Shown in pieces: positions 1-64,000 of a stretch of DNA of 64,000 nucleotides. The notes beneath the pieces were generated by a model. The model was not told the origin of the DNA and did no database searches. It worked only from the letters and a program-made list of their open reading frames with translations. The translations under genes were made by a program, and so were the position numbers. The stretch is from Trypanosoma brucei (taxonomy: Eukaryota), in the NCBI GenBank assembly GCA_000002445.1, contig CH464491.1, positions 1,536,001-1,600,000 of the forward strand, read 5' to 3'. Numbering within the stretch: position 1 is the stretch's first letter; each line of letters begins with the position of its first letter.

Positions 1-13
1 ATATCCTGATTAC

Positions 14-2074
14 GTGTTGGGGAGTGAATTTAACAATAACATTGAAACAGCACGATGTATGTGCGATAATTGCGTCCCCGAGGATGACCTCCAACGCATG
101 CAGTTGGAGGTAATGCACAAATATGGTGATCCATGTGACTGGGGTGTGGAAACAGTTATAGACGCTCTGCTAGATGTGGAACCGGGTGTGAAGCGCGAAA
201 CCATAGATGCATTGCGACAGATGAATGTTCATGGACGTACGCTACTCAATATGAACACAAAATCTCTGGAAGAGAAGGTTTTGCTTCAACGCTTCATCAG
301 GTTGGTGGACAAACTATTTCGTTCAGCATCCAGCTCCCCTCCCCAGCATGTTAGGGACGACGAGATGAGTGAATTATGGTTGCTCCACCAACACGGTGAT
401 GCTTTAGAAAAGTCAAATATATTCGCTTCTTGCAAATTTGTATCTTGTCCGGACGCTACGCAACGGGTGCTGCAACCCTTCTTTCGTGATTTGTTGGCAC
501 CGGATATTATTGCGGCGACACTGAGAACTTTAATATCGAAGATGGCCGATCCTGACTCCGGCGTCCCGCGCAGTGATCGAATTCGCTACCGTGAGGGAAG
601 TGGCTGCCAATACGTTCCTCCTGTTGTAGTAGCACAGCAATGCTTTAGTTCTAATGAACTGCATGAATGGTTGCTCACCGAATCACCGCGCTTGGGCCTC
701 ACATTACATGAGCATGTCGAGTCGCACGAAAGGGCACAAGCGTGTTGGCAATTTGTCCTCTGGTTAGTGCATGCAAAAATTGTCGTTCCAATATCTATTG
801 AACTAATCTCCGGTGTTTTAGTGCCCCCTGTTGTTACAAGGGCTGATGTGACATCATCTACAAGGCTGTTTACATTGAGTACAATACAGGAACTCCACGT
901 GCTCAACGAAAGTGAGCGTCACCCGTGTGGTGACGTGGATGTGCTGAGGGTTAAAATAAACCCAATCAAATCAACCCCTTTGCTTCTCACCGGAGCTTCT
1001 GCTCTCGCATGTGCCGAAACTCTGGTTGCTGTGGCGTTGGATACATTGCTTTACATGCAGGATATGTCTTCACCTACTGTACCCCCAGATGTGTCCCACA
1101 ACCCCACTGCTTGGAAGTTGTTGGAGACGGTATCCACTTCCAGTGCTCACCTTGCAGCAGTTAACATCAGAGGGCTTGAGCGCCGGGAGCTGTTCTGCTT
1201 TTGGGCGAACGTTTTCAATGCCTTGTACATTCATGCATGGATGTCAACACTAGGCAAACGGGCACAGGATTTTACATGCTTCTACAATACAAATGGTTAT
1301 AACGTTGGCGGTTGCTTCTTTTCGTTGAGTGACATCAAAGATGGCATATTAAGGGGAAACAAACCCGCCTACTACGCTGTTCTACCTCCGTTCAGCAAGT
1401 CTGACCCGCGATTGTTTATGGTTATCCCCCCAGATCCGAGTGACATTGAAGTGGAACTGCAAATGAAATCCAGAAATTGTTTTGATGATAAGCATATCAC
1501 CACCTCAAGTCGCCGTGATCTTCATACACGTATTTTGCTTGCTTTAATTGACGCCTACCTGGTGCCGGAGAATTTTGAAGACATGCCGTCGTACAACCCG
1601 CGAACGCTCCTCTTTGCAAGTTCCCCCACTGTTGCGTCACGCAGTGCAGAGGGAAGTAACAGCAGTTTCCTGGAGGATGACTTGGAAATTGACGAATCTT
1701 ATCGATCGCGTACTACTGTGGGGTTGTGGCACGCGAATAGTATTCCTGTCGTTGCTGCGACCTGGTTGTCGTCATGGTTCAACCAGCGCCACACGAATAA
1801 AAGCTCCACTCTTGCCAATCCATGTGTTCCACTTACTCCAGAACACCTATTGCAGCAAATACATGCCGCGGAGAGTTTTGTGTTGCGTTCACTCAGTCGC
1901 GCTCCACAGCCCACTGTTCCACTTCATGGCGTGCATGTCCCTCGAGCTTTGCTGCCGCTGTTTGTCAATATGGACAACGCTAGTATTGATGAGTTCATGC
2001 AATTACTGTCCGTTTCGCCACGGTCAGAAACATCACTTCGATGTGATATGTGGATTTCTAACCCACCTGCGTAA
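14..2074 (+). CDS. DUF547 domain protein (conserved hypothetical). No in-frame stop lies between position 2 and 14, so the 5' end may extend beyond the window; the first in-window ATG is at 59.
   Basis: Long + strand ORF. Motif LFCFWANVFNALYIHAWM...YNVGGCFFSLSDIKDGILRGN matches the DUF547 core (FW-N-YN-L, VGG, ILRgN). Frame is open to the window start. Confidence 0.6.
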   Translation: MLGSEFNNNIETARCMCDNCVPEDDLQRMQLEVMHKYGDPCDWGVETVIDALLDVEPGVKRETIDALRQMNVHGRTLLNMNTKSLEEKVLLQRFIRLVDKLFRSASSSPPQHVRDDEMSELWLLHQHGDALEKSNIFASCKFVSCPDATQRVLQPFFRDLLAPDIIAATLRTLISKMADPDSGVPRSDRIRYREGSGCQYVPPVVVAQQCFSSNELHEWLLTESPRLGLTLHEHVESHERAQACWQFVLWLVHAKIVVPISIELISGVLVPPVVTRADVTSSTRLFTLSTIQELHVLNESERHPCGDVDVLRVKINPIKSTPLLLTGASALACAETLVAVALDTLLYMQDMSSPTVPPDVSHNPTAWKLLETVSTSSAHLAAVNIRGLERRELFCFWANVFNALYIHAWMSTLGKRAQDFTCFYNTNGYNVGGCFFSLSDIKDGILRGNKPAYYAVLPPFSKSDPRLFMVIPPDPSDIEVELQMKSRNCFDDKHITTSSRRDLHTRILLALIDAYLVPENFEDMPSYNPRTLLFASSPTVASRSAEGSNSSFLEDDLEIDESYRSRTTVGLWHANSIPVVAATWLSSWFNQRHTNKSSTLANPCVPLTPEHLLQQIHAAESFVLRSLSRAPQPTVPLHGVHVPRALLPLFVNMDNASIDEFMQLLSVSPRSETSLRCDMWISNPPA

Positions 2075-2349
2075 CTGGTGCAGTACATTCGTATGGAAAT
2101 GAATGACTTCCGTGCTGCCTTGCTGTCAAGCGTGAAGAGGGAGAAAATGCCTTGCATTTCCCCATTGCACGGGATTCCTCGGAACGAATGTGCACGAAAC
2201 TGATGTGTAGAAATAGGAGGCACACCGTTACTTCTGTTCTCACTGCATTTTATTACCATGCATTCATTTGTCTTTCAACTATTCTGCAAACTTTCTCCTG
2301 TATACTTTATTGATGTGCCTTTATTATTGTGGATTTTCTGCTATACGCT

Positions 2350-2409
2350 CTGTTCCCTCTCCCTTTAGCTTAATACATCCCTTTGTCAAATTTACCCACA
2401 TTTTTTTTT
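2350..2409 (+). promoter_or_regulatory. Polypyrimidine tract upstream of the gene at 2508 (candidate splice acceptor and upstream polyadenylation coupling region).
   Basis: Reading tgttccctctccctttagcttaatacatccctttgtcaaatttacccacattttttttt. Confidence 0.45.
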
Positions 2410-2507
2410 AAAAAATTGCGTTGTTGTGCTTGTTTCTACATTTCGTGATGATGGAAAAAGTTGAAAGGGGTAAGTGAGGTGACGTACCCTTGATATAGAA
2501 AATCGGG

Positions 2508-4946
2508 ATGCTTCGCTGCACTGTTGTGGGACACCACAGGAGTGGCAAGGCCCGCGCATTTGTGTTTCGCGACCCATCACTTCGAATGATGCGGGCGGGA
2601 AGCGGTTATCAACAGCTGCGGCGCATGGGCATGCCGATGCAGGTAGGAATGGGGTGGCGGAAGGTTGACAGCTTCCACGCCAATACACAGTATCAACATG
2701 CCTGGCCCCTGCTTTCTCACGATGATTTGGGTAACAGCGACCAGTCAAATAATACAAAAAACATTATGTACTCTATGTACATGCCAAAACGTAATAAGGG
2801 CACAGCTCCGTGGTTTCGCGGGGCGGATACATACAGTGTGAAGTATTGTGAGCAAGGTCGTTATGAGTACCAACGCTACCTAATGATTAACAGATTTCCA
2901 AGTGAGTACAAGAAACACTTTTTGTCGTTTCTTTCCAATATTCGTATGTCCTCGGGATCGGCAACGATTCCTCAGGAAGCTCTTCATTGGCTTCTGCGAA
3001 TGATCGTAGATAACTTTAACCCGCAGCATGTGCACTATATAGCGGCTATGAAAACTCTTCAGAGTGCTGGTGAACTGGATATGGCGAGGGATGTTTGGAA
3101 GATTATGGAACGGCAGCAAACGTGGCCCTGTACGGCAACTATCTGCGCCTATCTTGATGTATGCGTAGAAGCAGGCGAAAAAACGTGGGCAATGGAGGCG
3201 TGGAATCGATACTGCACGGAATTGAAGTTTCTGGAGCCCGGCGAGGTGGACCCAAAGCCCATTTCTCGCGTGCCATTTTCCCTCACCCGAGAAGAACTAT
3301 TGTACCTTCCGAAATGGAAGAAACATTTTGACCATGACCCCAATCTCGACGTCATGGACCTCAACCGCTTCAACCGCACTCGTGAGGTTTACCTACGCAT
3401 GGCACAAGTGATGCTGGCAGGTGGTGAGCGGAATGCTTTTCAACATTTCTTTACAAAATTGGAGGAGGCAATGCTAAATAAACCTACACCAGTGCCGGAG
3501 CCACCTAATCCGCATCTTGTACGCCGACCGCGTTGGGCACCCTACGAACATTGCAAGTCAGTGCATCACTCACCGTGGCGCCTCCAGAACAATGGTCGTG
3601 CATTGGCGCTTGGTCCTTCCGTCACAATCGAAGATGAAATGCAAAGTCGGTTCTTTTCTAACGATCAATTCTTGGTACATTCAGTGAAGGAAGTCTTGCG
3701 TATTGTGTTGCAAGAGCACAAACGGGCTCATCCGACCGAATGCACCCGTTGTAAAACTGAAGCGTTCTTTTACAAGACGAAGGATGCCGATGAAACACTT
3801 AAATTCTGCGACGATTTGATTGAACGTCTGTTCGCTTCCTTGGGAGTGAGACTATCCAATTTGAATACGTCCTCACTTCTTTCCACAATTCTCGAAGTAT
3901 TTCGAGTTGTCGGTAAGGAGTCGGGTGCTGCGCTGCTGCAGCGCGCGAATGAGTTTCTTGAACGCAAGGCATCTTTGGGCGATGCAGAAGGGTCAAGAGA
4001 GAACCTTACAGCATCCAACTACTTACAAGTTCTTTCAGGTTTTGCGGATGAAAGTGCTTTTGTGTACAACACAAAGAAGGATGGAACATGTCAGTACAAA
4101 ACTGGCTTCGATCCACGAACCACGATGCGCCATTTGGCCGATGTGGTTCAAGAAATAGCTGGCAACCCACACGTTACTTGGGCTGCTGATATGCACCTCC
4201 AGGTGGTTGAAACCATGGTGGGTTGTGGTACCATGAAGGCTAATGATTATTTTGTACGAAATGTACTCCGACAGTTTTCCTGGGATAGCCGATTCCTGGA
4301 AGTTTTGTACGTGGAGTACCGCCGCCAAGATGATGTTGACATGTGGGCGGAGCTTACAAAGCGCGCACTAGTATGGACAGCGCGTTACAACGCACCTGCC
4401 TCGGAGCGCCTTCGTCGCCTTATAGAGGATGACTATGATACTATTCGGGTGCAAACCCGCACATTCCGGGAACTTGCAGTCTTTCAATTCCGTGACGTTG
4501 AAGAGCGCCGTCACTCGCGGGATGTGGTGAATGAACTGCCCAACCCATGGTATGACTACGTTGCGCATGCTTTGCCATTCCCTGACAGGGATGCGGGCTA
4601 TCCGGATGAGTACGGTGACCTTGGCCAGTGGCGAGCACCTGGAGGTCCGGGCTCCCCCGTGCGTGGTCCCGGTTACTACGCACCCCCAATGGAAGGGGAA
4701 CACCAACGAGGTTACACCGCGGAGTGGCGCGATCTCCGCAATCCGATGCGTCCACCGGAGTTTCCCACACCGTGGGAAAGAAAATACCGTCAGTACGCAC
4801 GAGGCCAGCATCCGTCGTACGATATGGTATACGCTGGGCCCATGCCTGAGATATTCCCAATGCGCCGTGACTTCAGGAAGCCCACACGGTGGGATTTCCA
4901 CGACATCGAGAAGCAAGGGAAGTACAGGACGAGTGGCCCCTATTAA
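2508..4946 (+). CDS. Conserved hypothetical protein with PPR-like helical repeats, probably mitochondrial, and a Gly/Pro/Tyr/Arg-rich C-terminal tail.
   Basis: ATG at 2508 follows a polypyrimidine tract at 2350-2409. The N-terminus is Arg-rich and presequence-like (MLRCTVVGHHRSGKARAF..MMRAGSGYQQLRRM). Helical repeats such as YIAAMKTLQSAGELDMARDVWKIMERQQTWPCTATICAYLDVCVEAGEKTWAMEAW resemble pentatricopeptide repeats. Confidence 0.45.
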   Translation: MLRCTVVGHHRSGKARAFVFRDPSLRMMRAGSGYQQLRRMGMPMQVGMGWRKVDSFHANTQYQHAWPLLSHDDLGNSDQSNNTKNIMYSMYMPKRNKGTAPWFRGADTYSVKYCEQGRYEYQRYLMINRFPSEYKKHFLSFLSNIRMSSGSATIPQEALHWLLRMIVDNFNPQHVHYIAAMKTLQSAGELDMARDVWKIMERQQTWPCTATICAYLDVCVEAGEKTWAMEAWNRYCTELKFLEPGEVDPKPISRVPFSLTREELLYLPKWKKHFDHDPNLDVMDLNRFNRTREVYLRMAQVMLAGGERNAFQHFFTKLEEAMLNKPTPVPEPPNPHLVRRPRWAPYEHCKSVHHSPWRLQNNGRALALGPSVTIEDEMQSRFFSNDQFLVHSVKEVLRIVLQEHKRAHPTECTRCKTEAFFYKTKDADETLKFCDDLIERLFASLGVRLSNLNTSSLLSTILEVFRVVGKESGAALLQRANEFLERKASLGDAEGSRENLTASNYLQVLSGFADESAFVYNTKKDGTCQYKTGFDPRTTMRHLADVVQEIAGNPHVTWAADMHLQVVETMVGCGTMKANDYFVRNVLRQFSWDSRFLEVLYVEYRRQDDVDMWAELTKRALVWTARYNAPASERLRRLIEDDYDTIRVQTRTFRELAVFQFRDVEERRHSRDVVNELPNPWYDYVAHALPFPDRDAGYPDEYGDLGQWRAPGGPGSPVRGPGYYAPPMEGEHQRGYTAEWRDLRNPMRPPEFPTPWERKYRQYARGQHPSYDMVYAGPMPEIFPMRRDFRKPTRWDFHDIEKQGKYRTSGPY

Positions 4947-5445
4947 CGTCTTAAACAGTGCTAGTAGCGGTGAAGGTATTGTTGTGTAGAATTGGGAAGC
5001 AGGGGGACGATAGCGGTGTCACACCGCTTGCCGTGTTGGTTGTGTGTATGAATCTGGACATAAGTGAACTCCTAACGCAGAAACACCTGTTATTTGTTGA
5101 CATTACCGTGAGTGTGGCTTTGGGTTTGTCAGCGCACTGCTGAAAAAGGGGTGTCGACAGCTTGCGAGTATGTGTAATCAGCCTTAACCGACTGTGATGG
5201 CGGGACCCCTTGCGGTGTGCGAAGAGAGTTGATATTAGCAGAAACGAAGCACAGGTTATGGTGCGACTGTGTGGTTGGTTACTTACTCTTGGGCTCGCCT
5301 CCTTCGTTGGAGGAAGCGTGACGCTATCGACTCTGTTTTTAACGTTTTTTTTTAAGCGTCGTCTGACATATTGGCCGCTCCCACTCATTTAGTGGCCATG
5401 CGTGTTGGTGCTCGCAGCTATGGATTCCCTTTCAGCTTGTTTAGC

Positions 5446-5490
5446 GTTTTTTATTTCTTTTCATACTTCTCTTTTTCTTTTACCCAGCAG
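5446..5490 (+). promoter_or_regulatory. Polypyrimidine tract plus AG, a candidate spliced-leader trans-splice acceptor for the p28 dynein light chain gene.
   Basis: Reading gttttttatttcttttcatacttctctttttcttttacccagcag lies ~135 nt upstream of the ATG at 5626. This is the typical kinetoplastid architecture of a polyY tract followed by the first downstream AG. Confidence 0.5.
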
Positions 5491-5625
5491 TCCCAGTTTG
5501 TCAGATTCCACCCAGCGTGAAGCTACGTTAGCGGTGTAGGACATCATCAGAATAATAGAAAGTTTAAATTAAGAAAGGACAACTCCTACCTGTGAGAAAG
5601 AGAGTGGTAGAGGAAGTAGCCTTCA

Positions 5626-6333
5626 ATGCCCACACGACCCCTGTTAGTTAAGTATGAGACGCCGGTACTGCTTTCCGAGGTGAAGCACAAGAAGGCTCTG
5701 AAAGAGAAGAAGCGTGTGGCTGTCGGGGCGCAAAGTGGTCCGCAGGCTGAAGATGTTCTGTACAGCATCATCCCTCCGCGTGAGTTTGAGGAGAATGGCC
5801 AACAATGGGTACAATATGTCTCTAGTATACCTGCCACGCGAATGGACGTTATCAACCTTCAGGAGCGTCTTGATTCTCTGCTGCTAGAGCGCAATGCTCG
5901 AGAAACTGGGATTTGTCCGGTCCGTGAGGAGCTCTACTCGCAGGTTTTTGACGAGCTAATTCGTCAGGTTACGGTGAACTGCGCTGAGCGTGGGCTCCTG
6001 CTGTTGCGTGTGCGCGATGAACTTCGTATGACACTTGATGCGTACCGGTCATTATACGAAAGCAGTGCGGCATACGGGATGCGTAAGGCTCTTCAGGCTG
6101 AACAAAGCAAGATTGAAATGGAGTCTAAAATCCAGGCACTGGAGCGCGAAAAGGAGGAGCTTAAACAACAAGTGGAGGAGTTAGAATACCGCTGTGAATC
6201 AATCATTCAACAAGAGAAGGAAAAGTTTGCTGAGGCAGAGAGAAAACACAACGAGGAGGTGGCGTTCTTCCGACGCACTTACCAAACTCTCACAACGAAC
6301 TTGCAGACATTATGTAATGCTACCAAAGCTTGA
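5626..6333 (+). CDS. Axonemal inner-arm dynein light chain p28 (DNALI1/IDA4 family).
   Basis: Near-collinear match to the p28 family: ...IIPPREFEENGQQWVQYVSSIPATRMDVINLQERLD...ARETGICPVREELYSQVFDELIRQVTVNCAERGLLLLRVRDELRMT...YESS...GMRKALQAEQ, followed by a C-terminal coiled coil. Confidence 0.9.
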   Translation: MPTRPLLVKYETPVLLSEVKHKKALKEKKRVAVGAQSGPQAEDVLYSIIPPREFEENGQQWVQYVSSIPATRMDVINLQERLDSLLLERNARETGICPVREELYSQVFDELIRQVTVNCAERGLLLLRVRDELRMTLDAYRSLYESSAAYGMRKALQAEQSKIEMESKIQALEREKEELKQQVEELEYRCESIIQQEKEKFAEAERKHNEEVAFFRRTYQTLTTNLQTLCNATKA

Positions 6334-6953
6334 GAATAGAACAAACTGCTCAAGAAGTGAAGCATCATATGGTTGTTGGGTTGGTATGTCTTCTGTTTGT
6401 GGCAGATATTGGTGTATCTGGCTTTTCCACCGTTGAGTTTGATATTGTAATGTTACTTAACCCTTTCTCATGGTTTCTCCCTGCATCGTCGATCATCTGA
6501 AGGTTGCGTCTGTGACGATGCACTTTGGTTGTCAACTACACTGTTCCTTTTCCACATTCTTTGGGAGATGAGAAACCAGAAGCGACAATTGCGGAAGGGG
6601 AGTTAAGGAGAATGTTGGTGGAAACATTGTGAAAAAAGCACTGTGTGTGAGAGAGAGGGCAAATGAATAGAATACTTGTGACTTTTTGTGTATGTTTGTG
6701 TATATGCGAAGGGAAGCAAGACAGAGAAAAGGAGCGTGCTCGATGTAAAAAAAAAAAGAAACTGCGTTCTGACTCACTCGGCGCCGTGCCGGTAGAGGGG
6801 TACGTGCGTGAAGGCTAGAACATGTTTGAGATGCCTACAAAACACAAACGCACATTCTGAGATTCATTATCTTCAACTGTGTCTCATCGCCTCATGGGCT
6901 TCTTGAGAACATTGCCCCAAATCTTGGGGCTGCAGCAACTTACTGGGGACGCT

Positions 6954-6992
6954 GCTATCCTTTCTTCTTCATATTTCTCGTTTACCTACGTT
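6954..6992 (+). promoter_or_regulatory. Polypyrimidine tract, a candidate trans-splice acceptor region for TIM.
   Basis: Reading gctatcctttcttcttcatatttctcgtttacctacgtttag lies ~100 nt upstream of the TIM ATG. Confidence 0.5.
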
Positions 6993-7016
6993 TAGAGTCT
7001 CTGAGATCATTACTAG

Positions 7017-7844
<828 letters not shown>

Positions 7845-8531
7845 TTTTCCTTCATGTGTCAATGAGGTTTGGTGCTTTTGCCGTTGAGTGGGTGAAGATA
7901 GCAGTATATATATATGCGCAAGTGAATATAAAAAAGATGTAAAGACAGGTAGCAGGGAGAAAGCCTCGCATAACATTATAAAAGGGAGTGTAACTGGAGT
8001 GGGAAAACAAAGGAAAGGGGGATTCGTGTATTGAGCATATGAGAAAAAAAAGAAATTATGCTGTATGTTTTTACCTATTATTTATGCGGAAGGTGAATGA
8101 CAAAACAAAAACCAAAAGGATATCATCATATGCTTTTGTTTCATCCAAATGGTTGTCTCTTCCGTACCTCAGGGTCGCTACTTCGTTGACTGTGGTTTTA
8201 GCGAGGAGAGGGAACAATAGGGGGTGTTGTATACATTTACACGTACGTATCTTCCTTTACTCTCTCTTGCCTTCATTATATTCCCCCTTTTTCTGGGAGA
8301 GGAAAAGAGAGTGTAGAATGAGGGGAGTACGTGTACGGAATTTTAACGATTACCCCATTTTTTTTCTTTGAACTATTATTTTTAGAATTCTAACGGTGTT
8401 TCTTCTATTTCCTCTTCCCTGGCACGGTCCCCTTTTGTGGACCAACGGACACTTCCGCCTCACTCTCGGGAAGCGTACTGCGCCCTCTTCCTCTACTTAC
8501 CATAGCGGTTTGTCGGTACTGTTTTCCCTTT

Positions 8532-8557
8532 AAAAAAAAAAAAATCACTTTTTTTTT
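8532..8557. repeat. Perfect A13-TCAC-T9 inverted homopolymer (potential A:T hairpin) in the TIM downstream intergenic region.
   Basis: Direct reading: aaaaaaaaaaaaatcacttttttttt. Confidence 0.8.
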
Positions 8558-8814
8558 GAATCGATGCTATGTAGGTTTTTTTTTTGTCACAGCGGAAGGT
8601 TGAGTAGCAAATATTACTTCCTCTTTGAAACTTACGTTAGGGGTGTTTCATTTTATCCTTTTTTTTTTTTGACCTGGTGCGTCCAGGAGACGTCTAGTTA
8701 TTGAGTGGTCGTCGCACCTCACGACAACGTTGTTGAAGTGACAGCTGGCATAAGCTCCCGAACAGCACCATCAATATACGTGCATTGCAGGTGGAATACA
8801 TCAGTTTGGAAAAA

Positions 8815-9603
8815 ATGAAGCGACTATTCCCTTCTGCAGGAGTGAGTGTTGTATTAACATCGTCTTCTATCGTGATGTCATGTCCTTGCAATCACATATT
8901 CATTTCGCGTCGTGCTTACTACTGGCCCTATAATGAGGATTTTGTACCCGAAGGTGCTGAAACAAGTAGGTTTCAGTCGAGTGGCTCCCCTGGCACGCGG
9001 CGCCGCGTACTTCAGGAGTATGCACTGAGTCCTCTCTTTGGTGCGCGTGTGCCTTGTTGTGTTGTGGGGACGCTGCGCACCGCAAAAGAAATAATCGTTC
9101 TTAAGCGAGACATTCAGTCACTTCTGTGCGAGCTTATGGAGTTACCGCAGGGAAGTGTTACTTTGGGTCCATTGCAGCAGATGAGGGAAATGATGCTGTA
9201 CAGGCACGGAACTTCACTCAGTCCACGATTAGGCGATGAGCGTCAACTGAACATGGACGCGTACGCTAGAAGGCCCATAGCGGCGCGCACTATGATGGAC
9301 GTGTTTCTTGCAGAGGATATGTCATTGGATGAAATTGTGAATTTTGGTCGCCTGTCATTGGGAAAGTTACAAATAGCCCTCAACAACTTGAGGAAGGAAA
9401 GTGCTGAAAAGAGTAGCGCAGATTGTGAGGACGGTAGTGCCGTTGAACCAGCCCAGTTGCTGGTGGATCGCATGGGAATATCATACTGTGAGATTCCTTC
9501 TTTAGATGAGAGTGACTACGTGTTTGAAGAAGTAGGTGGCGTTGCGGTGACTGATGAGGAGGCTGAACGGGTTGCTCAACGGTGGGCGGAACGTTGTGAG
9601 TAA
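8815..9603 (+). CDS. Hypothetical protein. The track ORF starts at a TTG at 8785; the first ATG is at 8815.
   Basis: Long + strand ORF in a same-strand gene array, with a codon-usage-consistent reading frame. No motif recognised. Confidence 0.45.
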   Translation: MKRLFPSAGVSVVLTSSSIVMSCPCNHIFISRRAYYWPYNEDFVPEGAETSRFQSSGSPGTRRRVLQEYALSPLFGARVPCCVVGTLRTAKEIIVLKRDIQSLLCELMELPQGSVTLGPLQQMREMMLYRHGTSLSPRLGDERQLNMDAYARRPIAARTMMDVFLAEDMSLDEIVNFGRLSLGKLQIALNNLRKESAEKSSADCEDGSAVEPAQLLVDRMGISYCEIPSLDESDYVFEEVGGVAVTDEEAERVAQRWAERCE

Positions 9604-10022
9604 ATTTGGAAGGTATGCATACCGTTGTTATTTCCGCGTCATGACGGAGAATCGTATTTCTTAGTTTTTTTTTCACCTATTCGATGAGGTGCATTGTTTT
9701 GCTGCCATGTGCTTGCGCTCCTTTTTTTTCTCTGCAGCAAGGGAAGATGCTCGTGAAAAGTTTGCGCTGTGCTTGATTTCTCCTGAACGAAACATATTGT
9801 TGCTTTACTCTGCATGAAAAAGTTTGAAAACTCTGGTTTTCTTTTTTTAAAATAGGTTTATTAAAATTATATAATAAAGCGGTGATAAGTGATATAGGCT
9901 AATAGGAACGTGCGTGCGGGAAGAAGAGGAAATCATAATTACTACAGTAAACGGAGAGTCAAACAACTTCGCTGCGACGAAATTCAGAAGAGGCAACCAC
10001 GGATAAGTGAGAGGAGATTACA

Positions 10023-10700
10023 ATGTTGCAGTGTCTCACATATGCGCGAACATTTTACCCGTGCCACCTATTACTTTTAACCATATTGGTAGCGCAGGGT
10101 GCGAAGGGGTTTCGCTTCACAGTGAACCCTGGTCGGAAGTGTTTTACAGAAGAAGTCCCTGAAGCTGGGCGGTATTACCTCCAGTACAAAATGACGCGCA
10201 GCCTCACCCCATTTGTTGCCGTTGCCGTTACGACATCTGGTGGTGCATCGCTCGTGGTCCATAATGTGGCGAAAACGGACGCAAGAGAGATATTTGAGCT
10301 AAACCAAGACAGAAAGATAGCGATTTGTTTTAAGGTGTCACCAAAGGCTGTGCACTCTGCCACCTCAATGAACATTACGCTAGAGTTGATGGATGCAGAA
10401 GAAGCTGAGCTAACGCGGCAGAAAAGGCAAAGTTATAGTACCACAAATCCCACCGCGCTCGGCATTGGAAAAGCAAGTGGCGCGTTGCGGCAAATGCACT
10501 ACATTAGAGACACCACGACGCGCATTCGGTTTGATTTTCTGAGTCTTCTTGCAGTGGATGAAGACGTACGTTATTCCCTTAATGAAATGAATGCTGTGGC
10601 GTGGAATTATGTCTATGTCTTTGCTTTTGTATCATCAATCATATGCTGTGCTACGTACCTGCGCCTCCGCCACTTTTTCACGACCAAAAAGTACATTTGA
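10023..10700 (+). CDS. p24/emp24/gp25L family cargo receptor with a GOLD domain.
   Basis: Hydrophobic N-terminal signal, a beta-rich lumenal domain, a coiled-coil segment, a single C-terminal TM (VYVFAFVSSIICCATYL) and the short cytosolic tail LRLRHFFTTKKYI, which carries the FF and KK-x-x signals characteristic of p24 proteins. Confidence 0.75.
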   Translation: MLQCLTYARTFYPCHLLLLTILVAQGAKGFRFTVNPGRKCFTEEVPEAGRYYLQYKMTRSLTPFVAVAVTTSGGASLVVHNVAKTDAREIFELNQDRKIAICFKVSPKAVHSATSMNITLELMDAEEAELTRQKRQSYSTTNPTALGIGKASGALRQMHYIRDTTTRIRFDFLSLLAVDEDVRYSLNEMNAVAWNYVYVFAFVSSIICCATYLRLRHFFTTKKYI

Positions 10701-11451
10701 CAAATCCGCTCATGGCAGTTTTTTGATCATTTTAAAATTTCGTGTCACTTTTTTCGCGTTATATATACATATATATACTTAAAATTTTTTCTGTTTACAC
10801 GTATGTGTGCTTTTTTGTACCGGACTGCTGCACGAGACCTCACATTATCGCTTAAAAATGTAGTGGCAGGTGGAAAAAGTATCGAAATGGACGCGTGGAC
10901 GTGACGAAACCGGTAGTGCGTGTGTGCGGACACGGACTTTACATGCCTATATACAGTCATTATATTGACTTGTATATTATCGTTTACTTTTGATATTTTA
11001 TTTTGTTCTGACGATGCCCATTGCTTGCGTTCTTTTGGCGTAAGTTTTAACTGTTTTGCTTGGCCCTTTTATCGTTTTTTTAACCTTTCACTTCATTCTT
11101 TTTCCTTTTAGCGGTGAACAAATCTCGCTAAGCATTCCTGGTGGCTCTTTCAGTTACCGCAGGTGCTTGTATATTTATATACACATATTTTTTTTAAACC
11201 TATACTTGGTATTAAAAAAAAAAAAACAGTCTTTCGATGCAGGATTGGGAGTGGACGAAGCTGTTGCCTTGGTAAATGACCTCTGGTGAGACGATAGAGC
11301 AAAACTTCTGTCGACATCTTTCCTTCCTCCTGCTCTGCATAAACATGCTTATGTTTTTGTGTGTCTTATGCGTGGTGTGGCGTGATTTAGAAGGATATTC
11401 TTTTGTTCTACTTTTACTATCTTTTTCGCCCGTGTGTGTGTGATATAGTGC

Positions 11452-11486
11452 ATTCCTCTCCCTCCTTCTTACTCTAATTTTTCATG
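11452..11486 (+). promoter_or_regulatory. Polypyrimidine tract upstream of the family A polymerase gene (candidate splice acceptor).
   Basis: Reading cattcctctccctccttcttactctaatttttcatg lies within 90 nt upstream of ATG 11537. Its presence supports 11537, not the upstream GTG, as the start. Confidence 0.45.
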
Positions 11487-11536
11487 TGCTTCTTTTTCTG
11501 CTCCGCGTATATGAATTACTGTACGTAACTACCGCT

Positions 11537-14227
11537 ATGAGTAGAGGGTGGTACGAGAATATACTCGCTTGTTGTTGTAATAAGGTGTTTCTTGCCAGTT
11601 GCGTGGCTACATCTTTCTTTCCCTTTTTATTCCTTTGGCAGGAGTGTCCATCGCCATACGTTGTGCTACTTTCGGTTCGCACGGACATGAAAAATCTTTC
11701 AATCTTCTCCGCAAGAAGGGATGACAGTCTCTCTGCTTTCTTTTGGACTGATTCTCTGATAAAATCCTGTGGGAATATCGGGAGCAGCGGGATTCATGCG
11801 TCGGTCACCTCCAAACAGAAAAAGAGTCCTGCAGCGAGTACGGATAGGAAGCGTCGCCGCTCAACTGAATTTTCCACTGAAACACTCCTGATCGCAGAAA
11901 CACCGGTGACAACTGCTTCGAAAAACACTGTTCTTACGCCCTCGGCTTCAAGAGCCCTCTCACCACCCGTTGCCAGTGGCCCTTCATGCGCTGAAATTTC
12001 GGTACGCGGTTTCGACGATGCTCTCAGCGTTAGTGAGGATTTGTTTGAGGGAAGGTTGGGGCCAGCCGTTGTTGACGTGGAGCTGGGTGAAAACACGTCT
12101 CTGATGAATGATGCGTCGGCGTTCTCTGCAGCACTGGCGGAAATAGACAGGGGAAGTGCAAGCGACGTGCAAAAACTGAACTCTTCCATTAAAGTTATGC
12201 TTCTTGTTGGTGGTGAAGCGTATTACGTATTTACGCCTCGTGACACGTTTTCTATTACCTTCTTAGCGAAACTGCTCGCTTCGGAGAATGTGACAAAGGT
12301 TTTGTTGAATGGACGACCTTTGTATCAATTACTATTTCGTTTTCTGGGTACAGATCGCATTGACGTGAGGAACCTTGTGGATCTTTCAGTTTGGGTACAA
12401 GTAATTGAACGTGTACGTGGACCTATTCATGCCGGAATCAAATGTGCTAACCCGAAAGAGGCTATGATGAAACTCCCAGAAAGTGTGAGAGCGCAAATCC
12501 AAACTCGGGTGAACAACTCGATGGTGGTACTGAGACATGGAGGTAGTTTGCCGGCAGATGGTCCGTTAAGACAGGGTGGTGGAGGTCAGAACATGCTTGA
12601 AATGCCCCCGCTGCCGTCAATAGGCTCTATTTCGGACTCGCAAATGGAGGATCGTCTTTGCTCTTCTATGGCCCTTCACGAGTATTATGAGAGCTTCGTT
12701 AAATCAGTTGATGACGACAACCCGAAGGTCTCATCTGTTTGTTCACTTCCTGCCGTTTGCCGCCTTGAAACTAGTGTAGCATTTTTGTGCGAAGTCATGA
12801 CATATCACGGTATGTTTGTGAGGAAGACTGCCTTTGAATTGATGACAAAGGATTTGGAGGATCAGATTGAAAAAATTAGTGACTATGGGAAGACCTTACT
12901 TGACGCAAGCCCATGTTCCAAGTATTCCGGAGGGTGTTTTAGCGTGAGGGAGGCAACGGCAGAAGTGATGGTTGATTGCTTGCGAGATACATACGGCTAC
13001 AATCTTTCCGTTAACGGCAGCTTTGACAAGCAACTCCAAAAACTTTATCGTGGCGCCGGCAAAGGAAATGAGTCGGGAAGAAAGTTGGCCCATGTATGGT
13101 TGGCTATTCGTGAGCGCACTGATTTTATGCGAACTCTCAGAAGCAACGTGGAAAATATGAATATGTTAGACCGCATCGTTGACGTTGCGACACAAGTTGC
13201 TTCGAACGAAGAGGATGAGGGTGCGAATGACTGCTCAGGCAGCGGTGGGAGTAGTGTGGGGAGTACAAAAAAAGCAGTCTGTTACTCTGTACATCCTCAC
13301 TGGGCCGTTCATCACACTTCGACGGGACGATTGTACTGTTCTCGACCCAATCTGCAAACTGTTCCCAAAACGGCACAAAAATGCACCTACGTAAGTCCCC
13401 TCACATCTGATTATGGGTTGTTGTTCACAAACCCTGAGTGGACAATGCGACACTTGTACGGTCCAGCACCTGGGTGCGTACTTCTTTCGTTCGATTTCAA
13501 CCAAATGGAGTTGCGCGTGTTGGCACATCTGAGCGGGGACGAGTTGCTCATTAAGCACTTGTCAAGTGAATACGACGTGCTATCAGCGATGACACGGCAC
13601 ATTACTGGTCTTAGTGATGATGAGCAGGTTCCGCCACACCTCAGAGAAACAGTCAAAGTTGTTGTCTACGGCTTATTTTACGGTATGGGCTTAGCGACAA
13701 TGAAGGAACGCGTGAAAATTTTGATGGACTCAGCACACTCAGTTCCGTCTAGTCAACGAAAATTTACCGCCGACACCTTACTACGTGCGTTTCATCAGCG
13801 TTACCCGGCTGCAGGAAAGTTTTTAACACGCGCACGCATCCGTGCGTTTCATGAGGCGCGTTGCGTTACCCTCACGGGTATCAACGACTTGTCGAGTGAG
13901 AAGGACGGCAATCGGCGAAGGCAGCACTCAATCGCTCGTATACTTCAGGGTAGTTCTTCCACGTTGTTTCAAAGTGCCATGGTGAAGGTTCACGAAAGGC
14001 GTCACGACATTGTTCCTAACCTACCTGCGGCCCCCTTCGCCCTTGTCTTGTGCATTCACGATGAACTCATATATTCTGTGGTTGAGGGGTACGTGGATGT
14101 TGTAGCAAGGAAAATAAAGGGGATAATGGTGGAGCAGGCGCAAGTATTTTCGTTGCGGGTCCCCTTACGAGTTTCAGTGAAGGTTGGAAAAACGTTCGGT
14201 TCACTCGAGAAACTTGATGTTCCTTAA
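11537..14227 (+). CDS. Family A (Pol I-like) DNA polymerase with a polymerase domain and no recognisable 3'-5' exonuclease motifs; Pol theta/nu-like or a kinetoplastid POLI-type. The track ORF starts at GTG 11486; the first ATG is at 11537.
   Basis: Motif A is SFDFNQMELRVLAHLSGDELL, motif B (O-helix) is RETVKVVVYGLFYGMG, and motif C is LVLCIHDELIYSV. The C-terminus aligns collinearly with Klenow, Taq and Pol theta palm and fingers. The N-terminal ~430 aa lack Exo I/II/III motifs. Confidence 0.8.
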   Translation: MSRGWYENILACCCNKVFLASCVATSFFPFLFLWQECPSPYVVLLSVRTDMKNLSIFSARRDDSLSAFFWTDSLIKSCGNIGSSGIHASVTSKQKKSPAASTDRKRRRSTEFSTETLLIAETPVTTASKNTVLTPSASRALSPPVASGPSCAEISVRGFDDALSVSEDLFEGRLGPAVVDVELGENTSLMNDASAFSAALAEIDRGSASDVQKLNSSIKVMLLVGGEAYYVFTPRDTFSITFLAKLLASENVTKVLLNGRPLYQLLFRFLGTDRIDVRNLVDLSVWVQVIERVRGPIHAGIKCANPKEAMMKLPESVRAQIQTRVNNSMVVLRHGGSLPADGPLRQGGGGQNMLEMPPLPSIGSISDSQMEDRLCSSMALHEYYESFVKSVDDDNPKVSSVCSLPAVCRLETSVAFLCEVMTYHGMFVRKTAFELMTKDLEDQIEKISDYGKTLLDASPCSKYSGGCFSVREATAEVMVDCLRDTYGYNLSVNGSFDKQLQKLYRGAGKGNESGRKLAHVWLAIRERTDFMRTLRSNVENMNMLDRIVDVATQVASNEEDEGANDCSGSGGSSVGSTKKAVCYSVHPHWAVHHTSTGRLYCSRPNLQTVPKTAQKCTYVSPLTSDYGLLFTNPEWTMRHLYGPAPGCVLLSFDFNQMELRVLAHLSGDELLIKHLSSEYDVLSAMTRHITGLSDDEQVPPHLRETVKVVVYGLFYGMGLATMKERVKILMDSAHSVPSSQRKFTADTLLRAFHQRYPAAGKFLTRARIRAFHEARCVTLTGINDLSSEKDGNRRRQHSIARILQGSSSTLFQSAMVKVHERRHDIVPNLPAAPFALVLCIHDELIYSVVEGYVDVVARKIKGIMVEQAQVFSLRVPLRVSVKVGKTFGSLEKLDVP

Positions 14228-14453
14228 GTAACGTTGCTACGTTCTCACAATCGGCCTATAAATGCACAGCATTGACTGTGCGTTCTCACCGTCTCTTACC
14301 GATTTATGGTTTAAAACTAATCATCTTTTGTGTGTACACTTCACCAACATCTATATATACATATATCCCTTTCAGTGAACAATCACTTGTGTATATGCGC
14401 ATATGGGTAGAATAATGGAAAAGAGTTCGTTTGTTTTGCGGTCTCGTACTTCG

Positions 14454-14486
14454 TTGTTCCTTTTGTTGTTGTTGTTATTGTTGTGG
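14454..14486. repeat. (TTG)n trinucleotide repeat, imperfect, intergenic.
   Basis: Direct reading: ttgttccttttgttgttgttgttattgttgtgg. Confidence 0.8.
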
Positions 14487-15039
14487 GGAAACAATGGTAC
14501 CTTTGATGTTTCCTTTCACTTGTCCTTTTGAGTCACGGGGTAGAAGAAACGAAGTGAGTAGAGACTGAGAATATTTCATCGACTGTTCACGCGTACAGGG
14601 TTGAAATAAAAGGAATAATCCCTTTTTCCTTTGTTTCTTCTTTCCTACATAACATCCGTTTTCATTGTGTGTGTCTGTGTGTGTGTGTCAGCTCAGTTGT
14701 GGTATTGACAAAGGATTGGAACAGAAACAGGAATGACAACACTAGTGGGTTACTATAACAACGGACCGAAGTACATTGCAGGGGAGTTGTCCTTTTATTC
14801 ATTCATCCCCAATATATATTTTTAGATTTTTTCACCTCTCACACATCTTTTGTGAACAAGATCATGGATGCGATTCACCAACATGTATTATCTGTTTCTT
14901 ATTTTTTGTTTATCCGACTTTTAACGAAAAACTTTACATGAAACACTAAAAAAAAAATGCAATACGAGAGGCGGAAGAAATATCGTTGGAGGAAGTAGGA
15001 GCGACAGAAGAAAATTTAATAGGAAGGCTCTACAGCCAA

Positions 15040-17298
15040 ATGATGCCAGTATTCGGCCCACCCCCCTCGCCGGTGGTAATGGGACCGGCCCCACCACCAG
15101 CCACACATCCACCACGTAATCCCATTTACAACAGCGTTTTTGGGGCGTTTTTGTCAGAGCAACAAAAACAAGCAGTTTCACCATTACCGAGCCCCAACAG
15201 AATGCCCTTTTCAAACTTCACCCTAGGGGGTCCTGAGAATTCCGGAACCAAAGCGGAAGTAACGGGAAGTGAAATTTCAAAGCCAGTATTTGCTGCTCCC
15301 TCTGCCACACCAACACTGTGGCTGCAAACGGACACCGATGTCGGGATGCCTGCAGGTATTGATCGTGCCCTACCGGCTGTCAGAATGGGAACCACGAACA
15401 CGAGTTTCCCACCAGTGTTCACCACACAAAGACCGCAGACAGCCGGCGCCTCTGGTGGTGGGTTTCTGCTCGGTGCAGATAGTGGCCCGACTCCAGCCAA
15501 AACAGGCGCTGGTTCTCCTGAAGCAGATATGAATGCATCGACAAGAATGGTCTCACCAAAGCCTTCCATCTTCACTAGTCCTCCCTTTTTGAAGGGGAAA
15601 CCGTTGATGCCTCAAATCACGCAGAAACATACGGGTGGTGACGCCTCATCAACTTCGATTCTTGGGGCGAATAGGCCTTCGGTGTTTTCTTCCAAAAGGA
15701 ATTTCAGTTCGATGGAAGTTTCCGGACGCTCCCCCACTCTAAAACCAGTGGTGGCCGGAGCCGGCTCTGTTTTTGCCGACGCGAAACGTGTGAGGGGTGA
15801 AACCCTCGAGTGTGGGAAAGGCGTGGACGCAGCGTGGTCCGCATATGGGCCACAACAAAACGGTGGAGGTACTTTTTCTGCTGCTGCGGTCCGATCGCCG
15901 GCACCAACTGGCACTTCAGTATCTCTTTTCAATCGCAGTTCGCAGATGCAGAAGCAGCACGGTGGCGGTAACACGGCAAAAATCATGAAGGTCGTACGTG
16001 TCTTTTCATCGTTTATGATAAATGTAATGAACGCCGATGAGGCACAGCGTGAAGTGGTGGAAGAGTTCATCGAAGAGGCCTTCTTTGGCACAGTGGAATC
16101 TCACGATGTGGATAATTTTCCAGCAGCCCTACGGCAGTTACAGTCCGCATGGATCGCGCTAAAGGGAAGTCAGTCACAACTGAAGGGAGAGCGATGGGTT
16201 GTGCTTTTTGCTCTCGGTTCTCACCTGAACGTTGTTACCCGAACCATCCAAAAGGAGGAGGAAGTGAACGGTAACGAAGAGAAGGAAGGGACGAAGGTGT
16301 TAGGTGGAGCTGTTCGTCATGATATTTGGAATGTTTTGTCGGACAGCTGTACACACGCGAATCTTTTGTGTGAGATTTGTCTGCAGCTATTCTCCAACCA
16401 GCGCGACAATCACGTGCCTTACTGCATCCTCCCTATTGTACTACGTAGGGCACGTAGCGTATTTGAACTCGCATGTAACAATGGCGTTTCCACGGTCCAG
16501 TCTAACATGAGGTCTGTGCTTCTTAAACTTCATCGGTACGTCCGCGTGGCACCACCGAAGCGACAGTTATCCACTGTTGTCGAAAAACAGCGCGCCGTTG
16601 CATTCGCCGCACTACTCAGTGAAATGATGCTTTACGGATCTGCCCCACCAGAGAGCAGCGCCTTCGTTGAGGCCTTTCATCAGCATTGTATGGACGCGGT
16701 AAAAATTAGGTGCGCGTTATACCGCCATTGTGCTGATAACCTTCTACAAGAACCTCTTACTGATTCCATTATCGTTCAAGCGATGGAACTTTTGGCACGC
16801 GCCTTTGTTATTGTTGATGATGAAGCTATAGAAAATAAGCGAATGTTGTTTGTGAAGCTCACAGCCTGTGCGTTGGCACTGGGTCGCGTTCCAGTTGCTG
16901 ATTTCCAGCAAGCATTTGTTGCTACTGGTCTTGAAGATTTGATCGTTGCTGTGCGTAGTTGCAACATTCGTCTCTTTAATGTTGCAATGAGGAACAATTC
17001 AGAGCTTTACGTGCGGTGTGGTATCCACAATGTATTGCAGTTTGTGTCAAAGCGTATATCACTTCTGATGGTTGTGAAGTATTATTCAACGTGTTTCTCT
17101 GATCGCATTCAAGTGCAGGATATGATTGATTATTACCAGCTGCCGTACAATGTTTCGGAAGGGTGCAATGTGTGGTTACTTCCTCTTCTGGTCGAGAAAC
17201 GTATAAATGGTGTGATCGAAAGTGGTGTTCTCATTCTCAGTAACGCGAATCCGTTTGACGACTACAGTAAGGATGCAATTCGCGCTTTCGTTGAATAA
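15040..17298 (+). CDS. Conserved hypothetical protein with an N-terminal Pro-rich low-complexity region carrying degenerate xFG/xxF repeats and a C-terminal alpha-helical domain; possibly nucleoporin-like. Track start is TTG 14986; the first ATG is at 15040.
   Basis: The N-terminal ~330 aa are rich in P/S/G/T/A with repeats SVFGAF, PVFAAP, GGFLLG, SVFSS, SVFADA, GTFSAAA and VSLFN. The C-terminal ~420 aa are predicted helical. No enzymatic motif. Confidence 0.4.
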   Translation: MMPVFGPPPSPVVMGPAPPPATHPPRNPIYNSVFGAFLSEQQKQAVSPLPSPNRMPFSNFTLGGPENSGTKAEVTGSEISKPVFAAPSATPTLWLQTDTDVGMPAGIDRALPAVRMGTTNTSFPPVFTTQRPQTAGASGGGFLLGADSGPTPAKTGAGSPEADMNASTRMVSPKPSIFTSPPFLKGKPLMPQITQKHTGGDASSTSILGANRPSVFSSKRNFSSMEVSGRSPTLKPVVAGAGSVFADAKRVRGETLECGKGVDAAWSAYGPQQNGGGTFSAAAVRSPAPTGTSVSLFNRSSQMQKQHGGGNTAKIMKVVRVFSSFMINVMNADEAQREVVEEFIEEAFFGTVESHDVDNFPAALRQLQSAWIALKGSQSQLKGERWVVLFALGSHLNVVTRTIQKEEEVNGNEEKEGTKVLGGAVRHDIWNVLSDSCTHANLLCEICLQLFSNQRDNHVPYCILPIVLRRARSVFELACNNGVSTVQSNMRSVLLKLHRYVRVAPPKRQLSTVVEKQRAVAFAALLSEMMLYGSAPPESSAFVEAFHQHCMDAVKIRCALYRHCADNLLQEPLTDSIIVQAMELLARAFVIVDDEAIENKRMLFVKLTACALALGRVPVADFQQAFVATGLEDLIVAVRSCNIRLFNVAMRNNSELYVRCGIHNVLQFVSKRISLLMVVKYYSTCFSDRIQVQDMIDYYQLPYNVSEGCNVWLLPLLVEKRINGVIESGVLILSNANPFDDYSKDAIRAFVE

Positions 17299-18089
17299 GC
17301 AAGTTTCAAGATTAGATCAGCATGTGACGACGACCCGTAGTTCACGCACCGCTCCTTTTCTGCTCCCCTCCTCACCGTAAGTGAGCGTGTATGGGTTGGG
17401 CGAGAAAAAAAAGACAATTAAAAGGTATGCGTCCTCTCCCGTTGAAAGGAAGGGTAGGGGCTACCTAAAGTTTCTACAGCTTAGCACCACAGCAGCGAGG
17501 AGTTTACTTCAACAACAACTCTAACTACTTTTTGCAACATTATGAGTGTCCGCTATATGGATATTATAAAAAGGAAAGTTGTGGAATGGCGAGTTGTGGC
17601 ATATCGGACGATACGTTTATGTCCAAGCTTTCACTGAGCTGCGGTGGACTTCATGTTTTTGGGTCATATCCATTTGTGTTATCCACCTCTAACTGGTCAA
17701 TGGGGATATGGGTTGTGTGGCTCCTTCCAACTTTTACTTTCTTACTTCGTACAATTTGTATAGGCGTTTGCCTTCCCTAACGTTATTATAACATCTCCTC
17801 CTTATCTTTTTTTTGTACTCTTGCCTTCGCTGCACCGTGGTGGTGGGGGTATTGTTCTTCCGCCTACTCGATATGGTGAATTTACGCGATGCACGTGTAT
17901 GCGAACCATTTCTTAATTAGAACGTGAACACACACCGAAAAGAGAGCGTAGCACTCATACACTTTTCCTGTTAGGTGGGTAGGAGGTATCAAGTGGGCGA
18001 GAAGCGTCCCTTGCGATCGTTTTGTGTGTGGTTGTGGAACTCGTGTTTAATTTTGCACAGGAAACGTACTTTAGTGGTTAGTGGAGCAG

Positions 18090-20402
18090 ATGGAATCGGA
18101 TGCGGGTGTGGTGCAAGTAACCAACTTCCGGGGCGGCTTCACCGGAGAGGATGATTTGAACAACGGTGAACGTCAGCAGGATGAGGCAATCGACTTAAAG
18201 CTCATTTTCAAAGAATTTGTTGAACGGTTTCGTGTCCATAACGACCATTTATACATGGCTATGCTTCGAGGTAACCTTGCAGCAGGGCTTTTTTTTATGG
18301 AAGTGGAAATGTCACATATACAACAATTTAGCAGTGCTGTATTTAACGCAATTCTTTCAACGCCTACACGTGCACTACCATTATTTGAGCATGCTGTTTG
18401 GGAGCTAGCGCAGGAACACAAGCTACTACCACCGCTAAGTCGTCGCAGTAGTATACAGCTTCAACTGTATTGGGGGGTACCACCCACTCCGCTACGCCTA
18501 CTTGCTCAAGCCTCTGTTGCTCGTTTGGTATGTGTAAGCGGCATTGTTGTTAAGGTAAGTGCCTGTCATGCCCGATGTGTACGTGCCGCTATCCAGTGCA
18601 CGAGTTGTAGCAGTAAAACATACATCAATGGTGGGAGAAGCGTCGACTTACCTCCGCATTGCTTAGAGAATGGTGGTCGTGGGACGGCGACCGGCGGCGC
18701 AGGGTTTGGAGGCGGAGTTGGACAGCGTAAATGTAGACCAAACCCGTACACACTGCTCCCTATGGAGTGTGAATACGAGGACCAGCAGATCATAAAAGTG
18801 CAAGAACTTCCGGAAGATGTCCCAACTGGTGAGTTGCCACGTCACGTAACGGTTGTTGTGGACCGGTACTTGGTTGACCGTGTGAGTCCAGGGTCTCGGG
18901 TGCAGATTGCTGGCATTGTCTCCGTGCAGGAGAAGCGCGGGGGTGTGGAAGGAGGTGGTAGAAAGGGAAGTAAAGGGACACGTGCCGCTGCGGGACTTCG
19001 TGCTCAATACCTTCGGTGCGTCGGTCTCATGTTCATCACTGCGAAGGACGGTGGAGCTTCCGTTCAAAGCGTCAATCAGAACTTTTCCTCTCGGGTCCGC
19101 TCTCAGTCGCGAATGGCGTGGCAGGTGGAGGAAGAAGCAGCATTTCAACGCTTCGCAGAGCAGGGTGATGTGTACGAGCGACTTGCACAAAGCATAGATC
19201 CCGCTATCTTTGGTTTGCAAGACCAGAAGAAGGCGATTGTTTGCCTTTTGTTTGGTGGTACGAGGAAACGACAGGGTAGTAATTATTTACGTGGTGATAT
19301 GAATGTGCTCTTTATCGGGGATCCTTCCACAGCGAAGTCGCAACTACTCAAGTTCACAGAAAAAGTAGCCCCGATTGGTATATATACATCCGGTAAGGGA
19401 AGTAGTGCAGCTGGTCTAACAGCATCTGTCATATCTAGTGGAAATGGTGACTTTGTGCTCGAAGCAGGTTCGATGGTGCTTGCGGATGGGGGTGTCGTTT
19501 GCATTGATGAGTTTGACAAAATGAGGGAGCAGGACCAAGTGGCGATCCATGAGGCTATGGAACAGCAGACTATATCCATTGCTAAGGCTAACCTCACGAC
19601 GATGCTTAACAGCAGGACGAGCGTATTAGCAGCTGCCAATCCAACGTTGGGTAGTTACGATCCGCTTCGATCAAATGAAGACCAAATGGACTTTCAGAGT
19701 TCCATCCTTTCTCGCTTTGACCTCATTTTCAAGGTAATTGACCCACGTAACCCCGAAGTTGATAATAAACTCGCGCAGCACGTGATCAATCTACATAAAG
19801 GGGGTAGTGCTCGTCATTCACATAGTACGACAACAGCAGTTGTTGAACGTTCTTTCTTCACAAAATATATCTCATACGCCAGAGCTACTCGTCATCCCCG
19901 TATTTCAGAGGACGCCATGTCTGTGCTGCTAGACTTTTACGTTCATGTTCGTCGTGAGGCACATCAGCAAACCCTCGATGCATTGTCCAACTCCGGTGGG
20001 ACGAAGGCTCAGACTCCTATCATTCAAGTAACTGCGCGCCAGCTGGAGAGTCTTGTGCGAATAACGGAGTCCATGGCTCGCATGCGTCTCGATGTACTCG
20101 CCCACCGCGCAGATGCGGAAGAAGCTATACGACTCTTTAAGTCAGCGACGGTGGATGCAATCAAGAGTGGTGTGAGTGATCAAAGTATGACCGCTGCTCA
20201 AAGTGAATTAGTTCTCCGTATTGAGGATGCGTTGCGAAGGCGGGTAGCACTCGGCGCAACGGTGGAACATAGCCGACTAATGTCGGAGATGGCTCGCGTC
20301 GGTTTCGATGTGAAGCTTGTGGAGCGTGCCATCTATGCAATGATGAAGCGCGAAGAATTGGAGTGGCGGAGGCAGCGCACCCAAATTCATCGGTTACGTT
20401 AA
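18090..20402 (+). CDS. MCM5: DNA replication licensing factor MCM5. Track start is GTG 18081; the ATG is at 18090.
   Basis: Walker A is LFIGDPSTAKSQLLKF, Walker B is VVCIDEFDKMREQD, the arginine finger is SRFDLIF, and the N-terminal zinc motif is CHARC..CTSCSS. There is MCM5-specific collinearity with human and yeast MCM5 (RLFKEFVERF, KCRPNPYTLLPMECEYEDQQIIKVQELPEDVPTGELPRH, C-terminal EEALRLFKSATVDAIKSG). Confidence 0.9.
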   Translation: MESDAGVVQVTNFRGGFTGEDDLNNGERQQDEAIDLKLIFKEFVERFRVHNDHLYMAMLRGNLAAGLFFMEVEMSHIQQFSSAVFNAILSTPTRALPLFEHAVWELAQEHKLLPPLSRRSSIQLQLYWGVPPTPLRLLAQASVARLVCVSGIVVKVSACHARCVRAAIQCTSCSSKTYINGGRSVDLPPHCLENGGRGTATGGAGFGGGVGQRKCRPNPYTLLPMECEYEDQQIIKVQELPEDVPTGELPRHVTVVVDRYLVDRVSPGSRVQIAGIVSVQEKRGGVEGGGRKGSKGTRAAAGLRAQYLRCVGLMFITAKDGGASVQSVNQNFSSRVRSQSRMAWQVEEEAAFQRFAEQGDVYERLAQSIDPAIFGLQDQKKAIVCLLFGGTRKRQGSNYLRGDMNVLFIGDPSTAKSQLLKFTEKVAPIGIYTSGKGSSAAGLTASVISSGNGDFVLEAGSMVLADGGVVCIDEFDKMREQDQVAIHEAMEQQTISIAKANLTTMLNSRTSVLAAANPTLGSYDPLRSNEDQMDFQSSILSRFDLIFKVIDPRNPEVDNKLAQHVINLHKGGSARHSHSTTTAVVERSFFTKYISYARATRHPRISEDAMSVLLDFYVHVRREAHQQTLDALSNSGGTKAQTPIIQVTARQLESLVRITESMARMRLDVLAHRADAEEAIRLFKSATVDAIKSGVSDQSMTAAQSELVLRIEDALRRRVALGATVEHSRLMSEMARVGFDVKLVERAIYAMMKREELEWRRQRTQIHRLR

Positions 20403-20997
20403 CATAGATATATAGATTACTTTTAATAGACCCTGCGCAACTGCGTCCTCCCATATTTACCTTCCTTAACTTCTTCTTACTTGGGTACCTTTTGCGAGTT
20501 AATCTTTTCAGTGTAGTAAAGAAACGTTTACTTTGCCTGACTCTTTCATTATGTAATAACCACCAATATCGGTAATGTAACTGGTAGTTGTTGCTAAGGC
20601 GCAAGTTTCAAGACCGTGAGGTGAAGCTGTTATTTCTGCTGAGATATAGTATGTGCCTCGTTTCTTAAAATCAACATTTACACAAATATATATATATATA
20701 TATTAACCTCTCAGAAGCGTGAACCAGCACACTAAGGCGCCTCTGATGCAGCCGTTCAACCAGTGGGATGGATTCAATATTATTGGGAGGTTTTTTTTTC
20801 ACTATATAGTATTACACAGCTGGTTTGTTGCACATTTACAAAAAAAAAGCACTTACTTTCTCTCTAATGTTAACTCGTTGCTTTCCATTTCTAATTTATC
20901 ACATCTAATGCATTATTGAAACGTTTTGTAAACAACAATTTGGTGTCAATCAAATGGGGGCGAAGCTTTACAACTTCTTCAACAGTATTAGTGGCGA

Positions 20998-22311
20998 ATG
21001 GTAAGAAAGGAGGAAGAAAAAGTTTCAGAGGAGCCCCTAGCGTTTAAAAGATGCCAACATCCGAAGGAGATTAGGGCGGGGCGGAAGACGAAACGAGATA
21101 AGACCGTGTTGAAAAACGTTTATTCGAAAGAGAATGGACAGGTCCAGCTAACAAACAGCCTTATTACCACAAGGCGTCGCAGAAATTTGTTGAATATATG
21201 GTTGGATGCTCGAGGAAACGTAGAAGTCAACTCTTTTGATAGAGTGGGTTGTGGTGAGGCTACTGCTAGTCGATTCAACAATGGTGCGGTCATCGCCCCA
21301 GGCACTGTTAATATACCGAACTTTAAAGTGGGGTCACTGGAAATTTATCGCCGCTTCCCATTAGTGTATGACTATCTCATGCAGCACCACGATTGTAGTG
21401 CCATCGAGATGTATCTTCATGAGGTCTTGACAGTTTTGCAGGAGAAGACCTTACCTACGGTGACTGCAGGTACACTCAACGTAATGGACGGGTTCGAGAA
21501 TGGTCAGAAATCAAAGAGCGTCACCATTGCTGTGGCGGATTTCGGATGTGGCACCGGCCGCATTAGCTGCATGTTGTCTCGTCACAGTGCCGTTGGTGCA
21601 TTGTACTGTTATGACAGCGAAGCAGCGATGCTAGGTCCATGTATTGACAACGTGGTGCGCAGCATAGCAAAATCACGACTCGATGTGCGCGATATTTGCA
21701 TTATTCCCCACGGCGACTGTTCACTACCCACGAAAAGGGATGAGTGCTTATATATAGGCGAAGAGAGTAATGGTAGTGAGGCTGCCACTGATGCCCCTCG
21801 AATCACAACAATGAAACTGTGCGTGCGCCCGTACAGTTTTCAGAATGTTCAACAAGGTGCCCTTAAGAATCATGCGCGTTGTCGTCTCATTGTTTGTGCA
21901 TGGTCACTTTCATATGTTATGCGTGCACACTGGGGCGCCGATCGCTGGCATACCGTAGTCGACGAGACCATCAATAGCCTTCTACAGCTGCTTGAAACTA
22001 CAGCTGTATCGCTTGCAAATGAAGGCAATGAAGTGACTGAGGACTCTGGCTCCTCAGCACTCATCATCATTGAAACCTTAGGAACCAACACAACGGAGCC
22101 ACGCCGACACAACACGCTGCTAGAACGGTTGGAGACGCATCACGGCTTCCAGCGACGGTGGGTGCGCACAGATTATAACTTCCGTGAACCTACGGAAGCA
22201 GTACAACTTACTCGCTTCTTTTTCGGAGAAACCCTGGCGCAGCGTCTGTCTGAATCTGGGAGTACCACACTGCCGGAATGCACGGGTATATGGACTCGCT
22301 GGAGAAAATAG
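20998..22311 (+). CDS. Putative class I SAM-dependent methyltransferase.
   Basis: Motif I VTIAVADFGCGTGRIS sits in a Rossmann-fold context (followed by an acidic YCYDSE post-I region). No other recognisable domains. Substrate unknown. Confidence 0.5.
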   Translation: MVRKEEEKVSEEPLAFKRCQHPKEIRAGRKTKRDKTVLKNVYSKENGQVQLTNSLITTRRRRNLLNIWLDARGNVEVNSFDRVGCGEATASRFNNGAVIAPGTVNIPNFKVGSLEIYRRFPLVYDYLMQHHDCSAIEMYLHEVLTVLQEKTLPTVTAGTLNVMDGFENGQKSKSVTIAVADFGCGTGRISCMLSRHSAVGALYCYDSEAAMLGPCIDNVVRSIAKSRLDVRDICIIPHGDCSLPTKRDECLYIGEESNGSEAATDAPRITTMKLCVRPYSFQNVQQGALKNHARCRLIVCAWSLSYVMRAHWGADRWHTVVDETINSLLQLLETTAVSLANEGNEVTEDSGSSALIIIETLGTNTTEPRRHNTLLERLETHHGFQRRWVRTDYNFREPTEAVQLTRFFFGETLAQRLSESGSTTLPECTGIWTRWRK

Positions 22312-22621
22312 GTTTTGTTTAGTTCCTGAGAACGCGTAATCACATATCCTCTTTCACACACTGGGCTGTATATTCTTCAACTTTCAACTCGTATCGCCGT
22401 TTTTTACTATTTTTTTTTTTTACTTTATGGGGAAAAGAGTGTGATAACGTACTGTGTGTTTCTCATTATGATATTTTTGTTTTTTTTGCTTCTTCTGTCT
22501 TCGTTAATATTTTACGTGGTCAACGACAACTTTCGCCGGTATGGTGGATAATGGTGCTTGAGTAAGGAGCCAGAGAAAGGAAAAAAAAAGGACCCACAGG
22601 AATATATCCGCCCATTTGAGC

Positions 22622-24871
22622 ATGAAAATATTGCACACACGCGCGGCAGCAGAGCCCATATTATTGGCTACAACCTGTCACAATATGAATCTTCTTGCTG
22701 TTGTCACCAAATCACTGGTCGTTGTGTACCGCTCAACTACACTCACGGTTGTAACGCAGTTTGCGCTATCGATCCCAGCCGATGAAACGTCGGTTTGTGC
22801 TTGCTGGTCACCCTCAGGCCGCCTGCTGGTGATTGGACTGCAGAACGGTGAAGCGTTTCTTCTCGATGTTGAAAGCGGCGATCTCGTACGGCGATTTGTT
22901 CCACGTAGCGATGCAGAGTGCTCCAGCATTATGGTAGAGGACATTAGTGGTGGCACTGCACCCGCACCGGCCGCAGGTGATGCGGACAACGATGGGGATG
23001 ACGAGGGAGTTGGCAAAAGTTACGATCCCTTGCGACAACCACCAGTGCTGTTCACGTCGATGAAAGGCGCCATCATGGCCTGCACGTGGACGACGGTAGC
23101 CTCCCAGGTGTCCTCAACTAATCGGCATCAGGAACGCTGCTTACCTCTTCGTACCACCGTATTGTCTCCTATTCTTGATGAGTTGGAGCGTGAAGATGAG
23201 ACTCCGGTGCTAATTCTCCTTGACCAAGAAGGGGGCTTGAGTTTTCTTCCCGGAGGAATGCGAGAGGTTTGCTTCGTTCCGGCAAGGTTACCGGTCAATC
23301 TAACCCCAAATCTTGCGTGCGTGGACACGTTTGTCGTTTGCAAACCATCAACTGCAGCTGGAAAGGAGGGCGATTCCGGTGGCTTGGCGTTAAAACACCT
23401 TGATTGTGCGACTGGTGACAGTTCCAAACGTGATGCCGATAACGCGGTAGCAGCACATGTGGCGTATTTGGTTGTGCGCCGCTCCTTATCAAAGGAGCAC
23501 CCGCACGTGATACGCTTTGATTTGTCTCCAATAATCGCAAGCGCAACTCGTCGTGATGTTGTTTCTGTGTGCTGCATTGCGGAATACTGCCGTATGGGCA
23601 GGGACTGCTTCTTGTACTCGCTTCGACGGTGGACCAATCTCATTTGCACCGTTCACAACGATATGTTCCTCCCGAAGAATGCGATGCTGCTGCGCGATTC
23701 TCTGGTAGAGGAGATCGCTCACCCACAGGAGAAGGAGGTTATGAAGTATTTTAATGCTGTCAACTTAGCGACACTGGTGAATGACGCAGAGGAACTTTCG
23801 CAGCAGCTGAAGCAACTGATACTTCAGATATCAAACGTTGCGTACCGCTGTTATGATATTGCTCTTCACATATCCGAGGCTCATTGTGCGGATCGTCAAC
23901 GACAACGTCTTCTTCTTAGCGTGATTGGGAACCTTCGACTCCGCTGTAGCAACCTCATGCGCGAGATGCGACATGGGGCAGAGCGTGAGAAGGAACTACT
24001 GCAGTGGGTTATACAACGCGCTGCTTTACTAACGAATGCCACTCCACCAGCAACTGACGTCCTTTTGCTAAATGAACCTCTCCGAGCCCGCTGGCATTCC
24101 ATGCTGCTTCGTACACTTCATCGCATTGGGCATGGGGAGTCCGCTGTTACCTCCTTGGTTGATGAAAAGGGCATGAGGAATGAGGTGGACCTAGCACAAA
24201 TAGTAAAGTCGTGTATGCCGCGCCATTATGAAGTTACTGGCTACGACTTGCCTCTAGTTTGCCAGCAGAGTGATCCAGTACACATTCGTCAATGCGAAAT
24301 ACTCATTAGCGACAAAACAAGTTTTGCAGTTGATGGCGTCATGCTGCGAACGGTGGCGCTTACGCGGGAAGAACCGTTTCAGCCCTTAACCGCATTCTTT
24401 GTCCTTGAGCGTCAACCAGGTGCCGGTAGTGTCTTCAGGCAGGTACAGGAATGGGTGTCTGTAGAGACCCAACAACTACAACTCACAGTTGATACCGCTT
24501 CATTTTTATGGAGTGCAGTAGTTGATGAAGAGAGCCATTGTGTTGTGCTATGGGAGCAGAAGGTCACATCTCAAACACCGTCAGCAGCTCTTACAGGTGC
24601 AGCAGCGAACACTTGGGCGGAGCAAACTTTGGTGTTAGCCCTCACCGATGAAAATGGGGCTCTGGAGTTGCACAATGAAGGTGTGGATGAGAGTGTCGAT
24701 GAAACGGGTGGCAATGCTACGGAAACTAGCGCCCAAGGGGCGAAATATGCGGTGCTTGAGGTTAAGGGCATTTCCACGAAACATCTGAGGGTGTCCGTGA
24801 GTCAAGTAAGAGGGTTTGGCGTGCTGTATGCCAAGGAGCGCTTTGTTGTTGTTGATTTTTACCGTGGCTAG
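22622..24871 (+). CDS. Conserved hypothetical protein with an N-terminal WD40-like beta-propeller followed by a long helical region; weak resemblance to APC4. Alternative ATG at 22685.
   Basis: The N-terminal pattern NLLAVVTKSLVVVYRSTTLTVVTQFAL...VCACWSPSGRLLVIGLQNGEAFLLDVESGDLVRRF resembles the first blades of APC4 (WxPDGxLLA...L.DVE). The rest is helical. The start is uncertain (TTG 22616 in the track, ATG 22622 or 22685). Confidence 0.35.
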   Translation: MKILHTRAAAEPILLATTCHNMNLLAVVTKSLVVVYRSTTLTVVTQFALSIPADETSVCACWSPSGRLLVIGLQNGEAFLLDVESGDLVRRFVPRSDAECSSIMVEDISGGTAPAPAAGDADNDGDDEGVGKSYDPLRQPPVLFTSMKGAIMACTWTTVASQVSSTNRHQERCLPLRTTVLSPILDELEREDETPVLILLDQEGGLSFLPGGMREVCFVPARLPVNLTPNLACVDTFVVCKPSTAAGKEGDSGGLALKHLDCATGDSSKRDADNAVAAHVAYLVVRRSLSKEHPHVIRFDLSPIIASATRRDVVSVCCIAEYCRMGRDCFLYSLRRWTNLICTVHNDMFLPKNAMLLRDSLVEEIAHPQEKEVMKYFNAVNLATLVNDAEELSQQLKQLILQISNVAYRCYDIALHISEAHCADRQRQRLLLSVIGNLRLRCSNLMREMRHGAEREKELLQWVIQRAALLTNATPPATDVLLLNEPLRARWHSMLLRTLHRIGHGESAVTSLVDEKGMRNEVDLAQIVKSCMPRHYEVTGYDLPLVCQQSDPVHIRQCEILISDKTSFAVDGVMLRTVALTREEPFQPLTAFFVLERQPGAGSVFRQVQEWVSVETQQLQLTVDTASFLWSAVVDEESHCVVLWEQKVTSQTPSAALTGAAANTWAEQTLVLALTDENGALELHNEGVDESVDETGGNATETSAQGAKYAVLEVKGISTKHLRVSVSQVRGFGVLYAKERFVVVDFYRG

Positions 24872-25428
24872 TTGCGAAAGGGGATCAAGCGCAATCGAGT
24901 TTAGTGTCCCAGGAAATTACCATTCGGGAACTGTTCTGTATTGTATTACTTAGCAGTTCATTGTAGTTGCCCCGAGTGTCGCTACGGTCTCTGGTAAATT
25001 CATAGAGAGCGGTTCCTTTTACCATCCGATTGCTGTACGTGGGTACACGTGCGGCGCAACTGCTAGAAGTTGGGCTTCGGAACGAGACGGAACCTTGTGT
25101 CGGTGTCACCCGAAGTCTACACAATTCTTACAACATATCCTACTCTCTGTTGTATATTTTTGTTACGCGCAATTTCTTTGCCTCTACGACTGATGCACGA
25201 TGTTTCATGTGTTTCCTTCCGTGTAATTTTTTTCACCGTATGTACAACATCTCCCATCCCCCTTTTCTTTTTGATACCCAAATTGCTCCATTTCAAAGAA
25301 ACATAACCTATTACACAAAGTCACGGGTCAGGCGCATTTTATTTTTATTTACTTGTTTATTATTATTATTATTATTTTCCGGGGAATACACACAGTTATT
25401 TATTTAATTGAGCCACCCAACACATAAA

Positions 25429-25788
25429 ATGACTGAAGCACTCTACAACTTCATCGAGAGCGAGCGCTTCCAGCGGGTCTCGGGTATTGTTTCCAGCGGC
25501 GCGAGCACCATTTACCAATGGTTGAGTGAGCGGGCGTGGGCCGTGTACACAACAGGCGCCTTCGTTTCTGTTCTTGTTGCCCTTGGAAGTGCACACGAAA
25601 AGCAAATATTGGCGGATCACCTCTATGGTTCTCATGCACCTCTCCAACAGCAGCAGGAACGAAGCAATACCATAGAAGGTGGGAAGAAATTACTACAAGA
25701 GGAGGCCTCTCAGGGAGTCCGGCAGGTTGTGTGGATGATGCCTCGTGAGGATTTCATGCAGGAGTATCGTGAACGTCATGGCATTTAA
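25429..25788 (+). CDS. Small conserved hypothetical protein (~119 aa) with one predicted transmembrane helix. Track start is 25408 (non-ATG).
   Basis: ORF in the sense array. Hydrophobic stretch AWAVYTTGAFVSVLVALGSA. Precedes the 1.3 kb intergenic region that carries the (GT)15 tract. Confidence 0.4.
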   Translation: MTEALYNFIESERFQRVSGIVSSGASTIYQWLSERAWAVYTTGAFVSVLVALGSAHEKQILADHLYGSHAPLQQQQERSNTIEGGKKLLQEEASQGVRQVVWMMPREDFMQEYRERHGI

Positions 25789-25875
25789 TGAACGAGTGAC
25801 GGGCAGTAGAGTTAAAGGGTGAAAGAAAAAAGACAGTAGATGATGTGGGTCATGAAGAAAGTGTGTTGTTGTGCT

Positions 25876-25880
<5 letters not shown>

Positions 25881-25910
<30 letters not shown>
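25881..25910. repeat. (GT)15 dinucleotide microsatellite in an intergenic region.
   Basis: Direct reading: gtgtgtgtgtgtgtgtgtgtgtgtgtgtgt. Confidence 0.95.
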
Positions 25911-25912
<2 letters not shown>

Positions 25913-27146
25913 TAGTGAAACAGTTTAGACAATGCGCGGTGGTGAATTGTAGGCTATTCGGAGAGGCTTCGCGTCTTCTACCACAGTGGTGCACTCTTTG
26001 GTGTTAGTTTACCTTTGTTGCCATCAAGTGATGGGGAAGAAGGAAGGCTGATATATATATTTATAAAGTTATTCTCTCCCTTTTTAACGAGGATGGAAAA
26101 AATATTGCATGTTGAAGTTGAAAAAAAGTCACGTGGACAATATCGATGTTGTTCTTTCTTTAGGAATGCTGTGGGTGCCGATGAATGAGTGTTCTACCGC
26201 TGTTATTATTGTTTCTTTTCGCTTGTGTGTGGAAAAAGCTTCATGAACTCACCGAACACGCCACAACATCTCGTTCACCTCTTTGCAGAAACGATAACAC
26301 TGAATATTTCATTGTGCGAGATCGGCGTGCAAAGCATTTTTGTTGTTCTTTTTTTTAAAAAAAAACTTTGTGTTGTGTTGTTGTCGCTGTTTATTTTTTT
26401 TTTTTCCTCTTTGGTGATTTGTTGAGGTGTACGCACACGTTACTGACGCAACGCCACAATACTCGCGTTCCGCCGATTAAAAGCTGGAGAAACCGATCAG
26501 ATGTGTTGCCTAAATGTGTTCCTCGTTCCATTGTGATTCAAAGAAGGCTGTTAAAAATTATGATATCTGAGGATGAAGCCGACGGAAAAAGGAACAAAGC
26601 AAAGGCAATGGTGAATGAAGTAAGAGAGAGGAAATGAGAAGGTTCCGGCACATCAGCATCTTCATCTTTTTTTCCTTTTTGTTGGATGTGCTGTGATTAG
26701 GGGGGGGGAAATAATTTTTTAAAAAAAAAGTAGGTCTCGTGTAACGGATAAATGCGAGTTAGCGAAAAGTATAGCAACACTACTGAACACATACTAACAC
26801 GCAAACAGTACACTGCCGTCAGTGGTCGCTCAACTCGCGCTGAGAGAAAAATGACTTGGCCCTGTAGTTTGCCGCAGAGGCTCTGCTGCACTTCAAATAC
26901 CACTTACATTTCCACCTTCTTGTATTTTCTTTATTATTATTTTATTTATGGTTTGTATGTCTTCTGAAGGTGGAAGGGTGACGGGTGCCCTCCACGCTAT
27001 CTTTACCAAAGGTTGTGTCGCTAGTTGCACATAAGGTTAGTAACAAATTATTTAGTGTTAACCCTACGGTCGCCACCTGCCTCTGTTAAGACATATATTT
27101 GCTTACCCCTATTGCGTTTGGTTAAGCATTTGGTTACTTGCAACTG

Positions 27147-28280
27147 ATGAAAGGCGATGATTCTGTTCATGGAGATGCAACGACTGACCTTCAGTCCCCT
27201 CGGGAAGATGTTGTAACTATGGCTAGTGACGGGGATCATATGATCCGTAAAAGCTTAAAGGACAGTAACAGTGATGCCCCAATCTTTGGGGAGTTGTTGG
27301 ATGCTGAGGTTACTGTTAACCCAATGAAACTCCGCGAAGCCTCCCGCGCGGGGATTCCCCCATTGTACCGCAGTGCTGTGTACCGATATCTCTTAGGGGT
27401 CTCATTTGTTGATAAGTCACGTGAGATGACGGTGGAACGCATGCAAGAAAAGGATTTCGAGCAACTTGAGGCAACTTTTGCTCAAATTGTAGCATGCGAT
27501 GAAAAGGGGGGGTCAACGCGGTGTCATGCCTCGCATGCACTCTTTGCAGCTAATTGCGACACCATGATGACACGGAGGGAGAGCAAATTTGTGAATGGGT
27601 ATCGCTGCTCAGATCGCTTCTCTACTTTTGGTTGCACGACGTGGCTCGCAGTTCTCGCCCGACTGAAGTATATGCCTCAGTTTGTTGGAAACCATGAACG
27701 TCGTCAACGTATTGAATCCGCATGGAGGGCTTTGTACGTCTGTCACTCGGAGGCAACGCCAGATGAGGTAAACTACATCTTTGAGCTTGCCATTGCTTTC
27801 GAAGCAGTGTACAGTACTGCACGAGACATATATTTTTCCGTAGAATCAATATACCACTTGTTGACGCATCATAACAATGTGCTTCAAAACAAGCAATGCC
27901 TACAACACCACTGTGGTGTGTTTTTAATGTTGTTTCGTGCTACAAACTTTGAGTTATATCGCCACTTCGTAACTGAAGGCGTTTCAGTACTTGATTGGGT
28001 GCCGGGGATACTTACGACACTGCTTGCTGGACGACTGCATGTGGAGGATTTGCTTCGGTTGTGGGATGTGTACTTCGCGGATGCTCAGAACTGCTTAGGT
28101 TTTCCGCTGCATCCGTATGTATGTCTAGCCATTCTGGCAGAGATGACTGAGGTGCTGATCGAATGCGAGAAGTCGGGCATTATTGAACTTTTGCAAAATA
28201 TGCCGCGCATGAGAATGGGGTGTATCATTCAGAGGGCTATCGCGCTAAAGGAGTCGGTACTTTCACAAGGACTGCTTTAG
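27147..28280 (+). CDS. Conserved hypothetical protein with a degenerate TBC (Rab-GAP)-like N-terminal motif. Track start is TTG 27138.
   Basis: GIPPLYRSAVYRYLLGV resembles the TBC signature GIPxxLRxxVWxxLLG, but the canonical IxxDxxR arginine finger and YxQ glutamine finger are not evident, so it may be non-catalytic. Confidence 0.35.
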   Translation: MKGDDSVHGDATTDLQSPREDVVTMASDGDHMIRKSLKDSNSDAPIFGELLDAEVTVNPMKLREASRAGIPPLYRSAVYRYLLGVSFVDKSREMTVERMQEKDFEQLEATFAQIVACDEKGGSTRCHASHALFAANCDTMMTRRESKFVNGYRCSDRFSTFGCTTWLAVLARLKYMPQFVGNHERRQRIESAWRALYVCHSEATPDEVNYIFELAIAFEAVYSTARDIYFSVESIYHLLTHHNNVLQNKQCLQHHCGVFLMLFRATNFELYRHFVTEGVSVLDWVPGILTTLLAGRLHVEDLLRLWDVYFADAQNCLGFPLHPYVCLAILAEMTEVLIECEKSGIIELLQNMPRMRMGCIIQRAIALKESVLSQGLL

Positions 28281-28748
28281 AGAGTAAATGGAAAACAGTG
28301 TGTCCACGCCCTCTTCCCCTTCCTTCCCAGTTGTTCTCTCGCAGTACTCTGCGGGTACGTAGGCATGTGCGTGCCAAAGGGCGTAAAACGAAGATATCGG
28401 TAGGAGGTTTTTGCATTTCTTTTCTGTGGGATGTTGTCTTTGTGTATGCTTATCTGGTTTTGCTTGATTTCCTCCTTTCGTCAAGATTGGAAACTCACTC
28501 ATTCGGGGAAGCTGTTGCCACGGATATGGGGTTAAAGAATTTACTTTCTCCCTTTGTGTCCATTCTCTCTCCTTTATTTTCCTACATTGCGCCCTTCGTA
28601 TCGCTCAGCTCGCTCGATTTCACCCACGCTCGTGTGGCCTCCAAAATATTTTGTGACATCGTTTTTATTTTTATTTTGTCTCGCACATATCATCGGAAAA
28701 TGAAAATGATAGATATGCGTTTATACAATAATAACTACACCTTCGGAT

Positions 28749-30095
28749 ATGAACGTTTCACTTGGTACGGCACCGTGTAAAGCTTCATGTGGGGTCAAGC
28801 AACCCACCGGTTCGTGTAAGGGGCCACTGATGTCGCCATTTCAGGACGTGAAGAAGCAGGAGAATAACGACGTGAGAAAGGGTGCAGAAGCCTTAACGGG
28901 TTCTTCCTACTCTGGAGCCAGCGCACCTTTCTATCACTTCAGCCCCCCAACAGGTTCATTCTCGGAGAGCCTCAGGAACGATGTTGATAGACCACATTCG
29001 TTCATTGTAGATTTCATCGACCAATGTGTTGCCAACGGTGTTCCCGAATCGTTTATTGTTGATCATGTGCTTTTTATGACGAATGCTATGCGGGATCAAA
29101 TTAACCTTACTGAAACGTTAGGCGTTCAGCGGCGAAGCGCAGGGCAAGGTGTGGTCAGGCAACGCCAAAAGTTGGATGAAGCAGATAAAGCAGCGAGAGC
29201 GGTCTCCATTTCAAGGGTCGAGAAAGGTGTTCAGCGAAACGGTAGTTCGTCTCTTTCTCTGGTTGAACAGTCGACCGCCAGGCCAACACCTATCAAGGAT
29301 AAGAGTCCAGCATCGCATAAAAACAAAAGTTGTACAGGTAAGGGTGTGATCCGAAGAAAGCGAATAGAGAGCACGAGACCCACAAAAACGATATTTACAC
29401 AGACGCCACAGCCAATGTGTGTGAAGGACTCTTTCCGCGGATCGAAAGAAGGTGGAAGGATGGTGTTCCACGGATTCATGCGACCCACGGACGCCAGTAA
29501 TAGAAAGGAAACACTGAAGTATGTTGATAGCTTTGAGTCATCTGCGCAGCGACTACCATCTCGTCAACAATCACAACCACGTGTGGAAACGCAGCAACGT
29601 AAAGTCACAAGAAGCGTATCTGCAAAGAGTAAACCGTCTGCCGTTGATGTTGCTACGGAAATGTCTCCGCGGGAAGAGTACCTAACGTGGTCCGATGGCG
29701 ATTCTCCAGCAGCAAATTCACAGCAGACAGATAGAGTATCACCGATGACCAAAACACAAGAGAATCGTGCCGTATCTTCTACAGGTGTCAAATCTCTCCC
29801 TGTGAATAGTGATCTAAAACCCCAAGACAAGAAGCAGCACAAGAAAGAAGAATCACCAGCTCATACTGCCGAATTGATACTGAGAGAAGGAGGAGGGGTT
29901 GCTACTGCAGCACTTGTGAAGCGGGGTCGAAATCTATTTCGTATTGTTTCTTCTCCTCCCATTTCCATCGAAGTTCCTTTATTTTTTCCAAGCCAACAGC
30001 TGCAGATGTATATTGAGCGATGTGAGAGGAAAATGCGTGAAGCTATGCGGTTCTTAGACTCCACAAACAACGGTAGCTTCAATGTGATGCGATAG
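28749..30095 (+). CDS. Hypothetical protein with a Ser/Thr/Lys/Arg-rich central low-complexity region.
   Basis: Long + strand ORF in the array with an ATG start. No recognisable motif. Confidence 0.4.
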   Translation: MNVSLGTAPCKASCGVKQPTGSCKGPLMSPFQDVKKQENNDVRKGAEALTGSSYSGASAPFYHFSPPTGSFSESLRNDVDRPHSFIVDFIDQCVANGVPESFIVDHVLFMTNAMRDQINLTETLGVQRRSAGQGVVRQRQKLDEADKAARAVSISRVEKGVQRNGSSSLSLVEQSTARPTPIKDKSPASHKNKSCTGKGVIRRKRIESTRPTKTIFTQTPQPMCVKDSFRGSKEGGRMVFHGFMRPTDASNRKETLKYVDSFESSAQRLPSRQQSQPRVETQQRKVTRSVSAKSKPSAVDVATEMSPREEYLTWSDGDSPAANSQQTDRVSPMTKTQENRAVSSTGVKSLPVNSDLKPQDKKQHKKEESPAHTAELILREGGGVATAALVKRGRNLFRIVSSPPISIEVPLFFPSQQLQMYIERCERKMREAMRFLDSTNNGSFNVMR

Positions 30096-30454
30096 CTATT
30101 TAGAATTACGACAACCTGCGCTGGGAAGGGCTCTGTGCCTGCTGAATGATACAGGCGAGGTGGAAAAAACCAACAAAGGAATGGAAACGAAGCACAACGC
30201 TTATTTGTTGACAGGGCGCTGACTGAAAGAAGGAGACATACACCTAAGCCTCAACATAGTTTTATTCAGTCCACGCACGTTCGTTGGTGTTGCCCAAATT
30301 TTTATTGATGTGTGCTTTCCTACCGGTTTCTTCTAACATCCTTTGCGGTCCACTAACCGTGTCATTGTTTTCATATTATTATTATTTTTTCGTTGCACTT
30401 CCATTTTTCACGAAATATGTGTTGTTTGTAGATAGGTAGGTAACTTTGTGTCAC

Positions 30455-32179
30455 ATGACTGAGGTCTTCCGTGTGCAGTTGGTGTCTCTCTACCGCAGCC
30501 CCGAGGTGGTGGGTTGTACGGCCGAACCGGTACTGCACACGGAACTGGTTATTCAAGGCCAGGGGACCACACACGAGGGGCACCAGGAAAATGAACGAGG
30601 TATAATAATGGGTTCTGTGGGACTTCTTGCGAAACACCATTACGTAGCGATAGATGTGGTGAGTCATTTTGAGGAGGGCCAACCCTTGAGGATAGAAGAT
30701 AGTCTCAAATCAATTAGAGCTAGGCCGCCGCCGTATATTCATGTGGAAGGTGGTGGACGTTTGTTTTTGTTACACCCCATAGAACACAATAGGTATTTAC
30801 TCTCTGTTACGGTTCCCAAAACCGTGTGGCGATGGTTTGGCCCCACCGCATTACATGTTTTATTGTCAACAGCTGTTAGGGGTTACGAAATTGGAACAGA
30901 CGTGGCGGCAGTTGCCTCTGTGCCGACGTATTACCCATTGCACAATCGCATAAGTGAGAATGCTACAGCGGTGCAGGACGCGCTAAGGACTCGGATGCAA
31001 CAAGTGGTGGAATTTACGGCACATCTGACGGAGTGTATAAGTCAAGGGACGGTTTCCTCACCCACCATCTCGCAGGTGTCCGCACAGGTTGTTGCTTCTG
31101 TTAATAAAATGTGCAGCTGTAGCCCGTCTGCTTTGCGTCATAGTAACCAGTTTCGAGTGATGATGCAGAAATTAGTTTGGTCGGCCACAAATTTTTCCGA
31201 GTACACATCAATGAACGGGGCCATAGCCAGTGGTGGACTTTGCGATGGCTACAAACGTTTGGTAGTCACGGCATCTGCTGTGTGGCACCGTGGTGAGCCC
31301 GTATTCAGTTGCGGTTCCTGTGAGGACTTTCAGATGTACCTTCTACCAGCTGCTCTGACGACGTATATGTGCAGGTGCCTCGGTGAAGGTGCGCAACAAA
31401 CCATCACTATAAAGTGCTTTGCGATGCACGCGAGGACGGGAGCTGATTGCCTTCGCGTTCCAGGTTATTTAAAACCAATGAGCCAACCACATCATGTTGG
31501 AGCGACAGTGTGTCTCTCTTTTGCCTCCGCTGGAGGGTGGTGTATCGCCCTTCAAATGGAAGTGGCATTGAATGACTTTACCGGCGCCCCCATGTCTCAT
31601 ATAGTATCCGGTGTGATAAAGCTTATCTCTACGACTCTTGAGGTTCCCCAGTTCACGAAGCTGATGGCCAATAAAAGCGCGGAAACCCTTCACTGTGCAC
31701 CGTCTGCTTCCCTCTTCACCGCTGCGGCTTCTGGTGTTATGGAATCTGTGCGGCAGATCGGTATTTACCAACATTACTGCAGTAACGGCGCGTACGCTAT
31801 CAACATATTACAGAATACTTGTATTTATCACTATTGCAAGGGCGACACTTCTCACCCAGGAGAGACGGCAGAGTGTAGGAATCCGTGGCCGGAAAGTTTG
31901 GATGCAGCTGCGCTTGAGCTGGTGCAGCTCACCTCCTTTTCTCTTCGTTATGGTAGTGGCCGCGCCTCGAGGAATGGCAGTGCTCTCTGCGCTGCGCCGC
32001 GCAGCTCATCACCGTTCACCATTCTTCGCACAAATGGGGCTGTGGTGGCGATGCTGGTTGTTCCATTGTTATTTCCCGATGCTGCTGTTGCTTTGCTGGT
32101 GCTAGAGTTGGCTCCTAGCGGTTCTACAGCGCCGGCAATCCGCGCCTTCGCATCGTGGCTGGCCGCAAAAGTTATGTAG
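30455..32179 (+). CDS. Conserved hypothetical protein. Track start is TTG 30446.
   Basis: 574-aa ORF on the sense strand. The N-terminal ~120 aa have an alternating beta/alpha pattern that could be a longin or roadblock-like fold (inference only). Confidence 0.4.
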   Translation: MTEVFRVQLVSLYRSPEVVGCTAEPVLHTELVIQGQGTTHEGHQENERGIIMGSVGLLAKHHYVAIDVVSHFEEGQPLRIEDSLKSIRARPPPYIHVEGGGRLFLLHPIEHNRYLLSVTVPKTVWRWFGPTALHVLLSTAVRGYEIGTDVAAVASVPTYYPLHNRISENATAVQDALRTRMQQVVEFTAHLTECISQGTVSSPTISQVSAQVVASVNKMCSCSPSALRHSNQFRVMMQKLVWSATNFSEYTSMNGAIASGGLCDGYKRLVVTASAVWHRGEPVFSCGSCEDFQMYLLPAALTTYMCRCLGEGAQQTITIKCFAMHARTGADCLRVPGYLKPMSQPHHVGATVCLSFASAGGWCIALQMEVALNDFTGAPMSHIVSGVIKLISTTLEVPQFTKLMANKSAETLHCAPSASLFTAAASGVMESVRQIGIYQHYCSNGAYAINILQNTCIYHYCKGDTSHPGETAECRNPWPESLDAAALELVQLTSFSLRYGSGRASRNGSALCAAPRSSSPFTILRTNGAVVAMLVVPLLFPDAAVALLVLELAPSGSTAPAIRAFASWLAAKVM

Positions 32180-32838
32180 GAGGGAACTTTGTGGAAATCA
32201 CACTAAATGAAAGGTGGAAAGTGTAAATTACCTCTGCTGGATCGGGATATATATATATATGCGCTGTTGCCTCGTTGCTGTAGTCTTCACAACCCTTTTC
32301 ATTCTTTTCTTCATTTTTTTTGCGTTTCACACGGTTGGAAACAGTGAACTTGCACGATGTCCCCAATGTTTAGTTGGTGATGCAATTTGGTGCAGCTGAA
32401 CACAGTACAGTGGTATGCACAAGCGCTTTTTGCTGTGTAACCAAGCGTACGACTAGTGTTTTGTGTATTCTACACTTTTACACGAATGTAATGTGGAGGA
32501 GGCGAACAGGGAACGTTTTTCTCTTTTTGCATTGTGATTCTTCGTAATTTTCTGCACAATGTTTGATGATTATTTGTTTCATAATTCATTGTTTATTTCC
32601 GCAAACTTCTGACATTCCTCCTCCTGATATGGCTTTTCATGCTCTATACACAGCGTCCGCTCCCTGCACAGTTTTTTGCGTTGTTTTTCCTCAATTGTTT
32701 TCTTTATTGACCCATCTCAAGGTGTCAGGAGGAGCACTGACCGCGGTGGAAATTCCACACTACAGGAGCTCATAGAGAAGAAGTGCAAATAGATACACTT
32801 ACTGTTATTATTTTTGGTAGATAACTTAGCAAGTAATA

Positions 32839-32863
32839 ACACACACACACACACACGCACACA
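32839..32863. repeat. (AC)n microsatellite, imperfect, intergenic.
   Basis: Direct reading: acacacacacacacacacgcacaca. Confidence 0.9.
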
Positions 32864-32973
32864 AACAAGAGCATATAAATCATTATATATATACATATAA
32901 GGTAAATCCTTAACAACGTAAGAGAAAAGAAGAAGAAAAGGTCTAAGCTCATATACCCTTACTCTCTCCAATA

Positions 32974-35847
32974 ATGCAGCGCTCACCTCAATCATATGAG
33001 AGCTTTCTTGACGACGAGGAACTTGTTAAGCAGCTGATTGAGGCTACCGACGTGGATGAAGTTGTAGAGCGCATGGAAATAGAGCGTTACCATCACATTG
33101 CGCCCTTGCTACGGGAAATGGGACCGTATAATTGTGACTCAAAGAAACAACCAGGCTCTACGTTATCGAACTCTCAGCAACAGCAGTGGAATAGAGACGA
33201 ACCTTTTCACAATAATCCAGATGCGCGAACGAATGAAATGAAAAGAACACGCGATAGAGGTTTGCGTTACACCATGAATACCGCTTCCACCCCACCCCCG
33301 CCCCCACCAGAAACACTCTCCCCCATAGAGGATCCCCTTGAAAGGCCACGTGAGGAGATGAAGCCAACTAGAAGACGTTACACATCACCCGCACCCACGA
33401 AATCGCCATTACTCTCCAGCGAGAGAAAAAGGCAACCACCAACGTATGATGATCAGGACGAAAAACCTATCACCCATAGAATTCGTCGAAGACAAGCATA
33501 TAGTGCGGAAAGGCTGAGACCACCAAAGAGCAACACAAGTCGAGGGAGGCCACTCTCGCCGGCTAACCCCAGAGGCTACGCTGGACAGCAGAGGGCTCGC
33601 TCTTATGATCGGAAACCACCACCCCCATCGTCACGGCGGATTTCCCCACAGGATGAGTGTCCGAACGGGTTGGGGAAGTCACCTTCTAGTTATTCCTACT
33701 TTCGCCCGGCAGCCACCGCAAAGCCAGCATGGAGGGGTGTAAAGAATGCCCAACGTTACATGGATCTGTTTGCACCTCCTGCTGCTAACCCATCCGAAAA
33801 TCGTAGTCCATTGCGTCGGATTAAAGGTGGGTACATTGCGCCCCTTCCACCTCCTGACGGTCAATCAAGAAGAACACTATCGGCGAGGAAGCGTCCTCTT
33901 TCTCCGCCCGTTCCAGGCCGACGCCTAACACCACCAGTGGATCGTTACTTTCCTTTGAGCAGTGGTATTAGCCGGTGGGGCCGTATGGACAACGGCTATG
34001 ATTCAGAACTAACTGACGCATCAGAGGATGTACATCCCTCAGATGATGCACTTCAAGGCTACGCTGGTTACGATAATTATGTTGTTATTCCCCCACGTGT
34101 CGTAGAGAGGGAGCGGTGCGTGAGAAACCGTGTGCCAACTATGTCTCCGGCACGCTCCAGTATTCTTGTGAGCCCATGTAGATGTTTTTCTTCCCCCTGT
34201 GAGAGGAGTGGATCCTCCGATGCACAGAGGATGTGGAGATCACCACAAAGGACCCAACGAGGAACAAGATCACCCCAGGTAAGATTATCACCAGCCGTGG
34301 ATGATTCAAGAGAAAGTGAAAAGAACAAGAGCACGCGAGTGAAGAACGAAGACCTTAGTCGGAAAAATACTTGCGACGCAGGAATATCATTTCCTTCGCC
34401 GCGACAAAGGTTTAAGCCGCCCGACATGGTAACAAAGAAGGGAAATCACCGCGAAACCCAAACCTCTCCGCCACAACCCAGCCACAAGGAGGTCAAGAAT
34501 GCCGCCCTTTCACCACGCACGCTTCCAGACGAGAAGACGCCCCGCCCGGACGGCACGACAGAGCAACCGAGTACCAAATCTCCATCCCTCCCCGCTTCCA
34601 CGCGGGGGTCAAACATATCAGTTTCCTCGTCAGAAGGTGGGGGGAAGGATGAAGTTCCCATTGTGGATATTAGCAAAGAGAACAAGTCGTGTGACAACAG
34701 TCATTCACCTGACAGCGTTACTCATACATACAAAAATGTAGGAAATAAGATCTTGGATCGTAAAACTGCTGTAAGTCCGCGAGTCCACGATAAAGATAAG
34801 CGTGAGAGAAAGGGCAAGCGACAAAAGCGTATAAAACGGCGAAAAAACAATGCCCCTGACTCATCCACTGACCAGAGCAGTACGTCAGACTCAAGTTCAT
34901 CAAGTAACTTTTCCAGCGGTACACCATTTGATGAGTCACGGACAACGGAAAGAAAGCGTCGTCATCGCCGTACTCATCAGAAGTCGGGTGGCGATTCGCA
35001 CCGTCAGCAAAAGGGGAAATCAGCTCTAAGTTCCGACAACTCTCCTCTAAGAGATGATACGGCACACGCACAGGTGCCGAAAGTGTACCCCCCACTTACC
35101 AGCAGTCCTCAGAGAATTAGGAAACCTATTTGCCTACAACAGGATCCAGTTGTGCGACCGCAAGTGCAGTCAGCAAGCCGACCGCCTTTTGCGCAGACGG
35201 TACAGAGGCCTGTGTGCACTCCCGAACCGTTTATCTCATTTTCATCTCCTCCAAAGAGCAAGACGGATGTAAATGGCATTCAGCGCAGTGACAACGCAGG
35301 TCAAGGCGTTCCTTCTGTTAGCATACGAGTTGTGCCACCACCATCTCCAGGCCCACGTCGCGAACCGCCGAGCCCCACTGCCCCGAAAATGGGAGGAGTG
35401 AAGATTCCTTACATGTCGTATCTCCACACTTCGTCACCAACATCTGTAAGAGCTTCACAGTTGGGACCGGCGCAGCCGCAGCAGACCCAGTCAGCAGCAT
35501 CTGCAGCGACCCCCAGAAACGGAACTGGTGAACCCGTGTGGCGGAGCAGTGGTCATGATAGCGTTGGACGGAGTAATACGAGGGAACCTCATTTAAGGAG
35601 GAAGTGGGCTATTTGTGGGCATACACAGATACGTTCCCCACCGAGGGGTGGACGTTGTTCGTCGCAGCCTCCCCATCTACAGGCGCATGAATGGACGGCT
35701 AACGGACAACGAATGACAACAACTCGTCAAATTACTGAGCCGCCCCTCCCGATCACACCACGGCGGTCGGGCGCCACCACTCCTCAAAGACCAAACGGAT
35801 CATGCGTAAAGATAATCTCCAGCCCCTCGAGGGTAGCGCAGCACTGA
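32974..35847 (+). CDS. Large low-complexity protein rich in Pro/Ser/Arg/Thr, probably intrinsically disordered.
   Basis: 957-aa ORF. ATG at 32974 is preceded by a pyrimidine-rich tract. Composition is dominated by P, S, R, T and Q with a short structured N-terminus (MQRSPQSYESFLDDEELVKQLIEATDVDEVVERMEIERY). No stop codons over 2.9 kb, which supports coding. Confidence 0.55.
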   Translation: MQRSPQSYESFLDDEELVKQLIEATDVDEVVERMEIERYHHIAPLLREMGPYNCDSKKQPGSTLSNSQQQQWNRDEPFHNNPDARTNEMKRTRDRGLRYTMNTASTPPPPPPETLSPIEDPLERPREEMKPTRRRYTSPAPTKSPLLSSERKRQPPTYDDQDEKPITHRIRRRQAYSAERLRPPKSNTSRGRPLSPANPRGYAGQQRARSYDRKPPPPSSRRISPQDECPNGLGKSPSSYSYFRPAATAKPAWRGVKNAQRYMDLFAPPAANPSENRSPLRRIKGGYIAPLPPPDGQSRRTLSARKRPLSPPVPGRRLTPPVDRYFPLSSGISRWGRMDNGYDSELTDASEDVHPSDDALQGYAGYDNYVVIPPRVVERERCVRNRVPTMSPARSSILVSPCRCFSSPCERSGSSDAQRMWRSPQRTQRGTRSPQVRLSPAVDDSRESEKNKSTRVKNEDLSRKNTCDAGISFPSPRQRFKPPDMVTKKGNHRETQTSPPQPSHKEVKNAALSPRTLPDEKTPRPDGTTEQPSTKSPSLPASTRGSNISVSSSEGGGKDEVPIVDISKENKSCDNSHSPDSVTHTYKNVGNKILDRKTAVSPRVHDKDKRERKGKRQKRIKRRKNNAPDSSTDQSSTSDSSSSSNFSSGTPFDESRTTERKRRHRRTHQKSGGDSHRQQKGKSALSSDNSPLRDDTAHAQVPKVYPPLTSSPQRIRKPICLQQDPVVRPQVQSASRPPFAQTVQRPVCTPEPFISFSSPPKSKTDVNGIQRSDNAGQGVPSVSIRVVPPPSPGPRREPPSPTAPKMGGVKIPYMSYLHTSSPTSVRASQLGPAQPQQTQSAASAATPRNGTGEPVWRSSGHDSVGRSNTREPHLRRKWAICGHTQIRSPPRGGRCSSQPPHLQAHEWTANGQRMTTTRQITEPPLPITPRRSGATTPQRPNGSCVKIISSPSRVAQH

Positions 35848-36757
35848 TGGTTGTAGACGAGCGAGTGTGCGCGTGGAGGCAAGGCTTTACACTAAGGGGT
35901 GCTTGCGGTTTTACTATATGGAACTTTCATGCACATTTGCAATATTTTAAGAAAGGCTGCCAAACAGTTTGGTGGTTCTCTTAGTGTTTTGAGATATATA
36001 TTTTACCCCTTAGGTGTGTTAAAACTACTACATAGAGCAACAGTGTGCGAGGTGACGAAACATAAAGTTCTTTTACTTGTTTTTTTTAATTACGAATGCT
36101 TCTTTTTTTTTTTTTTGAGGGGAAGTGTGAACTACTGCGATGCTGTTCTTTATTAGATGCTGAGCGAAACGAAAGGGTACTGGATATAAGCGAAAAGAAA
36201 ATAATGGGCAGTAGAATAGGGAAAGAGATTGTTGGAAGGGAGCGGGAGACAAGTGGAATGGGGTTTGGTAGAGGGAGTGGTAGATGCATCTGCTTCAGTT
36301 AGAAGCGTTTATGTTGTTTTCCTATATTTTTTATGACCGTTTAAAGCATGCGGACATATATATATATATATAAACCCTTTTCTGTCTTTTCTTTTCCGTT
36401 GTTATTAAGCGTGGGAGCACACAAGGAAACGTGGAACAACACTAAATTTAACCAATTTACGCGTTCTGGGCTGCATTACCTTACCGTCACCTTCACTTCT
36501 TTTCTATTTGTCTATGACGCATTTCTCTTGTTTGTGTGTCTTTCTTTTTCCTTCTACTTGGTCTGCTTTCATGGGGGTTGCCGTAAACCTACTGGAACCC
36601 CCTGACAACGGAAATGTTGTATTGAGGTGCTGGATCGTGCAGTGAAGGGGGGTTGGCTATTGGGTGCTAGAGTTCCCCGCACATAAGTACAATATAATTT
36701 TGTGTGCGCGCAGTTACGCACTTTTTTCGTTTGTACAGCTAAGAGAGACCGTTGACG

Positions 36758-38521
36758 ATGATGACCAGCAGTCCGAGTTCCATTGAAGTGCCCCACTCGT
36801 GGGCGGAGAAGTACAAACCAAAAACCATTGCACAGATGTGTTACCCCGTTACCGCAAATAAGTTGAAGCAATGGATGGAAGAATTTGAAGCCAATAGTTC
36901 CAAAATGAGGGGAGCACTACTCTCGGGACCACCTGGTGTTGGTAAGACGACATCTGTTTATGTTGTGGCTTCCGAGCTCGGGCGTGTTGTTGTTGAATAC
37001 AACGCCAGCGACTTCCGCAGCAGAAAATCACTGCGGGAGAACGTTAGCACCGTAGTTAATAACCGCACTTTCAGCAACACTTCCTCGTCCTACGCTAATA
37101 TTGTGCTGCTGATGGACGAAGTGGATGGGTGCGACATTGGCGGCGTCGGAGAAGTTATTCAAATGATCAAGAATACCAACGTGCCAATCATCTGCACGTG
37201 CAACGACCGGTGGCATCCAAAATTGCGCTCACTGCTGAACCACGTGGAAGACATCCGCGCTGGTCGACCCCCGTGTAACATAGTTGCCAACTACCTTTGT
37301 GATAAGGTACTGGCTCGCGAAGGCATCTCTCTTTCTAAACAGCTTCTGCAGGACATCATACAACGATCGGGAAGCGACATCCGCAGCATGCTCAACAATC
37401 TGCAAATGTGGTGCATCAACCAAACATCACTTCAGCAGAAGAAACTTGCGGAGTGCGCACTGCAGTCAGCAAAAGATGGTGATGTTGGCCTATTTGAAGC
37501 CGCCGAGGTATTTCTTCTGCAGGGGTCGTCGCGTGGTAGGCCCCGTTCCATTGAAGAGCTCCAGTCCACGTTCTACAACTCGGACCTTGTGGACATGTTC
37601 GTGCAGGAAAACTACCTTCACTTCAAACCTGAGGACCGTGATTGGATGGATGCAGTTGCCGAGGCAGCGTCTTCAATTTCACTCTCGGATCTAGCGCAAC
37701 GTATTATGTTCTTTGAGAACAACTGGTCCGTATCCCGGTCCCACGTACTTCTCTCCAGTATTATACCGTGTGCCCTAACTCGTGGTCATTACGAAACTTT
37801 TGTAACAGGGCAGCAGGCCATATTTGATCGACAACGTCCTGTGAAGTTTCCTTCATGGCTTGGTCAAAATTCAGCTGCTGGTAAAAACAAAAGGCTGCTT
37901 CGGTGCTTGACATTTCAGGCGATGGGTCACTCGAAGGGTATTAGCGGTACACAAGAGGATGTTCTGCTTGATTACATACCACGTGCCTGGGAGAGCAGAC
38001 TTACCGACCCATTAGCACAACGGGGGAAGGATGCCATTCCGGAAGTAATTGCTTTCATGGATCAGTACCACATCATGCGTGATGACTGGGAATTTATCCA
38101 GTCTGTTGCACACTTTAAGAAAATGCAGTCGGCGTCTCCAAACCCTGCTGCAGGAGATATTCCAGGAGGTATAAAAGCAGCCTTCACGCGAGAGTTCAAC
38201 AAGACACATCGTTTGGAAAGCTTTGCGAAGGGGGCGCTGCAACGGGTTGCCACCGATGGAATAGGGTTTGGAGAGGGGGAAGAAGACAACGAGGAAGAAG
38301 GAAGTGTTGCGGGAGCCTCACGCCCCACTGCGAAGAAAGCTTCCGCGAAAACTGCCGCGAAGCCGAAGAAGGCGGCGAAAAAGGAAGGTAACGAGAATGC
38401 AAAACCGAAGAAAGCGGCGGCCAAGACGGCGAAACCTGCGGGTAGGCGGGGGAGGAAAGCCACTCTTGTCGACTCTGATTCGGAACCGGAGTTTGAGAGC
38501 TACAGTTCCGATGACTATTAG
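36758..38521 (+). CDS. Replication factor C large subunit-like AAA+ clamp loader (RFC1/Ctf18 family) lacking an N-terminal BRCT domain, with a basic histone-H1-like (KKA/AKK repeat) C-terminal tail.
   Basis: WAEKYKPKTIAQM (RFC box II-like) and the P-loop LLSGPPGVGKTT. ELNASDFRSRKSL, VLLMDEVDGCDIGG and PIICTCNDRWHPKLRSL align with RFC1 (ELNASDTRSK, LIMDEVDGM, PIICMCNDRNHPKIRSL). The C-terminus is AKKASAKTAAKPKKAAKKEGNENAKPKKAAAKTAKPAGRRGRKA. Confidence 0.75.
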   Translation: MMTSSPSSIEVPHSWAEKYKPKTIAQMCYPVTANKLKQWMEEFEANSSKMRGALLSGPPGVGKTTSVYVVASELGRVVVEYNASDFRSRKSLRENVSTVVNNRTFSNTSSSYANIVLLMDEVDGCDIGGVGEVIQMIKNTNVPIICTCNDRWHPKLRSLLNHVEDIRAGRPPCNIVANYLCDKVLAREGISLSKQLLQDIIQRSGSDIRSMLNNLQMWCINQTSLQQKKLAECALQSAKDGDVGLFEAAEVFLLQGSSRGRPRSIEELQSTFYNSDLVDMFVQENYLHFKPEDRDWMDAVAEAASSISLSDLAQRIMFFENNWSVSRSHVLLSSIIPCALTRGHYETFVTGQQAIFDRQRPVKFPSWLGQNSAAGKNKRLLRCLTFQAMGHSKGISGTQEDVLLDYIPRAWESRLTDPLAQRGKDAIPEVIAFMDQYHIMRDDWEFIQSVAHFKKMQSASPNPAAGDIPGGIKAAFTREFNKTHRLESFAKGALQRVATDGIGFGEGEEDNEEEGSVAGASRPTAKKASAKTAAKPKKAAKKEGNENAKPKKAAAKTAKPAGRRGRKATLVDSDSEPEFESYSSDDY

Positions 38522-39324
38522 AGGTAACAAACCGTTCAAGTATGCACATGAACACAAACACGTTAACGCCTCATGTGACCGTGTATGCGATTTATTGAAC
38601 GTGTGAATGGAGGTGCCAAAAGGGGGGAGGTGAAATCTAGGAATCATACAAGGGAATACATGTTATTGTCCTGCAGAAAATTGCTTTTCTGCTCAGCACC
38701 CGACATATTGGTATGAATGCTCACATATACAATGAGCGGTTGGGAGGAGCAGTCAAGCAGTGATGTGGAAGGGGAATGGGAGGAAGGAAATAGTGACGTG
38801 GCGAGAGTACATTTATAAAAATAAAGGAAGCACAATAGGGTAACATGCTAGAACTTAAAAGATGCGCGAAAATACTTGGTGCACCCGTTCGCTACTCTCC
38901 AATCCACTGTCCCCCCGCAGCCGCGCACCTTCTATATTCTACGGGGCAGGGAAAATAGCCTTTTCTTTAATTTTTGTGAACCCCCACAACATGCTCGAAA
39001 CCTGAGGTCACCTGCTTTACTTTTATAAAAAAGTTGAAAATTTACTCTTTGTAAACGCTATTCATCTGTCGTTTACTCATTCCTCCCATTCGCAGCGACG
39101 TTGTACTATTCTTTGGGTGTATGTAGTGTCCTGCCTCTAACCTCAACCGTTTAGGTTTCTCTTATTTTCTTTTCTCTGCTTCAATAATCTCCTAGTTGTG
39201 AGCGCTTCGGTTGTGTTAGGCTACTAACGCAGTTGGCTCTCACACTGATCAAGGTGCGACAACTGCACTCTTGTACCTACATCGCATTTACACAAATACA
39301 TTGGTGTGAGACGCGTGTGATTCA

Positions 39325-40551
39325 ATGATGACGCAAAACGTGAAACAGGTGCAAGTAGGAAAGCATTCTTTTCCATTGTATTCTCACCCTGCCATCCGTG
39401 AAACTGCCGGAACCGAGGCGTACGTTGAACGCGTTGTTCAAAAACATCAGAACAGCCCACGAGTACGAAACTCCGTTAATTACGTGGCGCGAAAGCTCCG
39501 ACAAATCGGAGCAATGAAAACCCTGAACCCCGAAGAACATCAGGTTGGTGAAGAAACATCGTGCGCGAAGTCCGCGCGCACCGACAGAAAACACAGTTAC
39601 TCACCCTCTCCATTTGAGGGGAGGATACCAGCGGCATTAAAAAGCGCAAAGAGGAACAGCGAAGTTTGTAAAACGCCCATGGGTAAATTACAAGCTCCCT
39701 GCTCTCCAACCGTATGTGGGTACCCGTTACCGTACCCCAGGTCGTTATCGCACAATCTTTTCAATGTCATTCAAGATACGAGGAGAAAGGGGAAAACAAA
39801 CACCGAACAAAGTGAATTGAAGAACGAGGGTGATCCTCTCACCTTGTCGCCCATTGTTCCAAAGGTTGATACTTCACCTGCTACGGAAAGCAAAGGACGT
39901 AGACGTGAGGAAAAACCTCTGGCACATGAGGGACAACTGCTCAAACATAAACTTGATGTGTGGAGAGATCTGTTTCTTGCCTCTGCTGCGCAGCAATTGG
40001 CTGCAAGCGGCCACCCCCGCTCGCGGCGTGACGATGCAGGAAATGTTTTTTATTCTAACATTTCGTGTTATCTTAAGGAGGGATGTATTGTGAAATCAGA
40101 AGACACGGACCTGCGTACTGGGCCGAGGGATCACCTTAGGGTTCAAGGTGCCTATTTGTCACACTTAGCACCCGAGGCGTTTGCCAATTTGCACGTCACG
40201 CTGGACGGTAATACTTTTGTTCTTCGTAATGTACAACGGACATCGCCTACTATAAAGCAAATATCAGAGGAACTGTGCGAGGAAAGGGGAATTAGATTGT
40301 TGCCAACCGCAATGCAAAAGAAGGTGGCGTACCTGGTTTCACAGGTGAGCACCTCGACGAAAGAGAGGGCGGGCACCATCAGTGGCAAAAAAGGGTTGGC
40401 AACCTCCAAATGGAAGCATACAAATTCTCTACAAACATGTAAACATTCTTTGAACATGGAGCTACCGGAAGTAACGTACCGCAGTCGCGTGCTCTCGACC
40501 ATACGTGAGGGTGCATACGGGTCACCGTTTCAAAAAGGCTGCAAGATGTGA
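39325..40551 (+). CDS. Hypothetical protein.
   Basis: 408-aa sense-strand ORF with an ATG start. Basic and Ser-rich. No motif recognised. Lies immediately upstream of MND1. Confidence 0.4.
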   Translation: MMTQNVKQVQVGKHSFPLYSHPAIRETAGTEAYVERVVQKHQNSPRVRNSVNYVARKLRQIGAMKTLNPEEHQVGEETSCAKSARTDRKHSYSPSPFEGRIPAALKSAKRNSEVCKTPMGKLQAPCSPTVCGYPLPYPRSLSHNLFNVIQDTRRKGKTNTEQSELKNEGDPLTLSPIVPKVDTSPATESKGRRREEKPLAHEGQLLKHKLDVWRDLFLASAAQQLAASGHPRSRRDDAGNVFYSNISCYLKEGCIVKSEDTDLRTGPRDHLRVQGAYLSHLAPEAFANLHVTLDGNTFVLRNVQRTSPTIKQISEELCEERGIRLLPTAMQKKVAYLVSQVSTSTKERAGTISGKKGLATSKWKHTNSLQTCKHSLNMELPEVTYRSRVLSTIREGAYGSPFQKGCKM

Positions 40552-40822
40552 ATATCGCTTTATTTTGTTGTTGCGGCGTAATCTAATTGCCCTTTGTGTA
40601 CACAACTGGAAGAAAATGGAACAGTGTATCGCCAAACTTACTCTTTCCTCATTATTTTATTTACATCTATTTCTGCCCAAGTGTGCGGGTACTTCATTTT
40701 CCATCAGAGGGTTGATGCCCCACCAACTGATTTTCCCCTTTATGATTCTGCTTTGATAACTGTACAAGGAGGAGGACGAAATTCAGACACGAAACAAGTG
40801 GTCTCAGCTTCATCGGTTGCTA

Positions 40823-41938
40823 ATGAACAAATCCGCAAAAAAGAAGGGTCTCTCCATGGAAGAAAAGGTGTCGCGTATTGAAACTTGGTTTGTTAACAAT
40901 CCGTCGCCTTACACGTTGAAAGATTTAATTCAAATTCTACCCAAGGCGACGGGCGTGATCCCACAGTCCGTGGAAGAGTGCATGGAAATCCTTGTCTCGG
41001 AAAATCGTGTGCGGCAGAAGAAAGTGGGTGTTCATGTTCTTTTTTGGCGTTTTCCCCAAACTGCTACCCAACGGTTGGCCGGCTCTATGGGAGAGAAAAC
41101 AACAACCACAGAATTAGCCAAATACCTTAGTATGTCAGAAGATGAGCTTCGGACGGAACTTCAAACTTTGAAGAAGACAGAGAAAGATATTCGTCAGCGG
41201 ATAAAAGAGACTCAGGCATCCATTGGGGATGACAACGCTGTTCAAAAGGATGCAGAGCAAATACGAAGTCTTCAGGGTGAAGTCAAGATACTGGAAGAGC
41301 AACTCAATCAACTTGCCCTGTTGGATCCAGCATTCGTTGAAAAACTGAAGGCCGCAACAGTGGTAGCGTGGGAATCTGCCAACCGCTGGACAGACAACAT
41401 GTACTTACTTGAGCAGCATATCTCACGGAAGATGGGGATGAGTGCACGGGAGCTGCGTGCTCAGCTGCAGCTTCCTCTAGAGGTGGAATACATTGAGTAT
41501 GATGAGCTTCTGCCGTCAGCAACGAGTGGGGGTAAATCAGCATGTACATCTTCAGGAAATTCTTGTGCGTCACCTCTAATCTGCACCGTCGATGCCACTC
41601 ACGGGGGAGGCAACAGTCAAGAAGTACCGGCAGCATTCCACATTGAGGAAGGCCACACCCAAAATATCAATGAGGAAGCGGGGGAAGCATTAACTGAAGG
41701 TGGATGTGATGTGAAACCTCATGAAGACGTTGAGAATGAAACCTCTAACACCTTAAGGAAGGAGAGGGATGGAAAGAAGCGTGGCAGGGGGAGACCTCCA
41801 CTGGAGAATGCTAAGAAAGATGACAATATGGTTAATGCTCCCTCAGTTAAAAAGAAAAAGAATGAAAAGGACAGACCACCTGCTGCGAGTAATACTGATG
41901 CACTCACGCCGGCCAGACAACGGCGTTGCCGAAGGTAA
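40823..41938 (+). CDS. MND1: Meiotic nuclear division protein 1 (MND1) homologue with a ~170-aa C-terminal extension that contains an RGRP (AT-hook-like) basic motif. Track start is TTG 40817.
   Basis: The N-terminus MNKSAKKKGLSMEEKVSRIETWF...YTLKDLIQILPKATGVIPQSVEECMEILVSENRVRQKKVGVHVLFWRFP matches the Mnd1 winged-helix consensus (KKKGLS-EEK...F-...LKELEK-PK--GI---SVKEVLQ-LVDD--V---KIG----YWSFPS). Coiled coils follow, then ANRWTDNMYLLEQHISRKMGM (Mnd1: ANRWTDNIF-----------). The C-terminal extension includes KKRGRGRPPLENAKKD...KKKKNEKDRPP. Confidence 0.85.
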   Translation: MNKSAKKKGLSMEEKVSRIETWFVNNPSPYTLKDLIQILPKATGVIPQSVEECMEILVSENRVRQKKVGVHVLFWRFPQTATQRLAGSMGEKTTTTELAKYLSMSEDELRTELQTLKKTEKDIRQRIKETQASIGDDNAVQKDAEQIRSLQGEVKILEEQLNQLALLDPAFVEKLKAATVVAWESANRWTDNMYLLEQHISRKMGMSARELRAQLQLPLEVEYIEYDELLPSATSGGKSACTSSGNSCASPLICTVDATHGGGNSQEVPAAFHIEEGHTQNINEEAGEALTEGGCDVKPHEDVENETSNTLRKERDGKKRGRGRPPLENAKKDDNMVNAPSVKKKKNEKDRPPAASNTDALTPARQRRCRR

Positions 41939-42293
41939 CCAAACTCGTTAGTCCAAGAAATAGCGTGCTGCTTTGAATCCCTTTTCTAACAGAACAAGCA
42001 CAGAATACCTTTCCTTGAACGGCAGACAGACTTAAACAGTCATTGCCGCAATTTTTAAATATATCATATTCGGCTTGCGTTCACAGACTTGTGTTACACA
42101 TTTTATGTTGCTATTATTATTATTTTTTTTTGGAGGGGAAGGGGAGCCCAACTCTTGAAGAAGGGTCGTTCGCATGCAACAAGAAATGTTATCAAAGAGC
42201 ATATTGTTACTTTTCAACGTTTTATTGTAACGAGTAAATACCTCTCCAAATCCTCCACGTTTCTTTTATTTGAGGAGAGCGAGCGTGTCGAAT

Positions 42294-42339
<46 letters not shown>
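42294..42339. repeat. Compound (TC)12(TA)12 microsatellite, intergenic.
   Basis: Direct reading: tctctctctctctctctctctcta tatatatatatatatatatata. Confidence 0.95.
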
Positions 42340-42676
42340 CCTTCTCACTCCTTCCGAACCCGCTGTGTGTTGAAAATATTGTTTAATACTTATTTTCCTT
42401 TAAGCGGACGGTTGGAAGTGTCAGAGCTTTTGGTAAGTTGTTAGAAGATATAGGCAAAGAAAATGATTCCCGGTCCGTATTCTTAACGAACTGATCCTTT
42501 TATTTTTTCTACACGCATTCTGCCAAACTCAAGCACGCAATGCGCCATCGAGGGAAAGACTTGCATATGGGTGTCTTGAAGCACAGTTAGTGCGTGTGGG
42601 TGTGGTTTTGATTCCATTGTTGACCGCATGCCCATTGATTTTGTTGCCCTTTTTTAAATTTTGTAACATTGTTGCT

Positions 42677-42696
42677 TGTGTGTGTGTGTGTGTGTG
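42677..42696. repeat. (TG)10 microsatellite, intergenic.
   Basis: Direct reading: tgtgtgtgtgtgtgtgtgtg. Confidence 0.9.
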
Positions 42697-43137
42697 TTTT
42701 ATTTTCAACTTTATTCATTTATTTAATAGAGCTTTATTTATCTATTTTTTTTTTTCGTTTGTGGAGTTAATGATATAGGTTCTTTACTTACCTCACCACC
42801 ACTCTTCTAATTTAGGCTAAGAGTAAGTGAGAAGCTTTAATGAGAAAATAAATAAATAAATGAGTCTGTAACTCACCTTTTGGTGTGGTCCTTTTGGGGG
42901 ATAATTTTTTTTTCTTAACCCTTGTGTCGACTTTTTTTAAAAAACTTTTCTGTTTCCTACTTTTTCATGATCTGTCTTTTTAACAACATCCGTTCATTAC
43001 ATGGTAATGTTCAAAAACACACACGCACAAAAAAAAAAGAAGAGTGAGAAAGGTAGCGAAGTCGCTATTCAATTGACTGGTCAGGTGGTGGAAGAGAGTG
43101 GCATTTCATCCTTTCACGACTATAGAGGTTTATAGTA

Positions 43138-43770
43138 ATGTCAGGAACAACTTCCATTCGAGAGGCGATAGCGCGGTTTGAAGATGCGGAATACAAACGT
43201 CGCACGATGGAGATGACAGAAGAGGCAAAAGCTGAAGCCCCGCGTGTTGTCGCCTCGGAGGAGGCTCGTGTTTTGCTAATTGGAATGCTACCTCCTATTG
43301 TGAAGATGGACAAGGACATTACGACGCTGGTGAATTGCGAACACCTTGCGCTCTCCACAAATGCCATTGAGAAGATAGGACCTGGGTTGAAAGAGCTCAA
43401 GAAACTAAAGGTTCTGTCACTCGGTCGAAATGCCATCCGAAAGATTGAGCAACTAGACATCCCGCATCTGGAACAACTGTGGCTCTCTTATAACAAAATC
43501 GACAAACTCACTGGACTGGATAAACTAAAGAGCCTTAAGGTGTTATATATGAGTAACAACCTTATCAGCAGTTGGACGGAGATTGACAGGTTGGCTAATC
43601 AATGCCCTGAACTCATTGAAGTACTTTTTAAAAACAACCCCATTCACAATAACGCCCCATCAGAAAAAGAGTACCGCTGTATGATATTGCAGAGGCTTCC
43701 ACGGTTGACGAAGCTCGATGGTGTACCAGTGGATCCGGAAGAGAAGGAAGAGGCGGAGCGCGGCCGGTAA
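43138..43770 (+). CDS. Axonemal outer-arm dynein light chain LC1 (DNAL1), a leucine-rich repeat protein.
   Basis: Collinear with Chlamydomonas and human LC1/DNAL1: IREAIARFED..., MLPPIVKMDKDITTLVNCEHLALSTNAIEKI..LKVLSLGRNAIRKIEQLD...LEQLWLSYNKIDKLTGLDKLKSLKVLYMSNNLISSWTEIDRLA...RLPRLTKLDGVPVD. Confidence 0.9.
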   Translation: MSGTTSIREAIARFEDAEYKRRTMEMTEEAKAEAPRVVASEEARVLLIGMLPPIVKMDKDITTLVNCEHLALSTNAIEKIGPGLKELKKLKVLSLGRNAIRKIEQLDIPHLEQLWLSYNKIDKLTGLDKLKSLKVLYMSNNLISSWTEIDRLANQCPELIEVLFKNNPIHNNAPSEKEYRCMILQRLPRLTKLDGVPVDPEEKEEAERGR

Positions 43771-44659
43771 GAGTGCATGAACGAACACATTCATACATTT
43801 ACATTAAGTTTGCATAGATGTGACTAACACACTGGTGGTGAGAAAGGGAACACAACTGAGTGCTCACATCAGGTAACAAATCTGCCGCTGCGACTCAGTG
43901 CGGTATTTTGGAAGCAGTGTGAAGACGAGACGGTAAAAAGGTGCTGAACTTCAAGTCAGTAAGTCGGCAGCTATCGGTGTGTGTATGTGCTACTCGAAAT
44001 CACTCCACGGGGTTCGTTTTTCTTTTTTTCAGATTCGGTGTTTTAGATGTACGCCTCCAAATGTGTTAAGGAGACAAAGAAATTAAAGAAAAGAGAAGGT
44101 AATGGTGAGAAGGAGGATGTAAGAGAGCCCAGAGAAAATAAAAGAATCTCTCACATATCCTCTGTTTTCTCCTCTTCTTTGTATGTGTTTTGTGTGTTTT
44201 GGTTCCTTCTGCCTTGTATGTGAGTGAAAAAATAACGTGTGGTGATGAATGGTGCAAGGGAAGGAGGAGTTGTGACCTGCTAAGGAACTGTAACTGAATT
44301 ACTTTTACCTATGTGGTGACGTGCGTAAGTAGTAGAAGCAAAGAAAGAGGAAAAGTTGGCATGTTACTGCAGTGGAGGTTTATCTCCTGTTTATGTAAAT
44401 TTGACTCCTACCACTAGGGATATCACTTCCTGACATAGTGGCAAGCTATGAAATGTTATCATTAGATGAATGAATACTTACCACTACTGTTATCATCCCC
44501 TTCACGCTGAATGGATCGTGAGGGAGTGAGATATTCAACACCTTGTGCTCAAAAGAATGCAAAATTTTTTTTTATCAGTTCAATTTAAGAACTTTTTTCC
44601 ACCACGTTTGTTTCCCCTATTGACTGTAGCTGTTTTTCAAGAAAGTGAGTGCGCACCAA

Positions 44660-47600
44660 ATGGATGGCGATGAATTATTCGTTTTAACACCCAGTGACGA
44701 TGGGGACTTAAGCCAAGCAGGAGACGAAGGGAAGGGTGGCCCCGAAGGCAATGAAAACAGAGAGGGCTCATCAACGGCAGCATCCGCTTCCATCACCGAA
44801 TTGGAGTTTCTGTTTTTACGTAAACCTTTAAATGCTCCGCTGGTCAAAGGGTCTATAACCTACGGTAAATTAAACGAAGGTAACGCGCAGAACCAACAAA
44901 GTCCACAAGTTCAGGTTGATGTGAAGAAGGAGGAATCATCGTCGTCAAACGGTGGCGTTTCACTAGGTGTGGGTAGCGATGTACAACGCGTAACAATTGA
45001 GAGTAAAACAGCAAGTACCCTTTTGTCCACGAATGTACAGGCAGAGGCGGCAGTTAATATCAGAATGCTACGTGCGATGACGTCTGCTGATGTACGTAGC
45101 GTTCTGAAACCCTTTTTCCACAAAAACCAAACCTCGATGGAATATTTCGAGAAAGTAACCACTCAGTTGAAGGAAAAAGTGATTGCTGGTAAGATTTTAG
45201 ACGAAAAGGAAAAGGACATGTTAGAACGTTGGCGACTGTTGGTGAATATATCAAACTGGGGTGACGGAAGTCGGAAAGCAGATGATGTCCTCTTTCCACC
45301 CGAACTTGTTCAACCAGCTGAAGCACTTTTGGAACCGGGGTGGAGTAGTAATAAAACGGCAGCAGACGAAACAACAGCTTGTCCACCGCCAACAAACGGT
45401 TGCAAGATATATTTGCGCGCCCATCAACTGAAGGGAATTCGTTTCATGTGGAGTATTCTGGCGGAGGGACCCGTTGGTCAGGTTCCTGCTGTTGGTTGCA
45501 TTCTTGCACACACAATGGGACTTGGGAAGACTTGTCAGGTAATCATTTTCCTTCACCTTTTCCTGGATATGTTGCGGAAAATGGGTGGAAGTTGGTACAA
45601 ATCAAAAAAAAAGCAGAGGAGGATATTAATCGTTGTACCAAAGTCGACACGGGCCGTGTGGATTGAAGAGTTTAACATGTGGTCAAAATTCTTTCCTCGC
45701 GATAAACGTATTGTTCCGTTGTCAGTGGAAGACTGCACAAGAGTAGGACAACGTGTGAGGGCGTTTAATGAATGGAAGACGAATGGTGGTGTTTTACTGG
45801 CGGGATATGAAATGCTGCTAAATGTCGCCAAGTGCATTGGAACCACTAGTCAGGAGGTATGGAACCCTTCAAGCTATGTTGATCTTCTTGTATGTGACGA
45901 AGCTCATCGTCTCAAATCTGAAAATTTACAAATTGCCAACGTGTTACGAAGCTTCAATCCACTTCGCCGGCTCCTGATCACAGGAACACCGCTGCAGAAT
46001 CACCTAAAGGAGTACTGGGCTATGGTGGACATGGCCGTTTGGAAATACTTTAACAAGCAGCGCTTCTCACAGTTCTTTGTCAGTCCAATAGAAGCCGCTG
46101 CAGACCAAAAGGCGAGCTTGGATGAGGTGACAGTTGCACGAATGAAGACTTTTGCACTTTCACGAGAGCTAAGGAATTTTGTTCAATGCGCTGATGGAAC
46201 AGCACTGAGGAAGGAACTGCCACCTTTGCACGAGTATGTTGTCGTTCTTCCGCTTTCTCAGAGTCAAGCAAAACTGTACAACGAATTTCTGCAGTTAGCA
46301 AGGCATAGTGGTGCAAGACATCGTGCCTTCCTGGAGATAGCAATAGCTATTAATAAAATTTGCGCGCATCCACAACTTCTCTATGCAACCGGATTTGCCA
46401 CAGGCGAAGAAGGACAAAGCGAAGCCTTGGGGCTACTGTCGGATGGTGAAGGGGATGATAATTTTATGACTGAATGCCCCGAGGCTGGGCAGGAAAATGT
46501 GGCCCTTCGAAGCAAACGGCGGGGGTTGTGCCAACCCCCTCCAGGGTATGTTCCCATGCCTGAAGAGGGAACCAAACTGTACGTTTCTATTTTAATAATT
46601 AAAGCGGCCGTGTTGCGGGGTGAGCGGTGCCTGTTTTTTAGTATGTCTACTAAATTGTTAGATATCTTTGAGGGCATTATAGCCGAGATGAACGATCGGT
46701 GGTTGAAGGATGGCTCTCTCAGCCGCCCCATTGTTTTCTGCAGATTGGATGGCCGTAAGACAGAGTGGGAACGGTCTGAGGCGCTACGGTCCTTTGCCTC
46801 GTCTACTGGTGCTGACCTTTTCCTTTTGAGTACTAAAGCGGGTGGTATCGGGTTGACCATTACATCCGCAACCCGTGTCATAATAGCGGATGGTAGTTTT
46901 AACCCTGCTGACGACACACAAGCTATTGGACGTGCGTATCGATATGGGCAGACTCAACCGGTTTACGCATACCGCCTTGTTTGCTATCAAACCTTTGAAC
47001 ACCGTATGTTTCAGCAGAAGTTGGCAAAGGAGTGGCTCTTCCGCACGGTTGTGGAAGAAGCCTCGTTGAAACGTGATTCGTTGTCAGGGCTCCGAATACA
47101 ACCCATTTATGAACTTCTAAACAGCAAACAAAATGTGAGAAGTGGGCCCCAACAATTGACCGACGAGCAGCGCCAATCAACAACCTCCATCACCTCTGAG
47201 GATGCCGTACTCGCCGATGTGTCGAAACACATTCTGTACGCTGAGCGACATTCCATGTTTCTACAACGGGATGAAACTACCAACCTCACTGCTGAAGAGC
47301 GATTTTTCCGGGAGGAGTATGAAAAGAACCGCCTGTTTGACACGGATAACATGCCGGATCCGGTGGAGGGAGCTCAATTGCGGGAGGTGTGGAAACAAAA
47401 CTTTCATAAAAGTCAGTTGGAGCCCCAGGCCAAAACGCTGGGTGCTTTGCTAGATAACATAATTAAGTCACGTGCCGAAGCAGACCCACAACTGGCTGAC
47501 CTCCTGAGTAAGATGGGCATTGTAAGGAAAGGAATTGATAATCTTGTGGTTGATGCAAGTGATGAACCAAACAATTCAGAAGTTACGGAGCGGCCGCAAG

Positions 47601-47866
47601 CAAACCAAAGGAATAGTCGCCGCGACGATGAAAATGAGTCGAAGGGTTACTTGCCTGAACCCAAAGCCCCACGCCTGGAGTCGGTTCCCCGCGTCCGGCG
47701 AGGTTTGGGGGGAAACACTTCCGCACAAAGTGTGCTTTCCCATTCTAATGCTGATAGCAGTTGTGTTGGCCCCTTCGAACCGCTTGTCGATCCAAAATTT
47801 TACGGAGAACTGCGACATGGGGGGAGCCCCTATCGACCCATATACGTTGATGACGATACTGTCTAG
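44660..47866 (+). CDS. SNF2-family DNA-dependent ATPase, ATRX/ARIP4/RAD54-like. Track start is GTG 44645.
   Basis: Motif I is ILAHTMGLGKTCQVI, motif II is LLVCDEAHRLKSEN, motif III is LLITGTPLQNHLKEYWAMVDM. The helicase-C region is CRLDGRKTEWERSEALRSF...LFLLSTKAGGIGLTITSATRVIIADGSFNPADDTQAIGRAYRYGQTQPVYAYRLV. Confidence 0.85.
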   Translation: MDGDELFVLTPSDDGDLSQAGDEGKGGPEGNENREGSSTAASASITELEFLFLRKPLNAPLVKGSITYGKLNEGNAQNQQSPQVQVDVKKEESSSSNGGVSLGVGSDVQRVTIESKTASTLLSTNVQAEAAVNIRMLRAMTSADVRSVLKPFFHKNQTSMEYFEKVTTQLKEKVIAGKILDEKEKDMLERWRLLVNISNWGDGSRKADDVLFPPELVQPAEALLEPGWSSNKTAADETTACPPPTNGCKIYLRAHQLKGIRFMWSILAEGPVGQVPAVGCILAHTMGLGKTCQVIIFLHLFLDMLRKMGGSWYKSKKKQRRILIVVPKSTRAVWIEEFNMWSKFFPRDKRIVPLSVEDCTRVGQRVRAFNEWKTNGGVLLAGYEMLLNVAKCIGTTSQEVWNPSSYVDLLVCDEAHRLKSENLQIANVLRSFNPLRRLLITGTPLQNHLKEYWAMVDMAVWKYFNKQRFSQFFVSPIEAAADQKASLDEVTVARMKTFALSRELRNFVQCADGTALRKELPPLHEYVVVLPLSQSQAKLYNEFLQLARHSGARHRAFLEIAIAINKICAHPQLLYATGFATGEEGQSEALGLLSDGEGDDNFMTECPEAGQENVALRSKRRGLCQPPPGYVPMPEEGTKLYVSILIIKAAVLRGERCLFFSMSTKLLDIFEGIIAEMNDRWLKDGSLSRPIVFCRLDGRKTEWERSEALRSFASSTGADLFLLSTKAGGIGLTITSATRVIIADGSFNPADDTQAIGRAYRYGQTQPVYAYRLVCYQTFEHRMFQQKLAKEWLFRTVVEEASLKRDSLSGLRIQPIYELLNSKQNVRSGPQQLTDEQRQSTTSITSEDAVLADVSKHILYAERHSMFLQRDETTNLTAEERFFREEYEKNRLFDTDNMPDPVEGAQLREVWKQNFHKSQLEPQAKTLGALLDNIIKSRAEADPQLADLLSKMGIVRKGIDNLVVDASDEPNNSEVTERPQANQRNSRRDDENESKGYLPEPKAPRLESVPRVRRGLGGNTSAQSVLSHSNADSSCVGPFEPLVDPKFYGELRHGGSPYRPIYVDDDTV

Positions 47867-48593
47867 AAACAAAGCCACGTTATGTGAGCATGTTTGGAAA
47901 TATTTTTGTGCGCTATCGGTTAATTGGAGATATCACCTCTTAAGTAACATCACTTGTACCTTCTACCTTTGCTTCCCCCTTCTTTCCTTTCCCTCTCAGA
48001 CATGCAAAAACGTTATTTTTCACTTGTGGTGACGGAATAGAAAAAAAGAGTGAAGAAAACACAAGTAGCTTACTTCAGCAGTTCTGATTGAACAATCAGC
48101 TTCGAAATAACATTTGATGGGGACAGAAATAGAGAGAGATAAAAGGGCAAAGTGAGGTAATTGTAATGTGTTGCCCTCTACATTTTTGTATTGCTGCCGA
48201 AATTAATCTCCCTCTTCCCTGCAATCTGCTGGTAGCGTTGCCATAGTTACTGGTTTACAGTTTTAGTTATGGAAAAAAAATCCTTCGAGAGTTTTCTTGC
48301 ATTTCCTGGAGACCCCTTTCCTACCCGCTGTGTCATTGCTGGCAATATTGCCTTTTTGTTTTCTCCACACTCTTTGCTTCGCAATTATCATCGTATGACC
48401 ACTACTTGACCAAGTAACTCGTGGTGGTTTGGTTCGGTCCCCCTCCTCTCGTGCTACGAATTGCGACCCTCACCAAGACAAGGCAGAGAAGGGGAGAAGA
48501 GTGAAACTGCGATATAGGGCTAGGGGTAGTAACTCCTTCAGAAGGAAAAAAAAAGAGTTAAGACAAAGAAAAACGCGTAGCACTTCAGGAGAA

Positions 48594-51500
48594 ATGATGG
48601 GAGAGCAGGAGAACGTTCGTTTCCTTTCCCCCACTGGAATTGTGCCGTTCGCGGCGGACTCACCGCGGGGATCAGATGTGATTCGCCGCTCATTTTCTCT
48701 GCCCGCAGCAACCGTAACTTTCTCGCTTCGGCAACTCAATCGCGACAAGTGCGAAATTGCCACACCAGTAGCCGTCGAGAACTGTTTCCAAGTGTTGCAA
48801 CGGCACTTTGAACCCTATATCTCAGCTAGTGCGGTTTGCAACACTTGCCTCCCGGGTAGCAGGCTTTATTTGCGATTTAACAAACTTACAAATGCTACCT
48901 TTCATTCGGAGCCCTCCTTACTGAACGTATATGTTTACGCAGTAGATCAAGCAGAGTCACGGACCCGTGCACTTCATGGCGCGGTGCGTGAGTGGCAGAG
49001 TATGATGAAGACAAGTACGGAGGGGAGTTGTTTAGTTATGCTTTATCACCAGGATCTTGTTGATGCAACGTCAACAAGTGCCGTGCAAGCTGCGGTTTTC
49101 GGTGGCGAAATAAAAATGCCAGATCAACGCAAGGCAGAGGCAGCTGCCTCTGCCATGGGACCTTATTTTGATGAACTGGGAGCGATGAAGTTTGGACCAC
49201 AGCAAATGTGCTCTTATTTACCCAATGAGGCCCCTACCCGCATAATCGAGCGGTTAACTGCTGCGTACCGTAATCTCACAATACAACTGACTAATATCTT
49301 CAACGCTTCACAGCAGCGGAGACCCGCCTATACGCCTCGCGGAGACACAGGTTTGAATTCCCCTCCAAATGAAGCATGGAGCTTACAGAGGTGTTGGCGT
49401 GCCGGGTACGATTTGGCTGCGCATTATCTTCAATTTGGTGCTGTAAACAAGGCAATGGCCATATTTTCCCGGATGTTTGATGTGTACTACTATCATTCAG
49501 ACGATTACAATTTTTTGACGAAGAAAGAGTCAATTGAACAATTGATAAGATTAAGCGACATGTTTCATCCTGCATCTTTCCCGGTCCAGCAGGGTAGATA
49601 CCCCTCTGTTTTGCAAGATGCCGCAGAACCTGGCGCTGGCCTCCTTTTCATTGTAGTGTGTGAGATGAAGTGTGCCTTGCTGTTGGAGAGGCGCGATTTG
49701 GCCTTTGCTCGCTTTAATTCATTTTTACAGTTAGCGCGAGAGAAATTCGCTGAAGATGGTGAATCTACCAAGGTCACTAACTCCTTGCAAATTGTTTTCC
49801 TGCTTCGTTTTGCTATAACTGCGATGCAAACGAACTGGGCTCATAATGGGGCGTTGGATGACCATTCTGAAGCAAGATGTGATGGATCAGAAGCATCGTT
49901 AAGCGAACGCCAGCAGTCGCATGAGTCTTCGCAACGGAATCAACCGCACCCACAGCAGGCGCAATCGGTGACTGATATGAGCTCGCCTCTGAGAAGTGGT
50001 GATCAACCCCACGACTCTATTAGTGTGTCGGTGTTTTCCGGCAACAGCTCTATGTCGATGCCTTGGCCAGATGCCGAGGTGGAATTAGGCAAAGAGGTGA
50101 TTCACGAAACCGTTGATGTTGATCAGTCGCCAGACACCACCAAACGACTGAAAGAACTATGCAGAATGCTTAAACTAGAGTGGGTTGAAAAAAGCGTGGA
50201 AAGTGGTGGCGATAAGTTGTTCGTTCAGTTGGCAGATGAGGTATTGGAGCTAGTTTCTGATGCAGGTGCTCTTCTCGGCTATAGTGAAACCGGTGAAGTG
50301 GTGAAGGAAAGTGCAGTCGCAACATTTGGGGTTCCAGAGGTAGATTCCGTTGATGCCTTTGTTTCGTTTTACCGAGCGCTCACTGAAGCAGTAGCGCTCT
50401 ACTACCGCCTTCTCAACTATCGGCACCGCGAACACGCACTCCTTTACAAATTAGCATGTTCGTTTTCCGTAAAAGAACCCGAAAAAACAGTGAGGCTATG
50501 CCAGATTTGCCTCCTTCCATTTGTACAACAGTGTGGATGGCTCCAACTCCAGGTAATCATTCACCGCCTTTTGGTGGAGGCCATGGAACGTGTCATATGC
50601 CAACGCAAAGATCAGCAGCGGTTCGTACTTGAAGAAGATGTCACTTCAATGAAGGAGTCACTGTTGCGTCTCATCGCCGCGTGTGGAGAAAATGAACCGT
50701 TAAAACGGGAGATTGAGATGCTGGGGGGAAAAGGGTTGAATGCAGGGTCACTGTGGTGTCGCTTGCGGCGCTTCATGAGGGACGAGGGTTCGTTCCGTTT
50801 TTCACTTACAGAAGAAAATGGACCGAAGCAGGTATACGATGATGAAGGGGGTTCTGATGAGAATGCCGTTGGTTTATCGTGCTTCAAACTAACTGGTTTA
50901 TTAAAATACGCACAAGCCACTTGTCTGCGTAACAAGCCTATATTGGGTGATGCGAGTGAGTTTGGACTACTTGTCGCATCAAATGGTGGTGGCGACGACG
51001 GTAGTAGGGGATCATCTATTGGGCTGCAAGTTAACATTGGTGATACACTATATCTGTGCTTTGAGGCGCGTTGTCTGTTCAACATCCTTGAGTGTGATGA
51101 TGAGGAAGAGCAATCACAGGGACCCCATATGACTGAATCTCTCGTTCCCAGCGCTACGCTGGTGTCGAAGAAAGATTGGGACGATGATGATGAAACAATC
51201 CATATCGTGGACGTTGTGGACATTATATCCACTTACTATTCGGAACAGAACCAAAAAGTACAGTGGGTGTGGGAATTTAGGGCCTGTCACGCGGGTAATT
51301 ACCGTCTTCATGATATAACGTTCCAGGTAGGTGTGACAAAACTTGTGTACGAGCATAACGTAATTCCCCCTCTTCCTTCTGTAGAGATGTTTACCCCTAC
51401 CGAAACTACAGGCTCTCCCTTGAACAGCTTCCGTTGTGACTTCGATAAGGCGGAAACTGTGGCTTTGGGATGTCTTTTTACAGTTCCAGAACCGGATTTG

Positions 51501-53756
51501 GGTATTAAGATGCAATTGGCACCCGTAGGGGAGCCGCATTGCTTTGGCGATTCGCTAACCTTCTTTGACGTCCAAATTGATCTGGAGGAGCCATTGCTTT
51601 GTATGAGGAGCACACCCGCTTCAACTGTGGACACAGCAGGTATCGGGGGAGGAAAAGATAGTCACACAACCGTTAACTCAATTGGTGTCGTGGGAAATAC
51701 GTGTAGGTTTGAGTCCCTTAGTTTGCAAGTGCCTGCATCTCTCGGTGTAAGAACGTTGACAGATGGCGGAACTTGTACGATGTTGTCATTGGATTGTCGC
51801 TCTACGCTAAATGACACGGCAACGTCTACAACGATGTCTGTGCAACATGACTCGTCGACACTGGCCTGCCTCTTCCTGACGCGGCCGAAGAATTGTCCAC
51901 CCTTGCGACTGTCAAATCAATGCACCTCTGTTTTACAGGGTTTGACCCGTAGTGGAAGGGGTAACTCTGCGCCGCTCGTGAATGACGTGATCGCGTGGCT
52001 TGTGGAAGGTGATGGGCAGAGGGACAGTTCGCTCCTTATTGTCCGTGTCAAGCACATCACTGGTGCTTTTACCACTGTTCCCATTAACGAGAGTTTTGTC
52101 ATGTCACAACTCCCACCCGTTGTCACACGTGACGGAGAGAACAGTACCGATGGTGAGACCACAAAAAAAATTGATAGGATTGCGCAAGATGTACTTCCTG
52201 TACACTTGGATGGTAGCATTTGGCCACACCGAAAGCAGCAAAGTTGCTTCCGTATTTGTCTAGATGACCATGATGAGGAAAAAATTGACATGCAAAAGCA
52301 AAGTAAAGCAGTGGGGGACAGTAACAAAAGTGGTGAGGGGCTGCCGATACAAACCAACCAGCTGCGCTTGTCGCTACCTTTGCTTCCCTTATATACGACA
52401 CTGTCCGAAGAACGTGCGCATCTGTCCATCTGTCGCGAGGGTCATATGGACCCCAGTGGCGGCGACAACCGTGTCAGCGTTCCCATTCCCTACAAAATGA
52501 CAGCAGCTTTCGCTGTGCAATACTCTTTCAAGTGCCATCAAGGTCGCGTTTACTGTCTTGTGCGAGCGAAAAATGTGATGAAGGGAACATCGCTTTGGCT
52601 TCGCGGCGCGCTACTTGAGTTAGTGGATGGGGATCGGTATTATGAACTGTCCCGCGTGTCGTCTGCTCTGGATCACTTGATGTTACGTGAGTGGAAGCCG
52701 GAGGAGTCGGTTCACTTGTTCTTCGAACTTGCACCTTCGTCCAATGCGCCACCGCAGGTGGATGAGAGACGCCACAGTGTAAGGGTGCAGTTAATTTATT
52801 CCAATTGGTCTGTAACGGAGAGGCTGAAACCCATGGAAGAGTATATCCTACGACCAATCCGATCTTCTGGCACCAAATTACCTTCCCCTATGGCGGAAAC
52901 TGCCCATTTTTCCGGTGTGATGAAGAGCAGTAGCAACTGGATGGAGCACACTAACGATACTCCACTGAGTCCCGCTTCGACAGAAACTCTGGAAGCGGAG
53001 ATAGGAGATGAACCGGAGGTAAATGCGGAGGTGGTGCGGGTTCAGTACGATATTTCTCATTTAGAAAAGTTGTACAGTTCGTGTAACACATTTAACGGTC
53101 CTCTGGCGAGTTTTACATCCAAGCATTCATGCCTCTTCAACGTTGATATTACCGCACAACCTCTCACGTGGAGTTCGGCGGGCCCAAACAAGACACCCAA
53201 GTCGATTTCTCTGGAGGCAAACAGATCCTCTCTCGGATGCACGATTGAGTTTACTGACGGGCCCGGCGCCAGGTATCTACCGGGTGATTGTGTTTTCCCC
53301 GTTGGTGAGCCCGTTCAATTCACCGTTACATTAGATCCTCTTGCACACAACTGGCCGGAGGACAGTGCGAGTGAAGAGGAGTTCATCGTCTGTCTAAAGG
53401 TTGACCCCGCATTTTGGTTTGCGGTTGGTAAACAAAGGTTGCGGTGCAGGCTGTCCATGATGGAGGAAACGGTTCTTCGCTTCACGGCGATACCTCTACC
53501 ACCGGGGGAAGAAGGCACGCACCGTGCAGTGTCGGTCGATTATCCCCTCCATCAATATCAAGTGATTGGAAATATCCGAAAGAAGGGCAGTGATGAGAGG
53601 GTTGAAGGCGAATTCAATGTTCCCACACCAACAGTTGAACTCCACTCGATACCGCGTCAAAGTGTAAGTGAAACCGACGGAGCGAAACAAGGGGAAAATG
53701 TGGCTATTGAAGTGGTTCAGTTCAGTGCGCTCATGCGAATACGACAACAACAATGA
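48594..53756 (+). CDS. Very large (~1720 aa) conserved hypothetical protein. The track ORF begins at 48429 (non-ATG); the first in-frame ATG is at 48594.
   Basis: 5.3 kb uninterrupted ORF on the sense strand. The N-terminal half is helical, the C-terminal third is beta-rich. No catalytic motif recognised. Possibly a tethering or trafficking-complex scaffold (speculative). Confidence 0.5.
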   Translation: MMGEQENVRFLSPTGIVPFAADSPRGSDVIRRSFSLPAATVTFSLRQLNRDKCEIATPVAVENCFQVLQRHFEPYISASAVCNTCLPGSRLYLRFNKLTNATFHSEPSLLNVYVYAVDQAESRTRALHGAVREWQSMMKTSTEGSCLVMLYHQDLVDATSTSAVQAAVFGGEIKMPDQRKAEAAASAMGPYFDELGAMKFGPQQMCSYLPNEAPTRIIERLTAAYRNLTIQLTNIFNASQQRRPAYTPRGDTGLNSPPNEAWSLQRCWRAGYDLAAHYLQFGAVNKAMAIFSRMFDVYYYHSDDYNFLTKKESIEQLIRLSDMFHPASFPVQQGRYPSVLQDAAEPGAGLLFIVVCEMKCALLLERRDLAFARFNSFLQLAREKFAEDGESTKVTNSLQIVFLLRFAITAMQTNWAHNGALDDHSEARCDGSEASLSERQQSHESSQRNQPHPQQAQSVTDMSSPLRSGDQPHDSISVSVFSGNSSMSMPWPDAEVELGKEVIHETVDVDQSPDTTKRLKELCRMLKLEWVEKSVESGGDKLFVQLADEVLELVSDAGALLGYSETGEVVKESAVATFGVPEVDSVDAFVSFYRALTEAVALYYRLLNYRHREHALLYKLACSFSVKEPEKTVRLCQICLLPFVQQCGWLQLQVIIHRLLVEAMERVICQRKDQQRFVLEEDVTSMKESLLRLIAACGENEPLKREIEMLGGKGLNAGSLWCRLRRFMRDEGSFRFSLTEENGPKQVYDDEGGSDENAVGLSCFKLTGLLKYAQATCLRNKPILGDASEFGLLVASNGGGDDGSRGSSIGLQVNIGDTLYLCFEARCLFNILECDDEEEQSQGPHMTESLVPSATLVSKKDWDDDDETIHIVDVVDIISTYYSEQNQKVQWVWEFRACHAGNYRLHDITFQVGVTKLVYEHNVIPPLPSVEMFTPTETTGSPLNSFRCDFDKAETVALGCLFTVPEPDLGIKMQLAPVGEPHCFGDSLTFFDVQIDLEEPLLCMRSTPASTVDTAGIGGGKDSHTTVNSIGVVGNTCRFESLSLQVPASLGVRTLTDGGTCTMLSLDCRSTLNDTATSTTMSVQHDSSTLACLFLTRPKNCPPLRLSNQCTSVLQGLTRSGRGNSAPLVNDVIAWLVEGDGQRDSSLLIVRVKHITGAFTTVPINESFVMSQLPPVVTRDGENSTDGETTKKIDRIAQDVLPVHLDGSIWPHRKQQSCFRICLDDHDEEKIDMQKQSKAVGDSNKSGEGLPIQTNQLRLSLPLLPLYTTLSEERAHLSICREGHMDPSGGDNRVSVPIPYKMTAAFAVQYSFKCHQGRVYCLVRAKNVMKGTSLWLRGALLELVDGDRYYELSRVSSALDHLMLREWKPEESVHLFFELAPSSNAPPQVDERRHSVRVQLIYSNWSVTERLKPMEEYILRPIRSSGTKLPSPMAETAHFSGVMKSSSNWMEHTNDTPLSPASTETLEAEIGDEPEVNAEVVRVQYDISHLEKLYSSCNTFNGPLASFTSKHSCLFNVDITAQPLTWSSAGPNKTPKSISLEANRSSLGCTIEFTDGPGARYLPGDCVFPVGEPVQFTVTLDPLAHNWPEDSASEEEFIVCLKVDPAFWFAVGKQRLRCRLSMMEETVLRFTAIPLPPGEEGTHRAVSVDYPLHQYQVIGNIRKKGSDERVEGEFNVPTPTVELHSIPRQSVSETDGAKQGENVAIEVVQFSALMRIRQQQ

Positions 53757-54347
53757 ATGGACATACGGTATGAGTGGGATCGGTGCTGAAGAAATAGTTA
53801 ACGTGGGCGATATTTCGAACGTGGTGCTGTTGCGTAAGAAGCGGTTGTAATGGCTACTGAGACTCACTAACCATAAAACGCTAAGCTTTGCTTTTTTTTT
53901 TGCCCTATTTTGTCGTTACATCGGTGTGATGCTCTAAAAAGAAAAAGAGGATTGCAGCTGCCTAATACTGGTGATGGGCATATACTCACATGTCGTTTTC
54001 ACACATGTCATCTTTGATATACCTCACTGTTCTTTCGTTTTCCTACTTCCTTTACCGCCAAAACTACTGCTGAGTGTACTGTTAATGCCTCTTTTCGTTA
54101 TTCCTAGTGGCTCCCCTCCCGTCTCGTTTATACCATTTACAAAATGTTTGCAGTCGCAGAGTTCTGCACTTAAACAAAAATATATATATATATATAGTTT
54201 GGTGGGAATACGTGCTTTTCCCTTTGCCTTTACATACTCTTTACATTTAGTGGGTTTGATCATTGTATTCACAACCGTGTGTTGTCTGTTGTCGTCATCC
54301 ACAAGAAAAAAATATTGCTAATATCGGTACAACTTAGGGTACTGGTA

Positions 54348-55619
54348 ATGTTTTTTGTGACGTCAATAGTTCGCATGACAGTTCATGCACCCCGAGGTAT
54401 CCCGTTTCAAATAACCACGGGGGACGCTGTCAAATCTGTACAAAAAAAATACCACAAGCCTTTTTTTGGCGTCAGCATGGAATACTTGCAGTTAGGGCCA
54501 CCTTCAGCAGAGTTTCTCCCCTTTTACTTCTGTGAAGGAAGTATAAAAGGTACCTTTCGTGGTGTTGTGAGCTACAGAGACGCAGAAGGCGGTGCTAAAA
54601 ACAATGCAGGAATATCCGGTAATAGTGGAATGAGACAGGTAGTAACGGCGCCACAGCCCTTACAAAGTTCCTTTGGTCCGCACCAAACACAGATTTATGC
54701 CGGGTATAAATATAATTTACATTATGTTCAGGGTGTTTTGTGTAGTGAAACAAATCCTCTGCAGCTCCGTAACATGTCTTCTGTGAATGTAGAAGGAGCT
54801 ACTATAAATCTTTTTGAGCAGTCCACCCGAACGCTCAGGGTTTTTGTAGAACAAGAGGTGCGGAGGCAGGCGACAGAAACCGCATGCGCCATGATTAGTT
54901 CATATCATCCCAGTGCTTCAAACATTGTTGTAGAATTTATTGAGTTAAACATACATATCGACGACGTAATACCAGTTTTCATGCCGTGTTATGTGGTGAA
55001 GGCTTGTTATGACCAACAAGAGTATACGTTGTACGTTAACGGTGCCAGCGGACAAGTGACCGGACCTTTTTTAATAAACTCACTTTACGCAGGCCGTACG
55101 GCTGCAGTAGCCACAGCTCTTGTTACGTTGTGTCTAGCACCTAATAAGGGGGCGGGCTTCATTATGGGCTCTTTATTTGCTGTTCCCATGTATTACATCG
55201 CCTTCTACGCGGCGAGGTACTTTCCATTGTTGCGGCGTGACTACTCACGTAAACGACGGCAGAAACTGCGCGAGAAACATGAGAGTGACGACCGCAGTGG
55301 CTTTCGACCGGATATGAGTTCGAAACGTATCGATGAAGAATACAGTCGTTCATCTTACTGGGACACGCACGCTTATGAACAAAAATGGAGTCGAAAACAG
55401 GGGACTGTGAGAGATCCCCGCGGCTATTACGGGGCTCTTGGACTTAACGGAGGTGAATCGGTAAACGAAATCCGCTCAGCATACCGCAAGATTGTGCTCA
55501 CTGAACACCCAGACACCGGGGGTTCCACGGAGCGTATGACGAAAGTAAATGAGGCTTACCGTGTGTTACGTGACCCTAAAAAGCGGGAGGAGTACGATAG
55601 ATCAGGGTGCTACACATAA
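54348..55619 (+). CDS. Membrane-associated protein with a C-terminal DnaJ (J) domain. Track start is 54279 (non-ATG).
   Basis: The C-terminal YYGALGLNGGESVNEIRSAYRKIVLTEHPDTGGSTERMTKVNEAYRVLRDPKKREEYD is a canonical J domain with the HPD motif. Upstream hydrophobic segments are TAAVATALVTLCLAPNKGAGFIMGSLFAVPMYYIAFYAARYF. Confidence 0.7.
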   Translation: MFFVTSIVRMTVHAPRGIPFQITTGDAVKSVQKKYHKPFFGVSMEYLQLGPPSAEFLPFYFCEGSIKGTFRGVVSYRDAEGGAKNNAGISGNSGMRQVVTAPQPLQSSFGPHQTQIYAGYKYNLHYVQGVLCSETNPLQLRNMSSVNVEGATINLFEQSTRTLRVFVEQEVRRQATETACAMISSYHPSASNIVVEFIELNIHIDDVIPVFMPCYVVKACYDQQEYTLYVNGASGQVTGPFLINSLYAGRTAAVATALVTLCLAPNKGAGFIMGSLFAVPMYYIAFYAARYFPLLRRDYSRKRRQKLREKHESDDRSGFRPDMSSKRIDEEYSRSSYWDTHAYEQKWSRKQGTVRDPRGYYGALGLNGGESVNEIRSAYRKIVLTEHPDTGGSTERMTKVNEAYRVLRDPKKREEYDRSGCYT

Positions 55620-56411
55620 TCTACCACTAGAGTCGATGAACCTTTTTTTTTTCTGTTGCTGTTATGAAACTCCGGCAAATGTGCACCTCCTTTTCTCTCG
55701 GTCGTTCTCCCACATGAGTGTATGCATAGGCCAGGAGACTTTCTATTTATTATTATTTTTTTTGTTCATTTGCCAGCTTACAAGGAGAAGCGGGGCTCCG
55801 TGTGTTGACGCCGCAAATGGTGAACAAGAAGCATGCCTGTATCTCACAACTACGATGCCAGACCAATTGTTTCCACTATGAGTGTGTTTTCCTTTAATTT
55901 TCGATGCCACTCCCTTTGGGTGGCAGCCGTGCGTTTTCAGACGCTGGTATACGTAAGAGGAACGACTTCTGTTTGATATGTTGTACCATCGATACCTCAC
56001 TATTAAAGGGTGTGACATAACGGGAAGGGACTATGACATTCCTTACCTTCGGTACTCCCGAGCAGTTTTTTTTTAATCATCAATGAATAGTATGGTTATA
56101 TACATATATTCTGTGTGATTTCACGGCTGTATGTACGTGCGTGTGTGCATGTGTACATGGTCGCTCAACCTTTACAACACTTTTTTGTTACTTTCTCGGT
56201 AGCGGTCGCTTGGTGTTTCAACTTGATATTGAATTATCGTACGGCAAAGGTATGCAAAACGTTTTGTCAGTGTTAGTTTATTTTTCCTTTTCCCCCCTCG
56301 ACCGCCTTACTTTAACATCGAAAGGGGTAAATAGTAGTCGTTTTTTTTTTTTAAGAAAGTTACAGTAAAGACTAACAAGAACAAAAGGTTAAGGGAAGGG
56401 AAAGGGTCGTT

Positions 56412-57866
56412 ATGATGAATCGTAACGAGAACTCTGGCTGCAAGGCACTTTGGTCGAACACGCGCTTGGAGTGGTGTTATTGGTGTCATCTAATTCGGAG
56501 TTCCAAATGCAGCTTTGCCCTCTTTTTCGCCGTACTATGTGTTCTGGCCATCATTGTGGGAAATACTATTTTACTTCTAGGTGTAAACTTTTGGTTGGAT
56601 TTAATGGTAAAGGAATCCACTGAGGGTTTCACTCCAATTGCTGTTCAGGTAATTGTTTGTTTATTTCTTGTTTTATGCTTTGGTGTCCTCATTATAGTTT
56701 ATATTGCGGTGTACGGTATAAAACCACTTGTGAGAGCGTTGTGTGACACAAACCGCGCGGGCAGCCCACTCTACCGCATGCTTCTCATATTTTCTTCCGG
56801 TGCGACAAATGGACTCTCGAGTGCTTTGGCCATTTATGCCATGACTTACACACCAGAATTTATGCAAGCCGTGCTTTTGAGTGTCATCCCCTTTTTTGCA
56901 CAGATTTGGACTTACGCATTAGTGCGGGAGGAGCGAGACAGGTGCTACTCGTCCATGACCCTCATTGGTTCGTTGGTGTTGTGCATAGCTGGTGTCCTTC
57001 TCGCATCTCTATCCTCCTTCTTTACCACTGACATGTCGACCAAAAAAGCCCCATGGGGTTGGGCTTTTGTGTACTTTTTGAGTTGTATTGTGTTTGGTTT
57101 GTGGTGCGTTGTGCAGAGGTTGTATTTTGACGCCATCATGATTAAAGGGACGAAACCTCAAGAAGGGGAACGTGAACCGCACCAACCACTGTCTCATCAG
57201 CACCCTGAAATTACAAACTCTGGTAGATATGAGGGCAGAGGTGGGCAGAGGTTGCCCGCTGAGGCCGCTGCCGCAGGAGTTGATGGGGTCACTCAGTCGA
57301 ACGAAGTCGAAGAGGTGGCATCGTCAGAAAATGCTGAGAATCCAATGCTGAACCGTGAGTGGGCGAAGCAGGACGAAAATGATTTAGCTGCCAAGGCGCT
57401 TGTTCTGTTCCTTGGGATCATTTTTCAGGCAATGGTTTCTTTTGCATTTGTCCCAATAGACGCCATTCCAGGGTTTGGTAACTCCAAGGATATGAAAGAA
57501 TCGTGGAAAAACTTCAGTGCTACCTTCGACTTCGTATTCGCCTCATGGTTTAATCTGCGATTTGGCTTACTTCATACCCTTGGGTTTCTAATGAGTTTTA
57601 TTGGTTGTGCATACCTAAATGAGAGATCTCCTCCGCTGGCCTCTGTTGTTCTCCAGTTGGCCGGCCCAATCACAAGTCTTGTGCTTATTATTATACCCGA
57701 ATGGGATGTATTTGGAGAGCATGGCATTTTGAGCCATAAGGCAAGTGGCGTGATTTTCTTAATTATCGCAGGTTGGGCGTACCATGTCTGGGAGGTTGCA
57801 TACCCAAATGCTTACAAAAGTGCTACGACAACAGCAGCAGTGATGCGAGGCACGGGAAATGTCTAA
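56412..57866 (+). CDS. Polytopic membrane protein of ~10 predicted TM helices, putative transporter (DMT/CRT-like; inference).
   Basis: 484-aa ORF with multiple 20-25-aa hydrophobic segments (ALFFAVLCVLAIIVGNTILLLGV; IAVQVIVCLFLVLCFGVLIIVYIAVYGI; LIGSLVLCIAGVLLASL; WAFVYFLSCIVFGLWCVV; LVLFLGIIFQAMVSFAFVPI; VVLQLAGPITSLVLIII; VIFLIIAGWAYHVW) and a hydrophilic central loop. Confidence 0.6.
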   Translation: MMNRNENSGCKALWSNTRLEWCYWCHLIRSSKCSFALFFAVLCVLAIIVGNTILLLGVNFWLDLMVKESTEGFTPIAVQVIVCLFLVLCFGVLIIVYIAVYGIKPLVRALCDTNRAGSPLYRMLLIFSSGATNGLSSALAIYAMTYTPEFMQAVLLSVIPFFAQIWTYALVREERDRCYSSMTLIGSLVLCIAGVLLASLSSFFTTDMSTKKAPWGWAFVYFLSCIVFGLWCVVQRLYFDAIMIKGTKPQEGEREPHQPLSHQHPEITNSGRYEGRGGQRLPAEAAAAGVDGVTQSNEVEEVASSENAENPMLNREWAKQDENDLAAKALVLFLGIIFQAMVSFAFVPIDAIPGFGNSKDMKESWKNFSATFDFVFASWFNLRFGLLHTLGFLMSFIGCAYLNERSPPLASVVLQLAGPITSLVLIIIPEWDVFGEHGILSHKASGVIFLIIAGWAYHVWEVAYPNAYKSATTTAAVMRGTGNV

Positions 57867-59340
57867 ACGCATTTCAAAAACCTCTATCGTTTCGTTATTG
57901 TTTCTATAATATTAATATAAATAATATATTTTTAAATATTTTTTTTTGTTTCTAGGGGGTATATTTGTTGACTTCGGACCATATTTTCGTAGTCACGAGT
58001 ACAATACGTTGCGAAAATAGCTTATTCCTTTATTCGTGAGTGAAGAAAAAAGAAGTGAGCAGTAAGGGAAATTAAAAGGAACGTATTGGTGAAGAGACGG
58101 GAGTGGGGGATTGAATGAGGATACGGAAGTGATGGCGTGACGTAACGTTTTAAAAAAAATAAAAAAAAGAACAAAAAATCGTGTAAAATCAGGGAGTCTT
58201 GGTAACAGAGAGAACAGTATGTTGCAGTGATGCATCAACAATTACTGAATTTATATCGGAGGCACGATCGACTCGAGTAGAATAGAGAAATGAAATATCT
58301 GAAAGGTATGTAATGAGATGAATATATTCATTTAAGGGTTTACTCCACCACATCTTCCACACTATACAAGATATGGTAAGGTGAGCTATCGTCCATTGTT
58401 TTAACTGTGTACAGAAACACATTTCCTCCACGGGTATGTCGGTGAAGGAGGTTATTTATTTATTTTTTCTTACTTTTTTTTTCATTTATTTACATGTTCC
58501 ATTACTTTTGTAAAGACGGGAAAACGTTTAGTTTTACACTTATGTGGTTGATGTCGGGAGACTCAGAGGCCGCGCATCGTTTTTGGATAGTCTTCTTTTT
58601 GCTGTCATCGGCACAATCCCATTTTGGTTTTCGAATTTTACAAATTCATACGTTTTTACACGGTTCCAAAACCAATTAAAGGGAGCTGATTGGTGGGGAC
58701 GTAATGATTCTTTTTTTGTTGTTGCCGCTATTTCTCTGTATGGCTGATAGATTATGGCCGCATGCACATTTATGCTAGCGCTCAACGGACGCAAAGGTCA
58801 TTTTTTTTTTTCAGCCGTTCAATTCTCGGAAAGGTTTATAATGACTGAGGAGTCGTTCCACCATGTCACATGTTGGCGCAAATGTCACTTGAAGATCTCT
58901 AAAAAGAAAAAAAAAGAAATTGACATTAAAAAAAATAAACAAGGTTGGCTCCTTCTTCTTAAGAAATGGAGTGATGAGGATGCTTCTTCGAAACCGTCGT
59001 GGCTCTCATTCACTTTGTGCAGTGTTTCGTACGGAGAAAAGCATACCAATTATCCAATTTTTTTTTTGTTCCACATTAAAGATCGTTTTTTTTTCTTTGA
59101 TGATTTTGAAGCCCACTATTGCTGCGTACTGAAGTCTAGGAAAACCATGTCTTCGTAGTAGCACAGGGCCATTCGCTAGTGTTTACAATTTTCTTTTTTT
59201 TTTATTTTACCCCAAGCTTGAGACAGAGAAAGAGCTGTAAACGTGCCGCACTTCACGTTACACAGAGGGGGATAGAATAAATGAATCTTTTAAAGATAAT
59301 ATGTGTATCCCGTGTACTTGTATTGCTGTATGAAGTGCTT

Positions 59341-59361
59341 TATATATATATATATATATAT
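59341..59361. repeat. (TA)10 microsatellite in the long intergenic region.
   Basis: Direct reading: tatatatatatatatatatat. Confidence 0.9.
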
Positions 59362-60507
59362 GTCTGCTCATTTTTTTTGGTTTTTCCCCCGTTCCTTAGG
59401 TGTATTCCTGTATATTCAAATTTCTCATAAGGTCTGTGGTGTGAGTGACTTCACCAAATATGATCTCTAGAGTCACATTCCTCTTGAATGTTTAAGTTGG
59501 GAAAGCTTTCTGATTTTACTGAACTGGCTCTAACTATCCGCATGAGGCACAATCTTGTCGTTTATATTACTTAAGAGGGCGCAAAAAGATGGGGAGGGGG
59601 GAAAAAAGACGAATGGACCGCCATCAGTGACCGCTGATTGGTAATTTTATGCCTTCAAAAATAACTAACCTCTTTTAAGGAGTTTCGGCCCCTTCGTCCG
59701 TTGCATCCGTACTAACGCATAGGCAATCCGTGGTTGCATGCATAAAGGGAAAGGGATGAATATGTGCTGTAAAATGTGTAATGCACAATCACATGCCCCA
59801 AAGATGCACAGTGGTATATTAGCGACAAATGAAAAAATATCTTTAAGAGGGTGCATCTAAATGACCTCCGAGAGACAAATCCCTTAGAAACTCCTTGTGG
59901 TGGAGACGGAATAATTGGCCTTTGTCGCTAAGAAAATATTTTTTTTTTCTCATCTTGGCGAGGGTTACTTTTTGTTACAACATTATGACAGGGAGTAGAA
60001 CTAGTAGGGAAGTTAACCATTTAAGGGACAACGAAACGGTTTATCTGCCCCTTGATGGGTGCTTTTCCTTTTGTTCTCATGAGCAGCAGCTTTTATATCT
60101 CCGTACGGAAATCAAAAGAGGCAGTGGAGACCAATGACAAGCTGAAAGGGGACACTACAGTGAACGCAAAGTTGCGTCGTTTCCTTCTTGCGAACATGTT
60201 TTTAAAAAATCAAACATATATCAATGTCATGCGCCGCATCTACGTATAATGAGTCGTCAGAATCTCTGTCTTACTCGCCTTCTCATCGGGTTGCATGATG
60301 ATTCTCACACTGTTTCTCGTTTAGTTTTAAATGACTACTTAACTATCGTCTGTCTATAATTTTTTTTCTTTTGAATATTTTTGATTACTGAATTCTTTTC
60401 AATGCCTTACACCTTATCTTTTTTATTCACCTCTCTTTTTCTTTCTTTCTTTCTTAAGTGGCGTGCGGGCTTCAATCGCAAACTGTGGGACTCTTTGAGC
60501 CCTTGAG

Positions 60508-63500
60508 ATGCTTGACCGCCGGCGGCCACGTGATGAAAACATCACCCCGAGTGACAACCCCCCATTTAAAGGCCTGTTGAGTATGAAGGCGCTGACCACG
60601 TCAATAGAAACTGGCGGATCCGCCGGTGATGACACGGAAGGTCGGATGACTGGAAATGAAAACGCAGAGTTTGCTTACGGTAGCGGTTTTTATCTTCAGG
60701 AGGAGTACCTTGAGCGTCTCCGGCGTCGTGGGCATAGACTCAATAACACGGAAACTGATAATTTTGGTGACGACGCAGACAACAACGATAGGAGTGAATT
60801 AAGTGGGAGCCGCAGAGATAGGACACAGCGAGGGGAGGCATCTGACGTTGAGCTTATTATGGACCATAATCTTCAACCACGTTTTTTCCGCCTTGGGAAT
60901 GACTTTCCGGCCGTTTCTGCGTCGTCCGTACTCGATGGGGAGGGTACAAATGAATCGATGTTGCCACTGAATGTTATCACTGCTCACGACACCGCAGGTG
61001 ATATTATCATTCCTGTTGTAAGTTCAAGTTGCAGAATGGCGCAACAAGCTCAAAAGGGAAGCACTTCGTTAGCTGCTTTGAAGCGTCAGCAGGAGTCTGA
61101 GCGCGCTACGCGGGAGGCGATGGACACCAGTAAATCACAGCTGACGCGATTGCTTCAAAAGGGGGAAATTGGCCAAGAGATTGAGGTTGTAGACCAGTCG
61201 CATAAGCCAAAGGGACTGGACAGTTGGTTGCTGGACTCCACGAGGGATACCGAAGAAGATCTGGAAGGCGAAGAAGAGATGCTGCGACGCAAAGTGCGAA
61301 GGGAGCGCATACGGCTGGAAAATTCGTTGAACCCGTCTTCTGCTAACGGAGCGATGACTGCGGAAACAGCAGCAAAAGAGGAGGAGCGGGATGTTCGGGA
61401 GAGGAATTATTTGGATGTGCAGCGGAGGCGACAGGAAAAGTTGGACCGCGTGAGAGACGCTAAGGAGAAGTGGGAACGTTCAACAAATGATGCTGAGGTA
61501 AGCGGAGCACGGCGTATTGCAATTCTTACAATACAACGTCAGCTTCCAATCTATCGATGCAAAGAGGAGCTGCTCAGATGCATCGGAGAGAATCCAGTTT
61601 CCATCGTAGTTGGCGAGACCGGAAGCGGGAAGACCACGCAACTCGTACAATACCTGTACCAACGTGGCTATACTCGTGGTGGAGGAATTATTGGATGTAC
61701 GCAACCGCGGAGACTTGCCGCCATAGGCGTTGCCCGTCGTGTAGCGGAGGAGATGGGTTGTGCGTTAGGTACTCGAGTGGGTTATGCTATCCACCTCGAT
61801 GACAACACTTCTGAGGACACTGAAGTGAAGTTTATGACGGACGGTGTGCTTCTACGAGAGATTGTTCGTGATCCGAACGTGGATAAATATAGTGTGATAG
61901 TACTTGACGAGGCTCATGAGCGGTCTGTTAACACGGACGTTTTGCTTGGTGTATTACAAGCGGCAGTCCGCCGTCGATCAGACCTGAAACTGGTAGTAAC
62001 ATCTGCCACGATGGATATCTTGAAATTTTCAAAGTTCTTTGGTAATGCGCCGTGTTATGAGATACCTGGCCAATCGTACGAGGTGGATGTGCAGTACGCG
62101 ACGGCCCCTATTGAAGATTACGTGTTGGAAGCGGTTTTCCGCGTGTGCCAATTACACATCCAAATGCCACTGGAAGGAAAACATGACATATTAGTTTTTA
62201 TGACGGGTCGTGATGACGTGCTTGGAGTGTGTTCACTTATCCTTCGTCGTCTTCAAGAAATGGATCCAAAGTGGCTCGATTCTCTTCTGTTACTACCGTG
62301 TTTGTCGGAGGCAGTTGGCGCAACGGCAACCGGTGTTCTTGATCCTACACCCAGCGGAATGAGAAAGTGTGTTGTTGCAACCAATGTTGCAGAGACATCC
62401 TTGACCATTGATGGTATACGCTATGTTGTGGATTGTGGGTTCATGAAAACAAATGTATTCCGACCCAAACTCGGGATGAATACACTGCAGCGGTATCCCA
62501 TCTCTCAGGCGCAAGCAAATCAACGAAAAGGTCGAGCGGGCCGAACGGCAGAAGGCATCTGCTATCGTTTATACACTGAAAGTCAGTTCAAACACGAAAT
62601 GCTTCTTAGTAGCGTTCCCGAAATTCAGCGGAGCAGTATTGATAGCGTGGTGCTTCTTCTTAAAAGTATTGGTGTGTCACGCTTGATTGATTTTGATTTC
62701 ATGGACCCACCCCCTGCCGCGAATATAAGACGCAGCATGTGGCAACTTTGGGTACTCGGGCTTCTGGATGATAACGGGAATATAACGGCAGACGGGAAGT
62801 GCGCTTTAGAATTTCCACTTGCGCCGACACTTGCTAAAGTACTTATAGAAAGTACGGTGCGCGAATGCTCGGTGGAGGCGGTGCGTGTGGTGTCGGTGAT
62901 TTCAGCTGATCCCAAAGGACTTTTTGAGCTTCCAAAGGGTAGCGAAGAGGCCGCACGGCAGCACCACAGTCGGTTTCATGTGAATGACTCAGATCACCTT
63001 GCATTACTTAACGTCCTCACACATTTCATAGAAAACGGAAAGTCACGCCAGTGGGCAAGGGACCACTTTCTGCATCTTCCCACACTACTCCGTGCATGCG
63101 AAGTTCAACAACAATTACTCGAACGTTTGCGTCAGTTGAAACGCCCTATTGTTTCATGCGGAGCGAAGGGACTTGATCGAGTTCGTCAGTGCGTGGCCTC
63201 AGGTTTTTGTCTCCTTTCAGCACGACGGTCGAGTACAAACTGGAGTGCCTACCGTCCTATGCTTAACGCGGGGGTGACGTGTTACGTGCATCCGTCCTCT
63301 GCAGTGTATGCACGCGCGGAGATGCCACTTTATGTGGTTTACCACGACCTCCTTCTCACAACTCGAGAGTATCTTGTGATTGTAACTGCTGTGGAACCCG
63401 AGTGGTTGGTTGAGGCTTCTCGGGGTGTATTCATTGTGAAAGGATCACCGAAGGGCCTAGTGACCTCAGCGGCCACTCCTTCGGGTACCGCAGTGGTAGA

Positions 63501-63648
63501 GAACAGGAGTGTAACAGGTCGCGTGGTATCGGAAACCTTGCAGAATCCATCACCCATTCCACAAGGATTATCAGTCCCACGTCCTCCGGTTCATCAACCG
63601 AAATCAAAGGGGGGAATGGTTCTTACAAGACGGCGAAACAACATCTGA
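60508..63648 (+). CDS. DEAH-box ATP-dependent RNA helicase of splicing type (Prp16/Prp22/DHX38-DHX8-like), with an acidic/Arg-rich N-terminal region and a ~90-aa C-terminal extension.
   Basis: Motif I is GETGSGKTTQLVQYLYQRGY...GCTQPRRLAAIGVARRVAEEMG, motif II is DEAHERS, motif III is SATMD, then FMTGRDD and QRKGRAGR, then HA2/OB-fold-like C-terminal conservation (FMDPPP, VEPEWLVEAS). Confidence 0.9.
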   Translation: MLDRRRPRDENITPSDNPPFKGLLSMKALTTSIETGGSAGDDTEGRMTGNENAEFAYGSGFYLQEEYLERLRRRGHRLNNTETDNFGDDADNNDRSELSGSRRDRTQRGEASDVELIMDHNLQPRFFRLGNDFPAVSASSVLDGEGTNESMLPLNVITAHDTAGDIIIPVVSSSCRMAQQAQKGSTSLAALKRQQESERATREAMDTSKSQLTRLLQKGEIGQEIEVVDQSHKPKGLDSWLLDSTRDTEEDLEGEEEMLRRKVRRERIRLENSLNPSSANGAMTAETAAKEEERDVRERNYLDVQRRRQEKLDRVRDAKEKWERSTNDAEVSGARRIAILTIQRQLPIYRCKEELLRCIGENPVSIVVGETGSGKTTQLVQYLYQRGYTRGGGIIGCTQPRRLAAIGVARRVAEEMGCALGTRVGYAIHLDDNTSEDTEVKFMTDGVLLREIVRDPNVDKYSVIVLDEAHERSVNTDVLLGVLQAAVRRRSDLKLVVTSATMDILKFSKFFGNAPCYEIPGQSYEVDVQYATAPIEDYVLEAVFRVCQLHIQMPLEGKHDILVFMTGRDDVLGVCSLILRRLQEMDPKWLDSLLLLPCLSEAVGATATGVLDPTPSGMRKCVVATNVAETSLTIDGIRYVVDCGFMKTNVFRPKLGMNTLQRYPISQAQANQRKGRAGRTAEGICYRLYTESQFKHEMLLSSVPEIQRSSIDSVVLLLKSIGVSRLIDFDFMDPPPAANIRRSMWQLWVLGLLDDNGNITADGKCALEFPLAPTLAKVLIESTVRECSVEAVRVVSVISADPKGLFELPKGSEEAARQHHSRFHVNDSDHLALLNVLTHFIENGKSRQWARDHFLHLPTLLRACEVQQQLLERLRQLKRPIVSCGAKGLDRVRQCVASGFCLLSARRSSTNWSAYRPMLNAGVTCYVHPSSAVYARAEMPLYVVYHDLLLTTREYLVIVTAVEPEWLVEASRGVFIVKGSPKGLVTSAATPSGTAVVENRSVTGRVVSETLQNPSPIPQGLSVPRPPVHQPKSKGGMVLTRRRNNI

Positions 63649-64000
63649 GTATGAAACTTATAATAGCGTAGGTGTTTTGAAGCGACATTGTAGGTTTTTT
63701 ACAGGTTCTCACCTTCCTTCACCTCCTCAAAAGCTACGTCGTTAGTTTTGTATATCGATTTCATGCTTATTGGCGTTTTGGTGCAGCATGGGGAGGGAGC
63801 ACAAAAGGAAGCGGCTCACATAGTCGAGACGATCGGTGTTGTTTCTTCATATTTATTATCATTATCTCAGACAGTAAATCTACGTGTAAATCTGTATGTG
63901 GATATATTTGCCTAGCTCTTTTGTTACTACCCCTGTCTGCTTTTTTAAAATTTTTTGACGTGGTCTTTGCGGTAGGTAGGGGGGGGATCTGACTTTGGTA

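Follow-up and report, generated by a model that had tools for sequence, protein, structure and literature searches.

Domain organization of the Trypanosoma brucei family A DNA polymerase POLIE and its similarity to Pol theta and Pol nu

POLIE was described for Trypanosoma brucei by Leal et al. 2020 (PMC7515707) and Rabbani et al. 2022 (PMC8887473). The protein is nuclear, is located at the nuclear periphery, and its depletion by RNAi leads to growth arrest, DNA damage, and the derepression of VSGs (PMC7515707, among others). POLIE is essential in T. brucei and has been proposed as a drug target. Tagged POLIE co-purifies with TRF, TIF2, and telomere repeats, and upon depletion of the protein the 3' overhangs become longer, the G-strand is over-extended in a telomerase-dependent manner, and C-circles increase. 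The related helicase is encoded by a separate, unlinked gene, Tb927.8.3550 (Leal et al. 2020, PMC7515707).

LiPol-theta of Leishmania infantum (LinJ.24.0910; Fernandez-Orgiler et al. 2016, PMC4889957) belongs to the same orthologue family and resembles POLIE in having no helicase, in keeping the conserved motifs, and in lacking Exo motifs. In experiments, LiPol-theta is an active nuclear translesion polymerase that bypasses lesions and is devoid of exonuclease activity; the protein is mainly nuclear, with a minor kinetoplast signal (PMC4889957). The metazoan POLQ polymerase domain (4x0p, 8e23, 8ef9) shares with POLIE the succession of an inactive exonuclease-like domain and a family A polymerase. 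PolN-like proteins have so far been described only in metazoans (Leal et al. 2020, PMC7515707). The kinetoplastid mitochondrial POLIA is likewise a kinetoplastid-specific family A polymerase without an active exonuclease, and has been reported to be derived from Pol theta. Published trees disagree on the placement of the POLIE clade (PMC7515707 versus PMC4889957).

The analysed stretch of DNA (the window) is 64 kb long and contains an array of genes, all of which are on the + strand and one of which is the POLIE open reading frame (Table 1). The encoded protein exactly matches XP_828630.1 / EAN79518.1, located on the 5.26-Mb TREU927 contig, and XP_828630.1 is listed as TbPolIE / Tb927.11.5550 (TbbA) in Table 1 of Leal et al. 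2020 (PMC7515707). We assign the gene with high confidence to T. brucei POLIE, a nuclear family A polymerase that works in repair and at telomeres and is deficient in proofreading. Although genuine, the finding is already published, and there is no sequence difference from the described TbPolIE (PMC7515707, PMC8887473). The proposal of the initial annotation, a stand-alone Pol theta-type polymerase with a role in translesion synthesis or repair and a helicase encoded elsewhere, is essentially the published annotation (XP_828630.1, Tb927.8.3550, lesion bypass by the L. infantum enzyme). To this, the present analysis adds the N-terminal exonuclease-fold domain, the probable start at M51, and a motif-level comparison.

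Table 1. Positions of POLIE features within the window
Feature	Position	Strand	Description
ORF as annotated in TREU927	11537..14227	+	896 aa plus stop; stop codon 14225-14227; uninterrupted from ATG 11537
Product of the ORF	11537..14227		XP_828630.1 / Q385L3, 'DNA polymerase theta, putative' = TbPOLIE, Tb927.11.5550
Likely true coding sequence	11687..14227	+	846 aa; probably begins at residue M51 of the annotated protein
Short conserved N-terminal motif SLSAFFWTDSLIKS	11723..11770	+	family consensus E-x-x-L-L-F-W (orthologue alignment)
Basic cluster KQKKSPAASTDRKRRR	11813..11860	+	candidate nuclear localisation signal
Degenerate 3'-5' exonuclease-fold ('pseudo-exo') domain	11999..12721	+	aa ~155-395
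Exo I-like D180-V-E182	12074-12082	+	on strand beta-1 of the pseudo-exo domain
Exo II-like segment KVLLNGRPLYQLLF	12296-12337	+	Asn kept, Asp lost
Family A polymerase domain (thumb, palm, fingers)	12746..14224	+	aa ~404-896
Disordered low-complexity loop in the polymerase domain	13160-13267	+	aa 542-577
Segment between PNLQ and motif A	13349..13492	+	48-49 aa vs 31 in bacterial Pol I; modest insertion at the Pol theta insert-2 site
Motif A DFNQMELR	13493..13516	+	aa 653-660, catalytic D653; D, N, Q, E, L, R invariant in 14 orthologues
Motif B RETVKVVVYGLFYGMG	13643..13690	+	aa 703-718; R703, K707, Y711, Y715
Motif C HDE	14057..14065	+	H841-D842-E843

Bacterial Pol I sequences are detectable homologues of POLIE, which reflects family membership only, and the origin of the ORF from a contaminating bacterial Pol I gene, considered in the initial annotation as a refutation, is excluded. 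The same array contains the eukaryotic genes for triosephosphate isomerase, axonemal dynein light chain, MCM5, RFC1, and Mnd1, the protein is identical to one from T. brucei chromosome 11 and has no 5'-nuclease domain, and orthologues are present across kinetoplastids, as found by an exhaustive search of representative sequences. The orthologue set was taken from that search because a word-index search performed poorly: with the full-length query, nothing but the T. brucei cluster and a handful of Pol I sequences from bacteria was retrieved, a query of residues 201–590 matched nothing, itself included, and an orthologue profile again retrieved no kinetoplastid orthologues. A pseudogene was rejected, since the ORF is intact and its catalytic residues are conserved.

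The annotated TREU927 start codon, which the initial annotation adopted, is probably located 50 codons too far upstream, and M51 is the likelier start. The T. b. gambiense gene model and four assembled copies have a length of 846 residues. Polypyrimidine tracts are located at positions 11453–11470, 11489–11499, and 11612–11628; behind the upstream tracts no AG occurs before 11540, which is downstream of the annotated ATG. Furthermore, T. cruzi marinkellei and T. vivax have the conserved N-terminal motif 13–17 residues from the start, a distance that T. brucei matches only if translation begins at M51. These observations favour M51 by inference from the sequence. The motif is predicted to form a helix with low pLDDT (residues 13–28 in the 846-residue numbering), and lies in a stretch of about 100 N-terminal residues that is disordered apart from it. 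The basic cluster that may function as a nuclear localisation signal has similar counterparts in orthologues.

The gene had initially been described as encoding the polymerase domain only, but the N-terminal half of POLIE is not free of domains. It contains a degenerate exonuclease fold, which a disordered loop of residues 337–361 interrupts. The exonuclease catalytic set is lost. In the orthologue alignment, the carboxylates of Exo II and Exo III are gone, and the Exo I-like D180-x-E182 pair is kept in Trypanosoma species; its Glu is conserved only in Trypanosoma and in P0029, whereas the Leishmania-type proteins have Gln, Arg, or Val at this site. Even with a threshold of E ≤ 10, no Pfam exonuclease family matches T. 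brucei POLIE, and the domains PF02739, PF01367, and PF01612, looked for as marks of a bacterial Pol I nuclease, are absent from it. The initial statement that the protein has no Exo I, II, or III signatures is not confirmed in this form, given the Exo I-like pair of Trypanosoma. Unlike bacterial DNA polymerase I, POLIE has neither a 5'-3' nuclease nor an active 3'-5' exonuclease, and keeps only the Exo I-like D-x-E. As in Pol theta, an inactive exonuclease-like domain stands immediately before the polymerase domain, and the helicase-less layout of a pseudo-exonuclease and a polymerase is that of Pol nu; the Pol nu pseudo-exo family PF18049 has no match at E ≤ 10 in POLIE or any other orthologue. 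Two MAFFT alignments of the N-terminal region with bacterial Pol I were discarded because of implausible registers: one set the region against the 5'-nuclease domain, and the other paired Exo II with a stretch that the orthologues do not conserve. The first AlphaFold run, based on a shallow alignment of the query with seven Pol I sequences from bacteria and the T. b. gambiense copy, was also discarded, as its pLDDT was below 50 throughout the N-terminal half.

The polymerase domain was modelled with pLDDT values of mostly 80–97. The only Pfam match of the protein is PF00476 (DNA_pol_A; residues 584–888, E = 1e-49, 170 bits versus a cut-off of 34.3), which is matched by all 14 orthologues and, together with motifs A (D..Q.ELR), B (R...K...[FY]G..YG), and C (HDE), confirms the initial assignment to family A. 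The motifs and their catalytic aspartates are intact, as had been noted: D653, R703, K707, Y711, Y715, and H841-D842-E843 are the same in all 14 kinetoplastid orthologues, and this speaks for selection on catalysis. We expect the T. brucei enzyme to be catalytically active and to bypass lesions. The near-universal 'ER.A.N' just before QGSAAD is replaced in the PolIE clade by R-[KR]-Q-x-A-[VI]-A (RRQHSIA in T. brucei), and T. brucei has QGSSST in place of the QGSAAD of most family members.

The motif A context LAHLSGDELL had been considered to resemble Pol theta and Pol nu more closely than bacterial Pol I. This view is unsupported, because the pattern ELR.LAH.S..D..L is the consensus of the Pol theta group as well as of the bacterial Pol I group and, being common to the whole family, is not diagnostic. 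In motif B, Y711 stands at the site where bacterial Pol I and POLIA have Phe, and Pol theta has Tyr. The consensus of the motif is K V.VYGL.YGMG in the PolIE clade, K..CYG..YGMG in Pol theta, K..NFGI.YGM in bacteria, and KRVVFG.LYGAG in POLIA. The Tyr and the YGMG ending (K..[IC]YG..YG[MI]G) are thus those of Pol theta instead of the bacterial NFG..YGM. The segment between PNLQ and motif A has a median length of 44 residues in the Pol theta group, and Leishmania-type orthologues have a far longer one; a profile alignment places the kinetoplastid insertion opposite insert 2 of wild-type human Pol theta (4x0q). The segment at the insert-3 site contains 37 residues in T. brucei, in comparison to 32 in bacteria and 39 in the Pol theta group. 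The search for Pol theta-specific insertion loops, suggested in the initial annotation, thus covered segment lengths at the insert-2 and insert-3 sites and the position of insert 2, which 4x0q confirms; the sequence inside the inserts cannot be aligned. Leishmania-type proteins are 1000–1350 residues long and have far larger insertions than T. brucei both at the insert-2 site and after motif B.

The best sequence matches of POLIE in the PDB were human Pol theta (1.5e-26), Pol nu (human POLN, 4xvi; 3.5e-20), and Taq (5e-18), and Klenow was also matched. The orthologue profile matched Pol theta with 1.5e-48 and Pol nu with 2e-38, and Klenow about equally to Pol theta. Since Pol nu scores below both Pol theta and Klenow, the searches do not indicate a specific affinity to Pol nu. 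The top 24 Foldseek matches of the POLIE model are all Pol theta or Pol nu. Genuine Pol theta proteins with the POLQ helical domain, which carry PF21099, PF00270, and PF00271, constitute 37 of the 132 best non-orthologous relatives. POLIE shares with metazoan POLQ motif B K...YG..YGMG, motif C HDEL.Y, the insert-2 insertion, and the best sequence and Foldseek matches. In contrast to POLQ, POLIE has no fused helicase or central domain, and no helicase or POLQ_helical domain was matched by Pfam in POLIE or 13 aligned orthologues; the T. brucei inserts are short, motif A is DFNQ and not DYSQ, ER.A.N is replaced, and no role in a telomere complex has been described for Pol theta. POLIA is among the top non-orthologous matches (91–98 bits), with scores comparable to those of Pol theta. 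POLIA and POLIE have both lost the Ser of DYSQ from motif A (D[FY]QQ and DFNQ, respectively), and have 'VV' before the aromatic residue of motif B; however, POLIA keeps the motif B Phe and AERQA.N before QGSAAD. The 'POLIA' label of the protein P0014 is an annotation transfer; this protein aligns end to end with POLIE with 585 bits.

The phylogeny suggested in the initial annotation was calculated by neighbour-joining from 296 columns and 155 sequences, with POLIA as the one representative of POLIA-D. In the full-data tree, the PolIE clade is nested among Pol theta sequences, and POLIA forms a separate clade, but bootstrap support is low. The PolIE clade grouped with Pol theta in 84 of 300 bootstraps when POLIA was excluded and in 138 of 300 when POLIA was free to join (28–46%), with POLIA in 71 of 300 (24%), and with bacterial Pol I in 15%. 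Sequence data at the present depth cannot decide whether the PolIE clade descends from Pol theta.

It is possible, although we hold this only tentatively, that Pol theta is naturally split in T. brucei and that POLIE, as its polymerase half, acts in trans with the Tb927.8.3550 helicase in microhomology-mediated end joining (MMEJ), including at VSG expression sites. The Pol theta-like motif B, the insertion at the insert-2 site, and the Foldseek matches fit this reading, and trypanosomatids have robust MMEJ, no NHEJ, and no other Pol theta candidate. However, no genetic or biochemical test of the dependence of MMEJ on POLIE is reported in the trypanosomatid literature, the L. infantum enzyme has no terminal transferase activity (PMC4889957), the T. 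cruzi helicase is linked to replication and not to repair (PMC7515707), and the bootstrap support for the Pol theta grouping is low. The split enzyme is compatible with the best explanation given below, to which it adds a role in a particular pathway. It is highly improbable that POLIE is a fifth mitochondrial POLI paralogue with a function in the replication or repair of kinetoplast DNA; a mitochondrial POLI paralogue involved in kDNA replication was the alternative offered in the initial annotation. Leal et al. 2020 place POLIE with POLIA and POLIC in their tree (PMC7515707), and the scores, the shared loss of the motif A Ser, the minority of bootstraps that pair POLIE with POLIA, and the minor kinetoplast signal in L. 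infantum point in the same direction. The role in kDNA replication is nevertheless contradicted by published data: the T. brucei protein is nuclear and bound to the TRF telomere complex, and its depletion phenotypes are nuclear and telomeric. Because POLIA itself is reported to be derived from Pol theta, grouping with the mitochondrial POLIA need not mean a mitochondrial role; the annotation transfer in the label of P0014 also counts against this reading.

We consider it unlikely that POLIE is mainly a non-catalytic, DNA-end-binding scaffold at telomeres, with its polymerase activity dispensable or lost in T. brucei. The suppression of telomerase is not an obvious polymerase activity, the replacement of ER.A.N and the QGSSST sequence affect otherwise conserved positions, and we found no biochemical assay of T. 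brucei POLIE itself in the literature, which also counts against the best explanation, as do the replacement of ER.A.N, the low bootstrap support, the Klenow score of the orthologue profile, and the published grouping with POLIA and POLIC. On the other hand, none of the residues in motifs A, B, and C that serve catalysis or dNTP binding varies among kinetoplastid orthologues, the Leishmania orthologue is active despite the same clade-specific substitutions (PMC4889957), and the rise in C-circles upon depletion fits a synthesis defect. Catalysis rather than scaffolding probably underlies the telomere role of POLIE.

In the best explanation, POLIE has the layout of the C-terminal half of Pol theta or of Pol nu, with a disordered tail, a catalytically incomplete pseudo-exo domain, and a complete thumb, palm, and fingers polymerase following one another from the N terminus. 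The identity of the gene, this domain anatomy, the integrity of the motifs, and the loss of the exonuclease catalytic set are results of the present analysis. Devoid of proofreading, POLIE would be a low-fidelity repair polymerase. Published experiments show that it is a stable member of the TRF/TIF2 telomere complex, where it restrains telomerase-dependent G-strand extension, has been proposed to support C-strand fill-in, and suppresses VSG switching as well as recombination in subtelomeres. The pseudo-exo domain may be more than a dead relic, as strand beta-1 still has the Asp-x-Glu pair of Exo I in Trypanosoma. We regard as speculative and rather improbable that this domain binds or trims single-stranded 3' ends in Trypanosoma and, together with the E-x-x-L-L-F-W helix as a putative TRF/TIF2 docking site, caps the telomeric 3' overhang and blocks telomerase, so that a split Pol theta-like enzyme would replace missing OB-fold end-binding proteins.

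The results refine the description of POLIE in small respects. The N-terminal half contains a Pol theta/nu-style pseudo-exonuclease domain and is not unstructured, and the TREU927 start codon is probably misplaced, which bears on tagging, predictions of N-terminal targeting, and recombinant expression. As already published, POLIE is an essential parasite-specific polymerase that ties together DNA damage tolerance, telomere end processing, and antigenic variation.

The gene at 11537–14227 on the forward strand comprises 896 uninterrupted codons and ends in LDVP followed by a stop. An exact-sequence look-up identified its product as XP_828630.1 (EAN79518.1, UniProt Q385L3) of T. brucei brucei TREU927, which is named "DNA polymerase theta, putative" and is encoded on a 5.26-Mb contig. 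XP_828630.1 is the "TbbA" protein of Leal et al. 2020 (PMC7515707), renamed TbPolIE, gene Tb927.11.5550, and is called POLIE here. The 24 other open reading frames (ORFs) of at least 200 aa in the window are located on the forward strand, except for one that is antisense and nested in a larger ORF. These surroundings fit a trypanosomatid polycistronic unit. Bacterial Pol I contamination is excluded, because POLIE is a TREU927 protein within a forward-strand gene array of trypanosomatid type. The identifiable genes in the window encode an axonemal dynein light chain, triosephosphate isomerase, an emp24 protein, a RabGAP and a DnaJ protein, together with the replication and recombination proteins MCM5, an RFC1-like clamp-loader subunit, Mnd1 and a SNF2-family ATPase. 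Trypanosomatid polycistronic units generally show no functional logic in their gene order, and the proximity of the replication and recombination genes to POLIE is therefore probably a coincidence. Within the window, only the segment 32000–36000 combines a negative GC skew with a strongly positive AT skew (0.18 at 34–36 kb); it contains a 957-aa ORF with no Pfam match.

A single Pfam family, DNA_pol_A (PF00476), was detected in the 896-aa product, spanning residues 584–888 with an E-value of 1e-49. The closest solved structures by sequence are those of human Pol theta (1.5e-26), Pol nu (3.5e-20), Taq (~5e-18), and Klenow (6e-16). The residues of motifs A, B, and C are invariant in the alignment of POLIE with 13 kinetoplastid orthologues. 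The Pfam match, structural relatives, and invariant motifs bear out the initial annotation of a family A polymerase with intact motifs, and make this observation real, far beyond chance. Motif A starts with DFNQ in the POLIE clade, as opposed to DYSQ, and with D[FY]QQ in the kinetoplastid mitochondrial polymerase POLIA. Before QGSAAD, the POLIE clade has R-[KR]-Q-x-A-[VI]-A in place of A-E-R-x-A-x-N, which is near-universal in family A. T. brucei POLIE contains RRQHSIA, then QGSSSTLFQSAM at 13955–13990 (aa 807–818), and additionally QGSSST where most of family A has Q-G-S-A-A-D.

The N-terminal half had been described as lacking exonuclease motifs, leaving a polymerase domain only. A sequence-profile search of T. 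brucei POLIE found no exonuclease family at significance, and PF01612 was touched by one orthologue at E = 0.046; however, the alignment, AlphaFold model, and Foldseek comparison predict a degenerate exonuclease-fold domain. Three blocks upstream of the polymerase are strongly conserved among the orthologues: L-L-x-G-x-L-G-P-V-x-x-D-V, F-F-L-L...L-Y-T, and L-P-L-L-A-x-L-L-x-S-P-x-V-T-K-V-V-L-H-x-R-L-L-Y-R-L-L-F-L-F-L-G-T-D-R-V. A profile combining 28 exonuclease or exonuclease-like domains of bacterial enzymes and Pol theta aligns its Exo II region with the last block (hhalign P = 0.012), and matches several orthologues in one collinear register through the Exo I strand, beta-3, Exo II, and the thumb helix. 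Scores of at least 2.4 bits were reached by 7 of 19 orthologues, which are not independent of one another, and by 0.4% of locally shuffled controls, with the profile lying partly in the thumb helix. The AlphaFold model, calculated from a 14-sequence orthologue alignment, has a mean pLDDT of 75.2 and a pTM of 0.76. Its residues 105–285 (numbered from M51 in the 846-aa form; pLDDT 75–94) are arranged in the order strand-helix-strand-helix-helix-strand-strand-helix-strand-helix-strand-helix. Foldseek aligned the model to Pol theta and Pol nu constructs with exonuclease-like and polymerase domains over ~795 columns, with target TM-scores of 0.65–0.72. The conserved blocks, modelled fold, and Foldseek match therefore predict two domains in a Klenow-like layout, the exonuclease-fold one being degenerate. 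D180-V-E182 is positioned on strand beta-1 at the Exo I site; D-V-E is kept in Trypanosoma and one distant orthologue, and is D-V-Q, D-V-R, or D-V-V in Leishmania-type proteins. The Exo II segment K-V-L-L-N-G-R-P-L-Y-Q retains the Asn and has no carboxylate, and the orthologue alignment contains no conserved Y-x3-D Exo III motif. Because no more than two of the four catalytic carboxylates remain, proofreading by POLIE is very unlikely. The lost carboxylates agree with the exonuclease-negative Leishmania enzyme.

The TREU927 gene model starts at 11537, whereas the T. b. gambiense model and four independently assembled copies encode 846 aa, starting at M51 (11687). Codons 1–50 of the TREU927 model (11537–11686) are pyrimidine-rich and encode a Cys- and Phe-rich peptide. 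There is no AG dinucleotide between 11451 and 11540, and the first candidate splice acceptor is therefore downstream of the ATG at 11537. A conserved N-terminal motif is separated from the start by 13–17 residues in T. cruzi marinkellei and T. vivax; in T. brucei the distance is 13 residues from M51 as opposed to 63 from M1. Together, the shorter models, pyrimidine-rich codons, late AG, and motif spacing indicate that the true start is likely at 11687 and that codons 1–50 are probably 5' UTR or outron. The choice of start matters for the N-terminal targeting prediction that the initial annotation proposed. The motif itself, [ED]-x-x-[LV]-[LF]-[FY]-W followed by a helix, occurs in nearly all kinetoplastid POLIE orthologues and may be a docking motif.

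Coordinates of features in the window, in POLIE (896-aa numbering), and in a homologue alignment
Feature	Position	Strand	Remark
Polypyrimidine tracts	11453–11470, 11489–11499, 11612–11628		
N-terminal motif	11723–11770		aa 63–78; inside an otherwise disordered, variable tail
Motif A	D653-FNQMELR		sequence
Motif B	R703-ETVK707-VVVY711-GLFY715-GMG		sequence
Motif C	H841-D842-E843		sequence
MCM5	18081–20402	+	
957-aa ORF	32974–35847		within the skewed stretch
RFC1-like subunit	36752–38521	+	
Mnd1	40817–41938	+	
SNF2-family ATPase	44645–47866	+	
Insertion in P0167 (bacterial Pol I)	about 935–1275		columns of alignment A3

The motif-A context LAHLSGDELL, which had been considered closer to Pol theta/nu, does not discriminate, because ELR-x-LAH-x-S-x-D-x-x-L is the consensus of both Pol theta (33 sequences) and bacterial Pol I (27 sequences). 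Motif B and the Tyr after motif C are better discriminators. The POLIE clade has K-x-x-V-Y-G-x-x-Y-G-M-G in motif B, compared with K-x-x-C-Y-G-x-x-Y-G-M-G in Pol theta, and is unlike bacterial Pol I (K-x-x-N-F-G-I-x-Y-G-M) and POLIA (K-R-V-V-F-G-x-L-Y-G-A-G). The Tyr after motif C (HDEL-x-Y) is shared with Pol theta. Segment lengths point in the same Pol theta-like direction: that from PNLQ to motif A has 49 aa in POLIE, 31 in bacteria, and medians of 44 in Pol theta and 69 in kinetoplastid orthologues, and the kinetoplastid insertion is opposite insert 2 of wild-type human Pol theta (4x0q, profile alignment). The insert-3 site of POLIE is just ~5 aa longer than the bacterial one, and an insertion after motif B is kinetoplastid-specific.

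An exhaustive search of 1.84 billion representative proteins yielded 18 kinetoplastid orthologues at E < 1e-30, followed by a sharp fall in score to ~115 bits or less. Among the next 132 matches, 37 have the POLQ helical domain, 16 of them with the helicase too, about 27 are bacterial-type Pol I, and POLIA of Angomonas and Leishmania score 91–98 bits. The E-values of the orthologue profile are nearly the same for human Pol theta (1.5e-48) and for Klenow (1.3e-47). In a neighbour-joining tree of 296 columns, the POLIE clade is nested among Pol theta and POLIA is elsewhere. The clade, P0043 (a homologue described below) included, is monophyletic in 293 of 300 bootstraps; it groups with at least 20 Pol theta sequences, without POLIA and bacteria, in 84, and in 138 if POLIA is free to join. 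Grouping with POLIA alone (71/300) or with bacteria (45/300) is less frequent. Published placements differ: Fernandez-Orgiler et al. (PMC4889957) regarded the Leishmania protein as a true Pol theta orthologue, Leal et al. (PMC7515707) placed its T. brucei counterpart in a group with POLIA and POLIC, and Harada et al. found an affinity to Pol theta for POLIA itself; POLIB–D have been attributed a phage origin. A shared Pol theta-derived origin of POLIE and POLIA is a candidate scenario that would reconcile these placements.

P0043 (831 aa, Logan assembly) consistently falls either within the kinetoplastid POLIE clade or next to it as the nearest outgroup. Its motif B contains YAVLYGMT, and its ER.A.N segment reads YEREAVS, with Glu and Arg kept and Asn changed to Ser. 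P0043 may be a deep-branching euglenozoan relative, in which case it could help resolve the origin of POLIE. Another homologue, P0014 (EKF39441.1, T. cruzi marinkellei), is labelled "POLIA", probably through erroneous annotation transfer, which could mislead paralogue assignments. The bacterial Pol I P0167, from a JGI metagenome, has, within its polymerase domain and immediately ahead of the QGS motif, a ~300-aa insertion, which looks like an intein or homing-endonuclease insertion unrelated to POLIE.

POLIE is a real, biologically important gene, already annotated and experimentally characterised, to which we add a predicted pseudo-exonuclease fold, a probable mis-annotated start, and the non-diagnostic nature of the motif-A argument. 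Tb927.11.5550 co-purifies with TbTRF and telomere repeats in bloodstream and procyclic forms. Tagged TbPolIE localises to the nucleus, with enrichment at its periphery (Leal et al. 2020, PMC7515707). RNAi knockdown arrests growth and leads to DNA damage and faulty chromosome segregation; it also makes cells mildly sensitive to MMS and UV and derepresses silent VSGs. Rabbani et al. 2022 (PMC8887473) described POLIE as an intrinsic, essential telomere protein, depletion of which increases VSG gene conversion, T-circles, C-circles, and telomerase-dependent G-strand synthesis, and greatly elongates the 3' overhang. The purified L. infantum orthologue lacks 3'-5' exonuclease, dRP-lyase, and terminal transferase activities; in the cell it is found mainly in the nucleus, and it confers protection from oxidative and cross-linking damage (PMC4889957). 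The Pol theta/HelQ-like helicase is encoded by an unlinked gene in all kinetoplastids, Tb927.8.3550 in T. brucei (Leal et al., PMC7515707). In a 2025 review, Tb927.11.5550 is entered as the POLQ of T. brucei, and the joint action of the separate helicase and polymerase products in MMEJ is described as still to be elucidated. POLIE is most likely a family A polymerase of the nucleus that is deficient in proofreading and resembles Pol theta/nu in body plan, and it may perform in T. brucei the gap filling and lesion bypass shown for the Leishmania orthologue. The TRF/TIF2 complex would hold POLIE at telomeres, where it would limit telomerase-dependent G-strand extension and, as Rabbani et al. (PMC8887473) propose because C-circles rise on depletion, promote C-strand fill-in. 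Limited G-strand extension together with C-strand fill-in would keep overhangs short and suppress subtelomeric recombination and VSG switching.

Follow-up and report, generated by a model that had tools for sequence, protein, structure and literature searches.

RFC1, the large subunit of the DNA sliding-clamp loader, has been described in Saccharomyces cerevisiae (Rfc1) and human (RFC1/p140) as a protein combining an AAA+ module with Walker A and B motifs, an RFC1-type lid, a collar and the C-terminal domain PF08519 with a disordered tail, in which an acidic patch is followed by a basic stretch. Ahead of this core lies an N-terminal region of about 280 aa in yeast and about 550 aa in human, which includes the BRCT domain. 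Work published between 2022 and 2025 assigns to the RFC1 BRCT domain roles in 5'-end and gap recognition, in MMS resistance and in holding RFC on PCNA to stabilise Pol delta, and reports that its loss in yeast is synthetically lethal with the loss of FEN1. Yeast RFC without BRCT, as well as RFC built with N-terminally truncated RFC1 constructs, assembles and loads PCNA efficiently (PMC9293004; preprint 10.1101/2025.08.08.669392), and removal of the domain in yeast causes sensitivity to MMS, shortens Okazaki fragments in vitro and abolishes the association of RFC with PCNA after loading (10.1101/2025.08.08.669392). In Trypanosoma brucei, RFC1 was found to be enriched on nascent DNA by iPOND (10.1101/468660), and no experiments on the RFC1 protein itself were found in the searchable literature.

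Here we analysed a gene at 36758-38521 of a 64-kb stretch of T. brucei DNA (the window). It is already known and annotated as RFC1, i.e. a T. brucei-group entry named 'replication factor C, subunit 1, putative' (P0001) is 100 % identical over its full length in a protein database search. The gene is ordinary in this respect, and its BRCT-less architecture is a real domain-loss variant of RFC1. With a probability of roughly 0.8, we read it as the canonical T. brucei-group RFC1 and a natural 'RFC1-deltaN', whose BRCT domain was lost once in Metakinetoplastina and whose disordered tail is of the ancestral type.

Identity and core architecture

The coding sequence is a single ORF of 587 aa starting at the ATG at 36758. 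Its surroundings and core comprise the following features:

35848..36757, + strand: upstream intergenic region with poly-T/polypyrimidine tracts and an in-frame TAA, without BRCT coding potential (ORF analysis, six-frame search)
36758..38521, + strand: RFC1 coding sequence, 587 codons plus stop (TAG/TAA) at 38519-38521 (ORF analysis, identity to P0001)
36800..36820, + strand: RFC box II WAEKYKP, aa 15-21, the first conserved RFC1 element (alignment)
36926..36949, + strand: Walker A/P-loop GPPGVGKT, aa 57-64 (Pfam, alignment)
37106..37129, + strand: Walker B LLMDEVDG, aa 117-124 (alignment)
37184..37234, + strand: PIICTCNDRWHPKLRSL block, aa 143-159, an RFC1-typical motif including the sensor-1 region (PDB search, alignment)
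37307..37438, + strand: RFC1-type AAA+ lid PF25361, aa 184-227, with SGSDIR and the invariant D207 and R209 (Pfam, alignment)
37676..38203, + strand: RFC1-specific C-terminal domain PF08519, aa 307-482 (Pfam, model, Foldseek)
37802..37846, + strand: euglenozoan insertion VTGQQAIFDRQRPVK, aa 349-363 (alignment)

The first-pass annotation had proposed an RFC1-type large clamp-loader subunit from core motifs, and both domain content and rankings bear this out. Pfam matched the RFC1-specific C-terminal domain PF08519 over its full profile (1-158) with E=5.1e-41 and 140.8 bits (cut-off 23), the RFC1-type lid PF25361 with 40.2 bits (cut-off 34.9) and the AAA+ ATPase PF00004 with E=8.9e-12. In a sequence search of the PDB, human RFC1 (3.5e-75) and yeast Rfc1 (4.7e-62) scored best, with about 30-34 % identity over roughly 500 aligned residues, and the best 20 Foldseek matches were all Rfc1/RFC1 chains (1e-25 to 1e-19). 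The AAA+ motifs GPPGVGKT, LLMDEVDG, WAEKYKP and SGSDIR were each found, as were two of the three motifs named earlier, i.e. MDEVDG and PIICTCNDRWHPKLRSL; the third, ELNASD, is the human/animal form and is absent from the T. brucei protein, which reads VEYNASD.

The BRCT/ligase-homology domain, which eukaryotic RFC1 typically carries although yeast RFC can load clamps without it, is absent, and with it the whole N-terminal region of the yeast and human proteins. Only 56 residues precede Walker A, close to the earlier estimate of about 60. Box II aligns at yeast Rfc1 residue ~298, directly past the BRCT/linker region, and residue 13-14 of T. brucei RFC1 aligns with yeast residue 296 and with residues 28-32 of the truncated chains 1sxj_A and 6vvo_A. 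The start thus coincides with that of the N-terminally truncated yeast (1SXJ, 8DR4) and human (RFC1 deltaN555, 6VVO) constructs, which share nearly the same boundary with box II ~15-30 residues in, and the protein can therefore be regarded as a natural 'RFC1-deltaN'; those truncations were made in the laboratory, whereas the whole clade of T. brucei has the short form as its wild type.

In yeast Rfc1, His-659 and Phe-666 belong to the 5'-DNA 'shoulder' site (PMC9293004). Among the non-BRCT residues of this site, the equivalents of R477, F552, H659 and F666 are kept in T. brucei RFC1, whereas K314, N459, R476 and H556 are not conserved. Compared with yeast and human RFC1, the T. brucei protein also has a 15-aa euglenozoan insertion beside the site, and judging from pairwise alignment VTGQQAIFDRQRPVK would fall between the equivalents of His-659 and Phe-666.

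Taken as the canonical RFC1, the protein would load PCNA at primer-template junctions together with RFC2-5, and every module for this is kept, i.e. the AAA+ module with Walker A/B and SGSDIR, the RFC1-type lid, the collar and the C-terminal domain. T. brucei RFC may have a reduced capacity for engaging 5' junctions and gaps.

Distribution of the BRCT domain among RFC1 homologues

BRCT was absent from all of the 46 closest homologues listed, which are trypanosomatid and bodonid-like, and 41 of these 46 have a covered N-terminus and a recognisable box II, which begins at residue 2-60. PF00533 is present in the relatives next in line, Perkinsela among them. In a neighbour-joining tree (without support values), the BRCT-less sequences group together in a single clade; their sister clade, to which Perkinsela belongs, has BRCT. 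Perkinsela (Prokinetoplastina) and the euglenid-like RFC1s (P0047-P0052) are the closest non-metakinetoplastid homologues, with 35-42 % identity. Like T. brucei RFC1, they have an acidic-then-basic tail and, close to the FPSWLG motif, the euglenozoan insertion, but they keep BRCT (PF00533, E=8e-9 to 8e-14) and end in a basic stretch, without the terminal acidic/Ser block of T. brucei. Since these relatives keep BRCT and ~45 trypanosomatid and bodonid-like orthologues do not, the distribution fits a single loss inside Kinetoplastea, and the BRCT/ligase-homology region was probably lost in an ancestor shared by bodonids and trypanosomatids (Metakinetoplastina). No mention of BRCT loss in kinetoplastid RFC1 was found in the searchable literature.

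Beyond kinetoplastids, a survey of 1.84 billion protein representatives returned ~20 short RFC1 models starting at box II; the 10 that were looked up were mostly environmental sequences, and at least one was an obvious truncated model (Homalodisca, with a 914-aa sibling).

An entire eukaryotic clade, major human pathogens included, replicates its DNA with a clamp loader whose RFC1 has no BRCT domain. Considering the roles assigned to the domain in the 2022-2025 work, kinetoplastids represent a natural experiment on its dispensability or its substitutes, and the difference between parasite and host RFC1 may bear on parasite-specific replication biology.

The C-terminal tail

Besides the missing N-terminus, the first-pass annotation had drawn attention to the C-terminus, which it considered closely similar to kinetoplastid histone H1 and a plausible replacement for the missing BRCT domain. 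The tail comprises the following features:

38237..38518, + strand: predicted disordered C-terminal tail, aa 494-587, 19 K+R and 17 D+E (model, composition)
38273..38299, + strand: acidic patch EGEEDNEEE, aa 506-514, with equivalents in human, yeast and insect RFC1 (alignment)
38321..38458, + strand: basic Ala/Lys/Pro-rich, 'H1-like' block, aa 522-567, 46 aa with 18 K+R (alignment, composition)
38357..38419, + strand: two imperfect 21-nt copies in direct orientation (38357-38377 and 38399-38419, 86 % identity), each encoding AKPKKAA (repeat analysis)
38444..38458, + strand: RRGRK, aa 563-567, a K/R-K/R-x-K/R motif of conserved position closing the basic block (alignment)
38471..38518, + strand: terminal acidic/Ser-rich block DSDSEPEFESYSSDDY, aa 572-587, specific to the kinetoplastid clade (alignment, tail survey)

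In the AF2 model the tail has a pLDDT of about 29 and no secondary structure, and its three blocks follow each other in the order acidic, basic, acidic/Ser. The A/K/P-rich stretch AKKASAKTAAKPKKAAKKEGNENAKPKKAAAKTAKPAGRRGRKA was confirmed at aa 525-568. The basic block consists of K (0.30), A (0.28) and P (0.09), i.e. 67 % A+K+P, and the best 46-aa A+K+P fraction reaches 0.70 in RFC1 compared with at most 0.43 in the other ORFs (24 large ORFs of the window). The small internal 21-nt duplication adds to the repeat-like look of the tail. Contrary to the earlier statement, the basic stretch is not the end of the protein: it is followed by nineteen further residues (TLVDSDSEPEFESYSSDDY) that form an acidic/Ser-rich end, an extra element compared with yeast and human RFC1. 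Across Trypanosoma, the KKxxKKE motif within the basic block and the K/R-K/R-x-K/R motif keep their position, while the Ala content varies from 0.13 to 0.28. RRGRK is a putative nuclear localisation signal; neither localisation nor phosphorylation data for T. brucei RFC1, nor a gene identifier, were found in the searchable literature.

Kinetoplastid H1 consists of a single Lys/Ala/Pro-rich domain (PMC3486875), and in composition the earlier comparison stands: the basic block is Lys/Ala/Pro-rich as well, with the same low complexity and KK doublets (PKKA and KKAA words). Homology was not detectable. With the 53-aa tail as query, none of 5.8 billion proteins matched at E<=10, not even self-like ones, presumably due to composition correction, so that H1 and other Lys-rich proteins could not be ranked by it. 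The T. brucei tail shares six 4-mers with two 15-aa T. brucei H1 peptides taken from PMC3486875 (30 aa in total), compared with 1.4 expected from shuffled tails (P=0.009), but in T. congolense and T. cruzi the corresponding tails have none in common with these two peptides. Measured against these 30 aa of H1, a relationship beyond composition that is kept among RFC1 orthologues was thus not seen. Moreover, while kinetoplastid H1 is a small, free-standing and strongly polycationic protein, the 46-aa block of RFC1 is embedded between acidic blocks of a 587-aa enzyme, in a tail with nearly as many acidic as basic residues. The likeness to H1 therefore appears to be compositional only.

It could still be argued that the expanded Ala/Lys/Pro tail acts like the H1 C-terminal domain, binding duplex DNA non-specifically and replacing the BRCT domain as a DNA tether, i.e. 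in the binding of the 5' duplex and in the holding of RFC on PCNA after loading, both of which BRCT provides in yeast. The post-loading role of the yeast domain is a contact with dsDNA (10.1101/2025.08.08.669392) that, in principle, might also be made by a polycationic tail, the K, A and P content matches the published description of kinetoplastid H1 (PMC3486875), and there is the modest 4-mer excess. Furthermore, the RFC1s of Trypanosoma and Leishmania exceed BRCT-containing RFC1s in both the length and the charge of the basic block. In Trypanosoma it spans 43-55 aa with 18-24 K+R, about 1.5-2 times the length of the 25-35 aa (9-16 K+R) in the BRCT-containing proteins, so that DNA affinity may have risen to some extent. 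However, RFC1s that retain BRCT (human, yeast, beetle, pig, euglenid-like sequences and an environmental relative grouping with Perkinsela) likewise have an acidic patch ahead of a Lys-rich tail. Because this layout occurs in BRCT-containing RFC1s (human, yeast, insects, euglenids), the tail predates the BRCT loss, and basic tail and BRCT coexist in many lineages. Nor did the basic tail expand in the BRCT-less bodonid-like proteins, which have about 15-18 K+R in the tail compared with about 13-20 in BRCT-containing RFC1s; these tails being no more basic, the lengthening in Trypanosoma and Leishmania came after the BRCT loss. The missing homology to H1 and the absence of the likeness from T. 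congolense and T. cruzi argue in the same direction, as do the acidic flanks, which leave the tail with a net charge of about +2 (less if the Ser cluster is phosphorylated), and the position of tail and BRCT at opposite ends of the polypeptide. With a single loss event, moreover, no statistical correlation between tail and BRCT loss can be drawn. A replacement of BRCT by an H1-like tail is thus not supported by these data, and we consider it unlikely. The Lys/Ala-rich tail is probably a version of the general RFC1 basic tail and not an H1 module acquired in place of BRCT, although the basic block may add to DNA binding through non-specific electrostatic contacts.

It is also conceivable, if improbable, that along with the BRCT loss in Metakinetoplastina the disordered C-terminus was remodelled and then took over the post-loading role of BRCT by tethering RFC to duplex DNA/chromatin or to modified PCNA and so keeping Pol delta processive. 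In such a remodelling, a new terminal element (acidic/Ser plus hydrophobic) would have arisen in the BRCT-less proteins and the basic block of trypanosomatids would have grown later, possibly with a contribution from the euglenozoan insertion beside the shoulder site. The terminal element is found in the 42 BRCT-less proteins, with the last 15 residues net-negative in 34 of the 42, and is rare among 148 BRCT-containing ones.

Under the preferred reading of a canonical RFC1, the C-terminal 94 residues are a polyampholyte, predicted to be disordered, whose acidic-then-basic part represents the ancestral RFC1 tail. In the T. brucei lineage, this tail is enriched in Ala/Lys/Pro and, in T. brucei itself, was lengthened partly by the small internal duplication. 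Its most likely roles would be nuclear import via the terminal K/R-K/R-x-K/R motif and weak, non-specific electrostatic DNA contact, rather than those of a BRCT-like module for 5'-end recognition. What looked like an H1-like tail is largely ordinary RFC1 tail sequence.

Gene model and paralogous clamp-loader subunits

The earlier claim that the N-terminal BRCT/DNA-ligase-homology region is missing could be an artefact if the true N-terminus lay upstream or on another exon, or if BRCT were supplied in trans by a separate gene. Divergent BRCT domains may go undetected, and our search covered the 64-kb window and the RFC1 homologues. Several lines of evidence nevertheless make such an artefact highly improbable. 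Pfam found no BRCT (PF00533) in T. brucei RFC1, and the BRCT columns are empty for this protein when it is aligned with BRCT-containing RFC1s. A BRCT HMM had no match in any of the six frames of the window, tblastn with BRCT-containing N-termini gave chance-level matches only (best E 0.28), and none of the 23 neighbouring ORFs of the window contains a BRCT domain. An in-frame TAA (36740-36742) lies 18 nt, i.e. six codons, 5' of the RFC1 ATG and is preceded by 900 nt of typical intergenic sequence. Introns are almost never present in trypanosomatid protein-coding genes, which counts against a BRCT on another exon. In addition, ~40 independent gene models from different genera start 2-60 residues ahead of box II, and PF00533 occurs in no trypanosomatid protein among the best 120 RFC1 homologues listed. 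T. brucei RFC1 is therefore truly without the N-terminal BRCT/ligase-homology region, and no mis-called gene model conceals it.

That the gene encodes an alternative large subunit, i.e. Ctf18 or Elg1/ATAD5, as the first-pass annotation had also considered, or Rad17/Rad24, can be dismissed with near certainty: these proteins share with T. brucei RFC1 the AAA+ core and position A of the pentamer, and the Pfam Rad17 P-loop model does match aa 14-117 (40.2 bits), but only with the generic P-loop half of the model, whereas the RFC1-only domains PF08519, which the paralogues lack, and PF25361 are both present. In the PDB sequence search, Ctf18 (1.7e-16), ATAD5/Elg1 (3e-7) and Rad17 (8.6e-4) were worse than human RFC1 by 59 or more orders of magnitude and worse than yeast Rfc1 by 46 or more, with RFC1 chains better than Ctf18 by more than 45 and better than ATAD5 and Rad17 by more than 55. 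The comparison with these families thus came out in favour of RFC1 by sequence and by fold, the Foldseek ranking following the same order with CTF18, ATAD5 and Rad17/Rad24 behind RFC1. Each full-length RFC1 chain ranked above Ctf18, ATAD5 and Rad17 in Foldseek, and a single partial Rfc1 chain model fell below the top Ctf18 match.

Identity of the RFC1 gene

The gene is carried by one + strand ORF, listed under the bacterial code as 36752–38521 with a TTG start; its first ATG, at 36758, opens a protein of 587 aa, with a TAA in frame at 36740–36742, 18 nt upstream. The 900 nt in front of it (35848–36757) contain long T and pyrimidine tracts, typical of trypanosomatid intergenic sequence. A database search found a full-length match with 100 % identity, ‘replication factor C, subunit 1, putative’ (Trypanosoma equiperdum / T. 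brucei group), and therefore the gene is real and its annotation pre-existing. The RFC1s of other Trypanosoma species show 68–73 % identity.

The identity as RFC1, already known and annotated, is secure, and the RFC1-type core recognized in the first-pass annotation was borne out. PF08519, the RFC1-specific C-terminal domain, was found by Pfam over its whole length at aa 307–482 (E=5.1e-41, 140.8 bits; cut-off 23 bits), the RFC1-type lid PF25361 and the AAA domain were also detected, and the PIICTCNDRWHPKLRSL block, SGSDIR and both Walker motifs (A, GPPGVGKT; B, LLMDEVDG) are intact. The motif quoted there as ELNASD is the animal form; T. brucei RFC1 has EYNASD. Against solved structures, the sequence E-values were 3.5e-75 for human RFC1 and 4.7e-62 for yeast Rfc1 vs 1.7e-16 for Ctf18, 3e-7 for ATAD5/Elg1 and 8.6e-4 for Rad17. 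Foldseek with the AlphaFold2 model, which is folded at residues 12–493, agreed with this family order: the best 20 matches were Rfc1/RFC1 chains only (1e-25 to 1e-19), followed by CTF18 (1e-17), ATAD5 (3e-11) and Rad17/Rad24 (3e-10). PF08519, the E-values and the Foldseek order rule out Ctf18 and ATAD5/Elg1, which had been offered as an alternative, as well as Rad17.

Absence of the BRCT domain in trypanosomatids and bodonids

The BRCT domain is genuinely absent from T. brucei RFC1. As initially proposed, the protein starts shortly before the P-loop (residue 57), with box II (WAEKYKP) from residue 15, and no BRCT was found in it by Pfam. An HMM from nine RFC1 BRCT domains had no match in six frames of the 64-kb window, tblastn of BRCT-containing N-termini against the window gave chance-level matches only (E of at least 0.28), and none of the remaining 23 large window ORFs encodes a BRCT. 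In pairwise alignments, residue 13 corresponds to residue 296 of yeast Rfc1, and residue 14 to residues 28–32 of the N-terminally truncated chains in the yeast crystal and human cryo-EM structures; therefore, the natural protein starts where the engineered ‘deltaN’ constructs do. No separate BRCT-bearing RFC1 was found in the window, and no trypanosomatid protein among the 120 best homologues combines BRCT and RFC1 domains, which, for these sets, argues against a second RFC1 of this kind.

The absence is common to all trypanosomatids and bodonids examined. None of the 46 closest homologues has a BRCT; among them are proteins of Trypanosoma, Leishmania, Leptomonas, Phytomonas, Strigomonas, Angomonas, Novymonas, Bodo saltans and environmental relatives. 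Box II starts at residue 2–60 in the 41 of them with a covered N-terminus and a recognizable box II. The next most similar sequences, from Perkinsela sp., four environmental sources and a euglenid-like transcriptome, carry PF00533 (E=8e-9 to 8e-14). A neighbour-joining tree (481 well-aligned columns, no support values) groups the BRCT-less sequences in a single clade; its sister clade has the BRCT and includes Perkinsela, and the euglenid-like pair falls outside both. The simplest reading of these sequences is that the BRCT was lost once, after the Prokinetoplastina split, in the ancestor of bodonids and trypanosomatids. We found no discussion of this absence in the searchable literature. BRCT-less RFC1 may occur in other eukaryotes as well: short RFC1 models do exist there, most of them environmental or probable truncations. 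Two clusters of RFC1-like proteins of ~510 aa (505–519; P0212 and P0240) start at box II and recur across many metagenome contigs (up to 18 kb) outside the kinetoplastid clade; these may be further natural BRCT-less RFC1s or viral homologues.

By homology, T. brucei RFC1 would sit at position A in the RFC pentamer, loading PCNA at 3′ primer-template junctions; an earlier study recovered it with nascent DNA (10.1101/468660), and the searchable literature yielded no functional study of it. In yeast, the BRCT and the top of the AAA+ module build the ‘shoulder’, a second site for 5′ duplex, which promotes loading at small gaps (PMC9293004). BRCT removal in yeast alters DNA binding just about two-fold, with loading still efficient, but it makes the yeast MMS-sensitive, shortens Okazaki fragments in vitro and abolishes the RFC–PCNA complex that follows loading; FEN1 is able to share this last role (10.1101/2025.08.08.669392). 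When the yeast–T. brucei pairwise alignment is read against the residue list of PMC9293004, the shoulder residues R477 (R171 in T. brucei), F552 (F246) and H659 (H344) are kept, as is the ‘separation pin’ F666 (F364), whereas K314, N459, R476 and H556 are unconserved, some of these differing in human RFC1 too. T. brucei RFC1 shares with other euglenozoan RFC1s a 15-aa insertion, here VTGQQAIFDRQRPVK (aa 349–363, window 37802–37846; three of its residues are basic), which is best conserved in kinetoplastids (FDRQRPVKFP) and is located between the equivalents of yeast His-659 and Phe-666, two residues that line the 5′-DNA shoulder site. We infer that T. brucei RFC1 is probably fully competent as a 3′-junction clamp loader, its 5′-duplex site being reduced or altered; the lineage would then do without the BRCT-dependent functions, have them covered by a FEN1-like redundancy or have moved them to other elements. 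With abasic and ribonucleotide DNA as bait, a cross-species lesion pull-down enriched RFC1–5 from both yeasts; it does not list them for T. brucei (PMC10220248), a weak, circumstantial point for which many trivial causes could account. T. brucei RFC1 is a naturally occurring ‘RFC1-deltaN’, and the roles of the BRCT are currently being defined.

The C-terminal tail

Residues 494–587 have a pLDDT of ~29 and no secondary structure in the AlphaFold2 model; taken together, they are nearly neutral (19 K+R vs 17 D+E).

Elements of the T. brucei RFC1 tail
aa 506–514: acidic patch, EGEEDNEEE
aa 522–567: basic block, RPTAKKASAKTAAKPKKAAKKEGNENAKPKKAAAKTAKPAGRRGRK; 18 K+R (K 0.30, A 0.28, P 0.09)
aa 572–587 (window 38471–38518): acidic/Ser-rich end, DSDSEPEFESYSSDDY

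The best 46-aa A+K+P fraction is 0.70 in the basic block vs at most 0.43 in 23 other window ORFs; therefore, the KKA-rich stretch noted in the first-pass annotation is real, but the protein does not end with it, continuing to the acidic/Ser-rich end. Inside the basic block, AKPKKAA is encoded twice, by an imperfect 21-nt direct repeat (38357–38377 and 38399–38419; spacing 42 nt, identity 86 %), which suggests a small recent internal duplication and in part explains the repeat-like look.

The likeness to histone H1 holds for composition: kinetoplastid H1 is one Lys/Ala/Pro-rich domain (PMC3486875), and the basic block fits this. However, a 53-aa tail query had no match at E≤10 among 5.8 billion proteins, and, while the tail has six 4-mers in common with two T. 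brucei H1 peptides (PMC3486875) vs 1.4 in shuffled tails (P=0.009; chiefly PKKA-/KKAA-type words), the orthologous T. congolense and T. cruzi tails have none in common with the same peptides. Trypanosoma species also differ in Ala content (0.13–0.28). Positional conservation concerns not the A/K/P texture but KKxxKKE and the K/R-K/R-x-K/R motif that closes the basic block (RRGRK in T. brucei, KRKRK in T. congolense, KRGRK in T. cruzi, KRKRAR in Leishmania major, KRP-type in bodonid-like relatives, KKRK in yeast), which looks like a classical nuclear localisation signal.

The proposal that an H1-like tail substitutes for the BRCT is not supported. RFC1s in general have a Lys-rich tail after an acidic patch (human, yeast, beetle, pig, rhinoceros, snake), BRCT-containing euglenozoan relatives included, and the A+K+P fraction of the basic segment is 0.46–0.76 with and 0.51–0.76 without a BRCT. 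BRCT-less bodonid-like proteins have the same tail K+R (~15–18) as BRCT-containing ones (~13–20), longer tails occurring only in Trypanosoma (basic block of 43–55 aa, 18–24 K+R) and Leishmania; therefore, the lengthening postdates the BRCT loss. We conclude that T. brucei RFC1 keeps the ancestral RFC1 tail, in a composition typical of the lineage; this tail neither derives from H1 nor arose with the BRCT loss, and possibly adds weak, non-specific electrostatic DNA binding.

One element at the extreme C-terminus, specific to the clade, does track the loss. The last 15 residues are net-negative in 34 of 42 complete BRCT-less kinetoplastid-clade RFC1s; in the other eight, the KR motif is followed by a short terminal hydrophobic/acidic stretch (LTFIKD, LSFIDKD, LTFVE, EVVIL). 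By contrast, 139 of 148 BRCT-containing RFC1s have a net-positive end. The element consists of Ser/Asp/Glu runs and a small hydrophobic core (EF, FIV, IEI, VVIL), with SFIVSDSDSD, LTFIKD and EVVIL as kinetoplastid ends akin to DSDSEPEFESYSSDDY, and presumably resembles a CK2-phosphorylated acidic cluster or a SUMO-interaction motif. Since the loss was a single event, this co-occurrence is no evidence of compensation; the element is nevertheless a better candidate for a lineage-specific function than the basic block.

Gene neighbourhood

Every Pfam-bearing ORF with a length of 180 aa or more is on the + strand, in line with a single polycistronic unit of the kinetoplastid type.

Window ORFs with Pfam domains
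14–2074, +, DUF547
5626–6333, +, axonemal dynein light chain
7092–7844, +, triosephosphate isomerase
10023–10700, +, p24/GOLD
11486–14227, +, family-A DNA polymerase
18081–20402, +, MCM5
22616–24871, +, WD40 protein
27138–28280, +, RabGAP-TBC
36758–38521, +, RFC1, between RabGAP-TBC and the Mnd1 homologue
40817–41938, +, Mnd1 homologue
43138–43770, +, LRR protein
44645–47866, +, SNF2 ATPase
54279–55619, +, DnaJ protein
60508–63648, +, DEAH helicase

Pfam at E≤0.001 found no domain in the long + strand ORFs 2508–4946, 14986–17298, 28749–30095, 30446–32179, 39325–40551 and 48429–53756; one of these encodes 1775 aa. Directly upstream of RFC1, the + strand ORF 32974–35847 encodes 957 aa of Ser/Pro/Arg-rich low complexity, likewise without a Pfam match. 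Its N-terminus (…FLDDEELVKQLIEATDVDEVV…) resembles that of P0121, a 4569-aa database protein with an RFC1-like region at aa 2202–2800 (57 % identity) and no BRCT. P0121 most probably results from the merging of gene models in the assembly of a related kinetoplastid, and it implies that the gene order is conserved. The replication/recombination genes Pol A, MCM5, RFC1, Mnd1 and SNF2 all lie inside ~36 kb, a clustering that is probably coincidence.

Follow-up and report, generated by a model that had tools for sequence, protein, structure and literature searches.

Why does the meiotic recombination protein Mnd1 of Trypanosoma brucei continue for some 140 residues beyond its canonical end, and what could such an extension be for? 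Mnd1 is the partner of Hop2, and the Hop2-Mnd1 complex stimulates Dmc1/Rad51 strand invasion in meiosis. The window analysed here comprises 64,000 nucleotides of T. brucei (GCA_000002445.1, contig CH464491.1, positions 1,536,001 to 1,600,000 of the forward strand; all coordinates below are positions within the window) and contains the gene in question at 40823..41938 on the forward strand. A first-pass annotation, made from the letters and their open reading frames, had seen in this gene an Mnd1 homologue to which an extra DNA-binding module, an AT-hook, had been fused. As set out below, the homology and the extension are real, the AT-hook explains at most a part of the extension in one species, and a putative nuclear localization signal (NLS) in a disordered, lineage-specific region is the explanation that we consider, with modest confidence, the probable one.

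Gene model and locus

The complete MND1 coding sequence (40823..41938, +), defined by the list of open reading frames and the match to T. b. gambiense, runs from an ATG at 40823 to a TAA at 41936-41938 and comprises 371 codons plus the stop. It is the published T. brucei MND1 gene, Tb11.02.3380 or Tb927.11.5670 (PMC3928991, PMC5015846). Upstream and in the same frame lies a 13-codon open reading frame (40715..40756, +), also found in T. b. gambiense, which is closed by TGA at 40754 followed by TAA at 40757, so that the first usable in-frame ATG past these stops is the one at 40823. Translation from this ATG yields the N-terminus MNKSAKKKGLSMEEK, which is common to all orthologues. A TTG at 40817 was offered as start only by the open reading frame lister, which applies the bacterial code; it was rejected because the gene is eukaryotic, the N-terminus is conserved and in-frame stops lie upstream, and the earlier choice of the ATG over the TTG therefore holds.

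The loci of T. b. gambiense and T. congolense served as comparison for the sequence of the window. The order RFC1-like gene, unknown open reading frame, MND1 and LRR gene is kept in both and in contigs of other trypanosomatids. MND1 of T. b. gambiense DAL972 is 99% identical and has the same frame and the same stop, the nucleotide sequences differing by eight substitutions and no indels. These eight differences in all are too few for a dN/dS ratio between the T. brucei subspecies to be used.

A canonical Mnd1 core

The N-terminal part of the protein is a winged-helix or Mnd1 HTH domain of the double-stranded DNA-binding type (residues 19-78; 40877..41056, +). It matches PF03962, the family that the first-pass annotation had expected, with an E-value of 1.9e-18 and a score of 66.9 bits (cutoff 23.5), covering the full profile from position 1 to 60. 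In the AlphaFold2 (AF2) model this domain has a pLDDT of about 90 and the H-H-H-E-E topology of winged helices, and Foldseek matches it to the winged-helix domain of Hop2 (2mh2) and to 4y66_C. The leucine-zipper or coiled-coil region LZ1-LZ2 follows (residues ~95-171; 41105..41335, +), as indicated by two long AF2 helices (residues 106-134 and 137-167) and the alignment with Giardia 4y66_A. The third leucine zipper with its capping helix, LZ3wCH (residues 172-224; 41336..41494, +), is detected by PF18517 (E 1.7e-12, 47.6 bits, cutoff 26.1), and A182, A186, R188, W189 and N192 within it are invariant among the orthologues. In the Giardia Hop2-Mnd1 complex LZ3wCH is the region that binds the Dmc1 filament and is sufficient for binding, and it resembles Swi5-Sfr1C in structure (PMC4402518). 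A phmmer search aligned query residues 7-225 with Giardia Mnd1 (4y66_A, E 4e-12) up to residue 203 of the chain, and the best Foldseek match of the AF2 model, whose core is confident, was 4y66_C (E 6.8e-8).

The gene product is thus the Mnd1 orthologue of T. brucei, and residues 1 to about 226 constitute a complete canonical Mnd1 with winged helix, three leucine zippers and capping helix, equal in domain order and length to the proteins of Giardia (4Y66), human and yeast (~205-220 aa). The likeness extends to the KKKGLSxEEK N-terminus, the conserved ANRWTDN motif, the presence of both Pfam domains and the location of the protein, since a YFP::MND1 fusion gives a nuclear signal in meiosis-stage T. 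brucei (PMC3928991, PMC5015846). The Mnd1 part had initially been thought to end near residue 205; it actually extends to residue 226-231, leaving an extension of about 140-145 residues. A core profile built for this study also reaches the end of LZ3wCH in Leishmania, for which InterPro reportedly makes no LZ3wCH call. What distinguishes T. brucei Mnd1 from its canonical counterparts are the roughly 145 additional C-terminal residues, for which disorder is predicted.

The extension is real and specific to trypanosomatids

The extension comprises residues 232-371 (41516..41935, +) and was delimited by the AF2 model, the Pfam matches and the comparison of orthologues. AF2 assigns pLDDT values below 50 and no secondary structure to it, and Pfam searched with the tail alone returned no match at E<=10. 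From the model, residues ~232-371 are predicted to form an intrinsically disordered region. Among 139 full-core Mnd1 representatives, 107 stop within 10 residues of the core end and the typical length is about 203-210 aa, so that the description of the 371-residue protein as nearly twice the canonical length was apt. Only 22 representatives have tails longer than 100 aa, and 21 of these are of trypanosomatid type.

Could the long frame be an artefact of a frameshift, a gene fusion or the assembly? Such an origin is excluded by the identical frame and stop in the independent T. b. gambiense assembly and by the long open reading frames of over 12 species and assemblies; moreover, the gene 3' of MND1 begins 1.2 kb downstream. 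Orthologues of Trypanosoma, Leishmania, Leptomonas and Phytomonas are 339-469 aa long with tails of 96-241 aa. Tails are found in T. congolense, T. vivax, T. grayi, T. theileri, T. melophagium, T. cruzi and T. conorhini and, outside Trypanosoma, in two species of Phytomonas, in Leptomonas pyrrhocoris and in Leishmania (Viannia); the set further includes the Logan-derived sequences P0009, P0010, P0013, P0017, P0022, P0024, P0047, P0053 and P0064. A stop near residue 210, as a read-through in this assembly would imply, was found in none of the trypanosomatid orthologues. In the bodonids the protein ends at the core (226 aa in Bodo saltans, 208 aa in Trypanoplasma borreli). After the bodonids had split off, the common ancestor of trypanosomatids acquired the tail, whose frame is open in every sampled lineage and which, as a clean synapomorphy, sets trypanosomatids apart from bodonids.

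A search of the literature for a C-terminal extension of Mnd1 in kinetoplastids found no description of it. A long tail also occurs in Mnd1 of Paratrimastix pyriformis (P0087/P0173, 395 aa), where a low-complexity region with the basic stretch SPRKRPAKKRH follows the core, but this tail is rich in proline and alanine, contains poly-Asp runs, is unrelated to that of trypanosomatids and was evidently gained independently in a distant lineage. T. brucei Mnd1 with its tail is a modest variation on a known protein.

Charge layout of the tail

Sequence identity between orthologues is 12-26% in the tail as compared to 37-67% in the core, and what the tails have in common is their charge. In T. brucei an acidic segment (residues 273-302; 41639..41728, +) with a net charge of -8 in the charge profile precedes three basic clusters: KKRGRGRPP (residues 318-326; 41774..41800, +), with KRxR at 319-322 and the core R-G-R-P of an AT-hook at 322-325; KKKK (residues 343-346; 41849..41860, +), which matches K[KR]x[KR]; and ARQRRCRR (residues 364-371; 41912..41935, +) at the very C-terminus. 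The basic tail with its RGRP had thus been read correctly, and the protein ends in RQRRCRR; of the segment that had been called acidic and rich in serine, the acidic character was borne out, while serine is enriched only locally (residues 231-250). The polarity of an acidic proximal and a basic distal part is present in most orthologue tails, and the terminal cluster has equivalents such as RRGRKKK, KKRHKK, RKKRRRR, TRKRAR and KKRKRRY. Mnd1 of T. cruzi, T. vivax, Leishmania braziliensis, Leptomonas pyrrhocoris and Phytomonas occupies the same syntenic position and carries a disordered-looking tail with basic clusters near its end; in T. brucei KKKK comes in addition, and RGRP is shared only with the Logan sequence P0047.

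A putative nuclear localization signal

Conserved in the tail are KR[GQT]R and a basic cluster at the terminus, a combination patterned like a classical NLS. KRxR occurs in 17 of the 21 distinct trypanosomatid tails where 0.94 would be expected, an about 18-fold excess, and none of 2000 composition-preserving shuffles reached 17, in a test that ignores the shared ancestry of the Trypanosoma sequences. The motif lies 43-53 residues from the C-terminus in Trypanosoma and 4-10 residues from it in the Leishmaniinae type, and none of the 21 trypanosomatid-type sequences whose tails exceed 100 aa contains it in the core. In the strict form it is missing from four tails, those of T. congolense, both Phytomonas species and P0013; T. 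congolense has KRVK/KKGR instead, while the other three are devoid even of K[KR]x[KR] and have other basic runs only. Judged by this recurrence among sequences, the KRxR motif of the tail is under selection.

Of the T. brucei nuclear proteome 52% carries KRxR, as compared to 17.7% of all proteins, and in the La protein the validated NLS reads RGHKRSRE (PMC5519215). The basic clusters of the tail are therefore candidate classical monopartite NLSs: the consensus K-K/R-x-K/R is matched by KRGR (319-322) and KKKK (343-346), they lie in a segment with pLDDT below 50 that would be exposed, and the protein is nuclear. Nevertheless, the motif in Mnd1 is short and common, and nuclear localization is known for full-length YFP::MND1 only. 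The frequency of KRxR in the whole proteome counts against the interpretation as NLS, as it makes the motif a statistical predictor only. Furthermore, bodonid Mnd1 has neither a tail nor a KRxR in its core, so that there is no obvious need for an NLS in the tail, and Mnd1 could instead be imported through Hop2. Of the 107 tail-less Mnd1s, 44 carry an EKRxR motif in helix 1, which is missing from T. brucei Mnd1. The idea that the two are complementary, tailed proteins having lost the EKRxR NLS of the core and tail-less ones having kept it, was dropped as only partly true, since the core motif is likewise missing from bodonid-like Mnd1s without a tail.

On balance, the tail is probably, though by no means certainly, a lineage-specific disordered region with a putative NLS, to which binding of AT-rich DNA would at most be added in T. 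brucei. The basic clusters would bring Mnd1, and together with it the long heterodimer of Hop2 and Mnd1, into the nucleus of the epimastigote-like cell in meiosis, where YFP::MND1 is indeed seen. The traits that persist are the charge polarity and, near the C-terminus, one or two short clusters of the type KRxR or K[KR]x[KR], while the sequence of the tail drifts fast.

Is the tail an added DNA-binding module?

The proposal that the tail binds DNA through an AT-hook starts from a close resemblance. KRGRGRP (residues 319-325) is identical, in seven consecutive residues, to the crystallized nine-residue AT-hook 1 peptide of HMGA1, KRGRGRPRK (PMC11526092), and in both proteins the motif sits in a disordered basic setting. 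This peptide of HMGA1a alone binds AT-rich DNA in its minor groove with a Kd of about 1.5-6 µM via K1, R2, G3 and R4 (PMC11526092), and RGRP is the accepted core of AT-hooks (PMC5028900, PMC11526092). AT-hook proteins are also known from trypanosomatids (LamAT-Y, NLP, KKT2), and RGRP is found in two of the 21 tails where shuffles lead one to expect 0.08. Since the tail emerges beside LZ3wCH, the end that binds the Dmc1 filament, a DNA contact there could matter.

However, these two tails, of T. brucei and P0047, are the only ones with RGRP. It is missing in T. vivax, T. cruzi, T. grayi and T. theileri, which have KRGRGRE, KRGRDD, KRTR and KRQR, respectively, and in T. congolense, Leishmania, Leptomonas and Phytomonas, and a proline follows RGR in two of 12 KRGR-type motifs, which is about chance against a proline background of 8%. 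The hook is also single, and although KKRG on its N-terminal side is basic, the C-terminal side reads P-L-E-N(-A) before the next KK where HMGA1 has R-K, and the consensus TPKRPRGRPKK is basic on both flanks (PMC11354804). Single or imperfect hooks such as those of MeCP2 needed about 25-fold more protein to bind than the HMG-I hook. In HMGA an acidic tail comes after the three hooks; in Mnd1 the acidic region stands ahead of the basic patch. The Pfam AT_hook profile (PF02178) matched neither the whole protein (E<=1) nor the tail or a 30-mer (E<=10), a weak negative as HMMER filters may drop short motifs. A single, unconserved RGRP with no basic residues on its C-terminal side cannot explain a tail present in all trypanosomatids, and the proposal of an added DNA-binding module, which we regard as unlikely, gives way to the conserved KR[GQT]R. 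Within the NLS interpretation, the first cluster of T. brucei, reading KRGRGRP, may add a weak minor-groove or non-specific affinity for DNA at that end of the rod which binds Dmc1; the AT-hook-like core would then be an elaboration at the level of the species and not the reason for which the tail is conserved.

A tether on the presynaptic filament?

By analogy with the disordered region of Sfr1 in Swi5-Sfr1, the tail could act as the tether of a recombination mediator that anchors Hop2-Mnd1 on the presynaptic filament, its basic patches binding single- or double-stranded DNA or Dmc1/Rad51 non-specifically and its acidic part having a regulatory role, for example in autoinhibition of the winged helix. 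The tail begins right after LZ3wCH, the Swi5-Sfr1C-like domain that binds the Dmc1 filament (PMC4402518), its polarity from acidic to basic is conserved, and it is far longer than an NLS needs to be, which leaves about 100 acidic or neutral disordered residues unaccounted for. Yet analogy is the sole ground for a tether, the tail is not similar in sequence to Sfr1 or any other family, and an identity of 12-26% speaks against a specific interface for protein binding, the basic patches excepted, so that we consider this function rather improbable. A wider version, in which the tail is more than an NLS and forms a lineage-specific regulatory or tethering region, with the basic patches (a true AT-hook in T. 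brucei) providing a second contact to DNA or chromatin and the acidic segment gating the winged-helix end, seems still more doubtful. If it were true, the complex would bridge two DNAs or be anchored on the presynaptic filament, in the way Swi5-Sfr1 uses the disordered part of Sfr1, and this would amount to a kinetoplastid-specific rewiring of meiotic strand invasion.

Least probable of all is that the tail represents the artefact excluded above or the neutral product of an ancestral loss of the stop codon, for its very low identity, its length varying between 96 and 241 aa and the differences to T. b. gambiense (two non-synonymous and one synonymous in the tail, one and four in the core, counts too small to weigh) would suit neutrality, but 100-240 codons have stayed open in all trypanosomatid lineages with the charge polarity kept and KRxR in marked excess.

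Significance

MND1 is among the three reporter genes by which the meiotic stage of the T. brucei life in the salivary gland of the tsetse fly was defined. As the disordered tail contains patches of the NLS type, C-terminal tags or truncations could mislocalize the protein. The core, LZ3wCH included, is fully canonical, and the likeness to AT-hooks should not be generalized outside T. brucei. The tail opens no long-standing question; it offers a small, testable detail of nuclear targeting, and possibly of DNA contact, in a divergent meiotic machinery.

Identity and Gene Model of MND1

The gene at 40823..41938 of the forward strand has been annotated as MND1 (Tb11.02.3380 = Tb927.11.5670), and YFP-tagged MND1 is among the reporters that defined the meiotic stage of T. 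brucei in tsetse salivary glands, the YFP::MND1 fusion being found in the nucleus only (PMC3928991; PMC5015846). The nearest database protein is that of T. brucei gambiense DAL972 (371 aa, 99% identity). The assignment to Mnd1 in the first-pass annotation is borne out by Pfam matches to the Mnd1 HTH (residues 19-78, E 1.9e-18) and to leucine zipper 3 with capping helix (LZ3wCH, residues 172-224, E 1.7e-12), both well over the gathering score. The sole significant match among solved structures is Giardia Mnd1 (4y66_A, E 4e-12), which covers query residues 7-225, residue 225 aligning with the final residue of the crystallised chain. AlphaFold2, run on 19 homologues, models residues 4-231 with confidence as a winged helix plus several long helices and a short helix that caps them, and the top Foldseek match of the model is 4y66_C; residues 232 to the end have a pLDDT below 50 and no secondary structure. 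In every respect that could be tested the T. brucei protein is an Mnd1 with a canonical core. This core, originally placed at residues 1 to about 205, extends instead to about residue 226-231, and the extension comprises some 140-145 residues.

The open reading frame, of 371 codons, starts with the ATG at 40823 and closes with the TAA at 41936-41938. A TTG start at 40817 is a product of the bacterial code used by the ORF lister. The preference for the ATG stands, since in-frame stops precede it (TGA 40754, TAA 40757), 40823 being the first in-frame ATG afterwards, and since the resulting N-terminus, MNKSAKKKGLSMEEK, can be aligned with all orthologues. Upstream lies a 13-codon uORF in the MND1 frame (40715-40756, forward strand; ATG to TGA, followed by TAA), which is kept in T. 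b. gambiense and is itself preceded by a pyrimidine-rich stretch (~40640-40678) and an AG. The tract and AG could be a trans-splice acceptor, in which case the uORF would fall into the 5'UTR. Translational control of MND1 is conceivable, as its mRNA was reported to move onto polysomes upon heat shock (PMC5015846).

MND1 is embedded in a group of genes on the same strand, in the order RFC1-like AAA+ protein (36752-38521), 408-aa ORF without Pfam family (39325-40551), MND1, 210-aa LRR protein (43138-43770) and SNF2-family helicase (44645-47866). The order of the central three is shared by T. b. gambiense, T. congolense and further trypanosomatid contigs, and so is the place of the RFC1-like gene wherever a contig extends to it, the helicase lying outside the compared loci. 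The next downstream gene is 1.2 kb away, and 3' of MND1 (~42270-42780) simple dinucleotide-type repeats surface in the translations of spurious ORFs, as IYIYIY and CVCVCV. Such intergenic low-complexity sequence is typical of trypanosomes.

The C-Terminal Extension Is a Trypanosomatid Feature

Is the unusual length of this Mnd1 real? Against chromosome 11 of T. b. gambiense, from an independent assembly (FN554974.1), the coding sequence shows eight substitutions (five synonymous), no indels and an identical stop codon. Orthologues are long as well, with 374 aa in T. congolense, 361 in T. vivax, T. melophagium and T. theileri, 358 in T. cruzi, 349 in T. grayi, 339 in T. conorhini, 401 in Leptomonas pyrrhocoris, 429 in Leishmania (Viannia) species and 448 and 469 in Phytomonas sp., and none of these stops near residue 210. 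The extension is therefore genuine, as first proposed, and an assembly artefact is excluded. The Mnd1s of Bodo saltans (226 aa) and Trypanoplasma borreli (208 aa) end directly after the capping helix. When 1.84 billion representative proteins were searched with an Mnd1 profile and the best 150 re-scored with a core-only HMM, 107 of 139 full-core proteins had a tail of at most 10 residues past the core end, and 22 had tails of more than 100 aa, 21 of them trypanosomatid-type; the remaining one is a 1504-aa protein whose Mnd1 core is flanked at either end by long additional stretches. As trypanosomatid Mnd1s are long while bodonid and most other representatives stop at the core, the tail is a trypanosomatid synapomorphy.

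In a Leishmania (Viannia) homologue (P0055, 429 aa), which has internal insertions, the core-only HMM aligns through the end of LZ3wCH and places the core end at about residue 293. InterPro was reported to make no LZ3wCH call in Leishmania MND1 (PMC10630298, from 2023); judging from the alignment, the element is probably present but diverged. A metagenomic, kinetoplastid-like Mnd1 (P0015, ENA/JGI, 245 aa) has a 24-aa tail, acidic and then ending in RKRSAPR; it may represent the acidic-then-basic arrangement in miniature or in an ancestral form. The Mnd1 of Paratrimastix pyriformis (P0087/P0173, 395-396 aa) carries a long tail, rich in Pro and Ala, that includes runs of Asp and a basic SPRKRPAKKRH patch. 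This distant eukaryote gained its tail independently, and low-complexity Mnd1 tails bearing NLS-like patches are thus not unique to trypanosomatids.

Conserved Basic Clusters and a Probable Role in Nuclear Import

Between T. brucei and its orthologues, identity falls from 37-67% in the core to 12-26% in the tail, and most tails carry a net acidic charge in their proximal part and a net basic one further out. In Trypanosoma tails, G/S-K-R-[GQT]-R is found 43-53 residues before the C-terminus, and a second basic cluster comes at the terminus, for example RRGRKKK, KKRHKK or, as the very end of the T. brucei protein, RQRRCRR; Leishmania, Leptomonas and several other sequences have KRAR, KRKR or KRRR 4-10 residues before the end. 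Of the 21 distinct tails, 17 carry KRxR, versus 0.94 expected from composition-preserving shuffles, and in 2000 such shuffles 17 was never reached, although shared ancestry of the tails inflates this result. The motif survives even in a background diverged almost past alignment, and the core lacks it in all 21 trypanosomatid-type sequences whose tails exceed 100 aa. The extension, predicted to be disordered, is thus found across the lineage and bears conserved KRxR-type clusters. Of the proteins in the T. brucei nuclear proteome 52% have KRxR, versus 17.7% of all proteins, and the motif was proposed to be the version that kinetoplastids have of the classical monopartite NLS; RGHKRSRE is the validated NLS of La (Goos et al., PMC5519215).

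On balance we consider it probable, from these sequence patterns, that the clusters are nuclear localisation signals. They would mediate import of Mnd1, the long rod-shaped Hop2-Mnd1 dimer would enter the nucleus along with it, and this end point would agree with the site of tagged MND1. Against this, KRxR is a common motif, its strict form is missing from four tails, the tail-less bodonid Mnd1s also lack it in the core, and about 100 disordered, non-basic tail residues are left without explanation.

It is unlikely that the tail is a DNA-binding AT-hook module, at best an add-on of T. brucei. The residues that suggested it are indeed present, KKRGRGRPP at 318-326 (41774..41800, forward strand) and KKKK at 343-346, and the resemblance is genuinely good: KRGRGRP (319-325) shares 7 of 9 residues with HMGA1a AT-hook 1 (KRGRGRPRK), which as a lone peptide binds the AT-rich minor groove with low micromolar Kd via K1, R2, G3 and R4 (PMC11526092). 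However, P-L-E-N follows instead of the basic residues of the consensus TPKRPRGRPKK (PMC11354804), the core is in single copy, and Pfam AT_hook does not match MND1; imperfect single hooks such as those of MeCP2 needed ~25-fold more protein for binding than an HMG-I hook (PMC5028900). RGRP is missing from T. congolense, T. vivax (KRGRGRE), T. cruzi (KRGRDD), T. conorhini (KRGRGD), T. grayi (KRTR), T. theileri (KRQR), Leishmania, Leptomonas and Phytomonas, and among the tails compared recurs outside T. brucei only in one homologue (P0047, RKRGRPSRR). Of the 12 RGR occurrences across the tails, 2 have a proline next, the proline background being 8%, and with KRGR conserved an occasional RGRP is to be expected. 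The hook-like core is thus species-level variation on a conserved basic patch, not the reason for the tail's existence. MND1 shares the RGRP core of the AT-hook family but neither two-sided basic flanks, profile recognition nor orthologue conservation, and should not be filed there, even if the peptide may behave AT-hook-like in vitro and may add some AT-biased or non-specific DNA affinity to T. brucei Mnd1.

Somewhat less likely still, the tail could be a disordered tether or regulator adjoining LZ3wCH, which in Giardia suffices for Dmc1 filament binding and resembles Swi5-Sfr1C (PMC4402518). A neutral or artefactual extension is very improbable; an artefact is excluded altogether.

The MND1 gene itself is already known and annotated; for a trypanosomatid-specific tail or conserved KRxR patches in Mnd1 we found no description in the literature. 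For work on trypanosomatid MND1, truncation or C-terminal tags may alter localisation.
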